Shown in pieces: positions 1 through 64,000 of a DNA stretch of 64,000 nt (position 1 is the stretch's first letter; every line of letters begins with the position of its first letter). The translations under genes and the position numbers were made by a program. The stretch comes from Bacteroidota bacterium (GTDB lineage Bacteria > Bacteroidota > Bacteroidia > Bacteroidales > FEN-979). The notes beneath the pieces were generated by a model. The model was not told the DNA's origin and did not search any database. It saw only the letters and a list, made by a program, of their open reading frames with translations. The DNA lies in contig JAPLDF010000068.1 in the NCBI GenBank assembly GCA_026391835.1, positions 313,661 to 377,660 of the forward strand, in the 5' to 3' direction.

Positions 1-1079
1 ATCGGCCGCCACCTATAGGGGCAATGAAACGGTCCGGCACCAAGGTCATAGCGCATGTCGAGCGGGGTATCCTCGTAATGGTCGCGCATGGCAGCCATGA
101 CATCCCTGAGCGCTACCAGTGAATCGGGCTTCACCCACAACGGAAGCCTGTTTGAAACATAGCCATTGGGATTCGGGTTTCCATCAATGGTTCCGGGCAG
201 GTGTGAAAACTGACCCAGGGCGTACCGGGTATATTCCGGATTGTCGCGTACCGATTTATTTATCTTCCTGAAAAACGACCAGATGCGGGCATCGCAAAAG
301 CGTGCTCCCCCGAAATTCAGGGGGTTGTAAACATCCGAAAAGCTGAAATCCGTATCTTTACCCTTGTAAAACCCATGCGACTTTGAAAAGCTGATAACAT
401 CCCCCGAATGATACACGGTTTGTTTCAGGTCATTCCAGTTGTTGGATTTCTGAAACGGGAAGGTGGTGATCCGTGCCTGGTTTGCATGACCGCTCACAAA
501 CCCGTCAGGAATCAGGCGGGCAACCCACACGGCTCCTTTTTCATACTTTCCCTTGCCGATGATCTCCATGATCCATGCCTCATTTGCATCGGAGATGGAA
601 AAAGACTCTCCTGCCGAAGCATACCCGTATTGGCCAACCAGTTCGGAGATGACACGGATCATCTCCCGGGCTGTTTTTGACCGCTGCAGGCCGATTTTCA
701 TCAGTGAGCCATAATCCAGGAATGATCCCGGCTGGCGAGCCAGTGAATCCAGGCCGCCAAAGGTTGTTTCGCCAACAGCCACCTGGTGTTCATTCATAAA
801 TTGCACCACCGAATAGGTATGCGGCACCTCGGGGATGATCCCCAGGAACATTCCGTTCTCGTAATGATACACCTCACACCTGTCGCCGGGTTTGTGGTCG
901 GCGGCCGGGTAAAAGGCGATCGCCCCGTAGCGCGTGTGCGAATCGGCAGCATAGGTGATCATCACCGAGCCGTCTTTGCTGGCTCCCCTGGTGACGATGA
1001 GGTTGGTACAGGCATGGGCCTGGTAGATTGAGGATATCAATACCAGTATGAGGATCAGAAGCGGTTTGGTTTTGCTCAT
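1..1079 (-). CDS. C69 family dipeptidase, 5' portion (gene continues beyond window start)
   Basis: My translation of the minus strand from ATG 1079..1077 stays open to base 1: MSKTKPLLILILVLISSIYQAHA|CTNLIVTRGASKDGSVMITYAADSH... The signal peptide followed by a Cys nucleophile context is typical of peptidase C69. It is absent from the ORF track because it is truncated. The + ORFs 408..680 and 786..1031 are its shadows. Confidence 0.8.
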   Translation of the reverse strand, partial: MSKTKPLLILILVLISSIYQAHACTNLIVTRGASKDGSVMITYAADSHTRYGAIAFYPAADHKPGDRCEVYHYENGMFLGIIPEVPHTYSVVQFMNEHQVAVGETTFGGLDSLARQPGSFLDYGSLMKIGLQRSKTAREMIRVISELVGQYGYASAGESFSISDANEAWIMEIIGKGKYEKGAVWVARLIPDGFVSGHANQARITTFPFQKSNNWNDLKQTVYHSGDVISFSKSHGFYKGKDTDFSFSDVYNPLNFGGARFCDARIWSFFRKINKSVRDNPEYTRYALGQFSHLPGTIDGNPNPNGYVSNRLPLWVKPDSLVALRDVMAAMRDHYEDTPLDMRYDLGAGPFHCPYRWRP

Positions 1080-1142
1080 TCTTGTTTTTTTTTACAAATT
1101 TACAAGAATTGACCCAGTAAATGGCCGCCCGGAATCATCCTG

Positions 1143-4100
1143 CTAATTTTTCACCACTTTTACCCGGTAGATCACACCTTTGTCATCTTTCAGTTGTACC
1201 AGGTAAACGCCCGGACTGGCGTTTCCAAGATTGACTGGCCAGGTGTCGTGAGGGTTTTCAATTGTTCCGGCACTGACAATGCCACCCGACGAAGAGATCA
1301 CCTGGTACCGGAAAGATTTCCCGGATGGCAGGGCAATTTCAACAATATCACTGGTTGGCACCGGGAAGGCGGTGATGTTGCTGCTGAATGCCTCCGGCCT
1401 TATCCCTGCTGGCCAGTCAACGCAACCAACCAGGCTGAATTCGGCGGCCGAAGCCCATGGGTTGCCATTCACTTCAGAAAGTGCTACAAGGCGCATGTAC
1501 CTCCCCGACACCGCAGTATCAAAGACAATTGTCTGCGGGGCTGCCGTATTGACAAACAAACCGGTTTTCACCGGCACACCCCAGCTGGCGGTATCTTCGC
1601 TGATGTAGAGTTCAAAGTTCCTGATCCGGCCGTTTTCACCATCCTGCCGTGGCAGGTAGGTGAATTTGCTGATGCGGTACCGGCCTCCCAGCCCGATCCT
1701 GATCTCGTGCGGATAAGGATCGTTACCTGTACTCCAGCGCGTGTGCCAGATGGTGGAGGGATCGTCATCGAAACTCATGGTTGCAAGCCCGGGGTAATTG
1801 AGTTCTTCGCTATCAACGTAAAGCAGCGACCAACCGCTTTTGGGCAGCTCAGCCGGGTTGCCGCAGTCATAAATTGAGGGACAGGCAGTTGCAGAAACCA
1901 TGCCCAACATGGTTTTTGAAAAACCCTGTCCGTATTTTGTAACTGTCATGCTGACATCATAGGTGCCGGGGTTTCCCAGTACCACCCTGGGATTCCGGAT
2001 GCCGGCATCGTCAATCCAGGCTGGTTGCGGTGTAATGGTCCATTGCCATGTTGCGCCGGAGTGATCAATGATGGAGTGATCATCGAAAAACAGGGTGTCG
2101 AGCATGCAGTCGTAAAGGGCTTTTTCGATCCATGGGTTGATGACCGGGCTGAATGTTGTATCCGCCAGGGGCGATTCCCATACACCGGCATTACCCCCTA
2201 CCCTCAATTTGCCATCCCTGAAAAAAGGCAACGCCATGTTCACCGTCATCCCCGCCGGGTATCTGTCGCTGAACAAAGCCCAGTCGGTCATCCCGGTTGT
2301 CCGGTAAAAAACCTTTGCGGTCTTGCCGTTGGTGGCATTGGTAAACAGGTATATCAAATCATTTCCGGCCAGGTCCGGTTGAACCACCATGCATTTCATA
2401 TATTCCGACAAACTCCCGGTCAGGTCCTCCCAGGTATCTCCTCCATCAGCCGACCTGAACACTTTGCCAAGATCGGCCGACCAGGTTCCATTCTGCAGGC
2501 ATGCATAAACCAGGTTGTCATCGTGCGGAGAGATGGCAATGAAGAGTTTCCCCTTCCAGTTGGCTGTTCCATATGGCGGACTGGTGAGGGAGGGTTTTAA
2601 AACCCAGTTCATCCCGCCGTCGGTGCTTTTGCATAACCCTCCTCCCACGATGTCGGCATATATCACATCGGGATTGCTGAAACTGATCTGCAGGTACCGC
2701 ACCTTTGCCGGGAAGTTATAGAGCAGGTCCCAGGTCACTCCCATGTCGGTACTTCTCCAGAATCCGGTGCCCTCTCCCAGGAAGAGCGTTCCGTAATAGT
2801 TCGGATGATGTACCAGGTTGCTGCGTCGCCCGCCATACTCATCCATGTTGGGGTATTTGCTGAATATGAAACGCCCTTCGGGCTTGCCTTCGGCTGTTTG
2901 AGGAAGGATCCACCCGTTGCCCAGGTCATCGAACGCCACGTGACGGCTTTTACCCTGGAGTACCCACCCGGTTGGTGATTCAGCACCACCCATGCGCAGG
3001 GCCTTGGGCTGGTAAAACCCTGCAATGGCCATATTCCCGTTATGGTACCTGCCTCCAACCATGATATCTTCGTTCCATCCCTGGTCGAACCCCCACAGGT
3101 CGGAACCGATGAGCCCGTTTACCCGAACGAAGTAATTGGCTGCCGCCCCGAAATTGTCTGTTGTAAAGTTCATGCCGCCGTCGGTTGAAACCCAGGTATC
3201 ACCGTTGGGCAGCATTTTAATGTCCTGGATGTCGGGATGAATGTTGAAACTGCCCGAATACCCGCCAACAGCATTAAACGTGGCACCGCCATTGGCGGAT
3301 TTGTAAAGCGTGGTGGTACCCGCAAAGATGATGTTCTCGTTCACGGGAGATACCCCGAGTACCAGGTCGAAGTAACCCTGCCCGTTGTCCATTGGAAATG
3401 AAGTCGTTGCTCCTGTTGCCTGCAGGGCCCAGTTCCACGTGGCCCCTGCCAGGGTGCCTTTCAGGAGGTAGGGGGTATTGTTGGCGCTTAAAAGGAGGGC
3501 AAACAGGATATTGGGGTTGGCAGGGGTCATTGCAAGCAGGCCACCGCTTGACTCGACAATTGTGTTGGGAAAAGTCGCCATTGCCTGGAACGTCTGGCCA
3601 CCGTCGGTGGAATGAATGACGGAGAATTTTCCGTTTAACGATGTCAGTGCAAAGGCCTGGGAGTTGTCGTTTGGCCGGATCACAATGTCGTATGCCGGTG
3701 CAGACCATTTCTTACTCCAGGCGGAACCTCCGTCAGTACTGACATAGACGCCCGTTGAGGAGGCCGCCAGGATTTTTTGCGGATTTGCAGGATCAATTTT
3801 CAACCGGTCGGCATAAAACAGGCTTCCGGCGGCCAGCAAGGGTACCCAGGTGGTCCCGCCATCAAGGGTGCGGTGCACCTGGTTTCCGGCGGCAACATAC
3901 ACGATGTCGGAATTTGAAGGATGAACGGCAACAGCCGTAACACCTCCGCCAAAAGGATAATCCTGGCCACTGAGCTGCCAGGTGAGCCCCTTGTTCACGG
4001 TCTTGTTCACGAATCCGGTTTCTGTGCCGCAATAGATCACGTTGTTGTCGGAATTTGCCACGTCAAAAGAATAAACATTAGCCTGCCATGGACACGACGG

Positions 4101-4571
4101 CGGTGCTGACAACGATCCGGTTTCGTTCAGCCAGAAAGTTTCCTTCGGCCCCACGAAGGCCCAGTCAGCGCCGGTGGCCGGCATCTTTGCCCTGTTTTTG
4201 CTAACGGCCAGCTGCAGGGCTCTCAGGTTCTCATAGTAACTACCCGGATCCCGCATTTCGATGGTTCCATCCGGGAGTGCAAAAGGCCGGACAGCCTGCT
4301 GCCATATTTTAAAGTAACGGATTACCGCACTCTCCTCTCCTGGGTGTGCCTGCATGTAGGCCTCATATGCCTTGCTGATATCGTTGAAGTTGACAGGATC
4401 CTGGTACAGCATCCTTGCCCAACCCGGAAGATCACCACACCAGGCGGGTTTATAACTCCTGATAACCCCGGGGAATTCATCATAGGGGGTGTATTGTACC
4501 TGGGCGGTTGTTTGCAATCCTGGCAGGCAGACAAGAATCAACAACCACGTTTTCAGAATGTTTCCTTTCAT
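1143..4571 (-). CDS. secreted Asp-box (BNR) beta-propeller protein with discoidin (F5/8 type C)-like domain and T9SS C-terminal sorting domain
   Basis: 1142-aa ORF with a signal peptide. It has at least 8 Asp-box motifs (TLDGGTTW, STDGGSAW, STDGGQTF, SANGGATF, STDGGMNF, STDMGVTW, STDGGMNW, SADGGDTW). The segment FDDDPSTIWHTRW...RYMRLVALSEVNG is discoidin-like. The tail ...GVYLVQLKDDKGVIYRVKVVKN resembles a T9SS CTD. Confidence 0.75.
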   Translation of the reverse strand: MKGNILKTWLLILVCLPGLQTTAQVQYTPYDEFPGVIRSYKPAWCGDLPGWARMLYQDPVNFNDISKAYEAYMQAHPGEESAVIRYFKIWQQAVRPFALPDGTIEMRDPGSYYENLRALQLAVSKNRAKMPATGADWAFVGPKETFWLNETGSLSAPPSCPWQANVYSFDVANSDNNVIYCGTETGFVNKTVNKGLTWQLSGQDYPFGGGVTAVAVHPSNSDIVYVAAGNQVHRTLDGGTTWVPLLAAGSLFYADRLKIDPANPQKILAASSTGVYVSTDGGSAWSKKWSAPAYDIVIRPNDNSQAFALTSLNGKFSVIHSTDGGQTFQAMATFPNTIVESSGGLLAMTPANPNILFALLLSANNTPYLLKGTLAGATWNWALQATGATTSFPMDNGQGYFDLVLGVSPVNENIIFAGTTTLYKSANGGATFNAVGGYSGSFNIHPDIQDIKMLPNGDTWVSTDGGMNFTTDNFGAAANYFVRVNGLIGSDLWGFDQGWNEDIMVGGRYHNGNMAIAGFYQPKALRMGGAESPTGWVLQGKSRHVAFDDLGNGWILPQTAEGKPEGRFIFSKYPNMDEYGGRRSNLVHHPNYYGTLFLGEGTGFWRSTDMGVTWDLLYNFPAKVRYLQISFSNPDVIYADIVGGGLCKSTDGGMNWVLKPSLTSPPYGTANWKGKLFIAISPHDDNLVYACLQNGTWSADLGKVFRSADGGDTWEDLTGSLSEYMKCMVVQPDLAGNDLIYLFTNATNGKTAKVFYRTTGMTDWALFSDRYPAGMTVNMALPFFRDGKLRVGGNAGVWESPLADTTFSPVINPWIEKALYDCMLDTLFFDDHSIIDHSGATWQWTITPQPAWIDDAGIRNPRVVLGNPGTYDVSMTVTKYGQGFSKTMLGMVSATACPSIYDCGNPAELPKSGWSLLYVDSEELNYPGLATMSFDDDPSTIWHTRWSTGNDPYPHEIRIGLGGRYRISKFTYLPRQDGENGRIRNFELYISEDTASWGVPVKTGLFVNTAAPQTIVFDTAVSGRYMRLVALSEVNGNPWASAAEFSLVGCVDWPAGIRPEAFSSNITAFPVPTSDIVEIALPSGKSFRYQVISSSGGIVSAGTIENPHDTWPVNLGNASPGVYLVQLKDDKGVIYRVKVVKN

Positions 4572-4600
4572 AGGTAGTTATTTAACAGCATTTTGAAACA

Positions 4601-5854
4601 TCAAACAGGCTTTCTTCGAACCGGCATCGTCATGCACCTTGCTCCGCCGCCACCACGGGCCAGTTCACTCCCTTCGATGGTAATGACACATTTTTCAATT
4701 GTCTGGATGTCGGTATGGCATTTGATGATCGACTTTGCTTTGATGATCTCGAAGCCATGCTTTGACAGTTCGTCCAGTGTATAGGTATTCCGGGCATAAC
4801 CGATCACTTTCCCGGGGGCGATGGCGAAAAAGTTGGCCCCGGAATGCCATTGTTCGCGCTGTTGCGTCCATGGATCTGCAGTTCCGCCACAGATCACCGG
4901 CTCAAGTCCGAACCCCAGTTTATTCAGAGCGGTCAGCAGGTTCTCTTCGTTGAAGATTGAAACAACCTTCCCCTGTTCCACGATGATATGAACGGTTTGC
5001 AATTTATTGGGTTTCAGGATGACGGGTTCGTATACCATGCATTTGTCGCGGTCGAGCAGGGTGAAAACCATGTCGAGGTGAATAAATGATTCCGGTTTGA
5101 ACGGAAGCTCCTGGACCAGGATATGCTTTGACAGTTTTTCCTGTTTGTACCATGCAAGCAGGAAATCAATCCCCTGCGAGGTGGTGCGCGTACCGGTGCC
5201 CACAAGCAGCACATCCTCGCGGGCAACGATGACATCGCCGCCTTCGATGGTAATATTTGTCCCCTGCGGCCAGTGGGCAGGGTTGATGGTTTCGGTACCG
5301 AACTTCGGATGGTGCCGGAAAATGCTCTCCATGATGATCGACTCCCGCTCGCGAACGACACTGGCCATTTTTGAAATAATCACCTTGTTGTTGAGGCAAA
5401 CTGCCGAATCGCGCATAAAAAAGAAATTGTGCAGCGGCATCAGTTCATACCGGCCCTTGCTGAGGAACTTGGTAAGATTGTCCTTCTCCATCAGCACTCC
5501 TTCGATCAGCACGGTCGAGAGCATACCGGCCGGCAGGTCGAGTAAATAGTCACGGATATCTTCGGTGCTTTCATTCCGGCAGATGTTACCGACAAGTTCC
5601 TCCCTGGCTTCTGGCAATTCTACAACCTGCTGCAGCAGGTCCCTGACTTCACAAGTTTCAGCCACTTTTGAAAGGACACCTTGCAACTGGCTGTATTCCG
5701 ACAGGCCGATGTTCAGGTTCAATATATCGCTGTATAGCGCCCTTTCGGCATTCTCAGGTGTCATATTTTCAACTTCGGCTCCCGGGGAATGAATGATCAC
5801 GGATTCAAGTTCACCGATCTCGGAGCGGATATCGACAGATAATTTTTGTGACAT
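4601..5854 (-). CDS. arcA: arginine deiminase
   Basis: 417 aa. The N-terminus SEIGELESVIIHSPG and the C-terminal GGGGARCMTMPVRR (catalytic Cys context) match my memory of ArcA. Confidence 0.8.
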   Translation of the reverse strand: MSQKLSVDIRSEIGELESVIIHSPGAEVENMTPENAERALYSDILNLNIGLSEYSQLQGVLSKVAETCEVRDLLQQVVELPEAREELVGNICRNESTEDIRDYLLDLPAGMLSTVLIEGVLMEKDNLTKFLSKGRYELMPLHNFFFMRDSAVCLNNKVIISKMASVVRERESIIMESIFRHHPKFGTETINPAHWPQGTNITIEGGDVIVAREDVLLVGTGTRTTSQGIDFLLAWYKQEKLSKHILVQELPFKPESFIHLDMVFTLLDRDKCMVYEPVILKPNKLQTVHIIVEQGKVVSIFNEENLLTALNKLGFGLEPVICGGTADPWTQQREQWHSGANFFAIAPGKVIGYARNTYTLDELSKHGFEIIKAKSIIKCHTDIQTIEKCVITIEGSELARGGGGARCMTMPVRRKPV

Positions 5855-5868
5855 AGGGCGTGTTTTTG

Positions 5869-5876
5869 CAAAATTA
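5869..5876 (-). promoter_or_regulatory. Bacteroidota-type -7 box (TAatTTTG) upstream of arcA
   Basis: The reverse complement of caaaatta is TAATTTTG, which matches the TAnnTTTG consensus. It lies 14 nt upstream of the arcA ATG. Confidence 0.4.
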
Positions 5877-6024
5877 ACATTTAAGAAGATGTTTTGCTAT
5901 TTTTGGTTCATTACATATGGCAGGTGGTTCCTTATTATTATCACCACAATAGGCAGAATAGATCACAACAGGACACAATAGAAATAAAAAATATACGCTG
6001 TTATACATATTTTGATGAAAGAGA

Positions 6025-7794
6025 ATGGAAGAACAGAAGAATAAAATTACCCTGCCGGGTTTACGCAAGCTATTCAAGCTATACAGTTATATCAAACCCT
6101 ATAAATATGAATACGCGCTTGGCTTGCTGTTCCTGCTCGGATCGAGCGGGGCAAGCCTGGTATTCCCCAAATTGCTCGGGCAACTGGTCGACCTTGGCAA
6201 CCAGGGAAAGCTGGCACAGGAGATCAACCGCATTGCCCTGATCCTGGTGGCGGTTTTGATTGCCCAATCGGTTTTTTCCTATTTCAGGATCTACCTGTTC
6301 GTGCATGTTGCAGAAAAAACGCTTGCCGATCTCAGGCAGAGCACCTTCAACCACCTGGTCCGCCTGCCGATGAAATTTTTCCAGCATCGCAGGGTGGGAG
6401 AGCTGAACAGCAGGATCTCGAGTGACATCACGCTTTTACAGGATGCGCTGACCAGCACCCTGGCCGAATTCCTGCGCCAGCTGATCATCATCATCGGCGG
6501 GGTGAGCCTGCTTATGTTCACCTCTTTCAAACTAACGCTTTTCATGCTTGCGGTCGTTCCGGTAATCATGATCCTGGTTGTATTTTTCGGCCGGTACATC
6601 CGGAAATTAAGCAAACAGGCCCAAAGCCAGGTGGCCGACTCCAATACCATTGTCGAAGAGACTTTGCAGGGAATACAAAGCGTGAAAGCTTTTACGAACG
6701 AGTTTTTCGAAATGGCCCGTTACCGCAAAAAAACGATCGACATTGCGCATACCGGCATTAAAAACGGCAAACTGCGCGGGGCATTTTCATCGTTCACCAT
6801 CCTTGGGCTCTTCGGCGCCATGACGGCCGTAATCTGGAAAGGTGCCGCACTGCTGGCGGCCGGTGAACTGGCCACCGGCGAATTGTTCTCTTTCGTAATT
6901 TATTCCATGTTCATTGGCGGCACAATCGGCGGCATGGCCGATGTATTCGCCCGTGTTCAGAAATTCATAGGAGCAACCGAAGACCTGCTTGAGATCTTCA
7001 ATGAACCGGAGGAACCTGTTGAAGATATCACTCGGATTTTACCGGATCAGATCCTGCATGGCGGCATCCGGTTCGACCAGGTCTCTTTTCATTACCCGTC
7101 ACGCCCCGAGATGCAGGTGCTTACCGATGTGAGTGTCGAAATACGGCCGGATACGCTGGTGGCCCTGGTAGGTCCGAGCGGCGCAGGCAAGTCGACCTTT
7201 GTCTCACTGTTGCTGAGGCTTTACGACCCTGTAAATGGCCGGATCCTTTTCGATGAGAAAAACAGCCGGGATATCCCGTTGTCGGCCCTGCGAAGCCAGA
7301 TGGCAATTGTTCCGCAGGATATTTTCCTGTTTGGCGGAACGATCCGTGAAAATATTTCCTACGGCAAACCCGGGGCTTCCGAAGATATGGTTGCGGATGC
7401 CGCACGCAAAGCAAATGCATGGGATTTCATCAGCAATTTCCCCGACGGAATGGATACCCTGGTGGGCGAGCGCGGCACGCAGCTGTCGGGAGGGCAACGC
7501 CAGCGCATTGCCATTGCACGCGCGGTGCTGAAAGACCCCAGGATCCTGATACTCGATGAAGCCACCTCCTCGCTCGACTCGGAATCGGAGCGGCTGGTAC
7601 AGGATGCACTCGAAAAGCTCATGAAAGGCCGTACCTCCATCGTCATCGCCCACCGCCTGTCGACCATCCGCCAGGCCGATCACATCCTTGTGCTCGACAA
7701 TGGCCGTATCGTCGAACAGGGTACACATGACCAGCTACTGCAGGTAACCGACGGATTGTACCGAAATCTCAGCGAGCTGCAATTTGCAGGTTAG
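6025..7794 (+). CDS. ABC transporter permease/ATP-binding fusion (MsbA/ABCB-type exporter)
   Basis: 589 aa. The N-terminal half has six hydrophobic segments. The C-terminal half carries Walker A GPSGAGKST, the signature LSGGQRQRIAIARA and Walker B ILILDEATSSLD. Confidence 0.9.
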   Translation: MEEQKNKITLPGLRKLFKLYSYIKPYKYEYALGLLFLLGSSGASLVFPKLLGQLVDLGNQGKLAQEINRIALILVAVLIAQSVFSYFRIYLFVHVAEKTLADLRQSTFNHLVRLPMKFFQHRRVGELNSRISSDITLLQDALTSTLAEFLRQLIIIIGGVSLLMFTSFKLTLFMLAVVPVIMILVVFFGRYIRKLSKQAQSQVADSNTIVEETLQGIQSVKAFTNEFFEMARYRKKTIDIAHTGIKNGKLRGAFSSFTILGLFGAMTAVIWKGAALLAAGELATGELFSFVIYSMFIGGTIGGMADVFARVQKFIGATEDLLEIFNEPEEPVEDITRILPDQILHGGIRFDQVSFHYPSRPEMQVLTDVSVEIRPDTLVALVGPSGAGKSTFVSLLLRLYDPVNGRILFDEKNSRDIPLSALRSQMAIVPQDIFLFGGTIRENISYGKPGASEDMVADAARKANAWDFISNFPDGMDTLVGERGTQLSGGQRQRIAIARAVLKDPRILILDEATSSLDSESERLVQDALEKLMKGRTSIVIAHRLSTIRQADHILVLDNGRIVEQGTHDQLLQVTDGLYRNLSELQFAG

Positions 7795-7883
7795 TTCTTT
7801 TCCTGTTTTTGATGCTTTTTTTCTGTAACCATTGGGGATGATCTACGTCCTATTGCGTATCAATATCCACAAACAAAAAACGT

Positions 7884-9086
7884 ATGAAAACACCTGGGAA
7901 AAAAGGTTCAATGCCTTTCATTTTAGTTCTGGTACTTTGGGGAACCTGCACTTTTGCGCAATACGCAACAGTTGAGGAAACAAAAGATTTTATCAACGAC
8001 CGGCTTTCACATTCCATTCTCCAGAAAATCGATCCGGATGGAACGGTTACCATGAGCGCACCCGACCAGAAAATAAAATTCAAACTCAGGGAGGTCTCCT
8101 TTAATTATAATGGCGGGAACAACGATGACCGGGTAAGGGTTTTCGGGGACAATTGCATCGAACATTATGAACACAAGAGCCTGACCGAAAAAACAAGCCG
8201 GCAGTCGTTTGTATGTGAATCGGAGAAAGAGGCCAATGAAGTGATCGCGGCGTTTAAACATCTGAAGAAATTATTTACCTCGGATCAGAAGAGCCTGTTG
8301 CCAGGGGATAAAAAACTGAAAGTCAGCGATTCGACGTTTGGCACAAAAACGGTCGGCGAAGCCATCGATTTCATCAACGAAAACCTCTCCTATTCCATGA
8401 TCTCGGGAATTGACGACAAAGGCGTGATGACGATCAATGCACCGGATGATGTATACCTGGTAAACCTGAACCAGGCCGACTTTGGATACAATGATGCGAG
8501 CGATGGCTCCAAGGTGAGAATATATGGTAATTTCTGCATCGGGGTCAGGAGCGGCAACAGCCACCAGGAATTCATCTGCCGGAAGTCATTTCAAACTCCC
8601 GGCCGGGTGAACGCGTTTAAGATAATCCCCGTTTTGTACTATCTGAAAGGCACATACACGGATACGGATCCCTCAAAAATCACCGGTCTCAGAAATGTCA
8701 AAGGCACAAGGACGGGAAGTTATAAGAATGTACCCGAAGCCATCGATTTTATCAACGACCGCCTCTCCTATTCCATCATTCTTGGCATCGACCAGGGCGG
8801 CAATATGATGATCAACGCCCCTGAGGAGGTCTACCGGTTCAACATACATGATGTGAAGTTCAACAACGCACTCAATCATACGACCAGGTCGGACTGGTTT
8901 CCTTTTGTCATCTCCGATGGACCATCCACCGGGGTACTGGTTGAATGCAACGATTGCATTAAAAAATATGACGCCCCGGATTCATTCGATAAAATTGACG
9001 AGCAGGTTTTCCAGTGCAGGAACATGACCGGGGTGAAAGAGATACTTAAAGCGCTAACCTATATCAAAGGCGTGATAAAAAAATAA
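7884..9086 (+). CDS. secreted hypothetical protein made of three ~130-aa internal repeats
   Basis: 400 aa with a signal peptide ending ...CTFAQ. Three repeats start with E(T/A)(K/I)DFIN(D/E)(R/N)LS(H/Y)S... followed by ...INAP(D/E)... and a conserved Cys pair. Confidence 0.65.
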   Translation: MKTPGKKGSMPFILVLVLWGTCTFAQYATVEETKDFINDRLSHSILQKIDPDGTVTMSAPDQKIKFKLREVSFNYNGGNNDDRVRVFGDNCIEHYEHKSLTEKTSRQSFVCESEKEANEVIAAFKHLKKLFTSDQKSLLPGDKKLKVSDSTFGTKTVGEAIDFINENLSYSMISGIDDKGVMTINAPDDVYLVNLNQADFGYNDASDGSKVRIYGNFCIGVRSGNSHQEFICRKSFQTPGRVNAFKIIPVLYYLKGTYTDTDPSKITGLRNVKGTRTGSYKNVPEAIDFINDRLSYSIILGIDQGGNMMINAPEEVYRFNIHDVKFNNALNHTTRSDWFPFVISDGPSTGVLVECNDCIKKYDAPDSFDKIDEQVFQCRNMTGVKEILKALTYIKGVIKK

Positions 9087-9247
9087 CAATGCCGGAGTTT
9101 GTCACCAGTTGCTTCAGCATGCGCTGCAGTTTATACAACCAGCCAGTTCCCCATTTCATCGAATAGTTTTCGGTTTTGTCGATTTGATTAAAATTCCACG
9201 CGGATGGCTCGTTAATTTTATCCTGCAATTCTGCCAGTCAAACCGAC

Positions 9248-11569
9248 ATGTACCACGTAAACAATTGCCCCATGAAACACATTTTCTGCAGGTTGATCAT
9301 CGCTATGCTTGCGATAATCCCGACAATTTCAATGGCACAGGCCGAAAAGGCATGTTTGGTCGAAAAGTGCCCTGATCCTTCAGCTCCTGTGACCCGTTTT
9401 TCGGAGACGGCTTATGCCCGCCAGTTGCATGCCCGGGACAATGATCCCGTCATCACCGCCATGGTAAGCGCCATCAATACCGACACCCTCCGGTCAACCC
9501 TGCGGTACCTCCAAAACCGGGGATCACGCTTTTTAATGAGGGACGACAACAAGGAGCTTACAACCTCCCTTATGAATAAATTTTTATCCTATGGTTACAC
9601 CGATGTGAAACTTGATTCATTTTATCTCGCAATCCCAAACTGGAACGGCTTGTCCGACAGTGCATGGCAGTATAACGTGGTGTGCACCCTCGCCGGCAAT
9701 TCCGCCCCTGGGGAGATCTATGTTGTAGGCGGACACTATGATTCCTTCTGTCAACCAGATCCCATGAACAATGCCCCCGGTGTAAATGACAACGGGACGG
9801 CGGTTGCAGCAACATGTGAAATAGCACGGGTGATGAAACTGCTCAATTACCGACCGGAAGCCACCATCCAGTTTACCCTTTTCGGGGCGGAGGAACTCGG
9901 GCTTTTCGGATCGAGGGCTGCTGCCTACCAGGCACGATTGTCAGGGACCGACATCCGGTATATGCTCAACCTGGATATGATTTCCAACAATCCTTCCGAC
10001 AGTGCCGCAGTGAAGGTATACCAGTATATTGGCTTTGAATGGGCCGGCCTTGCTGCCGCGGCAGCAACCGAACGATACACGGACCTTTCGGTGGTATTCC
10101 CGCCAAACCACACCAACAGCGGTTCCGACTCGTTTCCTTATTGGGCATATGGATTTCCTTCGGCGTATTTTGAGGAGATCTTTTTCAGCCCCAACTGGCA
10201 CATTCCCTCCGACACCCTGGGCAACTGCAACATCCCTTACCTGAAAAAGGTAACAGGAGGTGCACTTGCCACCCTGGCAGAACAACAGGCATTGCCATAT
10301 CCTCAAAGTCTGTGGGCTGAATCCTCCAAAGAAAAAATCACCCTGCACTGGATGCCAACCGGGAATGATTTTGTACGAGGCTTCAATATTTACCGGTCGG
10401 AAACTGCCGGAACCGGATTTCAAAAAATCAACGCGGCCCCGGTTGCTGATTCCATCTTCCATGATGTTCCCGGAACCCTCAACAAACAGTACTATTATGT
10501 CATTTCAACAGTGAATAACGACCAGGCAGAGAGCCCTTATTCGAACGAAGTGTACGGGGCGCGTTTCAATTTCTGCGACAGTTTGCTGGTACTGGCAAAT
10601 ATGAAAGGCAACAAAACCACCCCCGACAGCGTGCTTGCGTTTTACAAGGCAGTCCTGGATACCATTCCATATAAATGGATAGATATCAACGCAGTACAAA
10701 AGGTCAACCTCTCTGTTCTTTCACGTTACCGCTCGATCCTGTGGATGTCGAACTCGCTTGAATTTGAATCCCCTACAGAAGAAATGGTGTTTGGTACATA
10801 TCAATTTGTTCAAAACGGCGGGAACCTGCTTTTTGCCGGACTAAGTCCAAGCCATTTCTGGATTAACGGCAGTTTCAACTATCCACTCTATATTCCCGAA
10901 AACACCATTATCCATAATCTTTTTAAAATCGACAGTGTTGACCGTAAAACACAAAGCATGCTCTTCAGGGCAAATGCGGTAGCTCCCGGTTATGACACAC
11001 TCCGGATCGACTCGCTCAAGTATATGGATAAGAATTTCCCGGGACAGCTTTACACCATTGATGTCTTTTCACCGGATCCGGCAGCCACGGTGGTCTATCG
11101 CTTTGATTCTAAGTTCGATTCAACAACTTCTTTTGGGAAAATGAAACACCGGCCCGTTGGCATTGAATACCTGGGTACCGACCATAAAAGCATCCTGCTC
11201 AGTTTCCCGCTCTATTATCTTGACACCACCGATGCCCATGATTTCATGCACTTTGTAATGACAAAGAAATTTGGCTATCCTGTCGGGATTCCCGGGGTGG
11301 ACCTGACTGAACCGTTTGCCATGCAGGTGTTTCCCAATCCTGTACAAGATGCCTGCAACATCACTTTCACCCTCGACCACCCGGGTAGGGTGCGGCTGAC
11401 ACTGGTATCACTGATGGGACAAACCGTGTCAACCTGGCTTGACAGAAAACTTGAACGGGGCACCCATCGCCTCCACTTTTCTACTGCAGGGATGAAGCCG
11501 GGGATGTATGAGGTGTTGCTGCAGCAGGGCCACGAAACTGCCGTACGAAAGATTGTGCACCTGGATTAG
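9248..11569 (+). CDS. M28 family zinc peptidase with FN3-like domain and T9SS C-terminal sorting domain (likely true start ATG 9272, MKHIFCRL...)
   Basis: M28 motifs are GGHYDS, NDNGTAVAATCEIARV and FGAEELGLFGS. The C-terminal tail FPNPVQDACNITFTL...MYEVLLQQGHETAVRKIVHLD resembles a T9SS CTD. Confidence 0.85.
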   Translation: MYHVNNCPMKHIFCRLIIAMLAIIPTISMAQAEKACLVEKCPDPSAPVTRFSETAYARQLHARDNDPVITAMVSAINTDTLRSTLRYLQNRGSRFLMRDDNKELTTSLMNKFLSYGYTDVKLDSFYLAIPNWNGLSDSAWQYNVVCTLAGNSAPGEIYVVGGHYDSFCQPDPMNNAPGVNDNGTAVAATCEIARVMKLLNYRPEATIQFTLFGAEELGLFGSRAAAYQARLSGTDIRYMLNLDMISNNPSDSAAVKVYQYIGFEWAGLAAAAATERYTDLSVVFPPNHTNSGSDSFPYWAYGFPSAYFEEIFFSPNWHIPSDTLGNCNIPYLKKVTGGALATLAEQQALPYPQSLWAESSKEKITLHWMPTGNDFVRGFNIYRSETAGTGFQKINAAPVADSIFHDVPGTLNKQYYYVISTVNNDQAESPYSNEVYGARFNFCDSLLVLANMKGNKTTPDSVLAFYKAVLDTIPYKWIDINAVQKVNLSVLSRYRSILWMSNSLEFESPTEEMVFGTYQFVQNGGNLLFAGLSPSHFWINGSFNYPLYIPENTIIHNLFKIDSVDRKTQSMLFRANAVAPGYDTLRIDSLKYMDKNFPGQLYTIDVFSPDPAATVVYRFDSKFDSTTSFGKMKHRPVGIEYLGTDHKSILLSFPLYYLDTTDAHDFMHFVMTKKFGYPVGIPGVDLTEPFAMQVFPNPVQDACNITFTLDHPGRVRLTLVSLMGQTVSTWLDRKLERGTHRLHFSTAGMKPGMYEVLLQQGHETAVRKIVHLD

Positions 11570-11579
11570 ATAAGAAAAA

Positions 11580-11667
11580 GCCACCAAGGCACTAAGACAC
11601 AAAGGATCACGAAGATACTGCTGATTTCATTACTTTGTGTATCTTCGGGTCTTTGAGCCTTTGTGGC
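11580..11667. repeat. word-array hairpin (CACNAAG / GAAGATAC vocabulary) just after the M28 stop codon
   Basis: Left arm: gccaccaaggcactaagacacaaaggatcacgaagatac. The reverse complement of the right arm is gccacaaaggctcaaagacccgaagatac. The loop is ~15 nt. Confidence 0.85.
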
Positions 11668-11702
11668 AAAAACAGTCGATAAAAACAACATCTTCTATTC
11701 TA

Positions 11703-11733
11703 CAAAAAAGCCCCCGGAAAATCATCCGGGGGC
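11703..11733 (-). terminator. rho-independent terminator of rocD
   Basis: The stem is gcccccgga / tccgggggc with a 6-nt loop. On the minus strand it is followed by TTTTTTG. Confidence 0.75.
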
Positions 11734-11754
11734 TCTTAATATACAATGAATCAA

Positions 11755-12978
11755 CTATTCCATTTCTTTGATGGATCTGCGGATAATCTCCACTGCCTCA
11801 TGAACCTGCTCTTCGGTAATCACCAAAGGCGGGGCAAAACGGATAATGTGATCATGTGTGGGTTTGGCCAGCAGGCCGTTGTCGCGCATCTTCAGGCAAA
11901 CATCCCATGCCGTTTTCCCTTTGAATGGCTTGATGACAATGGCGTTCAATAATCCTTTGCCGCGGACCAGTTCGATGTACGGCGAGTTGATCTTGCGGAG
12001 TTCATCCCGGAAAATGGCGCCCATTTTTTCGGCATTCTCAGCCAGTTTTTCGTCACGAACCACCTCCAGCGCAGCCATGGCAACTTTTGCAGCAACAGGG
12101 TTGCCACCAAAGGTCGATCCGTGTTCGCCCGGATGGATGCACAGCATAATGTGATCGTCGGCCAGGACGGCAGAGATGGGATAAACCCCACCCGAAAGCG
12201 CTTTGCCAAGGATAAGTACATCCGGCTTAACGCCTTCCCAGTCGCAGGCAAGCAAACGGCCGGTGCGGGCGATACCTGTCTGCACCTCATCGGCAATAAA
12301 CAGTACATTTTTTGCCTTGCACATGTCGAAGGCCTTTTTCAGGTAGCCTTCATCCGGCACAAAGACACCCGCTTCGCCCTGGATTGGTTCAACCAGGAAA
12401 CCTGCTACATTCGGATCTTCCAGCGCTTTGGCCAACGCATCCAGATCGTTGTACGGAATCGCCTCAAAACCAGGGGTAAACGGGCCAAAGTCCTTGCGTG
12501 CATCAGGATCGTTCGACATGGAGATGACCGTGATCGTCCGTCCATGGAAATTGTCGCGGCAGCAGATAATTTTAGCCTGGTTTTCCGGAATTCCCTTCAC
12601 TTTGTAACCCCATTTCCGGGTAAGTTTCAGGGCGGTTTCATCTCCTTCGGCACCTGAATTCATCGGAAGAACCCGCTGATACCCAAAGTATTCAGTGATG
12701 AATTTTTCGTAAACCCCAAGTACGTCGTTGTAAAAGGCGCGGGATGTAAGTTCCAGCGTTTGTGCCTGTTCAATCAGGGCTCCCACGATTTTAGGGTGAC
12801 AATGTCCCTGGTTCACGGCGGAATAGGCCGACAGGAAATCATAATAGCGTTTGCCTTCGACATCCCACATAAAGACGCCTTTTCCTTTGGCAAGCACGAC
12901 TGGCAATGGATGGTAATTATGCGCCCCGTATTTGTCTTCGAGGTCGATCGCCATCTGTGATGTTTTTACTTCGGTCAT
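11755..12978 (-). CDS. rocD: ornithine--oxo-acid aminotransferase
   Basis: 407 aa. [12 protein letters not shown]...[16 protein letters not shown]...[14 protein letters not shown]...ILGKALSGG aligns along its whole length with B. subtilis RocD as I remember it. Confidence 0.9.
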
Positions 12979-12989
12979 AAGAGAAATTT

Positions 12990-14204
12990 TTATTGAATGA
13001 TGATTTTTTTAAATACTGACTGGTTGTCACCGTAAGATATCCTGACCTGGTAAACGCCACCAGGTATTTCATTTAATGCCACTTTTACCTCTTTTTGATC
13101 GAATGTGAAAGACCTGGAATAAACAATTTCCCCGACCATGGAAATAACTTCAACTCCAGAGATTGAATGGTTGGCGGTTATTGTGAATTGTTTATTGGTT
13201 ACCGGATTCGGCATCATGGTTACGTGCATGTCCAATTGCAGGTCATTGATTCCAAGGCGGGGCCTGAAATAAATCATGACGGTGTCGGACTGGGTTCCGT
13301 CGGGCCCGGTAACCGTACAATAGATTTTCTTGGAACCAAAACCAACACCGGAAGTGTCGATCTTCACAACCTTTCCATGGTCGCCTGTGGACCAGGAATA
13401 AGTATCAAATGTTCCGGCATCAAGTGTTACGGTATCACCCACGAAAACAGTCTGATCAGGGCCGAGATTCAATACCTGGGGATACAGTAGGGAAAGTTCA
13501 TCAACGTACATCGTGCTTCCAACCTGTCCGACACTGCCCATAAAATTGATCACATTAAACCCGGCGCTGGAGACAACAAGCAATGTCATCGTATCGACTG
13601 TTCCGGTTCCGGCATATTGTATGGGAATATCAAAATTGGTATAAGTGCTCACTGCATTGTGCCCGACAAATTTACCATAACCAATGGTATCGCGTTTTTT
13701 GGCAGAACTGTTCCATTTTGAAAGCAAAATGACCGCTGCACAGGAGTCACCGTTTACAGGTTCAAACTTGTAGTAGCCTTTTAAATGAGAGGGCCTGCAG
13801 CCTGCGCAGGGCTGACCCAGCAGGGCACGTACACCTACCATGTCCATCTTTGCTGTTCCGATCATGCCCGGAATAAATATGGTAATGGGTCCCAGCGGGA
13901 ATATATTGGAAACGCCTTTGGCTGCATAGGTTCCGGAATAACTATCCGTGCTCTTGAAAACCGTGACGGGGCCGGGGCCTCCAACGGAAAAAGGAAGGCT
14001 AGCAAGTGTGTTTAGGGTCGACATCCAGTTATCGGACGGGCCTGTCCCGATTTCATCATAGTTAAGGGTGGCATTTACCACCACATTGTACCAGGTTTCA
14101 AAACCGGCATTGGGAATAACAAAGTCACCGGTGGAGGATTTCGACTGGGAATAAACCGTGTTCATTGCCAGGGAAAGTAAGACAAATGTAATCAGGTGTT
14201 TCAT
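12990..14204 (-). CDS. secreted protein with T9SS C-terminal sorting domain (N-terminal domain of unknown function)
   Basis: 404 aa with a signal peptide. The C-terminal [17 protein letters not shown]...[22 protein letters not shown] resembles a T9SS CTD. Confidence 0.7.
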
Positions 14205-14214
14205 ATGTAGATAT

Positions 14215-14312
14215 TTAAGTGTTAAGTGTTAAGTGTTAAGTGTTAAGTGTTAAGTGTTAAGTGTTAAGTGTTAAGTGTTAAGTGTTAAGTTTTAAGTGTT
14301 AAGTTTTAAGGA
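14215..14312. repeat. heptamer microsatellite (TTAAGTG)x10 perfect plus 4 degenerate units
   Basis: Counted directly. The period is 7 nt. It starts 10 nt upstream of the ATG (14204) of the T9SS protein gene and ends 34 nt after the TonB receptor stop. No inverted partner lies nearby. Confidence 0.95.
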
Positions 14313-14345
14313 CCGGGCTTTGAGGAGAGGAGGATAATTGGGTGT

Positions 14346-16763
14346 TTAAATTTTATAAATCACCTGCAGTTGTGTCATCCTCGGCGCTTCAATTGTGGCC
14401 GGCCTCAGGGAAAATTCGGTATTCAGCAAATTGTTGACGATCACCGAGAAGTTAAAACTCTTCAGGGCATAACTGATACGGTAGTCGACGATGAAGGTGC
14501 CCTTATTGTGCACGATCCTGTATTTCTCGATGCCGGTGTCGATCAACCCTGGAATTTTACCTCCGAGGGCATCATAAAAAAACTGGTCGATATTCTTCAT
14601 GAACCCGTAATAACGTCCTCCGACACCGGTCGAGAAACGCTTCCAGGTGAACTGGATGTCGGCTTTTAACAAACTTTGTACCCGGTACTTCAGGATATGT
14701 CCGTTTGTATCTGATGAAGTGTTCAGGTATGTCTTCGACTGGGCGGCATTGTATGGGTCCACATAAAAAATATAGTTCGGGTCAAGTGCTTCCGGAACCG
14801 AGTAAGTATAACCAACCATGACAGCCATGTTCAGGTTTTTCACCAGGGTGCCTTCTCCGGCAGCGGAAACATCAATGCCATAAATTCGCGCCGGGCCGGT
14901 ATTAAAGAATTTGAATCCATTGTTGTTTTTCGGCTCGGAATGACCATAGATGCCAAAATTGAATTCAACATAGTTGTCATAATTTTCATAAAACCCGGCA
15001 ATGTCAAACATTCCTGCGAATTTGCCTACCTTGAACAACTGTTTAAACCCAAGTTCATAGGAAAGACTCGATTCAGGCGCAAGCCCGGGATTCGGGTAAA
15101 ACCCGAAGTTTCCGGAAGTGGTGGTTATGTAACGCTCTCCGATACTCGGAACGCGGTAACCCTGTCCGACCGAAAGCCTGATATAACTTGACCGTGCAGC
15201 CTGCAGGTTGAGCCCTGCGCGAAAAATGGGCTGGCTTTCTGTCAGGTCAGTCAAATGGTAATACTCCCAGCGTCCGCCCACCAGCAGGGATAACCGCTTG
15301 AAAAACTTCTTTTCCAACTGCGCATACACTGCGAAATTTTCAGCCGTATAGGTGCCGTTGGCTCCCAGCGACGGGGTTCCGTTGGCAGCAAGCTGGCCTG
15401 AAAAAACTTTTCCGAAGGCATAGGAATAGATGTTCATAATACCTGTAACCAGCATCATATCACCCGCCTTTTTAAATTTATGGGTAAACTGGTATTCATT
15501 GTAAAGTGTCACGGTAAGCGATGACTGGTTGTAAAGCCCCTGTGAATTCAGGTAGTAAACCCGGTTCTTTAACGAATGTACATCTCCGTTCTTTGCATAA
15601 TATTTTAAAAACGGGTCTACATAAAAAGTAAAGGCCTTAAACCGTGACAAGGATCCAGGGTACGACCGGTAAATATTGGTATCGGCATCATACCAGAAAT
15701 AAGTTTCAGCATTCTCCTGGAACATGAAGTTGCCGTTTAACCCGTATGACAGGCCTTCAACTTTTTTTGAACGGACCCTGGTATTGAAATAAAACTTCAC
15801 CCGGTTGTTGAATTGCCCGTTGTTATAAAACGTGTCCGATACTTTCAGCTTTTCTTCCGGGGTTCCGCCGATATATCCCTGGTCCTTATAGTAGCTGATA
15901 CCACCGGATAAATCAAGATTGTCAAGCTTTTGGGAATGTGAAAGGGTAATTCCGTATACCAGCGGGTTCATCCCTGACCATGGTGTTGAATACGCCCGTT
16001 GCGGCTTGCTGTATGCCCCCAAAAAAGTGGTGAGCTTGGTAACAGGTTCGTCTTTGGGCCAGGCAGTCCTGACATTGATGGCGCCGTTGATGGCAGAAGA
16101 ACCAAAAACAACAGAAGAAGCACCTTTCACCACTTCAATCTGATCAACATCGTCAATCGGCAGGAGCCCCCAGTCGGGACGGCCGGCATCGCCGCGCAAC
16201 AGGGGAATTTCATCCACCATCACCATCACGCGGGAACCAAGTCCCGAGCTAAAGCCGCTTCCGGCACGGATTTGCGGTTCACTGTTCACAATGGTGATCC
16301 CGGGCATCCTGTCAATCGCTTTATCTGCACTTGGCAGGTTCCCGATCTCAATGCTTTTTGCCTTAAAAACCTCAATGGATGAGATGGATTCCTGGATTTT
16401 CTGGGCATATTTGGATGCAGAAACCACAACCGTACTCAGTTCCTGGGAGCTGTTGACCAGCTGCAGGTCGAGCACATAGGACTTCTTGCCATCAACATGT
16501 ATTTGCTTTTCCATCTTTTCATATCCCACGGAGGAGACGAAGAGATCATAATCACCTTTTGGCAATTCAAGACGATAAGCGCCGTTGCTGTCGGAAAAAG
16601 TTCCCGTTGACTGCCCCTTCACACCAATGTTCACATATGGCAAGGGATCAGAAGTTTTCTCATCGGTAACTTTTCCTTTGATCACCGACACCTGGGCCAT
16701 GGTCCCAAAAGGAAGAAACGACAAGGAAAAGAAAAATATATATAGGGTGAATAGTTGCTTCAT
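14346..16763 (-). CDS. TonB-dependent receptor with CarboxypepD_reg-like N-terminal domain
   Basis: 805 aa with a signal peptide. VIKGKVTDEKTSDPLPYVNIGVKG...GDYDLFVSSVGYE is followed by plug and barrel regions. Confidence 0.85.
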   Translation of the reverse strand: MKQLFTLYIFFFSLSFLPFGTMAQVSVIKGKVTDEKTSDPLPYVNIGVKGQSTGTFSDSNGAYRLELPKGDYDLFVSSVGYEKMEKQIHVDGKKSYVLDLQLVNSSQELSTVVVSASKYAQKIQESISSIEVFKAKSIEIGNLPSADKAIDRMPGITIVNSEPQIRAGSGFSSGLGSRVMVMVDEIPLLRGDAGRPDWGLLPIDDVDQIEVVKGASSVVFGSSAINGAINVRTAWPKDEPVTKLTTFLGAYSKPQRAYSTPWSGMNPLVYGITLSHSQKLDNLDLSGGISYYKDQGYIGGTPEEKLKVSDTFYNNGQFNNRVKFYFNTRVRSKKVEGLSYGLNGNFMFQENAETYFWYDADTNIYRSYPGSLSRFKAFTFYVDPFLKYYAKNGDVHSLKNRVYYLNSQGLYNQSSLTVTLYNEYQFTHKFKKAGDMMLVTGIMNIYSYAFGKVFSGQLAANGTPSLGANGTYTAENFAVYAQLEKKFFKRLSLLVGGRWEYYHLTDLTESQPIFRAGLNLQAARSSYIRLSVGQGYRVPSIGERYITTTSGNFGFYPNPGLAPESSLSYELGFKQLFKVGKFAGMFDIAGFYENYDNYVEFNFGIYGHSEPKNNNGFKFFNTGPARIYGIDVSAAGEGTLVKNLNMAVMVGYTYSVPEALDPNYIFYVDPYNAAQSKTYLNTSSDTNGHILKYRVQSLLKADIQFTWKRFSTGVGGRYYGFMKNIDQFFYDALGGKIPGLIDTGIEKYRIVHNKGTFIVDYRISYALKSFNFSVIVNNLLNTEFSLRPATIEAPRMTQLQVIYKI

Positions 16764-16811
16764 TTAGATAATTTTAACTGGCAAAAATACTAAATATTTT
16801 GCAATAATTAC

Positions 16812-18740
16812 CTAATTTTTCTCCCTGGAAACAGCGCCGGAACTGACTACCAATGATTTATATTCAATGGATGGGGACGGGATCAGCGGCCCAAGTTCCA
16901 GACGCGGCCACTTTTCATCAACGGCACGAATGGTTTGATCATCCATCACGATCACATTGGGCCAGTCGCGCTGAAAATCATCAAATTCCCTGGTTTTCCT
17001 TGTAGCATCCATGCAGAGTGCCGGAATTTTCACACCGGGTTCAGCATCGATGTAAAAACAATCTCGGATGGGATCGAGGTTGTTGGCTGAAATCCAGACA
17101 AGCTGCGACAGCGATGCCAGGTTAAGCAGGTCATCGACAAACAGGATAAATTTCACACCGGCAATATGTCCCTTCCCCAAGAGTTCGGCTGCGAGGGAGT
17201 GAATATGATGTTTTTTTGATTTCCTTACAGCGACGATAACCAGGGAAATTCCCCGACCGGGAAGGTCGCTTCTTATCCCGCGGATTTCGGGAAATAGTTT
17301 TTGAAGATCCGGAGAAAAGACCTCTCCCCCGTCCCCTCCCCTTGAAGGGGAGGGGGGCAGGGGCAACAGATCATTTAGCTCCTGGGGAAATTTGCGGGTG
17401 GCATCGATTCCCATTTTACTGCCATATGCAAAACGGCTGCTGGCGTGGTCGAGGATATCAACAGGCCCGCGGAGAAAGTGGATATCTGAAACCGGGTCGA
17501 CATTCGCGGAAATGGTTTTTGCAAGTTCAAGGTAGTCTGTAAGTTCCACCTCCTTGTCTGTTACCGCCATTATTTTATTGAACATCATCTGCCCTGCGCC
17601 CCACAGGGAGCTAATGATCTTGATGGCCTGTCCGGGATACTCCTTGTTGATGCTTACCAGGGTGATGTTGTGGAAAACCCCTTCAACCGGCATGTGCATG
17701 CCGGTTACCTCGGGAGCTACGGTCATCCGGATCGGCATAAGGAAGATCCGTTCGGTGGCTTTGCCAATCCAGCCGTCTTCCTGGGGAGGAATTCCCACAA
17801 TGGTAGCCGGGTAAACGGCATTTTTTCGATGGGTGATGCAGGTGACATGGAACCGCGGGTAATAATCGGCAAGCGAATAATAGCCGGTATGGTCACCAAA
17901 AGGACCTTCAAGGATCAGTTCCTCTCCGGGATCGACATACCCTTCGATCACAAAATCGACGTCCGACGGAACTTCCAGGTTGTTGGTAAGGCATTTGACA
18001 AGTTCGACTTTTTTCTTTCGCAAAAATCCTGCAAGCAGGTATTCATCCAGGTTTTCAGGCAATGGTGCCGTGGCTGCGTAGGTATACACCGGGTCGCCGC
18101 CGAGCGTGACAGATACCGGCATCCGTTTTCCCATCGCTTTGTACTGGTGATAGTGACGGGCCGATCCCTTGTGCAGGTGCCAGTGCATCCCGGTCATTTC
18201 AGGTGAAAAAACCTGCATGCGGTACATGCCCAGGTTCCGCATTCCGGTTTGCGGATCGACGGTATGTACGCCGGGCAAAGTAATGAAAGGGCCGCCATCA
18301 GCCGGCCAGCAGGTAAGCACAGGGATTTTTGTAAGATCAGGCTTATCCATCACAATCTCCTGGCATGCGCCGCGCCTGCTCACCGATTTCGGCATCCATG
18401 ACGCCACTTCCTGCAACGTCGGAAGTAATTTCAGCTTATCCAGGAAGCTTGCCCTGGGGCCAAGGATATCTTTCATCAAACGTGCCAGGTCAGTTTCAAT
18501 ATCGGCGAGGCTGTTCACCCCCAATGCCAGGCAGATCCGACGGTCGGAGGCGAATGCATTTATCAGCAGAGGAAACTGAGTTCCGGTATTTTCAAACAGC
18601 AGCGCCCTGCCCCCGTTTTTTACCATCCGGTCGGCTATCTCCGTTATTTCAAGGTTCGGGGAAACATACTCTCTGATGCGAACCAGTTCCCGGTTTGCCT
18701 CCAGTGCCTGGATAAAATGTGAAAGGGATTTAAAAGCCAT
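16812..18740 (-). CDS. UbiD family decarboxylase (menaquinone-biosynthesis decarboxylase-like)
   Basis: 642 aa. The N-terminus MAFKSLSHFIQALEANRELVRIREYVSPNLEITEIADR and the central region have UbiD-family character. It starts 26 nt after the ccmE stop. Confidence 0.8.
   Translation of the reverse strand: MAFKSLSHFIQALEANRELVRIREYVSPNLEITEIADRMVKNGGRALLFENTGTQFPLLINAFASDRRICLALGVNSLADIETDLARLMKDILGPRASFLDKLKLLPTLQEVASWMPKSVSRRGACQEIVMDKPDLTKIPVLTCWPADGGPFITLPGVHTVDPQTGMRNLGMYRMQVFSPEMTGMHWHLHKGSARHYHQYKAMGKRMPVSVTLGGDPVYTYAATAPLPENLDEYLLAGFLRKKKVELVKCLTNNLEVPSDVDFVIEGYVDPGEELILEGPFGDHTGYYSLADYYPRFHVTCITHRKNAVYPATIVGIPPQEDGWIGKATERIFLMPIRMTVAPEVTGMHMPVEGVFHNITLVSINKEYPGQAIKIISSLWGAGQMMFNKIMAVTDKEVELTDYLELAKTISANVDPVSDIHFLRGPVDILDHASSRFAYGSKMGIDATRKFPQELNDLLPLPPSPSRGGDGGEVFSPDLQKLFPEIRGIRSDLPGRGISLVIVAVRKSKKHHIHSLAAELLGKGHIAGVKFILFVDDLLNLASLSQLVWISANNLDPIRDCFYIDAEPGVKIPALCMDATRKTREFDDFQRDWPNVIVMDDQTIRAVDEKWPRLELGPLIPSPSIEYKSLVVSSGAVSREKN
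17321..17364. repeat. C/G-word hairpin embedded in frame in the UbiD-family CDS
   Basis: The sequence cctctcccccgtcccctcccc ttgaa ggggaggggggcagggg translates on the minus strand as PLPPSPSRGGDGGEV. Confidence 0.8.
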
Positions 18741-18766
18741 CGGTTGCGCCTTGCTGAAAAAAAAAG

Positions 18767-19171
18767 TTAACTGAACGTCTTACTCCCGAACTTCGAAGGC
18801 TTTTTGTCGTTGTATTTTGAAGGGCATTTCAGCAACAGGCTTTTGGCCATGAACTGATCCCCCTTCATCGAACCAATGACGACGACCTTCTCCGACTTTT
18901 CAAAATCCTGCGGTTTGGCGTTGTTGTAAATAACCTGTTTTTCAACACCCTTGTCGTCGATCAGGTAAAAGGAGAACTCATTGGCATTGTGCTGTGCATC
19001 ATACACAATGGGCTTGGTACGGTTCAGTTTGCCGATGATGTGCAACTCCTTTCCCTGTTTTTGCGCAGCCTCCGCAAAATCGGAATAGGTGCTCGAATCC
19101 GTCATGGTCGATATCACCACGGCTACGGCTACGACCAGTACAAGAATTATGACGATATGTATTGTCTTCAT
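18767..19171 (-). CDS. ccmE: cytochrome c maturation heme chaperone CcmE, CxxxY variant
   Basis: 134 aa with an N-terminal TM anchor and an OB-fold-like body. LLKCPSKY occupies the position of E. coli LAKHDENY. Confidence 0.8.
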   Translation of the reverse strand: MKTIHIVIILVLVVAVAVVISTMTDSSTYSDFAEAAQKQGKELHIIGKLNRTKPIVYDAQHNANEFSFYLIDDKGVEKQVIYNNAKPQDFEKSEKVVVIGSMKGDQFMAKSLLLKCPSKYNDKKPSKFGSKTFS

Positions 19172-19314
19172 TTTTTATCGTGTGTTAATTTTTCCTCAAC
19201 CTGCTTTTCCAGTTTCCGGAGCTTCCTGTCGATGGTGAACAAATAGACAAATACGCCAACCAGGATAGTTGCCAGCACTGCAACGACTACAAAAATCTTT
19301 CCGTATGATTCCAT
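19168..19314 (-). CDS. ccmD: CcmD-like small membrane protein (not in ORF track, 48 aa)
   Basis: My translation is MESYGKIFVVVAVLATILVGVFVYLFTIDRKLRKLEKQVEEKLTHDKK. It has a single TM segment. Its stop overlaps the ccmE start (ATGA), and it sits between ccmC and ccmE. Confidence 0.6.
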   Translation of the reverse strand: MESYGKIFVVVAVLATILVGVFVYLFTIDRKLRKLEKQVEEKLTHDKK

Positions 19315-19378
19315 AAAATAAGTTCAAAGTTAAAACCCAAAGTGCAAAGCACAAAATTCAAAAATCGTTGTTCACTGT

Positions 19379-20038
19379 TCAATATTCGATATTCCTTTGT
19401 ATCTTCCTGATTCTTACCCGGATATTCATGATCCATACGCCAAGAAGTATCCATCCCAGCATCGCCGGATAAAAAACAACCCGCATGGATGGCTCCAGGT
19501 GCATCGGCAGCACCGGGGGTGAATCCTTCCCCGGGTGGATGCTGTCGCCGGCAAGGCGCGGCATGACCAGTACGAATACGATCCAGAGGAAAAAGGCAAA
19601 GATGTTGTATACCGCCGAAACCTTTGCGCGTTTATGCACATCGTCGATAGAGCCGCGAAGGATCATGTAGGCGAGGTATATGAACAGCCCGACGGCTGCG
19701 CCATTCAGTTTGGGATCCTTCACCCAGGGGGAACCCCAGGTGAAATTTGCCCAGATCATCCCGGTGAAGATACCCAGGAACCCGAACATAAGTCCCACAT
19801 TTACTGCCTCAACAGCAACAAGGTCCTCTGTCTCATCGAATTTCCTCAGATACCGTAAACTATAGATAAATCCGGTTATCAGCATGGAAAACATGCCAAA
19901 CCACATGCCTACGTGAAAAAACAGGTTCCGCATCGTTTCGTGGATCATGGTATCAGGAATCCCAACGAAAAACCCGAAACAGATCGCATATAAGAGCAGC
20001 AAGCCTGATAAAAACTTCCACCAATCCCTTTTTATCAT
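19379..20038 (-). CDS. ccmC: heme exporter protein CcmC
   Basis: 219 aa and polytopic, with the Trp-rich motif WANFTWGSPWVKDPKLNG. Confidence 0.85.
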   Translation of the reverse strand: MIKRDWWKFLSGLLLLYAICFGFFVGIPDTMIHETMRNLFFHVGMWFGMFSMLITGFIYSLRYLRKFDETEDLVAVEAVNVGLMFGFLGIFTGMIWANFTWGSPWVKDPKLNGAAVGLFIYLAYMILRGSIDDVHKRAKVSAVYNIFAFFLWIVFVLVMPRLAGDSIHPGKDSPPVLPMHLEPSMRVVFYPAMLGWILLGVWIMNIRVRIRKIQRNIEY

Positions 20039-20040
20039 TT

Positions 20041-20190
20041 TAGATTTACGATTTTAGATTTACGATTTAATTGCTTAGCAATCATTATAATGTTTATTTA
20101 CTTCCATCTTCAAATCTCCAAATCTTCAAATTTTCAAATCCCCTCTGCTCACTCCCAAATCGTAAATCGAAAATCGTAAATCGAAAATCG
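20041..20190. repeat. intercistronic word-array hairpin (AATCGTA/AATCGAA vocabulary) filling the ccmB-ccmC spacer
   Basis: The left arm is tagatttacgattttagatttacgattt (20041-20068). The right arm is aaatcgtaaatcgaaaatcgtaaatcgaaaatcg (20157-20190). A second word set, cttcaaatctccaaatcttcaaattttcaaatc, lies in between. Confidence 0.9.
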
Positions 20191-20191
20191 T

Positions 20192-20851
20192 TTAGTCTTT
20201 CCAAAGGTACGGAAATAACAAATAGGCCAGTGCGATCACCGCGCCATTGATGGTGAGCAGGATCACGAGGAAGCCAGTCAAACCTGACCAATCCATGTTG
20301 TTCAGGGCCGATTTGGAAACTTTCATCAGTGTGGCAAGCAAGGGAAGAACGATGGGAAAGCTAAGGATCGCCATCAGCGAAAAATTATGGCTGGCCCTCG
20401 AGGCAATGGCAGCCACCATGGTAAGCACCGAGGAGAGACCGAGGCTTCCGAGTACCAGGGTTAACAGGAACAAGGGGATGTTCACCACCAGGTTGCCCAT
20501 CAGCAGCAGGAAAAACCCGAATGCCAGCAGCGAAAGTACCGCCATCAGGAACAGGTTGTAGATGATCTTGGCAAGCACGACGGCCTGCGGGCTGGCAATG
20601 GTGTAATAGTACAGGTGACGGGCAGCGCTTTCCTGGAGAAAACTTTTTGAGATCCCATTTACGGCCACAAAAAGCAGGATTATCCAGAACAGCGAATTCC
20701 ATGTTTCCGGGGTAATGGCATTGTCGAACGCCAGGTAGGTAACAAAAACCGTCGATACCAGGTAGAGCAGTATGCCGTTCAGCACGTACTTCTGCTTTAA
20801 CTCAAGCATAACCTCTTTTCCGACAAGGAATTTGATTTCGGCGAACAGCAT
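20192..20851 (-). CDS. ccmB: heme exporter protein CcmB (the ORF track starts at TTG 20875; ATG 20851 is preferred)
   Basis: Polytopic membrane protein with a CcmB-like pattern (..SPQAVVLAKIIYN..). The TAacTTTG box at 20873-20880 lies inside the longer ORF, which favours the ATG at 20851. Confidence 0.8.
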   Translation of the reverse strand: MLFAEIKFLVGKEVMLELKQKYVLNGILLYLVSTVFVTYLAFDNAITPETWNSLFWIILLFVAVNGISKSFLQESAARHLYYYTIASPQAVVLAKIIYNLFLMAVLSLLAFGFFLLLMGNLVVNIPLFLLTLVLGSLGLSSVLTMVAAIASRASHNFSLMAILSFPIVLPLLATLMKVSKSALNNMDWSGLTGFLVILLTINGAVIALAYLLFPYLWKD

Positions 20852-20872
20852 GAATGATTCTGAATTTGGCTG

Positions 20873-20880
20873 CAAAGTTA
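20873..20880 (-). promoter_or_regulatory. -7 box TAacTTTG for ccmBCDE
   Basis: The reverse complement of caaagtta is TAACTTTG. It lies 22 nt upstream of ATG 20851 and directly downstream of a terminator. Confidence 0.45.
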
Positions 20881-20900
20881 AAAAAAAAGAGGCACCCGGC

Positions 20901-20925
20901 GCCTTCGACTTCGCTCAGGGGGCGG
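20901..20925. repeat. single copy of the CCTTCGACNNCGCTCAGGG word
   Basis: gccttcgacttcgctcagggggcgg uses the same word as the 24-bp tandem repeat at 31807-31878. Confidence 0.8.
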
Positions 20926-20938
20926 TCGGGATGGGCAC

Positions 20939-20970
20939 AAAAAAACCCCGCGGCAAGCCGCAGGGTTTTT
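20939..20970 (-). terminator. rho-independent terminator of the upstream T9SS-cargo gene
   Basis: The stem is ccccgcgg / ccgcaggg with loop caag. It is flanked by an A-run and a T-run. On the minus strand the stem is followed by TTTTTTT. Confidence 0.7.
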
Positions 20971-20990
20971 CAATACTGATAATGGTTGGT

Positions 20991-23003
20991 TTATTCAACA
21001 ATCATCTTCTGGGTATATTTCTGTCCGTTAACGATAACGGTTACAAAATAGATACCGGAGGTAAGATTGGTAGCATCAATGCTGAATTGCTGTGAACCTG
21101 AACTCATGTTTCCTTTGTTGAGTGACATCATCTGTTTTCCAACGAGATTTGTTACTTCAACAGTAACGTTTGCATTCTGTGTCAGGCTTAAAGAAACCTT
21201 TGCAATATCCTTTACAGGGTTCGGATAAACATTTACAGAAGCGATTTCAATCTGTTTCTGATCAACACCTACACCCGGGTTGGGTACAAGAAGCGTAAAG
21301 TCGCTGTCAACATAGGAGAAATCAGGAATATATTTGAATTTGGAATCGGCAGCTGCATCAGCAAACCACTGGGTACAGATAGGAATGGTGTATTTGTTGT
21401 TATCTGTGAAGATAATGGGGGAAGTACACTGCCAGTAAGCTTCCTGTGTAATGTCGCAAAGGAAGGTAACGTTGGTACCGCCGTTTACGCCATTGTCTGT
21501 TGTAAGTTTGTTTGTTTTGAGGTCAAAACCACGAGCCCAAACATCAGGATTCTGGTTATTGGTCTCACCATCAATGTGGGTATCATTCCAGGTGACAAAC
21601 ATTTTATCACCAACTTTGTTCCTGGCGATATAAACGCGGTTATCGCTGGTGTATGTAGCCCATGTTCCGCGGAATGTTTTGAGAGATCCGAGGAAAACAC
21701 CCTGCCATGTAGTTCCGCCATTGATGGAATAGATATCAAAAACATTGATAAGACTGTCAACGCCTGAGGAGATCGAATAACCACCCGGTGCATATCCAAC
21801 AGCAACTGCGATGTGCGGGTTGCCCATGTAGTCAACACTGATGTTGTGCTCAAATGCACAGGTATAGGGAATCTCGTCACGGGAAGGTGTCGGTGGGGTA
21901 AAGAAGTTGGCTAAGAAATAATCGCTGTAGCAATTTTTAATTGCGGCGATGCCGTTCGGGCCGTCAAGCTGGATCGCTTTAGGTTCACCCCAGGTTAAAC
22001 CACCATCAGTAGATTTTCTGACGATCGGGTAGTAGGTTGAATCGATAAGCGGGGAGCCATTCACATCATTGCCTAAAACGCTCATGTACATGGTCTGGCC
22101 ATCAGGTGAAGCGGCGATTTTGTTATCGGCGATGTTGTACATATCCTTGGTGTGGAATGCAATCTGCTTGTAGGTATAATCAAAATCTTTGGTGGTGGTA
22201 TTCCATACACCTCTTCCATAGATAACGCTGTCCTGGTAAACTACTGAACCTGACTCAACGTTGTTGTCTCCGTCAACCATGTATGCATAGTTGCCAGCGA
22301 TCGTGAATCCATCAGGAATGTAGGTATAAGGAGTAGGGTTGTACCATTTGATACGCTTGGTGGTATCGGCATGGTTAACGAGGTTCATTCTTCCGATGGT
22401 ATATCCACCGAATCCGCTGACAACCAGGTTGGCAAAGTTCGGACCGAAAAATGCGCAATATGCATTTGCAAGAGTGGTATTTCCTGCAGGATTGTAAATG
22501 GCGGCGCAAGGATACCTGCTGGCGTCATAATAATAAGGGGAAGAAACCATTGTGGCAGAAGTGGAAAGGATCTGGTTGGTCCAGTCAGCCTGGGAGGCAC
22601 CCATGTTCACACCAAGATCCGTGGCATAATACCCTGATAAACTCGGAGGAGTTGCGCCGGGACCAGCCCTGTGAAAATTGATAATGCAATTGAGATCATC
22701 GTCAGCCCAAACCATGGTCCTTGATCCGCTTGAATAGCCGAGAACGTTGGCAGAAGTACCGAGGTCAAGAACTGTGACGATGTTGGTGTTGTTGCCATTT
22801 TTCAAGCCTGAATGTTTGGCTGTGAAGGCTGAAGGAGAAATTTTTTCAACAGGCTCGATGGTAACTTTTTGATCTTTTTTGTAATTACGGACAAAAACAC
22901 CATTTTTAATCTGGGGTCTTTGTGCGACAACAGCCAGGCCAATGATAAATGCCAGACTCAGCAGTAAAAGTTTTTTCATGGTTTTTGGTTTTTGGTTTGA
23001 CAA
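20991..23003 (-). CDS. secreted protein with Asp-box motifs and T9SS C-terminal sorting domain
   Basis: 670 aa with a signal peptide. It has the motifs STDGGLTW and INGGTTW. The tail is VYPNPVKDIAKVSLSL...GIYFVTVIVNGQKYTQKMIVE. Confidence 0.75.
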   Translation of the reverse strand: MSNQKPKTMKKLLLLSLAFIIGLAVVAQRPQIKNGVFVRNYKKDQKVTIEPVEKISPSAFTAKHSGLKNGNNTNIVTVLDLGTSANVLGYSSGSRTMVWADDDLNCIINFHRAGPGATPPSLSGYYATDLGVNMGASQADWTNQILSTSATMVSSPYYYDASRYPCAAIYNPAGNTTLANAYCAFFGPNFANLVVSGFGGYTIGRMNLVNHADTTKRIKWYNPTPYTYIPDGFTIAGNYAYMVDGDNNVESGSVVYQDSVIYGRGVWNTTTKDFDYTYKQIAFHTKDMYNIADNKIAASPDGQTMYMSVLGNDVNGSPLIDSTYYPIVRKSTDGGLTWGEPKAIQLDGPNGIAAIKNCYSDYFLANFFTPPTPSRDEIPYTCAFEHNISVDYMGNPHIAVAVGYAPGGYSISSGVDSLINVFDIYSINGGTTWQGVFLGSLKTFRGTWATYTSDNRVYIARNKVGDKMFVTWNDTHIDGETNNQNPDVWARGFDLKTNKLTTDNGVNGGTNVTFLCDITQEAYWQCTSPIIFTDNNKYTIPICTQWFADAAADSKFKYIPDFSYVDSDFTLLVPNPGVGVDQKQIEIASVNVYPNPVKDIAKVSLSLTQNANVTVEVTNLVGKQMMSLNKGNMSSGSQQFSIDATNLTSGIYFVTVIVNGQKYTQKMIVE

Positions 23004-23014
23004 TAACGATTATA

Positions 23015-23022
23015 CAAATATA
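23015..23022 (-). promoter_or_regulatory. -7 box TAtaTTTG
   Basis: The reverse complement of caaatata is TATATTTG. It lies 12 nt upstream of ATG 23003. Confidence 0.35.
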
Positions 23023-23137
23023 GGTTATAAATTTTCAGATTTACAAAAGTATTACAATTAATCTTATCATGCAATAGTTTTTGTAAAATTTAACTTTTCA
23101 CAAGGGTTATGAGGGTTATCCCGATTTTTTTGCCTTC

Positions 23138-23773
23138 TTCACCGCGAAGACGCAAAGACGCTAAATTAACAATTTCCTGTATTACCTTTTCGGGTTAAAA
23201 CGATTAAGCATTAATCCTGCACTTTCTCAGAAAAGTTTTTCACCGCTAAGACGCTAAGACGTTAAGGTTTATATGATTGAAATTGTGCTATTTGCGTCTT
23301 TGTGATTAACAGTTATGTTTAAGTTTCCGGGGCGGGTTAAATGGTCTTTTAAAACATATTTAAATGGAAAAACAGAAAATGGAATATGTTGCAAAACAAA
23401 TTGTTGATGCTGGTTACAGGGTACATAAAGAACTTGGCCCCGGATTATTGGAATCGGTTTATCTCTATTGTTTTATGGAAGAGTTGAAATTAAGTGGGAT
23501 CAGAACTGAACAGGAGGTAGTGTTACCGCTTTTTTATCGAGGTAACAAATTGAATAAGGAGTTTCGTTTTGATGTCCTTGTTGAACAGGAGATCATTGTT
23601 GAAATCAAAGCTGTTGAAATTCTTCTGCCTGTGCATCGTGCACAACTGATTTCCTATTTAAAACTATCGAATAAAAAAATGGGATTTCTGATCAATTTTA
23701 AAGTGCCGGCTTTAAAGGATGGAATCCATCGTTTTGTCAACAATTATTAGCGTCTTTGCGCCTTTGCGGTAAA
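23138..23773 (+). other. hairpin-bounded cassette carrying the GxxExxY gene
   Basis: The left arm is ttcaccgcgaagacgcaaagacgctaa (23138-23164). The reverse complement of the right arm (23747-23773) is tttaccgcaaaggcgcaaagacgctaa, a 24/27 match. The gene's stop codon lies inside the right arm. Confidence 0.7.
23364..23750 (+). CDS. GxxExxY protein (PD-(D/E)XK nuclease fold family)
   Basis: 128 aa. It has the motif GPGLLESVY (GxxExxY) and the D..E.K-like FRFDVLVEQEIIVEIK. The size is typical of the family. Confidence 0.85.
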   Translation: MEKQKMEYVAKQIVDAGYRVHKELGPGLLESVYLYCFMEELKLSGIRTEQEVVLPLFYRGNKLNKEFRFDVLVEQEIIVEIKAVEILLPVHRAQLISYLKLSNKKMGFLINFKVPALKDGIHRFVNNY

Positions 23774-23797
23774 AAAGGCATTAAATTTTAATCTATG

Positions 23798-24082
23798 CTT
23801 AGTGTTTCTGGGTGATCTGAGTGCCTAAGTGGTTTTATTGCGCAAATCCTTTTCCTTAGTATCCGCAGGGATGATCGTTGAACGCTGGAATTGGGCATCC
23901 GCCTGTGTGTTTTTTTATCAGAAACCACAAATAACCTCATTTTTATAAGAATTCAAGATCGATTTCTATTTTATTCCAGGATATTTGCATTTAACAGCAA
24001 AAAGAAAACCACTGAGGCACTTAGGGCACTGAGAAACACTGAGATACTTAGTGGACCTGAGTGTCCTTAGTGCCTCAGTGGT
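23798..24082. repeat. word-array inverted repeats (CACTGAG/CACTTAG vocabulary) bracketing 170 bp of non-coding DNA, plus a self-contained hairpin
   Basis: The reverse complement of 23798-23834 is aaccacttaggcactcagatcacccagaaacactaag, which compares with aaccactgaggcacttagggcactgagaaacactgag at 24007-24043. In addition, 24009-24082 folds on itself (ccactgaggcac.../...gtgcctcagtgg). Confidence 0.85.
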
Positions 24083-24179
24083 AATCCATTCCCTATTCCA
24101 AACCAACAAAATAAGGAGCACCTCCCCTCCCTTGTTTTCTGCCAGCCAAAAATACAAGTCTAACCTTTACGTTATTAAT

Positions 24180-24187
24180 TATCTTTG
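24180..24187 (+). promoter_or_regulatory. -7 box TAtcTTTG for the lptF/G-like gene
   Basis: tatctttg is an exact TAnnTTTG match, 21 nt upstream of ATG 24208. Confidence 0.45.
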
Positions 24188-24207
24188 CATCGGACGTCAA
24201 TCTGCAC

Positions 24208-25641
24208 ATGAAAAAACTGGACTTATTCATACTTAAATCATACCTGGGCCCCCTGGTCATGACATTTTTCATTGCACTGTTCATCCTGCTGATGCAGTTT
24301 GTATGGAAGTATATCGACGACCTCGTGGGAAAAGGACTTGAGTGGTTTATCATTGTTAAACTGATGTTTTATGCATCTTCCACCTTTGTCCCCCTTGCCC
24401 TGCCGCTTGCCATCCTGCTTTCATCCCTGATGATGTTCGGAAACCTCGGAGAACACTACGAACTTGTTACCATCAAGGCTGCGGGGATCAGCCTGAGCCG
24501 GATCATGCGCCCGCTGATCGTTGTGTCGATCTGTATCAGCGCCCTCGCCTTTTATTTCTCCAATGTCATCCTGCCGTTCGCCAATCTCAAATTCCACTCC
24601 CTGTTGTTTGATGTCAGGGAGAAAAAACTCTCTTTCAACCTGAAAGAGGGAGTGTTCTATGACGGCATCGAAGGGTTCGTCATCCGGATCGGTAAAAAAG
24701 ACAAAGACGGGAACACGATCCGTGATGTGATGGTGTATGATCATACAAAACATCTCGGCAATGTGTCGCTTACCACTGCCGAATGGGGAAAGATGGAGCT
24801 TTCGCCGGATAAAAAATTCCTGGTGTTCAGGCTATACAATGGCACCAATTATGAAGAACGGGTCGATTTGCGGAACAACGAATCCACGCACCCATTCCAG
24901 CGTACCGAATTTTCGGAACAGTACCAGATGTTCGACCTCTCTGCGTTCCAGCTGACACGGACGGATGAAAGCCTGTTCAAGAAGAATTACGAGATGCAGA
25001 ATATCACCCAGCTGAGCCATTCAATCGACTCGATCAAGACCGATCTGGCCTCCGACCGTAAAGCGTATGAACTCAGTTTTATCAACAGCCAGCAGTTCTA
25101 TGACCGGAAGAGTAACCTAAGACGCAAAAAAGTTGATACCGTCAAGAATTTCAACCCGACCGTCATTTACAATTTCAAGGCGGCAGACCGTTTCAGGATA
25201 CTGGAAGCCGCCCTGAATTCGGCCAAAAGTGCAAAAGACAACCTGGAAGTCAGCAAGGACAATATCTACAATAAAAGCAAGCTGATCTTCAAACACCAGA
25301 TCGTGTATCATAAAAAATTCGCGTTTTCAATTGCCTGCTTCCTGCTGTTTTTCATCGGGGCGCCGCTCGGAGCGATCATCCGCAAAGGAGGCCTGGGAAT
25401 GCCTGCAGTTGTCTCGACCATGTTCTTTATCCTTTTCTGGGTGATCTCGTTCGTAGGTGAAAAATATACTGCCGAAGGCGTCGTTCCTGCCTGGCAGGGC
25501 ATCTGGTTTTCATCGGCGGTACTGATGCCGATCGGTATTTTTCTCACCGTCAAGGCAACCAACGATGCATCCCTGTTCGATGTGGATGCCTGGCTCAACT
25601 TCTTTAAAAAACTGTTTAAACTCCGCGAACGACGCATATGA
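24208..25641 (+). CDS. LptF/LptG family LPS export permease
   Basis: 477 aa. The N-terminus MKKLDLFILKSYLGPLVMTFFIALFILLMQ is typical of YjgP/YjgQ. Three N-terminal TMs, a periplasmic domain and three C-terminal TMs follow. Confidence 0.85.
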   Translation: MKKLDLFILKSYLGPLVMTFFIALFILLMQFVWKYIDDLVGKGLEWFIIVKLMFYASSTFVPLALPLAILLSSLMMFGNLGEHYELVTIKAAGISLSRIMRPLIVVSICISALAFYFSNVILPFANLKFHSLLFDVREKKLSFNLKEGVFYDGIEGFVIRIGKKDKDGNTIRDVMVYDHTKHLGNVSLTTAEWGKMELSPDKKFLVFRLYNGTNYEERVDLRNNESTHPFQRTEFSEQYQMFDLSAFQLTRTDESLFKKNYEMQNITQLSHSIDSIKTDLASDRKAYELSFINSQQFYDRKSNLRRKKVDTVKNFNPTVIYNFKAADRFRILEAALNSAKSAKDNLEVSKDNIYNKSKLIFKHQIVYHKKFAFSIACFLLFFIGAPLGAIIRKGGLGMPAVVSTMFFILFWVISFVGEKYTAEGVVPAWQGIWFSSAVLMPIGIFLTVKATNDASLFDVDAWLNFFKKLFKLRERRI

Positions 25642-26885
25642 GAATCCTTTTCCTGTGCAACAAATCGCCCTGGCCGCCAAAAGAGGGCGGACCGATGGCC
25701 ATGAACATGCTCATCGAAGGGTTGGTGGATGCAGGTCACCAGGTGAAGGTTCTGGCAGTCAACTCGTTCAAATACAATATTTCGGCAGATGACATTCCCC
25801 TCTCCTATGCCGAAAAAACCGGGATTGAACTGATCGATGTCGACTTGCGCATCAAGCCCGTGGATGCCTTTTTAAATCTCTTCACCGGTGAATCTTATCA
25901 TGTCAGGCGTTTCATCTCCGAAAAATTCAGGACCCGGCTGATTGAGATCCTCAGGGCTGGCAAATTCGACATCGTTCAGCTCGAAACCCTGTTCATGGGT
26001 CCGTATATCGGCACCATCAGGGCAAATTCTCCGGCGAAAATCATACTCAGGGCGCACAACATCGAACACCTCATCTGGGAGCGGATAGCAGAAGAGACAA
26101 AAAACCCGGCCAGGAAGTGGTACCTGAACCACCTGGCCGTAACCCTAAGGAATTACGAACAGAAAACCGCCATGGAAGTCGATGGCATCCTGGCAATCAC
26201 CCCCAAAGATGCCGGATACTTCACCACCCTGACTACCCACCAAAATCGTAAATCCGCAATCGTAAATCGTAAATCCGATATCTCCCCAATCCCCGTCACC
26301 GCCCTTCCCTTCGGCCTCGATCCTGCAAAATACCGTGTTGATCCAGTTGATCTCGAATTTCCATCCCTTTTTTCCCTGGGATCGATGAACTGGATTCCGA
26401 ACCAGGAGGGGATCCGCTGGTTTCTTGAGCAGGTATGGCCCGATATTCACAACCAATTTCCCAAACTCAACTATTATATTGCCGGACGTGAAATGCCAGG
26501 ATGGATGCGCGCCCTGGCTCTGCCAAACGTGGTGGTGCTCGGCGAGGTGGAGGACGCCAGGGCTTTTCTTGCATCAAAGGCCATCATGATCGTTCCCCTC
26601 TTTTCAGGAAGCGGCATCAGGGTGAAAATCATCGAAGGGATGGCTTGCGGGAAGACCATCATTTCAACCAGCATCGGGGCGGAGGGGATCAGCTGCACAC
26701 ATCGCGAAAATATCCTCATTGCCGACGCTCCGTGCGAATTTTTCGAAATGATCTCCATTTGTATCACAAACCCTGCCCTGTGCAATAAAATAGGAAAACA
26801 GGCCCGGGCACTGGTCGAAACGGCATACAACCCCACGATTCTGATTCAAAAATTGTTGACTTTTTATCAGGAACTCACGGGATAG
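25638..26885 (+). CDS. glycosyltransferase family 4
   Basis: 415 aa. The start overlaps the upstream stop (ATGA). The N-terminus is MRILFLCNKSPWPPKEGGPMA. The C-terminal half, ...PLFSGSGIRVKIIEGMACGKTIISTSIGAEG, is a GT4 E-x7-E type region. Confidence 0.85.
   Translation: MRILFLCNKSPWPPKEGGPMAMNMLIEGLVDAGHQVKVLAVNSFKYNISADDIPLSYAEKTGIELIDVDLRIKPVDAFLNLFTGESYHVRRFISEKFRTRLIEILRAGKFDIVQLETLFMGPYIGTIRANSPAKIILRAHNIEHLIWERIAEETKNPARKWYLNHLAVTLRNYEQKTAMEVDGILAITPKDAGYFTTLTTHQNRKSAIVNRKSDISPIPVTALPFGLDPAKYRVDPVDLEFPSLFSLGSMNWIPNQEGIRWFLEQVWPDIHNQFPKLNYYIAGREMPGWMRALALPNVVVLGEVEDARAFLASKAIMIVPLFSGSGIRVKIIEGMACGKTIISTSIGAEGISCTHRENILIADAPCEFFEMISICITNPALCNKIGKQARALVETAYNPTILIQKLLTFYQELTG
26243..26277. 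repeat. AATCGTA-type word array inside the GT4 CDS, read in frame
   Basis: aaatcgtaaatccgcaatcgtaaatcgtaaatccg encodes part of HQNRKSAIVNRKSDISP. The vocabulary is the same as at 20157-20190. Confidence 0.85.
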
Positions 26886-26899
26886 CGCGGTTTTTTTTA

Positions 26900-26907
26900 T
26901 ACTTTTG
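26900..26907 (+). promoter_or_regulatory. -7 box TActTTTG
   Basis: tacttttg ends 2 nt before the ORF-track ATG 26909, which therefore cannot be the start. This supports ATG 26927. Confidence 0.4.
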
Positions 26908-26926
26908 CATGCTACAAGCTACATTC

Positions 26927-28093
26927 ATGCGATTGTTTTTTATTTTACCCCGGGTTCCATATCCAACTGAAAAAGGCGACAAACTAAGGGCTTTTCATCA
27001 GATCAAGCAGCTTTCAAAACATCATGAGATCATCCTTTGCGCCCTGAACGACGGAGATTTGCATGAAAATGCAATAGCGGTGCTGAAAAAGTATGTCAAA
27101 GCCATCCATATCATTCCAATTTCGAAGATTTCGATCGCTTTCAACCTGGTAAAGACCCTGTTTTCAAACAAGCCGCTCCAGGTGGGTTATTTTTACAATG
27201 CATCTTCCGCAGCTAAAATTCATTCGCTTATCGAGGAGTATAAGCCGGATCACATCTTCTGCCAGCTGATCCGTGTTGCCGAATATGTAAAGGACATCCC
27301 GATTCCGAAAACACTCGATTACCAGGATGTTTTTTCAAAGGGGGTTGAAAGAAGGCTTGCCACTGCACCTTTTTACCTGAAACCGTTCCTGAAGATCGAA
27401 TACAACCGGCTGCTCCGTTACGAACATGATGCTTTTGAAGCATTCGATCACAAAATGATCATCTCAGCCCCCGACCGCGACATGATCCCGCATCCCGGGC
27501 GGGACCAGATCGTAGTTGTTGCAAATGGCGTGGATACTGATTTTTTCAGTCCGCAGGAGGCCGAAAAGAAGTACGACCTCGTCTTCACCGGCAATATGGG
27601 TTACCCGCCGAACATCAAAAGTGCTGAATTCCTGGTCAACGAAATCCTGCCGGTCGTATTGGCTCAAAAACCCGACCTGAACCTGCTGATTGCAGGAGCC
27701 AGTCCGAACTTACGGGTGATGGCACTAAAATCTTCACAGGTCAGTGTAAGCGGCTGGGTGCCGGATATGCGCGCGTGTTACGCCAGTGCCCGGATATTCA
27801 TTGCCCCCATGCAGATCGGCACCGGTTTGCAAAATAAGATCCTTGAAGCAATGGCCATGCGAATCCCCTGCATCACCTCGCCTCTTGCATTCAAAGCGCT
27901 GAATGCCAGGGAAGGTGTGGATATCCTGGTTGCCTCAACACCGAAAGAGTACGCCGCACACATCATGATGCTCCTGAACAATCCCGGAAAAGCCGGTGAA
28001 ATCGCCCAAAACGGGTACGATTTCGTCCACCGGAATTTCAACTGGGAAACTGAAACCGAAAAGATCAACATGCTGATCGAAGGGGGAAAGTGA
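26927..28093 (+). CDS. glycosyltransferase (GT4-like; the ORF track starts at 26909)
   Basis: MRLFFILPRVPYPTEKGDKLRAFHQIKQL... and the C-terminal FIAPMQIGTGLQNKILEAMAMRIPCITS are typical of group-1 glycosyltransferases. Confidence 0.8.
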   Translation: MRLFFILPRVPYPTEKGDKLRAFHQIKQLSKHHEIILCALNDGDLHENAIAVLKKYVKAIHIIPISKISIAFNLVKTLFSNKPLQVGYFYNASSAAKIHSLIEEYKPDHIFCQLIRVAEYVKDIPIPKTLDYQDVFSKGVERRLATAPFYLKPFLKIEYNRLLRYEHDAFEAFDHKMIISAPDRDMIPHPGRDQIVVVANGVDTDFFSPQEAEKKYDLVFTGNMGYPPNIKSAEFLVNEILPVVLAQKPDLNLLIAGASPNLRVMALKSSQVSVSGWVPDMRACYASARIFIAPMQIGTGLQNKILEAMAMRIPCITSPLAFKALNAREGVDILVASTPKEYAAHIMMLLNNPGKAGEIAQNGYDFVHRNFNWETETEKINMLIEGGK

Positions 28094-28100
28094 ATGGAAT

Positions 28101-28203
28101 AATGCAGGCAATTCAAACAATGCAAACAATGCAATCAATGCAGACAATGCAGGCAATGCAGGCAAATTTTTTTCATTTTGATTTTGATTTTTGATTTTTG
28201 AAA
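28101..28203 (+). repeat. (AATGCANNC)x7 nonamer array followed by an (ATTTTTG)-type T-rich array, ending 9 nt before the ettA ATG
   Basis: Nonamer units: aatgcaggc aattcaaac aatgcaaac aatgcaatc aatgcagac aatgcaggc aatgcaggc. They are followed by tttttttcattttgattttgatttttgatttttg. Confidence 0.9.
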
Positions 28204-28212
28204 TAACTTATT

Positions 28213-29889
28213 ATGGCCGACGATAAAAAAATAATCTTCAGCATGGTGGGTGTCACAAAGACCTATCCGCCGCAGAAACAAGTCCTGAAAAACATCTATC
28301 TTTCATTCTATTATGGTGCCAAGATCGGCATCATCGGGTTGAACGGCTCCGGGAAATCGACACTCCTGAAAATTATCGCAGGCGTCGAAAAATCCTTCCT
28401 GGGCGAGGTGGTCTTTTCTCCCGGGTATACCGTTGGATACCTTGAGCAGGATCCCCAGTTCGACGACACCAAAACAGTAAGGCAGATCGTGGAGGAAGGT
28501 GTGCACGAGGTGGTGGCTTTGCTCAAAGAATACGAAGAGGTCAACAACAAATTCGGCGATCCGCTCTCGGATGATGCGATGGATAAGCTGATCAAACGAC
28601 AGGGGGAACTCACCGAACTGCTTGACCAGCACGGAGCCTGGGACCTTGACAGCAAACTGGAGCGGGCCATGGATGCCCTCCGTTGCCCGGATCCTGAATC
28701 TTCGGTAAAAAACCTTTCAGGTGGCGAACGCCGCCGGGTTGCCCTGTGCCGGCTGCTTTTACAGGAGCCCGACATCCTGCTGCTCGATGAGCCTACCAAC
28801 CACCTTGATGCCGAATCGGTTCAGTGGCTCGAGCTTCATCTCCAGCAATATAAGGGAACTGTTATTGCCATCACCCACGACCGGTATTTTCTCGACAACG
28901 TCGCCGGCTGGATCCTTGAACTCGACCGGGGCGAAGGAATCCCCTGGCAGGGAAACTACACATCCTGGCTCGAACAGAAATCGAACCGGCTTGCCATGGA
29001 GGAGAAGACGGAAAGCAAACGCCGCAAAACGCTTGAACGTGAACTTGACTGGGTACGGATGTCACCCAAAGCACGCCAGGCCAAAGGCAAGGCAAGGCTG
29101 AATGCATATGAAAAGATGATGAGCGAGGATGTCAGGGAGAAGGAAGAACGCCTTGAATTGTATATCCCCAACGGGCCACGCCTTGGCAACATGGTGATCG
29201 AAGCTGTCGATGTTTCCAAATCGTTTGGCGACAAGCTGCTCTTCGAAGGATTGAGTTTTTCACTGCCTCCTGCAGGAATTGTCGGCGTTATCGGCCCGAA
29301 TGGCGCCGGTAAAACAACCCTCTTCAGGATGATCATGGATGTCGAAAAGTCTGACACCGGCTCGTTTAAAGTCGGTGAAACCGTAAAACTCGGCTATGTG
29401 GACCAGAGCCATACGGCCATTGATCCCGAGAAGACTGTTTTCCAGGTAATTTCAGGCGGGGCTGAGAACATGCAGATCGGCGGGCGCGTGATGAGTGCCA
29501 GGGCTTATGTGGCGCGGTTCAACTTCAGCGGCGCCGACCAGGAAAAAAAGTGCGGGGTACTTTCGGGGGGAGAACGCAACCGGTTGCACCTGGCGCTTAC
29601 ATTGAAAGAAGAAGCCAACGTGCTGCTGCTGGATGAACCTACCAATGACATCGACATCAACACCCTTCGCGCACTTGAAGAAGGTCTCGAGAATTTCGCT
29701 GGCTGCGCGGTGATCATCTCCCACGACCGGTGGTTCCTCGACCGCATTGCCACGCACATCCTGGCATTTGAAGGTGATTCGCAAATGTATTTCTTTGAAG
29801 GGTCCTACTCCGACTATGAGGAAAACAAGAAAAAACGTCTTGGTGAAGAAGAACCCAGGAGGATCCGGTACAAGAAATTAAAAGGCTAA
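28213..29889 (+). CDS. ettA: energy-dependent translational throttle protein EttA (ABC-F)
   Basis: 558 aa with two ABC cassettes (GLNGSGKST / LSGGERRRVAL; GPNGAGKTT / LSGGERNRLHL). The N-terminus is ..IIFSMVGVTKTYPPQKQVLKNIYLSF. Confidence 0.92.
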   Translation: MADDKKIIFSMVGVTKTYPPQKQVLKNIYLSFYYGAKIGIIGLNGSGKSTLLKIIAGVEKSFLGEVVFSPGYTVGYLEQDPQFDDTKTVRQIVEEGVHEVVALLKEYEEVNNKFGDPLSDDAMDKLIKRQGELTELLDQHGAWDLDSKLERAMDALRCPDPESSVKNLSGGERRRVALCRLLLQEPDILLLDEPTNHLDAESVQWLELHLQQYKGTVIAITHDRYFLDNVAGWILELDRGEGIPWQGNYTSWLEQKSNRLAMEEKTESKRRKTLERELDWVRMSPKARQAKGKARLNAYEKMMSEDVREKEERLELYIPNGPRLGNMVIEAVDVSKSFGDKLLFEGLSFSLPPAGIVGVIGPNGAGKTTLFRMIMDVEKSDTGSFKVGETVKLGYVDQSHTAIDPEKTVFQVISGGAENMQIGGRVMSARAYVARFNFSGADQEKKCGVLSGGERNRLHLALTLKEEANVLLLDEPTNDIDINTLRALEEGLENFAGCAVIISHDRWFLDRIATHILAFEGDSQMYFFEGSYSDYEENKKKRLGEEEPRRIRYKKLKG

Positions 29890-29920
29890 AGACACATCTC
29901 AGGTTTGCGATTCAGGAGCA

Positions 29921-31708
29921 TTAATTGCCACCAACCAGTTCGATCAGCTGGGGCTGCACCCTTAACCCTTTCAGTTTTATTTGCTGAAGCCGGGCTACAG
30001 CACTGTCCTTCATCCCCAGTTTCATAAAAATGATGACAAGGTTGTTGTGAGCAGAAGTATTCATCGGTTCCAGTTCGATCACTTTCCTCAGGTTGATGAC
30101 TGCACTGTCGTATGATTTTTCGAAAAAATAGACCTTTGCCAACTGGGAATAGATCTCCGCATCCCCTTTCCCTGAGATTTTTAAACCCTCGCCCAGGTAT
30201 CCCTTCACACGGGCGTAATCCTTCTTTTCGAAGGCTATCTGCCCCAGCAGAAAGTAGTTTTCAGGATCTTTTGCGCCCGGCAGGGCCAGTTCATTTTTCA
30301 GGAACTGCTCGGCTTCATCAAGCCGTTTGTTTTTATAGGCGACCTTCCCAAGATTGAGGTTGATATCATCCAGTGTCGGATCGATGGCGTAAGCCTGCCT
30401 TAGGATCCTCTCCTGTTCCGCATCATCCTCAACCCATGTGCCCATCATCTGCAATGAATAGGCATTTCGGGGAGTTTCGGCAACAGCCCGGCTCCAGTAG
30501 GAAAGCGGGCTGGAAAAATAACCAGCCCTGTTGAAACTCATCACACCGAAGACCAGGATAACGCTCCCGAACAAAATGAAACGGTAACTGCCTTTTAATT
30601 TGCCGGTTAAAAAAACGTTGTGGCTTAAAAGAAGTTGTATGCCGGCCAGGGGTACATAGAGGCGGTGCTCATACACAAGGTCGCTGAAGGTTTTTGGCAC
30701 GGCAAGTACCGGCAGGAGGAAGAGGAGAAACCAGGCCCCGCCGATCAATGTCAGGGGCTTGCGGTAACTGCCTTTGGAAATCACCAGAAAACAAATCCCT
30801 GCAAGCGCAAGAATGCCCCACACCACGGAAATCTCGTTGATCTGCGGATGCACCGACAGGTTCACAGGTAAGATCGTCTTGCCAAGGTATTGCAGGATTG
30901 CCGGAAAACGGCCAAGCCCAGATGCGATCATTTCATCCACCGGGAACCTGTTCCCTGACTTTTTGACAAAGGACTCCATGAAAAACCAGAACACGATCAC
31001 GCTGCACCAGCCGATACAAAGGGAAATTAAAGATTTCCAAGGTATTTTCAGGACGCTGCTGAGGATAAAAAAGGCGAGAAGGGGAATGATGATGGCTGTT
31101 TCCTTTGTAAAAACTGCAAGCAGGAAAAAGAAGACCTGGAGAGCATATACGCCCCATTTTCGAGAAATGGCAAAATCAATGGAAAAGATCATGCATGACA
31201 GGAGAAAAACCATGAGCAGCAGGTCATTCTGCCCGGGAATCCAGGCTACCGCATGGCTGATCGCCGGGTGAACCGCAAACAGCAGTGCCAGGATCAGCGA
31301 TGTTGTTTCGTCAATGTTTACTTTCTTAAAAAACAGGTACAGCAGGATCACCGACAGGATATGGAGGAGCAGGCTGGTAAAATGGTATCCACCGGGAGCC
31401 TCCCCGAAAAGCTGGTATTCCGTGATCAAGGCAACAAGGAACAACGGCCGGTAATAGTCGTAGGCTGTTTTATCGGCCGGCTGGAAAACGCCCCGTTCAA
31501 AAACCCTGCAAATATTAGACACATCCTTGTTGTAATCCTTGTTTTTGATGATAAAGTTGGCATCGTCAATACCGATGAACTGGAGAGTGACCACCTTGAT
31601 ATATACCGTCAGCGGGACAAGGACCAGCAGCATCAGCCTGTATTTCCAAAAAAAGGAGCGGATGCCGTTTTGAGGGGTGATCTTCCTGTTAACAATGCCT
31701 GCTTTCAC
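29921..31708 (-). CDS. polytopic membrane protein with C-terminal TPR repeats (PMT/TMTC-like glycosyltransferase architecture)
   Basis: 595 aa. About 10 hydrophobic segments are followed by TPR-like repeats (..YSLQMMG..AYAIDP..LGKVAYKNKRLDEAEQF..). Confidence 0.6.
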   Translation of the reverse strand: MKAGIVNRKITPQNGIRSFFWKYRLMLLVLVPLTVYIKVVTLQFIGIDDANFIIKNKDYNKDVSNICRVFERGVFQPADKTAYDYYRPLFLVALITEYQLFGEAPGGYHFTSLLLHILSVILLYLFFKKVNIDETTSLILALLFAVHPAISHAVAWIPGQNDLLLMVFLLSCMIFSIDFAISRKWGVYALQVFFFLLAVFTKETAIIIPLLAFFILSSVLKIPWKSLISLCIGWCSVIVFWFFMESFVKKSGNRFPVDEMIASGLGRFPAILQYLGKTILPVNLSVHPQINEISVVWGILALAGICFLVISKGSYRKPLTLIGGAWFLLFLLPVLAVPKTFSDLVYEHRLYVPLAGIQLLLSHNVFLTGKLKGSYRFILFGSVILVFGVMSFNRAGYFSSPLSYWSRAVAETPRNAYSLQMMGTWVEDDAEQERILRQAYAIDPTLDDINLNLGKVAYKNKRLDEAEQFLKNELALPGAKDPENYFLLGQIAFEKKDYARVKGYLGEGLKISGKGDAEIYSQLAKVYFFEKSYDSAVINLRKVIELEPMNTSAHNNLVIIFMKLGMKDSAVARLQQIKLKGLRVQPQLIELVGGN

Positions 31709-31806
31709 AACGACTTTTTAAATGCCGGGGTAAACGTACAATAAATCTTCATACGGAAGTTATTTCAAAGGTAAATTTTTATAGGCAGACGGGGAAAACA
31801 CCTCAC

Positions 31807-31878
31807 CCTTCGACTACGCTCAGGGCAGCGCCTTCGACTGCGCTCAGGGCAGCGCCTTCGACTACGCTCAGGGCAGCG
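31807..31878. repeat. 24-bp tandem repeat x3 (ccttcgactacgctcagggcagcg)
   Basis: The units are 31807-31830, 31831-31854 (one substitution) and 31855-31878. Confidence 0.95.
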
Positions 31879-31915
31879 CCCCTGAGAAACTGTCTTAAAA
31901 GCATGAAACCTTATT

Positions 31916-31994
31916 TTCACCGCGAAGACGCCAAGACGCAAAGAGTTGATTATCAATAATTTTATTTTTCGAGTCTTTGCGTCTTCCCGGTGAA
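31916..31994. repeat. 'empty' hairpin with the same arms as the GxxExxY cassette
   Basis: The left arm is ttcaccgcgaagacgccaagacgcaaaga. The reverse complement of the right arm is ttcaccgggaagacgcaaaga. The loop is ~29 nt and AT-rich. The first 16 nt are identical to 23138-23153. Confidence 0.9.
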
Positions 31995-32366
31995 ATTTGA
32001 CTTTTGAGACAACCTCAGAATCATTTTACCAGCATAATTGCATCCGGTTTTCATCTATGGTATAAAAAAGAAAAAACATTGGGAAAAATGACACCCGGAT
32101 ACTCTAAAAACAACAGGGCCGACTCCGTAGGAGTCGTATTTTGGTAGAACTGCAGACACGTTCATAATCATCGGCCCTGTAGGGGCCGGATTATCAGCAA
32201 TGGTAAAAAACAGAAATTTATCATTTATAATTCTTCATAATTATTTTGGCTTTGCGTCTATGTTTTTTACAGATATTCGGCCCCTACAGGACCGGCAGGT
32301 TGTATTCCCCTCCTATTGCTACCCATATTTGATCCCTCCGAGATCATCCCCTTGCGGGGACTGACT

Positions 32367-32553
32367 GCCACGATGAATTGTCATTAAACCACGTTGAAAC
32401 TGCGTACAAGCAGGTAGAAACCACGATGAATCGTCATAAAACCACGTTGAAACTGCGTACAAGCAGGTAGAAACCACGATGAATCGTCATAAAACCACGT
32501 TGAAACTGCGTACAAGCAGGTAGAAACCACGTTGAAACTGCGTATAAGCAGGG
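32367..32553. repeat. 53-bp tandem repeat, 3.5 copies
   Basis: The unit is ccacgatgaatcgtcataaaaccacgttgaaactgcgtacaagcaggtagaaa. Copies 2 and 3 are identical, copy 1 has 3 differences, and the last copy is partial. Confidence 0.95.
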
Positions 32554-32670
32554 ATTGTTCAGAAAAGTGTGTCAGGGGGACTTTTGCAATTTGTTTTCAA
32601 ACGGAACGGTAATGGTATGAATTAATATCCGAAATTTGAGTCCGCTTCGATAAGTAAAAAAAGCAAGAAG

Positions 32671-33147
32671 ATGAAAAAAATCAAGGAACAGTTGTTGAAT
32701 GAGGTTTCCCGGCAGGCAGCCGCATCGCCGCGCCGCCGGATGAATTACAATTTCCACAAGGAGTATTCCGATCCTTTGCAGCGAATGCTCAACGCTGTTG
32801 AACCTCAAACATATATCCAGCCACATAAACATGAAGATCCGGACAAGACCGAAGTCTTCTTCGCGCTGCGCGGGCGAATCGCCGTCATTGAATTCGATGA
32901 TCTCGGGAATATAACAGACCATATGCTTCTTGATCCGGCAAAAGGCAGCTATGGCGCCGAGATCCCGCAAAGGATCTATCACACCATCATTGCCCTCGAT
33001 GAAGGCACTGTGGCCTATGAAATTAAAAACGGGCCATACGCTGTGATCGACGATAAAAATTTTGCTTCATGGGCGCCAAAAGAAGGTTCGGCGGATGTTG
33101 CCGGCTACCTGGCCGGGCTTTTGGCTAAAACAGGTATCCCTGGTTAA
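32671..33147 (+). CDS. WbuC family cupin-fold metalloprotein
   Basis: 158 aa. RRRMNYNFHKEYSDPLQRMLNAVEPQTYIQPHKHEDPDKTEVFFALRG matches the WbuC-type cupin pattern as I remember it. Confidence 0.7.
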   Translation: MKKIKEQLLNEVSRQAAASPRRRMNYNFHKEYSDPLQRMLNAVEPQTYIQPHKHEDPDKTEVFFALRGRIAVIEFDDLGNITDHMLLDPAKGSYGAEIPQRIYHTIIALDEGTVAYEIKNGPYAVIDDKNFASWAPKEGSADVAGYLAGLLAKTGIPG

Positions 33148-33204
33148 TAATGCGGATCAGGGGCCGTTTGCAGCAATGAAGCAACAGATTGGGAAAAACT
33201 TTTC

Positions 33205-33212
33205 TATATTTG
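33205..33212 (+). promoter_or_regulatory. -7 box TAtaTTTG for hisS
   Basis: tatatttg lies inside the ORF-track 5' extension (TTG 33189), 16 nt upstream of in-frame GTG 33228. Confidence 0.4.
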
Positions 33213-33227
33213 CACAAACAGACAGCT

Positions 33228-34604
33228 GTGGCAGTACAGAAACCATCCATCCCGAAAGGAACCCGTGATTTTTCGCCCCTTGAAATGGTGCGGCGGAATT
33301 TTATATTTGACATCATCCGGAACGTTTTCCAGGTTTTCGGCTATCAGCCGATTGAAACCCCGGCCATGGAGAACCTTACAACACTCATGGGGAAATACGG
33401 GGAAGAAGGGGACAAACTGCTCTTCAAGATTCTCAATTCAGGAAATTACCTTGACGGCCTGCCCGATGCCGGATCCGGCATGCGCGATGCCGAAGCAAGG
33501 TTGAAATACCTGACCAAACATATTGCAGAAAAAGGCCTCCGCTATGACCTAACCGTTCCTTTTGCCCGCTTTGTCGTACAACACCAGAATGAACTGATAT
33601 TTCCCTTCAAACGCTACCAGATACAACCTGTGTGGCGGGCCGACCGTCCCCAGAAAGGGCGCTACCGCGAATTTTTCCAGTGCGATGTGGATGTGATCGG
33701 CAGCAATTCCCTGTTAAACGAGGTTGAACTGGCACAGATCGCCGATGCCGTATTTACAAAGCTTGGGATCAATGTACTGATCCGTCTGAACAACCGCAAG
33801 GTTCTTGCCGGCATCGCAGAAGCCATCGGGGCCCCCGATAAACTCACCGACATCACGGTGGCCATGGATAAACTGGATAAAGCAGGCATCGACAAGGTGA
33901 ACGATGAGCTGATCCTCCGCGGCATTACATACGAATCTGTTGAAAAGCTGCAGCCGATCCTTACCCTTGAAGGGAAGATCAAAATGAAATTTGATACGCT
34001 TTCCGAACTTTTCAAAGATTCCGAAACCGGCCGCAAGGGACTTGCAGAGATGCGGACCGTTCTTGAATTCCTGAAAGACCTCGGCCTTAAAAATAAGTTT
34101 GATTTTGACATCACGCTTGCCAGGGGCCTCAGTTATTATACCGGGACCATCTTCGAGGTAAAAGCCCTTGATGTTTCCATGGGAAGTATTTGCGGTGGCG
34201 GTCGCTACGATGATCTCACCGGGATTTTCGGGTTACCGGGCATGTCGGGTGTCGGCATTTCATTTGGTGCCGACCGGATTTATGATGTCATGAACGAAAG
34301 CAACCTCTTTCCCGAAACCATCCAGGCTGCCACACGTGTGCTGTTCGTCAATTTCGGGACGGAAGAAGAAAAATATTGCATGAAACTGCTCGCGGAACTC
34401 AGGCAAGCAGGGATTCCTTCAGAAATCTACCCGGATGCTGCCAAAATGAAAAAACAGATGGATTATGCCAACCGCAAAAACATACCGTTTGTCATCCTGA
34501 TCGGCAAAGATGAGATGGCCACGGGTTTGCTGACGGTGAAAAACATGAATACCGGGGAACAGAAACCATACCCGATGGAAGAAGTTAAACAACTATTGTC
34601 ATGA
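33228..34604 (+). CDS. hisS: histidine--tRNA ligase (GTG start preferred; the ORF track starts at TTG 33189)
   Basis: ..[13 protein letters not shown]..; class II motifs (..FQCDVDVIG.., ..GGGRYD..); C-terminal anticodon-binding domain. Confidence 0.92.
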
Positions 34605-34680
34605 CAAGGAAAAATGTAAAACGAACCTGGGCAACTGCCATCCTCAGCGCCCGCAGCATGATTATCGGGGCAGAGTAAGG

Positions 34681-34761
34681 AATGCAGGCAATGCAGACAA
34701 TGCAAATAATGCAGGGAATGCATAAAGAGAACCCCAGGTAATTTTTAATTTTTAATTTTTA
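34681..34761 (+). repeat. (AATGCANNN)x5 nonamer array followed by (ATTTTTA)x3, ending 10 nt before the hutH-like ATG
   Basis: The sequence is aatgcaggc aatgcagac aatgcaaat aatgcaggg aatgcataa ... attttta attttta attttta. The composite layout matches 28101-28203. Confidence 0.9.
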
Positions 34762-34771
34762 ATTGAATCCT

Positions 34772-36295
34772 ATGACACTTATTATAAAAGGCGCTGGTCT
34801 TACGATTGAAGACGTTGTAAGGGTTGCCCGCCACAACGAAAAAGTTGAACTTGATCCCGCTGCCATCGAGCGGATCCATAAATGCCGCGCCATGCTCGAG
34901 CGGAAAATCCTGGCCCATGAAATCATGTACGGGGTAAATACCGGCATCGGGGAGTTCTCCGAAATGGTATTGAACGACGACCAGGTGAAAGATTTCCAGA
35001 AATACCTCATATACAACCATGCAGCCGGCATCGGCGACCCGATGCCCCTCGACTGGGTGCGTGGTGCCATGCTTGGACGAATAAACGTTCATGCACACGG
35101 AAATTCCGGTTCACGGCTGGAGATCACCCAGACCCTTGTCGACATGCTCAACAAGGGTGTAACCCCGATGGTTTGCCAGAAAGGCTCGGTTGGCGCATGC
35201 GGCGACCTTGCCCCCATGTCGCAGATCGCCCTGCTCATGATGGGCGAAGGCCAGGCATATTACGGCGGAAAACTGATGTCGGGCAAAGAGGCCCTGGATG
35301 CAGCAGGAATACCGGTACCCGGTTTGCAGGCCCGTGACGGGCTGGCCACCATCAACGGTTCAAATGTGCTTACTGCCATGAGTGCGCTCTACCTTTTTGA
35401 CGCCAACAACTGGCTGAAACAGGCTGAAATTGCCGCATCCATGTCGCTCGAAGCAATGAAGGCCAACATGCGCCCATACAGCCCTAAACTTCACGAAATC
35501 CGCGGGTTCAAAGGGGCTGTTCGCAGTGCTGCCGCCATTCTGAAATGTGTGACAGGGGGCGATCTCGTTGAAGGAAAAGTGAAATGCAAGGTACAGGATG
35601 CCTATTCGATGCGTTCAACACCCCAGGTTATCGGGGCCGCGCATGATGCACTTGCCTATGCCCGTTCACAGGTAGAAATCGAGTTGAATGGCGTGGGCGA
35701 CAACCCTATCTTTTTCCCCGACGAAAACCTGCAGCTTTCCGGTGCCAACTTCCAGGGCTCACCCGTATCGGTGCCGATGGATATGGCCGGCTACGTGGTC
35801 ACCATGGTCAGCGTGATGAGCGAACGCCGCATGAACAGGCTGAACAACCCCGCACTGAGTGTCGGGCTTCCGGCATTCCTTACCAAGGGAGCAGGCATGT
35901 TCAGCGGGCTCATGCTCAGCCAGTACACCGCCGACATGCAGATCGTTGAACAGCGCATTCTTTCAGCCCCGGCCTCGATCCAGTCGATCCCTGCCGCCGC
36001 CGACCAGGAGGACTTTGTCTCCATGGGAATGAATACTGCCCTGAAGAATTTCCAGATCCTCGACAATGCCTATGGAATCCTGGGAATCGAACTCATGGCT
36101 GCAGCCCAGGCCCTTGATTTCAGGGAATATGCCTTCGGGAAAGGTGTTTCGAAAGCCAAGGAGGTGATCAGGAAACATGTCGCATTCCTTGAAGTCGACC
36201 GCCCGCTGTACCCCGATCACAATGCCATGAAGGAACTTGTTAAATCATGCGAGATCCTTACTGAAGTGGAAAAAGTAGTCGGAAGTCTTGAATAA
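34772..36295 (+). CDS. histidine ammonia-lyase family (MIO-dependent aromatic amino acid lyase/mutase) enzyme
   Basis: 507 aa counted from ATG 34772 (the ORF track uses TTG 34763). YGVNTGIGEF and GSVGACGDLAPMS put the MIO triad at residues 142-144, as in P. putida HAL. No hutU/hutI lies nearby. Confidence 0.8.
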   Translation: MTLIIKGAGLTIEDVVRVARHNEKVELDPAAIERIHKCRAMLERKILAHEIMYGVNTGIGEFSEMVLNDDQVKDFQKYLIYNHAAGIGDPMPLDWVRGAMLGRINVHAHGNSGSRLEITQTLVDMLNKGVTPMVCQKGSVGACGDLAPMSQIALLMMGEGQAYYGGKLMSGKEALDAAGIPVPGLQARDGLATINGSNVLTAMSALYLFDANNWLKQAEIAASMSLEAMKANMRPYSPKLHEIRGFKGAVRSAAAILKCVTGGDLVEGKVKCKVQDAYSMRSTPQVIGAAHDALAYARSQVEIELNGVGDNPIFFPDENLQLSGANFQGSPVSVPMDMAGYVVTMVSVMSERRMNRLNNPALSVGLPAFLTKGAGMFSGLMLSQYTADMQIVEQRILSAPASIQSIPAAADQEDFVSMGMNTALKNFQILDNAYGILGIELMAAAQALDFREYAFGKGVSKAKEVIRKHVAFLEVDRPLYPDHNAMKELVKSCEILTEVEKVVGSLE

Positions 36296-36320
36296 CAACT
36301 GATGCTAAACGTCTAATTTA

Positions 36321-36512
36321 GAGTCCGCTCCGAAAAATAATAAAACAAAGAAATGCCACTAAGCCACAAGGACACCTGGAAACACAAAGTGATAAATATC
36401 TGCAGCATAAGCCTGTTGAACCTTTATGACTCTGTGACCATGTGACTCTGTGACCTTGTGACTCTGTGACTTAGTGACTTTGTGTCATATAACTATTTTT
36501 CGGAGCAGGCTC
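36321..36512. repeat. nested hairpins: an outer stem with a word-array hairpin in its loop
   Basis: The outer stem is gagtccgctccgaaaaata (36321-36339) against tatttttcggagcaggctc (36494-36512). The inner arms are gccactaagccacaaggacacctggaaacacaaagtga (36355-36392) and tgactctgtgaccatgtgactctgtgaccttgtgactctgtgacttagtgactttgtg (36427-36484). Confidence 0.85.
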
Positions 36513-36539
36513 AATTTATAAACCTTAAAAAACAGCATT

Positions 36540-36935
36540 ATGGAATTTTCAGATACCATTCCTTTCTGGCCGGTTTTCGTGGCCCTGATCGTGCCCCTCA
36601 TCATTTTTGGCATTATGGTAAGCGTCATCGAAATCGTTGGAGCCTGGTTCATGTTCCAGAAAGCCGGGGAACCCGGCTGGGCCGCGATCATCCCGGTTTA
36701 CAACTACCTGATCGGCATTAAAATTGCCGGAAAGCCATGGTGGTACATACTTTTAATGCTAATTCCCGTGGTAAATGTCGTGATCTACATCATGATCATG
36801 GACGGGCTGGCAAAAAGTTTCGGGAAGGGAACCGGGTTTACCATCGGGCTGATATTCCTGCGGTTTATTTTTGTCCCCGTTCTTGGATTCGGAAACGCCG
36901 TTTACAGTGGAGACAAATCACATTTTGACGCATAA
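36540..36935 (+). CDS. DUF5684-like small membrane protein
   Basis: 131 aa. FQKAGEPGWAAIIPVYNYLIGIKIAGKPWWYILLMLIPVVN is typical of that family as I remember it. Confidence 0.65.
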   Translation: MEFSDTIPFWPVFVALIVPLIIFGIMVSVIEIVGAWFMFQKAGEPGWAAIIPVYNYLIGIKIAGKPWWYILLMLIPVVNVVIYIMIMDGLAKSFGKGTGFTIGLIFLRFIFVPVLGFGNAVYSGDKSHFDA

Positions 36936-36938
36936 CGG

Positions 36939-37379
36939 ATGGAAGAACTTACCCCCGGGGCTTTGCCCGAAACCAAACCCCAGCGGCCTACCCTGCTCAC
37001 GGTTTTATGCATCCTGACGTTTATCGGCAGCGGGATGAACCTGTTCTCAGGCCTTGTCATCGCCGGATTTTATGATGTTTTTGTTGAAATTGTACAGGAA
37101 TTCGGCAAAAAATTCAACATCCCGGGCATCGACCAGCTTCTTGAAGCCAGGCCACTGTTTTTCCTGGTTACCGCACTCTTTTATGCAGGATCGATCGTCG
37201 GGGCGATCCTGATGATGCAGTTAAAAAAAACCGGGTTCCATGTCTATACCATTTTCCAGATCCTGCTGGTCATTGCGCCCATGTATTTTATGCACCTATC
37301 GAGCCCCGGTTTTCCTGAAATGCTGTTCTCCGGGTTGTTTATACTCCTTTACAGCATGAACCTTAAATTCATGTCCTGA
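36939..37379 (+). CDS. hypothetical 4-TM membrane protein
   Basis: 146 aa, paralogous in layout to the next gene (..RPTLLTVLCILTFIGSG.. / ..MMQLKKTGFHVY..). Confidence 0.55.
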   Translation: MEELTPGALPETKPQRPTLLTVLCILTFIGSGMNLFSGLVIAGFYDVFVEIVQEFGKKFNIPGIDQLLEARPLFFLVTALFYAGSIVGAILMMQLKKTGFHVYTIFQILLVIAPMYFMHLSSPGFPEMLFSGLFILLYSMNLKFMS

Positions 37380-37381
37380 CC

Positions 37382-37816
37382 ATGACCGAAGAGACCGAAG
37401 AGACCAAACAAAGCGAACCCGGCAATACCAAACCGGTGAAACCCCGCCCGGTATTGCTTACCGCTTTGTGCCTCTTTTCTTTTGTATATTTTGGCCTGCT
37501 GGCCCTGCTGTTCCTCCCGGGAATTTTTTATTCCGGGGCCATTACGGGAGTGATTGACAAATACCTGCCAACGGGTTTATATTCAAATACCGAAATCCGG
37601 ATGGTCTTTGCAGCAGGGTTCCTGCTGCATGCCCTTGGGCTGGCGGGTTCCATTGTGATGTGGAACCTTAGGAAAACAGGGTATTACCTGCTCGCTGGTG
37701 CCTGTATCATAGTGGCATCCATGCAGACTTTCCGGCCCGACATTTCAGTGACATCCACCGCAGTGTATATTATTTTCATCCTGCTTTTTGGCGTCTTCTT
37801 CAAACGGTTGCACTGA
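37382..37816 (+). CDS. hypothetical 4-TM membrane protein (paralog of the previous gene)
   Basis: 144 aa with ..RPVLLTALCLFSFVYFG.. and ..MWNLRKTGYYLL... Confidence 0.55.
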   Translation: MTEETEETKQSEPGNTKPVKPRPVLLTALCLFSFVYFGLLALLFLPGIFYSGAITGVIDKYLPTGLYSNTEIRMVFAAGFLLHALGLAGSIVMWNLRKTGYYLLAGACIIVASMQTFRPDISVTSTAVYIIFILLFGVFFKRLH

Positions 37817-37833
37817 GTTATTGTCTGTTCAAA

Positions 37834-38055
37834 TTTCCCAGCCAAAATAAAATGCTGAAAGTATGATTACCTTTTCCCGTTTTTCCGATTAAGCAATAAT
37901 TAAGGACAGCAATATCCCTTATGATGAATTAATCTGGTGTCAACCGCTCTGTGCTTCTCCGGGTGTGATCTGTGTCTCTCTGTGCAACAAATAATTACAC
38001 GGAGGGTCACAGAGATCTGTGAAGAACCACAGAGAGAAAAAACGAAATAATTCCC
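37834..38055 (+). repeat. composite element copy A: conserved ~100-nt module plus CACAGAG-word hairpin plus short tail
   Basis: tttcccagccaaaataaaatgctgaaagtatgattaccttttcccgtttttccgattaagcaataattaaggacagcaatatcccttatgat... is followed by the hairpin 37947-38036. It is near-identical to copy B over the first ~130 nt. Confidence 0.9.
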
Positions 38056-38187
38056 TTATCTTTGTACAGGTAAAGTTTAAGTTGCTCAGCTTTATGCATG
38101 CGCCCACCCTTAAAAAATATTTCTGGTTTCAATCTTCGTGAGGTGTCCGTATAGTTTTTTAGTACAGGACAAGGCAGGATTTATTAT

Positions 38188-38245
38188 AGCTTATACAAAG
38201 CTTATACAACAGCTTATACAAAGCATATGCAATAGCTTATACAAC
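38188..38245. repeat. 11-12-nt tandem words (agcttatacaa[a/c]) x5
   Basis: agcttatacaa agcttatacaac agcttatacaa agcatatgcaat agcttatacaac. Confidence 0.85.
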
Positions 38246-38363
38246 GACAGATCAACGTTGCATAATTTCAGGTACATTTATTGGATTATCAGGTAATAAT
38301 GGCGAAGAATGCAGCTCCTCGCCAACCCTCGCCCAGGATGAGGACCCCCTCCCCGATCCTCCC

Positions 38364-38590
38364 CATGGAGGCTACTCTTTATACAAATCTTTCCCAGCCA
38401 AAATAAAATGCTGAAAGTATGATTACCTTTTCCCGTTTTTTCGATTAAGCATTAATTAAGGACAGCAATATCCCTTATGATGAATTAATCTGGTGTCAAC
38501 CGCTCTGTGCTTCTCCGTGTGAGCTCGGTGTCTCTGTGTAACAAATAATTACACGGAGGTTCACGGAGATCCGGAGAGAACCACAGAGAG
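38364..38590 (+). repeat. composite element copy B (with the 5' extension catggaggctactctttata shared with copy C)
   Basis: The module is 38390-38502 and the hairpin is 38503-38590. The hairpin arms differ from copy A at many positions while the module is almost identical. Confidence 0.9.
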
Positions 38591-38606
38591 GTCATTATAA
38601 ATCAGT

Positions 38607-38972
38607 TCACGGGTGTGATGACATAATGATGGTGGTGATCATCATGCTCCGGTTCGATGTAGGTTTTCCATCGGCTATGGAGGTGACTATACGGTATCCT
38701 TTGTCGCTGAGCATGTTTAGCGTCCGGGCAAGTGTCCTGCCGTTCCTTACAAGGTATTCATCGTTGTATTTAAAGGGTTCAAGGGGAATTACTTCAAAGG
38801 TGCTGTCGGGGTAGTTTACGATGATCTTTGAAGATGTGACAGAAAAGTTTTCATACACCCTCAAGACCAAATACCTGCCATTATCCGTTCCGGGCTGAGC
38901 CACAAATCCCGTCAATATTCCCAAAACCATTAAAACCGACAGGGGCGCCACAAGCAAGATCCATTTTTTCAT
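38607..38972 (-). CDS. hypothetical exported protein
   Basis: 121 aa with an N-terminal hydrophobic signal or anchor. I recognise no motif. Confidence 0.5.
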   Translation of the reverse strand: MKKWILLVAPLSVLMVLGILTGFVAQPGTDNGRYLVLRVYENFSVTSSKIIVNYPDSTFEVIPLEPFKYNDEYLVRNGRTLARTLNMLSDKGYRIVTSIADGKPTSNRSMMITTIIMSSHP

Positions 38973-39024
38973 ATCGTCTGTTTGTCAATATTTTTTTTAA
39001 TTAAAACCAAACAATTGTACAAAA

Positions 39025-39032
39025 TATTTTTG
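39025..39032 (+). promoter_or_regulatory. -7 box TAttTTTG
   Basis: tatttttg lies 95 nt upstream of ATG 39127. Confidence 0.3.
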
Positions 39033-39126
39033 TTTTGGTCAGATTAACTATAAATTTACGCGGTCATTCCCAATGTGGGAACGGCATACTATAAAAACAT
39101 AAAACTACACCAAAAACCTTCATCCT

Positions 39127-40092
39127 ATGAAAAAATTTTACGTTTTGCTGTTAATTGTTTTTTTTACAATGCATGTGATCCAGGCCCAGGATCTGACCTC
39201 AAAAAAAGGGATCCCGATCCTGCCGGAAGCCGGTGAATTCGGACTATCAATTGACGCAGTGCCCTTTTTCGTTTATGCCGGTAATTTTTTCCATGGTACA
39301 GGAACCACTGACGCACCTGTATGGCAATTCCCCGACCAGTTATGGACCGTCCAGGGGAAGTATTTCCTGACTGCAAAAACAGCACTCCGCGGGAAAATCC
39401 GCATGGGTTTTGCGACAACCGTTGAAAAGAACATGGTCGTAGAGCAGTGGCCGCTCAGGGCAATTCCTTTATCCAACAACAATTACAAAAGCCCGGATGT
39501 GTCATTTCCACTCAGCACAGTGGAAGATAAAAAGGTAAGCTCCGATGTTAACGTTGTATTGGGTGCCGGTATTGAACAGAGAAGAGGAAAGGGACGTATA
39601 CAGGGAGTTTACGGGGCAATGTTCAACATCAAAATGGCAAACAGCGCCCGGGTTTATAAATATGGCAACGACATGGATACTGGTTACTATTATGTAAGTT
39701 ATTCAGGTCTTACGCCTGATACGAATTACAGAAGTTTTCACAGGGGTGCCATTTCAACTGAATTCAGCTCACTTTCCTCCGGCTGGAGCACGAGCAGAAC
39801 AACCAAGATCAGGGATGGTTTTACATTTGGCGTGGGGGCAAACATTTTTATCGGTGTCGAGTATTTCTTCGCGCCTAAGATATCCATTGGCGGAGAATTT
39901 TCGTGGGGCGTGATGTTATCATTGACAGGTAAATCAACCACTACCAATGAATACGTCAGGAGCAATACCAACCCGGATGGCTCGACAAACCATACCATCG
40001 AAACATATGATATTGAATCAGCAGGGCACAGTTCCTTCAGCATCGACAACACCAATACAGGAGGCGCCATCAATCTGTCGTTTTATTTTTAA
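39127..40092 (+). CDS. hypothetical outer-membrane beta-barrel-like protein
   Basis: 321 aa with a signal peptide. It shows an alternating amphipathic pattern and a C-terminal ...GGAINLSFYF (terminal aromatic residue). Confidence 0.6.
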   Translation: MKKFYVLLLIVFFTMHVIQAQDLTSKKGIPILPEAGEFGLSIDAVPFFVYAGNFFHGTGTTDAPVWQFPDQLWTVQGKYFLTAKTALRGKIRMGFATTVEKNMVVEQWPLRAIPLSNNNYKSPDVSFPLSTVEDKKVSSDVNVVLGAGIEQRRGKGRIQGVYGAMFNIKMANSARVYKYGNDMDTGYYYVSYSGLTPDTNYRSFHRGAISTEFSSLSSGWSTSRTTKIRDGFTFGVGANIFIGVEYFFAPKISIGGEFSWGVMLSLTGKSTTTNEYVRSNTNPDGSTNHTIETYDIESAGHSSFSIDNTNTGGAINLSFYF

Positions 40093-40140
40093 TTTTTTTC
40101 CTGGCTGCCTGTTGCATTGTTAAAGCACCACTGAATTAAA

Positions 40141-40188
40141 TCTCATCCTTGCCGTTCCGAAACGGTGCGAGGGTGAGATTTTTTTTTA
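40141..40188 (+). terminator. rho-independent terminator
   Basis: The stem is tctcatccttgccgtt / aacggtgcgagggtgaga, followed by TTTTTTTTT. Confidence 0.75.
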
Positions 40189-40406
40189 TAAAAGCCCCCC
40201 CGGCGAAGGTTAAAACTTTGTTAATAAAATATTAATTAATTGTTAAATTCTTGTTGGTTTCGATTAAAGTATTATGTAAAATTGCATTGCAGTAGTGTTA
40301 TCACTAAAACAAGTCGGTCACATCAGGATGATAAATTGCCATCTGAACCATGAAATTTAATTTTATCACGGAGTATTCACACATTTACTAACCAAAATCA
40401 AACTGT

Positions 40407-43400
40407 ATGAGAAAATTTACGATTTTCCTTGCCCTGCTTTTTTTTGTAGGAGTGGAGGGATTATTAGCCCAGACCAGGGTCATCACCGGTACGGTAACCT
40501 CTTCGGAGGATAAGCAGCCAATTCCTGGTGTGACTGTCGTGGTGAAAGGCACCACCATTGGTGTCAATACCAACCAGGACGGAAAATTTGTTTTTTCCGT
40601 GCCAACCAAGTATGACCTCCTTGTTTTCTCCTATGTAGGGATGAAAATGAAGGAGGTGAACATCGGCACCCAGTCGATTCTCGACATTGTAATGGATCCC
40701 GATGTCCTTAACATGGATGAAATCGTAGTCACTGCCATCGGCGTTCCGCGTGAAACCAAGGCACTGAGCTATTCTGTACAGAATGTCGGATCCGACGAGA
40801 TCACCAAGTCTGCCCGTACCGATGTCATCAATTCCATGCAGGGAAAAGTTTCAGACGTTCAAATCATCAATTCTGCCGGTGTTGCAGGAGCCTCCTCGTA
40901 TATTCAGATACGTGGCGCCCAGTCAATTACCGGGAACAACCAGCCGCTCTTTGTCCTTGATGGCGTCCCCATCAGCAACAGCGGCGGTTTAAACACGGTT
41001 GACGGTGTTGCCATGTCAAACCGTGCCATTGACATCAACCCTGATGATATCGAATCGATCAGCGTGCTGAAAGGCGGGGCTGCAACCGCTCTTTACGGTC
41101 TGCAGGCTGCATCAGGCGCCGTGATCATCACCTCCAAAAAAGGCAAATCAACCCCCGGCCGTAAAATCTCGGTTAATTTCAATACCTACATCCAGTTCGA
41201 CCAGGTAAGCCAGCTTCCCGAACTCCAGACCAAGTACGGCCAGGGAACAAAAGGCAAATGGGCTTCAGGTGGAAGAACCTCCTGGGGACCAAGACTCGAT
41301 ACATGTTCCTATAGCCTTGCCGGTTGGGATACGTATGCATGGAAAGAATATGATGTTGACGGGAAAATCGTTTCAAAAAACGATCCCAACGCAACCGGGG
41401 CATCAATCCGCACCTATGATCCCTACGATTTCTTTGAAACAGGATTGACAACCAACAACTCACTGTCAATCGCCGGAGGAGGAGAAGTATCAACCTTCTA
41501 CTTCAGTTTTTCCGATAACCAGTCAAAAGGTGTCATTCCGAATAATAAATTCAGGAGGAATACCTTCAAAATTTCCGGTGATACCAAACTCGGCGACAAA
41601 TTTAAAATTGCCGGTTCTGCCAACTATATGATCACTGCAGGTGACCGCATCCAGCAAGGTTCCAACACCTCCGGTGTTATGCTTGGCCTCCTGAGAACAC
41701 CCCCGACATTCGACAACAGCGCCGGCTACATCACCACCACCGGAGCACAGAGAAGTTATCGCCACGGAACTGGTTATGACAATCCATACTGGACTGCCAA
41801 CATGAACAAATACAATGACCAGGTGAACCGTTTGATCGGCAACGTACAGCTGGATTACTTCACCACGAAATGGCTGAGTTTCACCTATCGCGTTGGTATT
41901 GACTGGTGGGGACGTAAAGCAAAGGATATCCTTGCAGTTGGTTCAAATGCACAGGCATCCGGCTGGGTTCATGAAAGCATGGAAAACAACAAGGACTTCA
42001 ACTCCGACCTGATGATGACCATTGACAAGGACTTTGGAAAGGACATCAATCTGAAGGTCATCCTGGGTCACAACATGCAACAGCACTATTACTATTTGCT
42101 GAATGGCAATGCCAATGACGTTGTCATCCCTGAATATTACAACCTGAACAACTCCACGGCCATCTCCTCGACGGAACAGACCAATAAAATCCGCCGTGCA
42201 GGGCTTTACGGAGATGTTGAAGTATCCTGGAAGAATATGTTATACCTGAGTGTCACCGGGCGTAATGACTGGTCAACCACTTTACCGCAGGGCAAGAATT
42301 CGTTTTTCTATCCTTCGGTTGGATTGGGCTGGATTTTCACACAATTACCGGGCCTCAAGGACAACAAGGTTCTTCCTTACGGAAAGGTACGCGTTTCCTA
42401 TGCAGTTGTTGCAAAAGATGCACCCGCCTATGTAACTTCAAACTATTTCCTCCAGCCTTTCCTTACCGATGGCTGGCTGAACCCTGCCGGTATTATCTTC
42501 CCGTGGCCGGGAAACATCGGGTACACGGCAAGTGATATCCTTGGAAATCCCGACTTAAAACCTGAAAAAACAAATACATTTGAAGTTGGCACCGACCTCA
42601 AATTCATCAACAACAGGATCGGATTCTCCTATACCTACTTCAACAACAAAGGCAAAGATCTCATCCTGCAGGTTCCGATCGCAGCTTCTTCGGGATATTT
42701 GTACCAGTATATGAATGCTGCTTCGATGACAACTTACGGACATGAAATTACCCTTGACATCGTTCCGATCAAGTCAAAGAACTGGGAATGGGATATTACC
42801 GCCAACTGGTCACTGATCAGGAATGAGGTTTTGGAACTTGCTCCCGGGCTCAACAGCCTCTTCCTCAACGGATTTACCAATTCAGAGGTTCGCGCCACTG
42901 TTGGCCAGCCTTACCGCACCTTCTGGGGACGTGACTGGAAACGCAATTCAGCCGGACAGTTGCTGCTTACCGACGACGGATACCCGCAAATGAACCCTGA
43001 CATGGTTGCCCTTGGAAATATTGACCCTGACTGGACTGCCGGTATCGGATCAAACCTCCGCTGGAGAGACCTCAGCCTCTATGTGCTCTTCGATATTAAA
43101 GTCGGTGGAAAAATGTGGAACGGAACCCGCGGAGCCCTCGACTATTTTGGAACCTCGGAAGGAACTGCCAACAGGGATGTGCCTTATTTATATGAAGGAA
43201 TTATTGAATCGACAGGTCTTGCAAACACAAAGACCGTCCTTCAGAATGAAGCATGGATGGCCGGTGACGGCAGCGGTTTCAACGGCCCGAATGTCGATTA
43301 CCTCGAAGATGCCGGATGGGTGCGCTTACGCACAGTGACCATCTCCTACTCTTTCACGAAGATGCTGAAGAAATCCTTTATCAAGGGACTTGATGTTTAT

Positions 43401-43550
43401 GCAACAGGAACAAACCTGTGGCTCAGCACCAAGTATACCGGCATCGATCCTGAAACAAACCTCACCGGTAGCGACAACGCCCAGGGTATCGACTATTTCA
43501 ACATGCCCGGTACCAGGAGCTATACTGTTGGTCTGACACTGGCATTTTAA
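40407..43550 (+). CDS. SusC/RagA family TonB-linked outer membrane protein
   Basis: 1047 aa. It has a CarboxypepD_reg N-domain (VITGTVTSSEDKQPIPGVTVVVKGTTIG), a plug, and a barrel ending ...SYTVGLTLAF. A SusD-like gene follows it. Confidence 0.9.
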   Translation: MRKFTIFLALLFFVGVEGLLAQTRVITGTVTSSEDKQPIPGVTVVVKGTTIGVNTNQDGKFVFSVPTKYDLLVFSYVGMKMKEVNIGTQSILDIVMDPDVLNMDEIVVTAIGVPRETKALSYSVQNVGSDEITKSARTDVINSMQGKVSDVQIINSAGVAGASSYIQIRGAQSITGNNQPLFVLDGVPISNSGGLNTVDGVAMSNRAIDINPDDIESISVLKGGAATALYGLQAASGAVIITSKKGKSTPGRKISVNFNTYIQFDQVSQLPELQTKYGQGTKGKWASGGRTSWGPRLDTCSYSLAGWDTYAWKEYDVDGKIVSKNDPNATGASIRTYDPYDFFETGLTTNNSLSIAGGGEVSTFYFSFSDNQSKGVIPNNKFRRNTFKISGDTKLGDKFKIAGSANYMITAGDRIQQGSNTSGVMLGLLRTPPTFDNSAGYITTTGAQRSYRHGTGYDNPYWTANMNKYNDQVNRLIGNVQLDYFTTKWLSFTYRVGIDWWGRKAKDILAVGSNAQASGWVHESMENNKDFNSDLMMTIDKDFGKDINLKVILGHNMQQHYYYLLNGNANDVVIPEYYNLNNSTAISSTEQTNKIRRAGLYGDVEVSWKNMLYLSVTGRNDWSTTLPQGKNSFFYPSVGLGWIFTQLPGLKDNKVLPYGKVRVSYAVVAKDAPAYVTSNYFLQPFLTDGWLNPAGIIFPWPGNIGYTASDILGNPDLKPEKTNTFEVGTDLKFINNRIGFSYTYFNNKGKDLILQVPIAASSGYLYQYMNAASMTTYGHEITLDIVPIKSKNWEWDITANWSLIRNEVLELAPGLNSLFLNGFTNSEVRATVGQPYRTFWGRDWKRNSAGQLLLTDDGYPQMNPDMVALGNIDPDWTAGIGSNLRWRDLSLYVLFDIKVGGKMWNGTRGALDYFGTSEGTANRDVPYLYEGIIESTGLANTKTVLQNEAWMAGDGSGFNGPNVDYLEDAGWVRLRTVTISYSFTKMLKKSFIKGLDVYATGTNLWLSTKYTGIDPETNLTGSDNAQGIDYFNMPGTRSYTVGLTLAF

Positions 43551-43586
43551 TAACCCTTCATTTGATTCATTTAAAAAGAAAAAAAT

Positions 43587-45002
43587 ATGAAAAAAATAAA
43601 TATCAAAGTAATCGGGGTGTTATTCTTAATTGCTTTGACCCTCGGCTCCTGTAAAAAGTGGATCGATACCGATCTCAACATAAACCCGGATGCTCCCACA
43701 GATGCCCCGATGGGGTCAATTCTGACAACTGCTGAAGTGAATATGGGTTTTGTTACTGTTGGAGGTAACGATTATGTCCGCATCACTTCAATCTGGCTGC
43801 AGTATGTTCATGGCATCGCCCGCCAGTCGGAAAGTCAGACACAATATATTTTGTCTGATGGCGATATGAGCGGCCAGTGGAATGACAACTATGGCGTATC
43901 CATGGAGGACATCCATACACTGCTTCAAAAAGCAACCGCTGCAAACCATTACTACTACAAGGGTATCGCAGAGGTTCTCCTTGCCAATGCGCTCGGCGTT
44001 ACCACCGACGTGTGGAATCAGATCCCATACTCCGAAGCATTCCAGGGGGCAGCCAACCTTCAACCGAAATTTGATTCCCAGGAAGCTGTATACACCGCTA
44101 TCTTCAAGCTCTTAAACCAGGCCATTCAGGATTTTTCCGTTGAAGGTTTCAGCGGAGAAGTAACCGGTGATATTATTTACGGCGGCGACGTTACCCTGTG
44201 GATGAAAGCAGCCTATGCATTCAAGGCAAGATACGCGCTTCATACGATGAAACTCAACGCCTCCATCATGCCTTCTCCGTTTGATACGGCACTTGCTGCT
44301 TTGCCGCACGCCTTTTCCGATAACGCCGAAGATCTCCAGATCAACTTCCAGGAGCAATACGACAAATCAAACCCGCTGTACCTCTTCATGGATAACCGTG
44401 GTGATATCGTAATGGACTCTGTATTCATCGCTATTTTGACAGGCCACCAGGATCCCAGGATCGCAGTATTTGCAACCAGCCTGGGTGAAAATCTGTATGT
44501 TGGTGCCGGCTGGAACTATGCAGGAGAAGATTGCTCCCTGCCAGGTACCGCAGTTGCAAACCCCGATTCACCTGTGCCCCTGATCACCAATGTTGAATGT
44601 CACTTTATCAAGGCTGAATGCAGCTTTAAAAAAGGTGATGAAGCAGCAGCCAAGGTTTCTCTTTTTGAAGGTCTGAAAGCTTCCCTGGACAAATTCGGCG
44701 TTTACAGTGATCTCTATTTCCAGGCTTACCAGGCAAACCTGGCAGCTGTTTCAGGAGCTCCCTTATACAAAGAGATCATGATGCAGAAATACATTGCCCT
44801 CTTCTACCAGGCTGAATCCTATAACGACTGGAGAAGAACCGACAATGCGATCGGCCTTGTTGCCAACCCGAATGCCGGCCGCTCCGAAATTCCAAGGAGA
44901 TTTCCTTATGCCAACACCGAAAAAACCGCCAATGCGAATACCCCGGTTGTTTCCGATAACTGGCAGAGAGTATGGTGGGATGCTGGTACACCAAGCAAAT
45001 AA
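43587..45002 (+). CDS. SusD/RagB family nutrient-binding lipoprotein
   Basis: 471 aa. It has the lipoprotein signal LTLGSC|KK, is helical and TPR-like, and lies immediately downstream of susC. Confidence 0.8.
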   Translation: MKKINIKVIGVLFLIALTLGSCKKWIDTDLNINPDAPTDAPMGSILTTAEVNMGFVTVGGNDYVRITSIWLQYVHGIARQSESQTQYILSDGDMSGQWNDNYGVSMEDIHTLLQKATAANHYYYKGIAEVLLANALGVTTDVWNQIPYSEAFQGAANLQPKFDSQEAVYTAIFKLLNQAIQDFSVEGFSGEVTGDIIYGGDVTLWMKAAYAFKARYALHTMKLNASIMPSPFDTALAALPHAFSDNAEDLQINFQEQYDKSNPLYLFMDNRGDIVMDSVFIAILTGHQDPRIAVFATSLGENLYVGAGWNYAGEDCSLPGTAVANPDSPVPLITNVECHFIKAECSFKKGDEAAAKVSLFEGLKASLDKFGVYSDLYFQAYQANLAAVSGAPLYKEIMMQKYIALFYQAESYNDWRRTDNAIGLVANPNAGRSEIPRRFPYANTEKTANANTPVVSDNWQRVWWDAGTPSK

Positions 45003-45018
45003 CACCAATTAATTCATT

Positions 45019-45056
45019 AAAAAAAGCTGCCCCGTTTTAAAGGGCAGCTTTTTTTT
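45019..45056. terminator. bidirectional terminator between convergent genes
   Basis: aaaaaa agctgccc cgttttaaa gggcagct tttttttt. Confidence 0.8.
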
Positions 45057-46176
45057 ATTCCCTGATCCAGCACCTTCGCCTGATATTGACACGGCCGTCA
45101 TAATTTTTCCAGATTGAGATCGCCTTAAAGTTTTCCTCGAGTTGCGGATGTGTTCTGGCAATTTTGATTCCGGCAGCAATGTATGCCTTGTTCAGTTCAT
45201 GGTAAATAAGCGCCAATACTCCTTTTCCCTGGTAATCGGGCCTTACGCCGATCAGGTACATATGGATCGTGTCATTTTTCCGCATCGCACGCAGCAGGTG
45301 GATGAACCCGAACGGAAACAGGTGCCCGTTTGCCTTCTGCAGGGCCAGTGAAAGGTCCGGCATCGTTATCCCAAACCCGGCAACATCATCGTTTGAATCC
45401 AGGATCATCGAAACAAATTCGGGCCTGATAAATCCGAAATATTGTTTGGTATAATCATCCATCTGTTCCCTGGTAAGCGGTGTAAAGCCATATAAATCAT
45501 GAAAGGCCTCATTGTACATGGCGAACATCTTCGCAGCATAGGGCCTGATATCGGAAGCCTTCTGCGGCTTTAACAAATGCAGGTCGTACTTTTGCATCAC
45601 GATCCTTGTCATCCGTTCAACCTTTGCCGGAATTTCACCAGGGATCATGATCTCAAACTGAACCCAGTCGGTTGCCTTCCGGAACCCAAGCTGTTGAATA
45701 TGATCATTGTAATAGGGGAAATTATAGATCGCCGAAAGGCTGGATATCTGGTCAAAGCCTTCAACCAGCATGCCTTCCGGGTCCATATCGGTAAATCCCA
45801 GCGGCCCGTGAATTCCTGTCACTCCCTTGCTCCTGCCCCAGGCATTGACTGTATCAATCAAAATACGGGAAACCTGCGTGTCGTCAATGAAGTCAACCCA
45901 GCCAAACCTGACAAGCCGGGTGTTCCAGCGTTCAAACTCCTTATGGTTGATGATCCCTGCAATCCGGCCAACCGGCACACCTTCACGGTAAGCCAGCCAG
46001 TATTCGGCTTCACAATAAGAAAAGGCTGGATTTTTATCTTTGCGTAGGGTTTTTATCTCGTCAAACTTCAGTGGTGGGACCCAGAACTTATTTCCTTTAT
46101 ATAATTGAAAAGGAAAGTCAACGAATTTTTTAAGGTCGTTGTGTGTTGAGACCTTTTTTACCAGGATTTCACCCAT
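45055..46176 (-). CDS. GNAT-like N-acyltransferase, paralog of 51123..52268 (candidate bacterial ceramide-synthase-type enzyme)
   Basis: 373 aa, alignable end to end with the 381-aa protein of the Spt operon (LYKGNKFW, NPAF.(Y/F)CEAEYWL, LVRFGW(V/I)DF(I/V)DD, IHGPLGF(T/S)DMD, GVRPDY, RRCWI). Roughly half or more of the positions are identical by eye. Confidence 0.5.
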   Translation of the reverse strand: MGEILVKKVSTHNDLKKFVDFPFQLYKGNKFWVPPLKFDEIKTLRKDKNPAFSYCEAEYWLAYREGVPVGRIAGIINHKEFERWNTRLVRFGWVDFIDDTQVSRILIDTVNAWGRSKGVTGIHGPLGFTDMDPEGMLVEGFDQISSLSAIYNFPYYNDHIQQLGFRKATDWVQFEIMIPGEIPAKVERMTRIVMQKYDLHLLKPQKASDIRPYAAKMFAMYNEAFHDLYGFTPLTREQMDDYTKQYFGFIRPEFVSMILDSNDDVAGFGITMPDLSLALQKANGHLFPFGFIHLLRAMRKNDTIHMYLIGVRPDYQGKGVLALIYHELNKAYIAAGIKIARTHPQLEENFKAISIWKNYDGRVNIRRRCWIRE

Positions 46177-46572
46177 TTTGCTTCCAATTGCCCCATATTA
46201 TCCGGGCGATGCCGCCCGGCTTCGGTTTATGCGAAGCTAATATAAAGATTTTCCTGACAACGTTAATAAATTCACATATATTTGTCATCTAGACGGGACG
46301 TATTCCAATTGTTGGGTTCAATTGATATTATAATGAACTTCCCAATGCATAACATATTTCTCTCCGTGGTTGGTTTGTTGGTCATCCCTGCAGCCGTTCC
46401 CCTTTTATTTGCAAACGGCTGCATAAGCACAGTGAAACTCCACCACCAGCTTCCAGAAACCATGAAATTAACCCCAATGATCACCAACCCTGAAACCGGG
46501 CAGTACTGATACAACGTATAAAATTAATTTTCAATTTGATGTATAAAAACAATTAATCTTAAAAACCACGTT

Positions 46573-47604
46573 ATGAAAAAACTAAAATCACTGAAAACTG
46601 CCTTGCTGAATATCCCGGTAACATCGGTGCTGGCCATTTTACTTGTTTTTGGAGTTATTTTCGGTTGTAAAAAAGATGAAACAACCTCAACCCACAAAGC
46701 TTATAAAAACATGGATGATGCCACTACCACTAATATTATTGCCAGTATTCCGAGAATCGAATTGTCAAAATTGAAGAGTACCCAAATTTCCCTGTATCTT
46801 TCGGTAACTGACCAGAATGGCAAACCTTTTTCCGAATTCAACAAATACAACTTTGTTATAAAGCAGGTTTGTGTTGGGCAACAGGATACCACGGTTGTTG
46901 CTTCGCTATCCTTTTCGAAATTAAACCAGACAGGCAGTAATATCGCAACGCCGCTGGTCCTGGATTATTCGGGAAGTATGGATAGCTATATTGGCGACCT
47001 GGAGCAGGCCGCAGGCAATTTCATTTCAATCAAAAACAACAGCGATCAGATTGAACTGGTAAAATTCAGCACCGAAATTGAGAATGTTCAGCCCTTTTCA
47101 AATGACACGGTAACATTGCTCCAGGCATTGCACAACTGGTGGGCCAATGCCGGAAATACAACGGCATTTTATGATGCCATGATGATGGGTGTGAATGACG
47201 CTGAAACGTTTAACCAGGCCCATTCAACATTCCTGCCAGCAGTAATCGGATTTACTGACGGACTGGATAATGCTTCAAGTATCTATTATTCAGAGTTGAT
47301 CAACCAGGCCTTGGCCAGGCAAATCCCACTGTATACAATTGGATTTGGAGATGCTGATGAAGCGGTGTTGAATACAATTGCAACTCAAACAGGCGGGAGG
47401 TATTATTATACGCCCGATATCACAACGTTGAAAACTCTTTTTTCCCTGATAAGCGGACAATTGAAAAACCTTTACATGGTTTCGTGGGTGTATGATGATC
47501 AATCCTGTTCGGAGGTGCTGATCACAGTTGAAGCAAAGTACACCTGTGCCAACGGTTCATACGCATCGAAGACCCAAAAGATCTTCCATCCGCTTGTTAA
47601 ATGA
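46573..47604 (+). CDS. von Willebrand factor A domain lipoprotein
   Basis: 343 aa with the lipobox VIFGC|KK. It has a MIDAS-like LVLDYSGSMD plus TAFYDAM, GFTDGLDN and PLYTIGFGD. Confidence 0.8.
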   Translation: MKKLKSLKTALLNIPVTSVLAILLVFGVIFGCKKDETTSTHKAYKNMDDATTTNIIASIPRIELSKLKSTQISLYLSVTDQNGKPFSEFNKYNFVIKQVCVGQQDTTVVASLSFSKLNQTGSNIATPLVLDYSGSMDSYIGDLEQAAGNFISIKNNSDQIELVKFSTEIENVQPFSNDTVTLLQALHNWWANAGNTTAFYDAMMMGVNDAETFNQAHSTFLPAVIGFTDGLDNASSIYYSELINQALARQIPLYTIGFGDADEAVLNTIATQTGGRYYYTPDITTLKTLFSLISGQLKNLYMVSWVYDDQSCSEVLITVEAKYTCANGSYASKTQKIFHPLVK

Positions 47605-47706
47605 CAACCTGTCCGTTATCACAACAAAACCGGATGGTCAGTAAATGGCCTTTTTACAGTCATTCCACCAACAAATACATGTTCCATTAAAACCAAAATC
47701 AAAATC

Positions 47707-48252
47707 ATGAAAACGAAAACCGGATTGTTTCCAATGGTCATTTTCCTGGCAATTTGCCTGATTAATTTCTCATGTAAAAAAGACACCACTAGCAGCAGCT
47801 CTTCAAAAAACCAGATTACCTACAAGGGTACTGAATATGCGATGAATAAAGGTTATATGGTAGATTATTACGGTTCAATGCACACCATTGAACTGGATTT
47901 TTTCTCATCAGGAGTTACCGTGTATGCAAACGGTAACGTGATGGATTCACTCGGCGGTACCGGGAACGGGATGTATTTTGACCTGATCAATACCGACTCG
48001 ACGACACTGGCAACCGGAAATTACCCATACGACTCGGTTGGGAATTATCACCCGGGAACTTTTCACAGTGCCGGTTTTGCATTAAATTACAATTTCTCCC
48101 ATGGTGGCGGACAAATCATCACCGTATACGGAGGCACCGTATCCGTGAAAAAAACAGGAACGAACTACGAAATTTCTTATTCGGGCATGACATATGGCGG
48201 GGATCCCATTTCCCTGTATTACAAAGGTGCGCTGAATCACTATTCGTATTGA
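47707..48252 (+). CDS. hypothetical lipoprotein
   Basis: 181 aa with the lipobox INFSC|KKD. Confidence 0.55.
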   Translation: MKTKTGLFPMVIFLAICLINFSCKKDTTSSSSSKNQITYKGTEYAMNKGYMVDYYGSMHTIELDFFSSGVTVYANGNVMDSLGGTGNGMYFDLINTDSTTLATGNYPYDSVGNYHPGTFHSAGFALNYNFSHGGGQIITVYGGTVSVKKTGTNYEISYSGMTYGGDPISLYYKGALNHYSY

Positions 48253-48305
48253 TTTTCATATCTCAACCCAGCGTACAATGTGCTCTGGACCAGGTCCATT
48301 CCTAA

Positions 48306-48351
48306 AAGAGCGATGCCTCAAAACATTTGATTGTTTTGAGGCATCGCTCTT
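48306..48351. terminator. perfect 20-bp hairpin between convergent genes
   Basis: The stem is aagagcgatgcctcaaaaca tttgat tgttttgaggcatcgctctt. On the minus strand it is followed by TTTT. Confidence 0.7.
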
Positions 48352-48371
48352 AAAAATATTAATTTCAGAAC

Positions 48372-49178
48372 CTACTTGGATTTGGCTACTTCACCAAATC
48401 TGAAAATATAACCAACGGAGAATCCAAAATTCCGGTTACACAGTGGATAGTATGGCAATAAGTCATTGTTTGAAGCATAGTCATTATAATCGGTTTTCTG
48501 ACCGGCTGTGGGATTATCCACGCCAATGAATCCCCAGTTATACCTGAAATCCAACACAAGGTCGCCAGGTCCCAGACGCACACCCGGCTGTACACCAAAC
48601 GTAAGGCCTGCGTCGAGCCTCATGGCTTTGTATGCACCTCTCGGGCCACCTGTTTTGCCATTGTCATCGGAAGTCTCTCCCTGTCCAAACTCAACGGTGT
48701 ACTCCTTTTTCTGGGTCGTGTTTTCATAATATTTTTCATTTGCACCGAGCGCAACACCCACATAAGGTCCGATGATCCCATAAACACTGAACATGCCGAA
48801 TTTATAACCGCCTTTGAAGAGAATTGGCATGGTGAAATAGTTGTATGTTGCTGTAGATTTGTATTCAATTGTTTTTCCGGAGATATCGCTTGAATTTGTC
48901 ATCTTAGAACCTTTTTGTTCAAAATTAAACTCTATTTCCATACCAAACATTTTACTGAACATTGGGTTTAACACAAAGCTGACCTGCAACCCGATTTTAG
49001 GCGGATTTAAAACTGATGCATTAACGAAATCGTCACTCACAAGTTTTGACCAGTTCGAATATTTGGATGCTGTCATACCGAATCTCATCCCAAGACCAAA
49101 GCCCTGACTGAATGATTCAAATGAGGAGATCACCAACAGGGATACCAGAATTGCACATAGTAGATGTTTTGTTTTCAT
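48372..49178 (-). CDS. outer membrane beta-barrel protein (porin-family, OMP_b-brl type)
   Basis: 268 aa with a signal peptide, and typical Bacteroidota small-barrel features (GFGLGMRFG...; C-terminal ...GYIFRFG). Confidence 0.7.
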   Translation of the reverse strand: MKTKHLLCAILVSLLVISSFESFSQGFGLGMRFGMTASKYSNWSKLVSDDFVNASVLNPPKIGLQVSFVLNPMFSKMFGMEIEFNFEQKGSKMTNSSDISGKTIEYKSTATYNYFTMPILFKGGYKFGMFSVYGIIGPYVGVALGANEKYYENTTQKKEYTVEFGQGETSDDNGKTGGPRGAYKAMRLDAGLTFGVQPGVRLGPGDLVLDFRYNWGFIGVDNPTAGQKTDYNDYASNNDLLPYYPLCNRNFGFSVGYIFRFGEVAKSK

Positions 49179-49516
49179 CGTGTTGAGGTTTAGTTAATAA
49201 TTGGTTTATATTAAATTGCTCATGTGGAGTTTAATTCAATGGCTCATTTGGCTTTTCGCACCTCTTGATGCGACAAATATAAAAAAAAAACATGTTGTTG
49301 TTCAGTTTTTGTGAAAAGTTTATCAATTATTATCCGCGTAACATTTCTATCATATATTCCGGCTGGCTTATCGGGATATTTGCCTGCAATTTTAGCGTCA
49401 TGCCGGAACACATATGTTTTTGATGTTTTAAGTAAAAAGGTTTCACGCAAATATGATTATTACGGAAACGAATCCGGCAAAACAAAAGGAGCATACTCCT
49501 GTTCGGGCTCGTTTTT

Positions 49517-50035
49517 CATGGAGGCTACTCTTTATAGACGTCTTTCCCAGCCAAAATAAAATGCTGATAGTTTGACTACCTTTTCTTGTTTTTCCGATTA
49601 ATCAATAATGAAGGATGGCAAAATCCCTTATGATTCCTAGCTTCTGACGCTTCTCTATTTTTGTGCGATGCCATTTTTCAAGTAATTGAATTTGAATGAA
49701 GCAACCGAATTGCTGGCAATATTTGTTGCGAGCATTAAAACGGGTAAGCTGGATACCGGGGGAAAAGTACGAAGTATAAAGTACAAAGTACAAACGAAAG
49801 TGGGAAGTACAAAGTTCGAAAGACGAACACTGGCATGCTAATCCCAACCTTTGTACTTCGTCATTCGTACATCGTACTTCGCGGTGTACCGCACAAAATG
49901 TCAGAAGTCAGGAACTGGAGTTAACCCCTCTGTGCTTCTCCATGTGGGCTCTGTGGCTCTCAGTGTAACAAATAAATTACACGGAGGTTCACAGAAATCT
50001 GGAGAGAACCACAGAGAGAAAAACCGAAATGATGG
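49517..50035 (+). repeat. composite element copy C, split by a ~280-bp nested insertion
   Basis: The module is 49517-49634 (about 10 substitutions versus copy A). The insertion is 49635-49914. The hairpin and tail are 49915-50035 (ccctctgtgcttctcc...accacagagagaaaaaccgaaat). Confidence 0.9.
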
Positions 50036-50097
50036 AACTCAATAAGATTATGGGTCAGGGAGAGGCCAAATTGTAGACAAAAACAACCATCCGGAAA

Positions 50098-51102
50098 TTA
50101 AAGCCAGTGTTCTTTTTTATACCATGCGAGGGCTTCTGCAACACCTTTCTCCAGGTCATATTCAGCTTTAAACCCGAAGTCCTTTTCAAGGGGTTCTACT
50201 TCACACCGCCAGTTGGTACTTTTCAGGACATTGTATTTGTCGGTATTTAAGGTTGGGATACTTCCCCATAATCCTGTTACCCGCTCGCCGATTGTTGCAA
50301 TGGTTTTGACAAGGAACAGGGGTACCGTAAAACGCAGTGTCTTCTTCCCCAGTGCCTTTTTGGTGATTTCAGCAAACAATTCCGAAGGGTACTCTTTCCC
50401 ATCAGAAACGAACCATGCCTTGTTTACATGCTGTGAAGCCAGTGCCAGGAAGATGAGCCGGACGAGGTCACGAACATAAATGAACGTAAGAACCTGCTTT
50501 TTGAATCCGATGTATGGCTCCAGTCCCCTGTTGATCGTCTGGAAAAATATGAAGTAATCTTTTTCCTTGGGCCCGTAAACCCCGGTGGGTCGCACGATCA
50601 GCCATGGAAAACCGGTGAGGGAGGTAATGTACCGTTCAGCTTCAAGCTTACTTTTACCGTACAGTTCAATCGGTTTTGGTTCATGGGTGTTCCTGACTGG
50701 TTCGCCGGTATCCGGGTTACCAGGGCCGTATGCTGCCAGGCTGCTGACAAAAAGAAACTTTTCAGGTACCATATCCGCTTCTTTGAGGGCTTCAATAAAA
50801 TGGATGGTATTCCGGCAGTTTACGTTGTAAAAATCTTCTTTTTTCTGTGCCTTTGTAAGCCCGGCGTTGTGAATGATGTATTTAAACCGGATATTGTTCT
50901 TTTTGCACTCATCCAGGGTAACCAGAACCTTTTCACGGCTTGAGAAGTCAAATTCAAGAAATTGAATCCGCTTATCCTGCAAATAACCACGGGAGCTTGA
51001 CTTACGGATACCTGCATAAACCTCCAAACCCTGTTTCAATCCCTCATCTACCAGGAAACTGCCGATGAACCCGCTGGCCCCGGTTATCAATACATTTGCC
51101 AT
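50098..51102 (-). CDS. NAD-dependent epimerase/dehydratase family (extended SDR) reductase; candidate CerR-type keto-reductase
   Basis: Starting from MANVLITGASGFIGS (ATG 51102) avoids the 34-nt overlap implied by the ORF-track start 51156. It has the Rossmann motif TGASGFIG and a catalytic YGKSK. Confidence 0.6.
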   Translation of the reverse strand: MANVLITGASGFIGSFLVDEGLKQGLEVYAGIRKSSSRGYLQDKRIQFLEFDFSSREKVLVTLDECKKNNIRFKYIIHNAGLTKAQKKEDFYNVNCRNTIHFIEALKEADMVPEKFLFVSSLAAYGPGNPDTGEPVRNTHEPKPIELYGKSKLEAERYITSLTGFPWLIVRPTGVYGPKEKDYFIFFQTINRGLEPYIGFKKQVLTFIYVRDLVRLIFLALASQHVNKAWFVSDGKEYPSELFAEITKKALGKKTLRFTVPLFLVKTIATIGERVTGLWGSIPTLNTDKYNVLKSTNWRCEVEPLEKDFGFKAEYDLEKGVAEALAWYKKEHWL

Positions 51103-51122
51103 TTTATCGTTCAAAATTTTTG

Positions 51123-52268
51123 CTATTTCGTTAATTCGAAATGCTTTATCCAGCAACGCCTCGTCAAATGCTGCCTGCCATTGAAATTTTTCCAGATGGT
51201 AAGCGCCTTGGCATTGTCTTCAAGCTGAGGGTTGGTAATTGCTTTCTTGATTCCATATTTGATATAAGCCCGGTGCATTTCATTATAATAGAGGGCATTC
51301 ACCCCTTTTGAATGATAATCGGGACGAACGCCGTTCAGGTACATATCAATGGTATCGTTCTTTTTCATCGCCCGCAGGAGGTAAATAAAACCAAAGGGAA
51401 ACAGTTTCCCGTCGCATTTTTGCAGGGCCTTTGTCAGTGATGGCAATGAAACGCCAAAACCAACAACTTCATCCTCCTCATCGATCACAAAAGAGATAAA
51501 TTCGGGGCGTACAAAGCCAAAGTAGGCTTTAATATACATATCTACCTGCTTCTGTGTCAGGGCTGTATAACCGTAAAGGTCGCCAAACGCGGCGTTCAGT
51601 GTGCGAAACATTTTAGGGGCGTAAGGCAGCAGGTCTTTTGCCTTTTTTGTTTTGAGCACCCTGAGTTTGTATTTTTCCTGCACGAGGAGGGATAACCGTT
51701 CCACCTTGTCGGGGATGGAAGGGGGGATGTCGAATTCATATTGCACCCAGTCGGCTGCTTTGGAAAAGCCGAGATGCTCCATATGTTCAACATAATAGGG
51801 ATAATTGTAAATCGATGCAAGCGTGGCCAGTTCATCAAAGCCCTTGATCAGCATCCCTTCATTGTCCATATCGGAAAAGCCAAGCGGACCATGGATGCCA
51901 TTCATCCCTTTTGACCGTCCCCATTCGAGAACTGTTTCAATCAGGAGACGGGAAACTTCCTTATCGTCAACAAAATCGATCCAGCCAAAGCGCACCAGTT
52001 TTTCATTCCAGCGCTCATTGGCTTTGTTGTTGATGATCCCGGCAACCCGGCCAACGATCTCTTTGCCACGATAAACAAGCCAATACTCAGCCTCACAAAA
52101 ATCAAAAGCAGGGTTTTTCTCCCTGCTCAGTGTGTTCATCTCATCCATCCGCATCTGCGGACACCAGAACTTATTACCCTTATAAAGTTTATTTTGAAAA
52201 GCGATGAACCGTTTGAGATCCTTTTTTGTGATAACTTTTTTTAGTTCAAGCTGGTTTGTGTTTGTCAT
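51123..52268 (-). CDS. GNAT-like N-acyltransferase; candidate bacterial ceramide synthase (bCerS-type)
   Basis: 381 aa, sandwiched 5 nt after the Spt-like gene and 20 nt before the SDR gene. The C-terminal half is GNAT-like (..GVRPDYHSKGVNALYY..). Confidence 0.5.
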   Translation of the reverse strand: MTNTNQLELKKVITKKDLKRFIAFQNKLYKGNKFWCPQMRMDEMNTLSREKNPAFDFCEAEYWLVYRGKEIVGRVAGIINNKANERWNEKLVRFGWIDFVDDKEVSRLLIETVLEWGRSKGMNGIHGPLGFSDMDNEGMLIKGFDELATLASIYNYPYYVEHMEHLGFSKAADWVQYEFDIPPSIPDKVERLSLLVQEKYKLRVLKTKKAKDLLPYAPKMFRTLNAAFGDLYGYTALTQKQVDMYIKAYFGFVRPEFISFVIDEEDEVVGFGVSLPSLTKALQKCDGKLFPFGFIYLLRAMKKNDTIDMYLNGVRPDYHSKGVNALYYNEMHRAYIKYGIKKAITNPQLEDNAKALTIWKNFNGRQHLTRRCWIKHFELTK

Positions 52269-52273
52269 CAGGT

Positions 52274-53464
52274 CTATTTTGAGATAATATGGAGCTTCTT
52301 CCCCAGCTTCTCAAATTTCTCCAACGCAACATCTACCTGTTCTTTCGTATGGGTTGCCATGAGGGAAAAGCGGATGAGTGTATTGTCCTTGCTAACGGCC
52401 GGTGCCACCACAGGATTCACAAAAATTCCCTCATCAAGCAGCATGCGGGTGATGGTGAGGGTTTTAAGATTATCACGGATATACAACGGGATGATCGGGG
52501 TTACCGTATTGCCGATGTCAAATCCCAACCGCCTGAAGTTGTCGATGGCATAATGGGTCACGTCCCAGAGATGTTTGATGCGTTCTGGTTCGCTTTTAAT
52601 GATTTCAAGGGCTGCGATCACGGCGGCTGCCGAGGCAGGTGTGGCCGAAGCGCTGAAGATCAGTGTACGGGAATGGTGCTTGATATAGTTGATGGTTTCA
52701 AAATCGCTGGCGATAAAACCACCAAGGGCAGCAAGTGATTTTGAAAATGTTCCCATAATCAGGTCAACTTTATCGGTCAGCCCGAAGTGGTTGGCCGTAC
52801 CGGCGCCATTCTTGCCGAGAACACCGATTGAATGCGCATCGTCGACCATGATGGTGGCTTCGTACTTTTCAGCCAGTTTAACGATATCGGGCAACTTTGC
52901 GATGTCTCCGTCCATGCTGAAAACACCATCAACCACGATTAGTTTGATACGGCCTGGCTCGCACTTTTTCAGAACCGACTCCAGGGAATGCATGTCGTTG
53001 TGACGGTACTTGATCACTTTGGCAAATGACAGGCGTGTAGCTTCAATGATGGAAGCGTGGTCGAGTTCATCAATCAGGATGTAGTCGTTGCGGCCTGTAA
53101 CAGTTGGGATGACACCCAGGTTCACCTGGAAACCGGTGCTGTAAACCAGTGCCGATTGTTTTCCTACAAATTCCGCCAGTTTATTTTCAAGTTCGATATG
53201 AATATCGAGGGTTCCGTTCAGGAAGCGGGAACCGGCGCAGCCGGTACCATACTTTTCTGTTGCTTTGATCGCGGCCTCCTTGATTTTCGGGTGGTTGGTC
53301 AACCCCAGGTAACTGTTCGAACCGAACATCAGCACTTTCTTGCCATTCATGGTCACCACGGTATCCTGGTCCGATTCAATCATCCTGAAGAAAGGATAGA
53401 TTCCCATCTTCTCAACTTTCTGGGGCTCGGTATAGTGGGCCAATTTACGCTGTAAAATCCTCAT
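52274..53464 (-). CDS. alpha-oxoamine synthase, serine palmitoyltransferase-like
   Basis: 396 aa, PLP-dependent and AONS/KBL/SPT-like ([33 protein letters not shown]). The N-terminus [11 protein letters not shown]...YPFFRMIES resembles Bacteroidota SPT as I remember it. Confidence 0.65.
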
Positions 53465-53493
53465 TTGTCTGTGTTTCTGTAAAAAATAGCGTG

Positions 53494-53501
53494 CAAAGGT
53501 A
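53494..53501 (-). promoter_or_regulatory. -7 box TAccTTTG for the Spt-like operon
   Basis: The reverse complement of caaaggta is TACCTTTG. It lies 30 nt upstream of ATG 53464, in the 48-nt gap after iorB. Confidence 0.45.
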
Positions 53502-53512
53502 CAAAGAAAAAA

Positions 53513-54097
53513 TTACATATGCTGTTCCGCAAAATCGCGACCGGCCTTTAACGCAATTAAATTCATGTCAATGATCTTGTCTCCTTTTTTCCTGAAAATA
53601 AAACGAATGGCATCTTCAAGTTTTTCGTAGGCCATTCCCAGGAATGGTGAGGCAGCCCCTAAAATCACAATGTTCGTGGCTTTTGTCGACCCGGCTTCTT
53701 TGGCTGTAGCCTCGGCATCCAGCGCAATATGGTGCGGCACTTTTGCAATTTCCTCTATAACTTTATCTATGTCAGGATAATTTGGAATATTGTTAAACGG
53801 TCGGGTGTTGGTAATAACCCAGCCTTCGCCTGAGAGATAGGGAAGATAGCGGAGCGATTCGAGCGGCTCGACTGAAATGATCATATCGGCCTGCCCGAAA
53901 GGTATCAGGTCTGACGCAATATGGTTATGCGAGATCCGGAGATTCGAACTCACATCGCCTCCGCGCTGGCTCATGCCATGAACTTCCGATTGTTTAAGAA
54001 ACATCCCCTGTTCCAGTGCTGCATAGCCGATGATGGAGGCAATTGAGATAATTCCCTGGCCACCCACACCCGCTAAAATGATATCTTTTTTCATCAA
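53513..54097 (-). CDS. iorB: indolepyruvate oxidoreductase subunit beta
   Basis: 194 aa. DIILAGVGGQGIISIASIIG...EVHGMSQRGG is typical of the IorB/gamma-type domain. Confidence 0.85.
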   Translation of the reverse strand: MMKKDIILAGVGGQGIISIASIIGYAALEQGMFLKQSEVHGMSQRGGDVSSNLRISHNHIASDLIPFGQADMIISVEPLESLRYLPYLSGEGWVITNTRPFNNIPNYPDIDKVIEEIAKVPHHIALDAEATAKEAGSTKATNIVILGAASPFLGMAYEKLEDAIRFIFRKKGDKIIDMNLIALKAGRDFAEQHM

Positions 54098-54106
54098 TTT
54101 GTAGAT

Positions 54107-55747
54107 TTACTTGTTCCTGAATTTGTCACGGATGCGCTTGTCGATTGCAACAATGCACTCACGCCGGGGAATGATCACTGAAACACCTGCATAGGCCAGT
54201 TCTTCCTTCATGATGGCAACATTTTCATCATGATATTTTTTGAGTGGTTTCAGAATCCGGATGTGTGCCTCCTCAACACCAAGACCCTTGCATATCTCCT
54301 CAATTTTCCCGAATCCCGGCGAATCCTGCCCCCCGGTCATGGCCGTGGTACCGTTGTCAAGGATCATGATGGTGATGGGGGATTTGTCATTGACGGCGTC
54401 GAGCAGGCCTGTCATGCCCGAATGGGTAAAGGTCGAATCGCCGATTACGGCGACTGCAGGAATCAAACCTGCATCGGCGGCACCCTTGGCCATGGTAATG
54501 GAGGCCCCCATGTCGACGCATGAATTGATCGCCTCATAGGGTTTCAGGGCACCCAGGGTATAACAGCCAATATCGGAGAACACCCTTCCGTTTGACAACG
54601 CACTGAGGGTTTCACTTAACGCATAATAGGAGTCGATATGCGGGCAACCGCTGCAGAGTGAGGGCGGGCGGCCTACCACAAGTTCAGGAACCGGCAGCCC
54701 GAACGTGTCAGGTTTTCCCAGGGCAACCGCAACAAGGTTCGGGTTGAGTTCACCGTCGCGCGGCAGCGTGCCGTCGAGGCGCCCTTTGACTTTCAAACCC
54801 CGTCCAAGGTAGCCTTTCAACAACTCTTCAACAACAGGATAACCATCTTCGATCACCAGGATTTCGTCACATTCATCAGCCATTTTTTCCACCAGGGTGC
54901 GCGGCATGGGGTATTGCCCGATCTTCAGCACAGGGTGGGGCACATTCCGGTCGGCGAAATTCTCCAGGAGGTAATTGTAGGCGATTCCGCATACGATAAT
55001 ACCCAGCGATTTATCGGGGCCGTCAATATATTTGTTAAAAGGGGAGGATTCCGACTCGGTGATGAAAGATGAATGATCCCGCAGCAGGTTCTTGTAACGC
55101 TTCCTGGCGATATTGGGAAGCAGCACAAACTGGCGAAGGTCGGATGGCATTTTCAGGTCGTTCTGTTTCCTGATTTCAGCCTTACGCGCCACGCCTGAAC
55201 GTGAATGGGCCATCCTGGTAGTGATGCGCATCAGCACCGGTACTTTATATTTTTCAGAAAATTCAAATCCATAATGAACCATATCGTACGCCTCCTGCTG
55301 GTCGCTCGGCTCGAGGATCGGTACAAGGGCAAACTTCCCGTAGAACCGCGAATCCTGTTCATTCTGGGATGAATGCATGGACGGATCATCTGCAGAAACG
55401 ACAATCAGCCCCCCGTTTGCACCGGTTATGGCGGAATTGATAAAAGGATCGGCAGCAACGTTCAGCCCGACATGCTTCATACACACCATGGCCCGCTTAC
55501 CCGCATAGGACATTCCAAGTGCCGACTCCATGGCTGTTTTTTCATTGGTCGACCAATTTGAATGAATATGGTTTTCGTGCGCAAACCGGGAATTCTGAAC
55601 AAATTCGGTAATTTCGGTCGAAGGGGTTCCGGGATAGGCGTATATGCCAGACAAACCAGCATCCAGGGCAGCCTGGGCAATGGCTTCATCCCCCAATAAT
55701 AATAATTTCTGCATAGGTTGATTTAAAAGGTAATTGAACTTGGACAA
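54107..55747 (-). CDS. iorA: indolepyruvate ferredoxin oxidoreductase subunit alpha (start may be the second Met, 55714)
   Basis: It has KLLLLGDEAIAQAALDAGL..YPGTPSTEI and a TPP-binding region GDSTFTHSGMTGLLDAV. It lies directly upstream of iorB. Confidence 0.85.
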   Translation of the reverse strand: MSKFNYLLNQPMQKLLLLGDEAIAQAALDAGLSGIYAYPGTPSTEITEFVQNSRFAHENHIHSNWSTNEKTAMESALGMSYAGKRAMVCMKHVGLNVAADPFINSAITGANGGLIVVSADDPSMHSSQNEQDSRFYGKFALVPILEPSDQQEAYDMVHYGFEFSEKYKVPVLMRITTRMAHSRSGVARKAEIRKQNDLKMPSDLRQFVLLPNIARKRYKNLLRDHSSFITESESSPFNKYIDGPDKSLGIIVCGIAYNYLLENFADRNVPHPVLKIGQYPMPRTLVEKMADECDEILVIEDGYPVVEELLKGYLGRGLKVKGRLDGTLPRDGELNPNLVAVALGKPDTFGLPVPELVVGRPPSLCSGCPHIDSYYALSETLSALSNGRVFSDIGCYTLGALKPYEAINSCVDMGASITMAKGAADAGLIPAVAVIGDSTFTHSGMTGLLDAVNDKSPITIMILDNGTTAMTGGQDSPGFGKIEEICKGLGVEEAHIRILKPLKKYHDENVAIMKEELAYAGVSVIIPRRECIVAIDKRIRDKFRNK

Positions 55748-55820
55748 AAATAAGAATTTTTTTCCAATGGCCGGTTTACACCAATCGGTGTTTTCGTTTT
55801 TTTTACCCGATGATTATGAC

Positions 55821-55828
55821 TACTTTTG
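55821..55828 (+). promoter_or_regulatory. -7 box TActTTTG for the TonB-dependent receptor
   Basis: tacttttg lies 33 nt upstream of ATG 55861. Confidence 0.4.
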
Positions 55829-55860
55829 CCCCTTATACCCGATTCAATTAGCACCTGATT

Positions 55861-58140
55861 ATGAAGCTTGCCAAAGGATTACTTCCGCTATTTCTCCTCG
55901 TGACACTGTCCCAGCTTTTTCATGCACAAACCAATGCCCAGAACGGGTCAATCCGTGGTTTCATTTATGAACAGGAATCAGGGGAACCAGTTTTATTTAC
56001 AAACGTCTATCTCTCTAAAACATCCATTGGCGCCCCAACCGATGCAAACGGGTATTTTGCGATCACGAAGATCCCGCCCGGCGAATATTTCCTGATGGTC
56101 ACCTACGTCGGGTTTGATACGTTGAAAATTCCTGTCACAATAAAGGCCAACGACCTGCTGTCAAAGAAACTGTACCTGATAAAATCAACCGTTCAACTGG
56201 ATGAAATCAACATTTCTGCTGCCCGCCAGGATAAGGTAAGGGAAACCCAGACCAGCATCATCAAAATAACGCCAAAGGAAATTCAATCGATCCCGGCCAT
56301 CGGGGGCCAGCCCGATCTTGCCCAATATTTGCAGATCCTGCCCGGTGTCATTTTCTCCGGCGACCAGGGCGGCCAGCTTTATATCCGCGGGGGTCCGCCG
56401 ATCCAGAACAAAGTACTGTATGATGGCATGATCGTGTATAATCCCTTTCATTCCATTGGCCTGTTTTCGGTGTTTGACGTGGATATCCTGAAAAACGTGG
56501 ATGTCTACACGGGTGGTTTTGGCGCCGAATATGGGGGCCGCCTCTCCTCTGTCATGGATGTAACCACCCGCGATGGGAACAAGAACCGCATTGCCGGCAA
56601 ATTCGACATCAGTACTTTTGGCGCCAAGGCCCTTCTTGAGGGCCCGCTGCACAAACAAAAAAACGAAGATGATGCAAGTGCAACCTTTCTCCTGTCGGTA
56701 AAAAACTCCTACCTGCAGCAATCGAGCAAGATTTTCTATAAATACATTGATGAGGACGGGCTTCCGTATAACTATCTCGATATCTACGGGAAAATTGCTG
56801 TCAATTCGCCAAATGGCAGCAAAATCAATGTGTTCGGCTTCAATTTTTCCGACAAGGTTAACTATAAGGTTCTCCAGGATTATAACTGGAACTCCTACGG
56901 GGGAGGTTTGACCTTTCTAGCCATACCTTCAAAAAGCTCTGTGCTGATCGAAGGCAACTTTGCCTATTCAAATTACAAGGTTGTATTGCAGGAAATTAAC
57001 AAATCGGCCAGGTCCAGTTCAATTTCAGGATTCAACGGCGGGTTGAATTTCACCTATTTTTTTGGACGGGACGCGCTGAAATACGGGCTTGAACTATCCG
57101 GGTATAAAACCATGCTTGACTTTTTCAACATCGTCAACCGGAGAATCGACTATACCCAAAACTCCACGGAAGCTTCGGTTTTTGTAAAATATAAATGGAT
57201 GCCCGGGAAACTCATTTTTGAACCGGGCCTCAGGTTCCAGTATTATGCCTCCATATCGGCTGCATCCTTTGAACCACGGCTGGCAGTCAAATACAATGTC
57301 GCTAAAAATTTCCGCCTGAAAATGGCAGCCGGCATGTACTCCCAGAACCTGATCAGTACCACCTATGATAAGGACGTGGTGAACCTTTTTTACGGCTTCG
57401 TTACCAGCCCGACGAACAAACTGCAGAAATGCAACCAGGTTGTTCTCGGCACTGAATGGGATATCCTTCCAAACCTCTCCGTAAATATTGAAGGGTACTA
57501 TAAATACTATCCGAGGCTGACCTCCCTGAACCGGAATAAAATTTATGAAGACTCCCGTGAAAATGCCAAAATCCCGGATTATTACAAGAAGGATTTCGTC
57601 TACGAAACCGGGGATGCTGAAGGCGTCGATTTTTCGGTCAAGTATGATTGGAAAAAAGTCCATTTCTGGGTCACCTATTCGCTTGGTTTTATCCATCGCA
57701 ATGACGGAGTCTATAGTTTTGTCCCTCCTTACGACCGCCGTCATAACCTGAACATTGTCTCCACATTTAACTGGGGTAAAAGAAACAGTTGGGAACTTGA
57801 CGTCAGGTATAATTTCGGATCCGGATTCCCGTTTACCCAAACAGCGGGTTTTTATGAGCAGATGAACTTTGCCAACATGGGCACAAGTTATACGACCGGG
57901 AATGGCTCACTTGGAATCCTTTATTCAGATTACGACAAGGGGCGGCTGCCTTATTACAGCCGGCTCGATTTTAATTTAAAAAAGAGTTTTTTCCTGGGTA
58001 AAACAGCAAAATTAGACATCAACATCAGTGTCACGAACACCCTTAATCAGCAGAACATCTTCTATTTCGACCGTATTACCTATACCCGCATCGACCAGAT
58101 GCCGCTGATGCCCAGTGTTGGGTTAAGTTTTAGCTTTTAA
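55861..58140 (+). CDS. TonB-dependent receptor with CarboxypepD_reg-like domain
   Basis: 759 aa. GSIRGFIYEQESGEPVLFTNVYL...GEYFLMVTYVGFD is followed by a plug and a barrel ending ...VGLSFSF. Confidence 0.85.
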   Translation: MKLAKGLLPLFLLVTLSQLFHAQTNAQNGSIRGFIYEQESGEPVLFTNVYLSKTSIGAPTDANGYFAITKIPPGEYFLMVTYVGFDTLKIPVTIKANDLLSKKLYLIKSTVQLDEINISAARQDKVRETQTSIIKITPKEIQSIPAIGGQPDLAQYLQILPGVIFSGDQGGQLYIRGGPPIQNKVLYDGMIVYNPFHSIGLFSVFDVDILKNVDVYTGGFGAEYGGRLSSVMDVTTRDGNKNRIAGKFDISTFGAKALLEGPLHKQKNEDDASATFLLSVKNSYLQQSSKIFYKYIDEDGLPYNYLDIYGKIAVNSPNGSKINVFGFNFSDKVNYKVLQDYNWNSYGGGLTFLAIPSKSSVLIEGNFAYSNYKVVLQEINKSARSSSISGFNGGLNFTYFFGRDALKYGLELSGYKTMLDFFNIVNRRIDYTQNSTEASVFVKYKWMPGKLIFEPGLRFQYYASISAASFEPRLAVKYNVAKNFRLKMAAGMYSQNLISTTYDKDVVNLFYGFVTSPTNKLQKCNQVVLGTEWDILPNLSVNIEGYYKYYPRLTSLNRNKIYEDSRENAKIPDYYKKDFVYETGDAEGVDFSVKYDWKKVHFWVTYSLGFIHRNDGVYSFVPPYDRRHNLNIVSTFNWGKRNSWELDVRYNFGSGFPFTQTAGFYEQMNFANMGTSYTTGNGSLGILYSDYDKGRLPYYSRLDFNLKKSFFLGKTAKLDINISVTNTLNQQNIFYFDRITYTRIDQMPLMPSVGLSFSF

Positions 58141-58153
58141 TTCCGGCAACCAT

Positions 58154-58993
58154 ATGTTTTCGTTTTCGCTGCTCTCCGACATCTCGTTTGACAGGCTCCC
58201 TGCCCAGATGCAACTCATCCTGGGCAACAAGCGGCCATATGAAGAGAGCATCGAACAGCTTCGCGACATTCTTTCCTTCATTGATTTGACACCCCAGGAG
58301 GGATCAGATAACCAGGAACAAGTTCTATCACTTTGTGAAAAAGCCGTTTCATTTGGTGAACAAGGGCTGCCGCTCCCTGCTGCAGTTTGTATTTACCCGC
58401 CATTTATCGCCACGGCAAAACGAGCCCTTCAGGCTGCTCCCATCAAAATAGCAACCACTCCATCTGCGTTCCCGTGCAGGGAGATGCCTGTTTCGGTGAG
58501 GCTGGATAAGATCAGGCATGCCATTGAAGATGGTGCTGATGAAATTGATGTTGCGATTTCCCACGGCACATTATTGGCAAGGGAGTACAACAAACTGTTT
58601 CGCGAAGTGGATGCCATGCGCGAGCTTTCCAGCCACCGAACCCTGAAAATAATCCTGGAACCCGGGGAATTGCAAACCCCTGAAAATATTGCCCGGGCCA
58701 GTGAAATTGTCATTGAAGCAGGTGCCGATTTTATCACTTCCTGTGCGGGCAGTATGGCTGCTTCAGCAAGTGATCAAGCTGTTTTCGTGATGCTCCTGGT
58801 AATCAGGGAATGTCACCGGAAAAACGGAAAAAAAATCGGCATCAAACTTACCGGGGGAATTTCCGATCCTGAAAAAGCACTTGATTATTACTGGCTGGTA
58901 GAGCAGGTGCTGGGCCGGCAATGGCTTACAAACAAATTGTTCAGGTTGGGTGCAAACAGTCTTGCAGACCGCATTGTTGAAATTATTTTGTAG
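58154..58993 (+). CDS. deoxyribose-phosphate aldolase (DeoC)-like protein lacking the canonical Schiff-base lysine
   Basis: 279 aa, alignable with E. coli DeoC (CIYPPFI, GADEIDVAIS, LKIILEPGEL, IGIKLTGGI). However, GADFITSCAGS replaces GADFIKTSTGK. Confidence 0.6.
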   Translation: MFSFSLLSDISFDRLPAQMQLILGNKRPYEESIEQLRDILSFIDLTPQEGSDNQEQVLSLCEKAVSFGEQGLPLPAAVCIYPPFIATAKRALQAAPIKIATTPSAFPCREMPVSVRLDKIRHAIEDGADEIDVAISHGTLLAREYNKLFREVDAMRELSSHRTLKIILEPGELQTPENIARASEIVIEAGADFITSCAGSMAASASDQAVFVMLLVIRECHRKNGKKIGIKLTGGISDPEKALDYYWLVEQVLGRQWLTNKLFRLGANSLADRIVEIIL

Positions 58994-59021
58994 TAATGGC
59001 GCTGATTAATAAAATATCCAT

Positions 59022-59435
59022 ATGAAAAACGTAAATGTAATTGTTGCCATGGTCATCCTGTCGCTGACAGGTCTGCTGGCAGGGTGTGCCAAAGATTCCG
59101 GGACAACACCCGAAAATGTTACCCGTGCAGCCTTTATCGGAAAGTGGAGCGTGAAACCTACCACCAAACTGACGTATGAGGTGACGATCTCTGCCGACCC
59201 GAACTCATCAAACGGGGTATTCATCTCAAATTTCGCGCTTATTGGAACCTCCTACCCACCCGCCAGTGCAGAGGTAAACGGTTCTTCGATCGTTCTTGAT
59301 GCTGGCCAGATTATAGGGGGTGGCATTACAATCAACGGATCAGGTACTTTATCCGGAACACATATTATCTGGAAATACACAACATTCGACGGAGCGGACC
59401 TCACGAATGTTTACGAAACCTATACCAAGGAGTAA
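59022..59435 (+). CDS. hypothetical lipoprotein
   Basis: 137 aa with the lipobox LLAGC|AKD. Confidence 0.55.
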   Translation: MKNVNVIVAMVILSLTGLLAGCAKDSGTTPENVTRAAFIGKWSVKPTTKLTYEVTISADPNSSNGVFISNFALIGTSYPPASAEVNGSSIVLDAGQIIGGGITINGSGTLSGTHIIWKYTTFDGADLTNVYETYTKE

Positions 59436-59816
59436 TTACTTCTTCCCGGAGAATTTCTCCTGCCGGTTCTCGAGCAGCACGACAACCTTTTCATACATTT
59501 TGGCATAGTTTTCGGGATTTGAGCGATAAAACGCCAGGTTCTCGTCATACCTGCCGGGGCTGATGTGGTATTTTTTGAAAATACCCTTGTAATAATCATC
59601 CTGTCTGTCTTTCGACACCTTCCCATTGTTGCGGTCCAGTAAAAATGAGGCTTCCACAACATGAACATCTGCCAGGATCAAGACCATTTTTTCCGGTGTT
59701 ATCAGAGAATCGGCTGAAATTGCAACCGGGGAACCAGGCAAATCCTTTTTTTCCCTGCAGCCGGTGACGAGCAGACAGCATAGGATCGCGATCCGAATCC
59801 GGGCGGTAAAAATCAT
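59436..59816 (-). CDS. DUF4296-like lipoprotein
   Basis: 126 aa with the lipobox LVTGC|REK. It contains ..ILADVHVVEA..YYKGIFKKYHISPGRYDENLAFY... Confidence 0.6.
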   Translation of the reverse strand: MIFTARIRIAILCCLLVTGCREKKDLPGSPVAISADSLITPEKMVLILADVHVVEASFLLDRNNGKVSKDRQDDYYKGIFKKYHISPGRYDENLAFYRSNPENYAKMYEKVVVLLENRQEKFSGKK

Positions 59817-60523
59817 TTTTTTCTTTGCTGGTATTCTTTATTGAGTTCCTCCAATACCGATTTTGTTATATCCATGGTATCGTTGGAGACAAGAATTTCG
59901 CCTCCTGACTTATAAGCCATGATGTAATCGAATTGGTACTGGCGGTTGAACCGTTTCAGAAACGCTGTCACACTGTCAACGAGGCGCAAATTCATACCCA
60001 TCTCCTGCTCGCCTATCTGCTGCGTATAACGGTCTTTCTTCTGCATCAGCGCCTGCTGCTTCTGCATCAGTTGCTCATAGATCACTTTCGCCTTATCTTC
60101 CGGAATTGCATTGGCAGAGATCTGGCGCTGAAAATCACTGGCTTCCTTTTCTAATCCTGACTGCTCTGCCAGGACCTCTGTCTGAAGCCTTTTTCCTGTG
60201 CTTTCCAAATCCTTGCGAAGAATTTTTACATATTCATAATGGGTGTTGATACTGTCGATATTGACATAAACAACCGACAGCTGTTTGCCTGACGACTTCT
60301 GGACAGCAAGCGGGATGGTGGTGTCCTGGGTATTACGGCCGGTAAAATGGAGCACATACAACACGACAAGCCCCACCAGCAGGATCAGCCCCAGGAGCGT
60401 ATTGAAATTAAAGGCAAAAAAAGGCACCTTGTTTTGCGCCGGTTCAATGATTTGGCTGATACCCGTATAAACGGTTTCCACTTCCTGAACAGGTTCAGGG
60501 TTTTCAATGTTTTCTTCTTGCAT
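59813..60523 (-). CDS. OmpH/Skp-like periplasmic chaperone (membrane-anchored)
   Basis: 236 aa with an N-terminal TM segment and a long coiled-coil-like Q/K/E-rich region. It overlaps the downstream gene by 4 nt. Confidence 0.6.
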   Translation of the reverse strand: MQEENIENPEPVQEVETVYTGISQIIEPAQNKVPFFAFNFNTLLGLILLVGLVVLYVLHFTGRNTQDTTIPLAVQKSSGKQLSVVYVNIDSINTHYEYVKILRKDLESTGKRLQTEVLAEQSGLEKEASDFQRQISANAIPEDKAKVIYEQLMQKQQALMQKKDRYTQQIGEQEMGMNLRLVDSVTAFLKRFNRQYQFDYIMAYKSGGEILVSNDTMDITKSVLEELNKEYQQRKK

Positions 60524-60533
60524 GGTAAATTGA

Positions 60534-62735
60534 TTAGTTTCCTAGTTCGGACATGAATTTTATGCGCATCAACCTGATCTCCTCCTCGGTGAACTCATCT
60601 TCGCCCAACTCCCTCAGGGCTTCTTCAATTGAGTCAGATTCGGCCTTCCGGAAATATTCAAAAATTTCTTCCTGGTGATACGGATCAACGAATTCGTCAA
60701 TGTAATATTTAATGTCAATTTTTGTCCCTGAGCCCACGATACTCTCCATTTCGGTGATCAATTCATCAAAACTGAGGTTTTTGGCCAGGGCAATATCTTC
60801 CAGAGCCACTTTGCGGTCGATGCTCTGGATGATAAACACTTTGATTCCCGATTTATTCACCACTGATTTGACAACCATGTCCATCGGGCGAATGATCTCA
60901 TTTTCCTCAACATACTCTTTGATCAGGGAAAGAAACGGCTTCCCGTACTTGAGCGCTTTGCCTGAACCTACGCCGGTAATCTGTTTCAACTCTTCAACAG
61001 TGATCGGGTATTGAATCGCCATATCTTCAAGGGACGGGTCCTGGAAAATAACGAATGGAGGCAGTTTTTCCTTTCGTGCGATCTCCTTGCGGAGATCCTT
61101 GAGCAGGGCAAACAATGTTTTATCGGCGGTACTGCTTTTGGAACCGAGCGCTTCAAAAAGTTCCTCCTCCTCCGGGTTTTCAAAATCATGGTCGTCAACG
61201 AGCATGATGGAATGCGGACTTTTAAGGAACTGAGTGCCTTCCGGGCTGATTTTCAGCAAGCCGTAGTTCTCGATATCTTTGGTAAGAAGCCGTTCAATCA
61301 GGGTTTGCCGGATGACGGCATTCCAGAATTTTTCGTCCCGGTCGGCTCCCTTGCCGAACACATCAAGTTTGTTATGTTTGTACGACTTGATGGTGGCCGC
61401 ACTTTTACCAAGGATGATGTTGATAATGTGCTTGTTTTTAAATTGCTGTTTAACCGCCAGTACGGTTTCAAGGACAAGCTGGACATATTGCTTTCCTTCA
61501 AATTTTTTCTTTGGATGCATACAGTTGTCGCAGTTCTGACAATTATCTTCTGTGTAGATCTCTCCAAAATAATGCAGCAGTTGTTTACGACGGCATACAG
61601 AAGATTCGCTGTATGAAACTGTTTCCATTAACAATTGCTTGGCAATTTCCTGCTCTGCCACCGCTTTCCCTTTGAGGAACTTCTCAAGCTTCTGGATGTC
61701 ATCGTAGCTGTAAAATGCAATACAGTTTCCTTCGCCGTCGTCACGGCCGCTGCGGCCGGTCTCCTGGTAGTATCCCTCAAGGCTTTTGGGCATATCGTTG
61801 TGGATCACAAAACGGACATCCGGTTTGTCGATGCCCATGCCAAAAGCAATGGTGGCTACAATGACATCAACCTCCTCCATGAGGAATTTATCCTGGTTCT
61901 GACGACGCGTGGTGGCATCCAGGCCGGCATGGTAAGGCAGAGCCTTAATACCATTGACAACGAAGCTTTCCGAAAGTTCTTCGACCTTTTTCCTGCTCAG
62001 GCAGTAAACAATTCCCGATTTCCCGGCGTGACTCTTGATGAACTTAATGATATCCTTGGTAACGTTTTTTGATTTGGCACGAACTTCATAATAGAGGTTC
62101 GGCCTGTTGAACGATGACAGGAACACGGATGCATCAAGCATGTTCAGGTTTTTCTGAATATCCTGCTGTACCTTGGGAGTAGCTGTTGCTGTAAGGGCTA
62201 TAACCGGAACCTGCTGCCCGATTGCATCGATAATTGGTCGCAGCCTCCTGTACTCAGGCCTGAAATCATGTCCCCATTCCGAAATGCAATGGGCCTCGTC
62301 GATGGCATAAAATGATATCTGGATATTTTGGAGAAATTCAATATTTTCTTCTTTGGTGATGGTTTCAGGTGCTACATAAAGCAATTTGGTATTGCCATTT
62401 ACAATATCCTGTTTCACCTGCATGATCTCTTGCTTTGTGAGCGAAGAGTTCATGAAATGAGCCACATTGTTCTCTGTTCCGAAACTCCTGATCGAATCGA
62501 CCTGGTTTTTCATGAGCGCTATCAGCGGGGAGACAATGATGGCTGTTCCCGGCTTCATCATGGCGGGCAGCTGGTAACACAGCGACTTCCCCCCACCGGT
62601 TGGCATGATAACAAATGTGTCATTGTTTGCCAGAACACTCCGTATAATGGCTTCCTGATTGCCTTTAAAGCTATCATAACCAAACACTTTTTTCAACACT
62701 TCAAATAGCTTATGCTCGTCCTTGTTAGCCGCCAT
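60534..62735 (-). CDS. recQ: ATP-dependent DNA helicase RecQ
   Basis: 733 aa. It has FGYDSFKGNQEAII, MPTGGGKSLCYQ, DEAHCISEWGHDFR and a zinc-binding CRRKQLLHYFGE...C..CDNC, with a C-terminal HRDC-like region. Confidence 0.92.
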   Translation of the reverse strand: MAANKDEHKLFEVLKKVFGYDSFKGNQEAIIRSVLANNDTFVIMPTGGGKSLCYQLPAMMKPGTAIIVSPLIALMKNQVDSIRSFGTENNVAHFMNSSLTKQEIMQVKQDIVNGNTKLLYVAPETITKEENIEFLQNIQISFYAIDEAHCISEWGHDFRPEYRRLRPIIDAIGQQVPVIALTATATPKVQQDIQKNLNMLDASVFLSSFNRPNLYYEVRAKSKNVTKDIIKFIKSHAGKSGIVYCLSRKKVEELSESFVVNGIKALPYHAGLDATTRRQNQDKFLMEEVDVIVATIAFGMGIDKPDVRFVIHNDMPKSLEGYYQETGRSGRDDGEGNCIAFYSYDDIQKLEKFLKGKAVAEQEIAKQLLMETVSYSESSVCRRKQLLHYFGEIYTEDNCQNCDNCMHPKKKFEGKQYVQLVLETVLAVKQQFKNKHIINIILGKSAATIKSYKHNKLDVFGKGADRDEKFWNAVIRQTLIERLLTKDIENYGLLKISPEGTQFLKSPHSIMLVDDHDFENPEEEELFEALGSKSSTADKTLFALLKDLRKEIARKEKLPPFVIFQDPSLEDMAIQYPITVEELKQITGVGSGKALKYGKPFLSLIKEYVEENEIIRPMDMVVKSVVNKSGIKVFIIQSIDRKVALEDIALAKNLSFDELITEMESIVGSGTKIDIKYYIDEFVDPYHQEEIFEYFRKAESDSIEEALRELGEDEFTEEEIRLMRIKFMSELGN

Positions 62736-62807
62736 TGTTTGACTTGGATTAATTTTAGTACTTTTGTTCAGGGCAAGTCAGTCTCTACCTTTTCATGCTC
62801 CTATATA

Positions 62808-62815
62808 CAAATGTA
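62808..62815 (-). promoter_or_regulatory. -7 box TAcaTTTG upstream of recQ
   Basis: The reverse complement of caaatgta is TACATTTG. It lies 73 nt upstream of ATG 62735. Confidence 0.3.
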
Positions 62816-62863
62816 AGTATAATCGTTTGGAAATAAACAAATTTTTAAAAAATAAATTGTGCT

Positions 62864-63829
62864 TTGAAAAACAATAAAGCATTAAAAGCAGTCGCAATCA
62901 GCACGATAACAGATGAAGCAACCGCCATAACAAATTTAACAAAATCGGTCGATGCTGATTTTTTAAATTGTATCACCCTTATTCTTCATTCAAAAGGAAG
63001 GGTGATTGTTACCGGAATCGGTAAAAGTGCCATCATCGGGCAAAAGATTGTTGCAACCCTTAATTCCACAGGGACTCCCGCCAGTTTTTTACATGCCGCC
63101 GATGCCATTCACGGCGACCTGGGTACGATCCAGAAGGAAGATATCGTGATCTGTATTTCCAACAGCGGGGAAACGCCTGAGATTAAAATACTTGTTCCGT
63201 TACTCAAGGAATACGGAAGCTCGCTGATCGCCATGGTGGGTAAAAAGGAATCATTTCTTGCCAGGCAGGCCGACCTGGTCATCAACACCACGGTTGCAAA
63301 GGAAGCGTGCCCGAACAACCTGGCTCCGACATCGAGCACTACCGCCCAGATGGTGATGGGAGACGCGCTGGCCGTTTGTTTACTCGAAGCACGGGGGTTC
63401 ACCTCCGCTGATTTCGCCAGGCTGCATCCGGGCGGGGCAATCGGGAAACAACTCTACCTGAAGGTGAGTGATTTGTATTCAGGGAATATGGCACCAAGGG
63501 TAAATCATGATGATGACATCAAAAAGGTCATCATCGAGATTTCCTCAAAACGGCTGGGTGCAACAGCCGTGCTGAAAGGCCAGGCACTGCTTGGGATCAT
63601 CACAGACGGTGACCTTCGCAGGATGCTTGAAAAGAACACCGACATCGGCACCCTGCATGCGGTGGATATCATGACAAAAAACCCGCGCACCATCTCATCC
63701 GGCACCCTGGTTGTGAATGCGCTGAGCATCATGCGCGAAAACAACATTACCCAGCTTTTGGTTGTCGACAAAAAAAAATACATGGGTGTGATCCACCTTC
63801 ACGACATCCTACGTGAAGGGATTTTGTAA
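62864..63829 (+). CDS. kdsD: KpsF/GutQ family arabinose-5-phosphate isomerase (apparent TTG start)
   Basis: 321 aa with a SIS domain (GRVIVTGIGKSAIIGQKI) and two CBS domains. An in-frame stop at 62846-62848 and the absence of any ATG before residue ~115 leave TTG 62864 as the only plausible start. Confidence 0.85.
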   Translation: MKNNKALKAVAISTITDEATAITNLTKSVDADFLNCITLILHSKGRVIVTGIGKSAIIGQKIVATLNSTGTPASFLHAADAIHGDLGTIQKEDIVICISNSGETPEIKILVPLLKEYGSSLIAMVGKKESFLARQADLVINTTVAKEACPNNLAPTSSTTAQMVMGDALAVCLLEARGFTSADFARLHPGGAIGKQLYLKVSDLYSGNMAPRVNHDDDIKKVIIEISSKRLGATAVLKGQALLGIITDGDLRRMLEKNTDIGTLHAVDIMTKNPRTISSGTLVVNALSIMRENNITQLLVVDKKKYMGVIHLHDILREGIL

Positions 63830-63830
63830 A

Positions 63831-64000
63831 ATGAAGGGGATCCTCTTTCTTTGTTTCTGCTGGGTTTGCCTCCCATTAACATCATCCCCGCAGGTCACGA
63901 AAATCATGGGTTCAGTGCACGACGGGCTCTCAAAAGAACCTATCCCGTTTGTCAATATCATCATCCATGGAACGACCATCGGAACACTCACCGATTTTAA
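63831..64000 (+). CDS. CarboxypepD_reg-like domain protein, N-terminal fragment (runs off window end)
   Basis: My translation is MKGILFLCFCWVCLPLTSSPQVTKIMGSVHDGLSKEPIPFVNIIIHGTTIGTLTDF. It has a signal peptide followed by a typical CarboxypepD_reg start. Confidence 0.6.
   Translation, partial: MKGILFLCFCWVCLPLTSSPQVTKIMGSVHDGLSKEPIPFVNIIIHGTTIGTLTDF

Follow-up and report, generated by a model that had tools for sequence, protein, structure and literature searches.

Ceramide synthesis in Caulobacter crescentus involves Spt (CC_1162/CCNA_01220), the acyltransferase bCerS (CC_1154/CCNA_01212) and the reductase CerR (CC_1164/CCNA_01222). According to the published map, CC_1156 and CC_1155 encode LptF2 and LptG2, CC_1154 encodes bCerS and CC_1153 a nucleotidyltransferase, and the orthologues in S. 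wittichii are Swit_3897...3908 (PMC11324152). Caulobacter CerR is periplasmic (PMC11087976). The sphingolipid genes of Bacteroidota have been stated to be dispersed (PMC11334938, PMC9278070). For gut Bacteroides and Porphyromonas, the set comprises Spt (BT_0870 and PG1780), ceramide synthase (PG0276) and the 3-ketosphinganine reductase BT_0972, a classical SDR of approximately 31 kDa (PMC9278070).

In the current study, genes of the same three families as in Caulobacter were found side by side in a member of the Bacteroidales, within a stretch of 64,000 nucleotides (the window). Judged from family membership and gene context, this locus is very probably a dedicated dihydroceramide operon of the bacterial Spt/bCerS/CerR pathway. 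It is a clean new example of the known ceramide route, not a new pathway. Whereas the Caulobacter genes are spread over 17 genes, those described here form a tight operon with a second bCerS copy, and the cluster contains no AcpR, AasR, LptF2/G2 or head-group genes. Both bCerS and CerR shared only about 25% identity with their alphaproteobacterial counterparts, and Spt shared 34%.

Other described or sequenced systems resemble the locus in different respects. Operons with the identical order spt-bcerS-cerR are present in Streptomyces sp. NBC_01001 and Rubrobacter radiotolerans, where the genes overlap or abut and no ACP is encoded; however, these belong to another phylum, show 23–28% identity and have a single bCerS gene, and in Streptomyces the operon is followed by a condensation-domain gene. 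The gut Bacteroides/Porphyromonas set shares the phylum and the Spt subfamily with the locus, and the B. finegoldii homologues of bCerS and the SDR were 48% and 44% identical to the proteins studied here. There the genes are dispersed, with parE-coaD-S41 peptidase next to the bCerS homologue and a PAP2 phosphatase next to the CerR homologue, and BT_0972 is a classical SDR, unlike the extended SDR of the present locus. E. coli YghO showed 28% identity over 82% of the 381-aa acyltransferase (E 2e-33), but it lies among acyl-AMP ligase, epimerase, ACP, AOS and lptGF, a gene arrangement of the proteobacterial kind that includes ACP and Lpt paralogues.

Arrangement of the locus and its flanks

A sequence-only reading of this DNA had described three co-directional ORFs of 396, 381 and 334 aa, and this was borne out: all three lie on the minus strand, separated by 5 and 20 nt. 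The first, spt (52274..53464), encodes a PLP-dependent putative serine palmitoyltransferase of 396 aa. It is followed, 5 nt past its stop codon, by bcerS1 (51123..52268), which encodes a tandem-GNAT N-acyltransferase of the bCerS/YghO family (381 aa). The third, cerR (50098..51102), encodes an extended SDR of the epimerase/dehydratase family; its ATG at 51102 lies 20 nt past the bcerS1 stop and gives a protein of 334 aa. A mechanical ORF list had placed the start at a TTG (51156), giving 352 aa and an overlap with the upstream gene. The ATG is favoured, because homologues are 317–337 aa long and the Rossmann motif TGASGFIG then occupies residues 7–14.

The element TACCTTTG (53494..53501, minus strand) lies 29 nt before the ATG of spt and is a candidate Bacteroidota -7 promoter element of the operon. 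Matches to the general motif TAnnTTTG were no more frequent in the window than expected by chance (51 versus 41.9 +/- 5.9), and a sigma-70-type promoter scan is uninformative for Bacteroidota. However, the element and its flanks (TTTTTTCTTTGTACCTTTGCACGCT) were invariant in the corresponding intergenic gap of the relatives L001 and L002, and the ATG-proximal sequence varied. The earlier proposal that spt has a box of its own is supported by conservation, and not by enrichment of the motif.

Upstream of spt, on the same strand, are iorA (54107-55747) and iorB (53513-54097), which matched the NCBIfam models for the IOR alpha and beta subunits. As noted before, iorB (end at 53513) terminates 48 nt upstream of the spt ATG (53464). 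The terminator scan detected no terminator-like site between them, and read-through from iorAB into spt is possible; whether iorAB belong to the spt unit is uncertain. The suggestion that iorAB supply the pathway is weakly supported: the adjacency recurred in L001 and L002, but among the 80 related loci it was confined to these two close relatives, and a conserved promoter-like box lies between iorB and spt. Accordingly, iorAB were rejected as an essential component of the pathway.

Downstream, a long hairpin (49915..50040, minus strand) begins approximately 60 nt past the cerR stop and represents the 3' part of a repeat element, with copies at 37934-38051 and 38490-38590. Its predicted RNA fold has an energy of -46.8 kcal/mol (z = -5.7). 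It lacks a T-run, and the terminator scan hence did not report it; it is a possible transcript end. Rfam searches of the flanks of the locus gave nothing above threshold.

Family assignments of the three proteins

The AOS matched the NCBIfam equivalog NF047600 (SerpalmtaseCFB) with 684.8 bits, above the cut-off of 640. The next-best NCBIfam models (BioF/Kbl, Kbl and BioF) all remained below their own cut-offs, and the Pfam match was Aminotran_1_2. Compared with the Sphingobacterium multivorum SPT (8guh/3a2b), the identity was 57% over 387 ungapped residues (503 bits), and TFSKS (239–243) and DDAHS (208–212), which represent the PLP-lysine and active-site motifs of AOS enzymes, aligned with their counterparts in 8guh. 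A BioF/Kbl-like enzyme scored 319 bits and Kbl 284 bits. The scores against cysteate acyltransferases were 243 bits (cysteate-C-fatty acyltransferase 28eh) and 235 bits (SulA 7u7h). The AOS therefore groups with characterised Spt enzymes, as had been expected, and not with BioF/Kbl or cysteate acyltransferases. These results support its assignment by family to the Bacteroidota (CFB)-type serine palmitoyltransferases, with this activity being putative.

For the 381-aa protein, standard searches gave few clues: Pfam returned a weak Acetyltransf_1 match alone, no NCBIfam model matched, and the sequence search of the PDB gave no match. An AF2 model built with a 29-sequence alignment reached a pLDDT of 93.6 and a pTM of 0.90 (single-sequence run, pLDDT 37). 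With this model, the top Foldseek matches were the tandem GNATs 5kf1, 7q3a, 2wpw and MshD (E 1e-10 to 1e-15). It had been proposed that the C-terminal half is GNAT-like, and this half indeed has a GNAT fold and is the only one that has kept a CoA-binding-type loop (RPDYHSKG, residues 315–322); however, the N-terminal half was found to be GNAT-like as well.

A tblastn search of plasmid and chromid records detected full-length homologues of this protein in alphaproteobacterial sphingolipid clusters. The order of the Sphingomonas parapaucimobilis cluster is cerR-acp-spt-...-lptF-lptG-desaturase-N-acetyltransferase, and that of Roseomonas is acp-spt-...-lptF/G-'dATP pyrophosphohydrolase'-nucleotidyltransferase-acyl-AMP ligase-epimerase. 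These orders match the published maps (PMC11324152) and place both homologues after lptF2-lptG2, i.e. at the CC_1154/Swit_3908 position. Alignment of the 381-aa protein by hhalign with the Roseomonas protein gave a probability of 100% (E 3.5e-47, 366 columns), and BLASTP with the Sphingomonas protein gave an E-value of 5e-33, at about 25% identity to such alphaproteobacterial proteins. The earlier view that the protein is related to bCerS is therefore supported, by way of positional orthologues standing in for CCNA_01212 and PG0276, and its putative function is N-acylation. With 5412 clusters at E <= 1e-3, the bCerS/YghO family is extensive, and most members across 80 related loci do not adjoin spt; thus, the substrate cannot be deduced from membership alone.

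The SDR contains the motifs TGASGFIG and YGKSK (148–152), which fit TGxxGxxG and YxxxK. Pfam gave a match to Epimerase (7.5e-31), and the adh_short match spanned residues 3–101 only. As an extended SDR of 334 aa, the protein does not conform to the BT_0972 type of 3-ketosphinganine reductase (TSC10/FVT1-related). Full-length similarity was found to the reductase of the Sphingomonas cluster (26% identity, E 4e-30, 103 bits), and the Roseomonas reductase matched more weakly and over part of the length (E 1e-9). The best alternatives were NCBIfam HpnA (74 bits) and a PDB chain (49 bits). The best tblastn matches outside the Bacteroidota came from Rubrobacter, Streptomyces, Sphingomonas and E. coli, and adjoin genes of the AOS and bCerS families. 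These results support the predicted CerR type, although extended SDRs are all interrelated and the identity to CerR is only 26%. No N-terminal extension that could hold a signal peptide precedes the Rossmann motif, and details may therefore differ from the periplasmic Caulobacter CerR. The Sphingomonas orthologue likewise begins at the motif.

Linkage across genomes and the second acyltransferase copy

Related loci were collected by a genome scan with an 8-sequence alignment, the 29-sequence alignment being too diverse, and spt was counted as linked when it lay within 3.5 kb of the GNAT gene. This was the case in 18 of the 80 loci, which belong to Bacteroidales, Prolixibacteraceae, Flavobacteriales, Chitinophagaceae, Saprospiraceae and Cytophagales, with one from the Phycisphaerae; cerR adjoined bcerS in 14 of 80. 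Across Bacteroidota, Planctomycetota, Actinomycetota and Pseudomonadota, the three families are found side by side with varying gene order, which is a signature of functional coupling. The statement that the genes are dispersed holds true for gut Bacteroides and Porphyromonas, but not for many environmental lineages, in which they are adjacent. In a rough NJ tree, the spt-linked GNAT genes did not form a single clade separate from the unlinked ones, so linkage is unusable for splitting the family into functional subfamilies.

A paralogue of bcerS1, named bcerS2 (45055..46176, minus strand, 373 aa), lies beyond a 3.9-kb stretch downstream of cerR. The two proteins were 61% identical without gaps (BLASTP), every family-invariant residue is kept in bCerS2, and in the NJ tree bcerS2 and the orthologues of bcerS1 formed sister clades. 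The relatives L001 and L003 carry bcerS2 immediately after cerR, resulting in a four-gene operon spt-bcerS1-cerR-bcerS2. Most likely, bCerS2 would provide a second acyl-chain or long-chain-base specificity. We regard it as improbable that, instead of serving as a redundant ceramide synthase, it has diverged to N-acylate another amine lipid, e.g. sulfonolipid bases of the capnine type or 1-deoxy bases derived from alanine.

Proposed pathway and alternative explanations

In the proposed pathway, the first step would be catalyzed by Spt, which joins L-serine and a fatty acyl-CoA to give 3-ketodihydrosphingosine. The second acyl chain would then be moved by bCerS1 from acyl-CoA to the amine of the long-chain base, with the CoA-binding loop located in the C-terminal GNAT half. 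Finally, CerR would reduce the 3-keto group, probably with NADPH, since the basic residues R33/K34 follow strand beta-2. Unlike in Proteobacteria, no dedicated ACP or acyl-ACP synthetase gene is present in the locus. No report on sphingolipids in Draconibacterium or Prolixibacteraceae was found in the literature searched.

The same enzymes could act in a eukaryote-like order, with CerR reducing 3-ketosphinganine to sphinganine before acylation by bCerS. This order was proposed for Caulobacter by Olea-Ozuna and colleagues (PMC11324152), and bCerS has been reported to acylate 3-oxo-sphinganine and sphinganine alike (PMC11324152 and supplement). Moreover, the SDR of the present locus, whose Rossmann motif begins at residue 7 and which has no signal peptide, need not follow the compartment argument made for Caulobacter. 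However, loss of cerR in Caulobacter leads to a build-up of oxidised ceramide, the enzyme itself resides in the periplasm (PMC11087976), and the gene order spt-bcerS-cerR, although weak evidence, parallels a pathway in which acylation comes before reduction. The eukaryote-like order is accordingly considered rather unlikely here, but still a serious candidate.

Far less probable is a role in sulfonolipid (capnine) synthesis, which the sequence-only reading had put forward as an alternative. The AOS would then be a cysteate fatty acyltransferase, the SDR a dehydrocapnine reductase and the GNAT protein the missing capnine N-acyltransferase. Bacteroidota synthesize sulfonolipids using an AOS and a reductase, and we know of no defined N-acyltransferase for these lipids; the logic of SulA/CapB plus an NAD(P)H-dependent dehydrocapnine reductase is thus shared with the locus, and two acyltransferase paralogues are at hand. 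Against this, the AOS passes the Spt equivalog cut-off and scored only about half as well against cysteate acyltransferases as against SPT, no cysteate synthase or second AOS was present among the window ORFs examined, and Actinobacteria and Proteobacteria with the Spt pathway carry this trio too. The alternative is therefore not supported. A similarly slight, if anything smaller, chance is given to the AOS being the only lipid enzyme, with the GNAT and SDR genes as unrelated neighbours, e.g. a small-molecule acetyltransferase and a sugar epimerase. The weak Acetyltransf_1 and generic Epimerase matches in Pfam, annotations such as 'hypothetical protein' or 'N-acetyltransferase', and the many family members located apart from spt would fit such a view. 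It is opposed by the 5- and 20-nt gaps and by the co-location of the three families, in varying orders, in four phyla. Chance adjacency of the trio was likewise rejected. The ceramide trio known from Caulobacter, proposed earlier to form one operon here, agrees with all three family matches, the tight gaps and the linkage across phyla.

In this locus, spt, bcerS and cerR make up a self-contained unit that does not depend on an ACP and may be extended by a second bcerS. It would be convenient for producing ceramide in a heterologous host and for deciding whether acylation or reduction comes first. The adjacency of the genes provides context evidence that a CerR-type extended SDR, and not the BT_0972-type SDR alone, is the dedicated reductase in Bacteroidota. 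Thousands of proteins annotated as 'hypothetical' or 'N-acetyltransferase', as well as E. coli YghO, gain a link to bCerS, and for those members of the family that are encoded beside spt and cerR this link suggests a function. If bCerS2 has diverged towards other amine lipids, the bCerS/YghO family would be the source of the missing sulfonolipid N-acyltransferase of Bacteroidota.

Family assignments of the three genes

The three minus-strand genes encode an alpha-oxoamine synthase (AOS; spt, 52274–53464, 396 aa), a GNAT-like protein (bcerS1, 51123–52268, 381 aa) and an SDR (cerR, 50098–51102, 334 aa). The gaps between them are 5 and 20 nt, and all coordinates agree exactly with the sequence-only reading. 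For the SDR, the mechanical ORF list gave a longer form starting with TTG at 51156; the ATG at 51102 is the better start, because homologues have 317–337 aa and residue 7 is then the first of the Rossmann motif.

The AOS scored 684.8 bits against NF047600, the curated NCBI equivalog for Bacteroidota-type serine palmitoyltransferase (Spt; cut-off 640), and stayed below the cut-offs of the NCBIfam Kbl, BioF and ALAS models. Its top match among all PDB sequences was the Sphingobacterium multivorum SPT (503 bits, 57% identity, 387 ungapped residues), and by sequence it is classed as a serine palmitoyltransferase. The sequence-only reading had also considered a cysteate acyltransferase of the capnine (sulfonolipid) route, and proposed a comparison of the AOS with both enzyme types. 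Since the scores to the cysteate-C-fatty acyltransferase 28eh (243 bits) and Alistipes SulA 7u7h (235 bits) were far lower than that to SPT, and the equivalog cut-off was passed, this alternative fails and was rejected.

The 381-aa protein gave a weak Pfam match (Acetyltransf_1) only, and none in NCBIfam or PDB sequence searches. Its family is large and well conserved, with more than 7,700 close relatives, and with 5,412 clusters at 50% identity (E ≤ 1e-3), nearly all of about 375 aa. An AlphaFold2 model built with a 29-sequence alignment was confident (pLDDT 93.6, pTM 0.90), and the closest solved folds were tandem GNATs, namely glucosamine N-acetyltransferase 5kf1, MAB_4324, the clavulanate-pathway tandem GNAT, MshD and Eis. 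The CoA-pyrophosphate loop is kept only in the C-terminal half (RPDYHSKG, with invariant G322).

What decided the link to bacterial ceramide synthase (bCerS) was a tblastn search of plasmid and chromid records, which found full-length homologues (~25% identity) within alphaproteobacterial sphingolipid clusters. The order in Sphingomonas parapaucimobilis is NAD(P)H-binding protein, ACP, AOS, ..., lptF, lptG, desaturase, N-acetyltransferase, and that in Roseomonas marmotae is ACP, AOS, ..., two LptF/G permeases, 'dATP pyrophosphohydrolase', nucleotidyltransferase, acyl-AMP ligase, epimerase. In the published maps (PMC11324152, S2 table), Caulobacter has LptF2/LptG2 (CC_1156/CC_1155), bCerS (CC_1154) and a nucleotidyltransferase (CC_1153), and S. 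wittichii has cerR (Swit_3897), acpR (3899), spt (3900), lptF2/G2 (3905/3906) and cerS (3908). From these gene orders, the matched proteins are positional orthologues of bCerS. The bCerS1 family profile matched the Roseomonas orthologue with a probability of 100% (E 3.5e-47, 366 columns), and pairwise BLASTP with the Sphingomonas orthologue gave E 5e-33. The predicted relationship to bCerS was thus upheld, and on sequence comparison the 381-aa protein belongs to this family. The family also includes E. coli YghO (plasmid NZ_MG591698.1, 9843–17622), whose neighbours (fatty acyl-AMP ligase, epimerase, ACP, AOS, lptG and lptF) make up a full proteobacterial sphingolipid-type gene set.

The SDR is of the extended type (Pfam Epimerase, 7.5e-31; TGASGFIG and YGKSK motifs). 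Its alignment with the Sphingomonas cluster reductase was full-length and scored 103 bits (26% identity, E 4e-30), more than its best NCBIfam model (HpnA, 74 bits) or best PDB chain (49 bits). In an unbiased tblastn search, the best non-Bacteroidota matches were SDR genes adjoining bCerS-family and AOS genes, in Rubrobacter, Streptomyces, Sphingomonas, E. coli, Klebsiella and Rahnella. These results support the proposed CerR-type reductase, and the protein is judged CerR-like. A 3-ketosphinganine reductase of the BT_0972 type, which is a classical 31-kDa SDR (PMC9278070), was rejected, since the SDR here is extended.

Linkage in other genomes and the second bcerS copy

A scan with the family alignment as query, taking one genome per species, returned 80 loci; spt adjoins the GNAT gene in 18 of these and the SDR gene does so in 14. 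Linked loci occur in Bacteroidales, Prolixibacteraceae, Flavobacteriales, Chitinophagaceae, Sediminibacterium, Saprospiraceae, Ekhidna, Prevotellaceae and one Phycisphaerae, in the orders spt-bcerS-cerR, spt-cerR-bcerS and cerR-spt-bcerS. Streptomyces and Rubrobacter have AOS-GNAT-SDR, the gene order of the window. Unlike this compact trio, the genes are dispersed in gut Bacteroides, Parabacteroides and Alloprevotella, where the bCerS homologue lies beside parE-coaD-S41 peptidase and the CerR homologue beside a PAP2 phosphatase gene. This agrees with the dispersal stated for sphingolipid-producing Bacteroidota (PMC11334938) and with P. gingivalis (PG1780, Spt; PG0276, ceramide synthase) (PMC9788703), but the statement should not be stretched to the whole phylum.

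Several further neighbours were observed. In Bacteroides finegoldii (7001–8964 of its locus) the CerR homologue (44% identical) overlaps the PAP2-family gene, which hints at a link of the reductase to a head-group or phosphate step. Two Prevotellaceae loci carry two genes between spt and the bCerS homologue, mutually related by sequence clustering, the first with a thioredoxin-type WCGPC motif. A DeoC/LacD-family aldolase gene recurs near spt: in L005 (3715–4500) and L071 (1342–2085) it immediately precedes spt on the same strand, and in the window (58154–58993, plus strand) and its close relatives L001 and L002 it is two genes off. Proteobacterial sphingolipid clusters contain extra LptF/G copies and glycosyltransferases, whereas the window has an LptF/LptG-family permease followed by two GT4 glycosyltransferases (24208–28093, plus strand) at a distance of 22 kb from the operon, a set that may just have a role in LPS.

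A bCerS-family paralogue, bcerS2 (45055–46176, minus strand, 373 aa), aligns with bcerS1 without a gap at 61% identity and has every residue that is invariant in the family. In the close relatives L001 and L003 it directly follows cerR (4 nt past the stop in L003), giving a four-gene unit, spt-bcerS1-cerR-bcerS2. A rough NJ tree placed the two copies in sister clades, an indication of lineage-specific duplication. Among other Bacteroidales, L005 has spt-GNAT-GNAT-cerR, and in L039 spt is followed by a tandem pair of GNAT genes and has no SDR gene as a neighbour. The second enzyme would most likely broaden acyl-chain or base specificity. The bcerS1-cerR spacer, only 20 nt in the window, is 115–230 nt in close relatives, with short tandem repeats GATTTAC and TGCCTAA (L003, 810–1040; L002, 8132–8245).

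Putative promoter box, iorAB and the stretch after cerR

The putative promoter element TACCTTTG (53494–53501) lies upstream of spt, whose start is 48 nt from the end of iorB. Matches to TAnnTTTG number 51 in the window, no enrichment over the 41.9 expected. In the equivalent gap of L001 and L002 neither this copy nor its flanks show any change while bases closer to the ATG vary, a pattern that fits a real internal promoter and makes the box a candidate; the window scan found no terminator-like site between iorB and spt. A metabolic link of iorAB to the supply of acyl-CoA primer is possible but not supported, as the adjacency is limited to the window and these two closest relatives and the conserved box intervenes.

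In the window, 3.9 kb separates bcerS2 from cerR, and bcerS2 must have its own promoter. This stretch holds genes for a VWA-domain lipoprotein, a 181-aa lipoprotein and an OMP beta-barrel (46573–49178). L001 and L003 lack this block after cerR, which is suggestive of an insertion or rearrangement. A further 900 bp of the stretch is non-coding and carries a repeat element of ~220 bp, present in three copies (37834–38051, 38364–38590 and 49517–50033; 85–89% identical). A 280-bp insert (49635–49914) with many AAGTAC-type short repeats and inverted arms interrupts the copy after cerR. A strong hairpin (−46.8 kcal/mol, z −5.7) begins ~60 nt past the cerR stop, in the 3' portion of the element. The element had no match in Rfam, and could be MITE-like or a structured RNA.

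Proposed pathway

By analogy with the characterised Caulobacter system, Spt would convert serine and acyl-CoA to 3-ketodihydrosphingosine, bCerS would add the N-acyl chain and CerR would reduce the 3-keto group. Unlike in Proteobacteria, AcpR and AasR are not encoded at this locus. In SDRs, basic residues following beta-2 indicate NADPH use; CerR probably uses NADPH, because R33/K34 follow beta-2. Caulobacter data favour acylation before reduction (PMC11087976). For this locus the same order is a proposal that sequence does not decide, and the Caulobacter compartment argument may not carry over to an SDR that, like this one, lacks a signal peptide.

With the family of each of the three proteins, the fold and the linkage across phyla demonstrated, the main claim of the sequence-only reading, an Spt/bCerS/CerR ceramide operon, was right. 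The locus is an unusually compact member of this already known system; it holds no surprise for the specialist, and the trio is useful for experiments and annotation.
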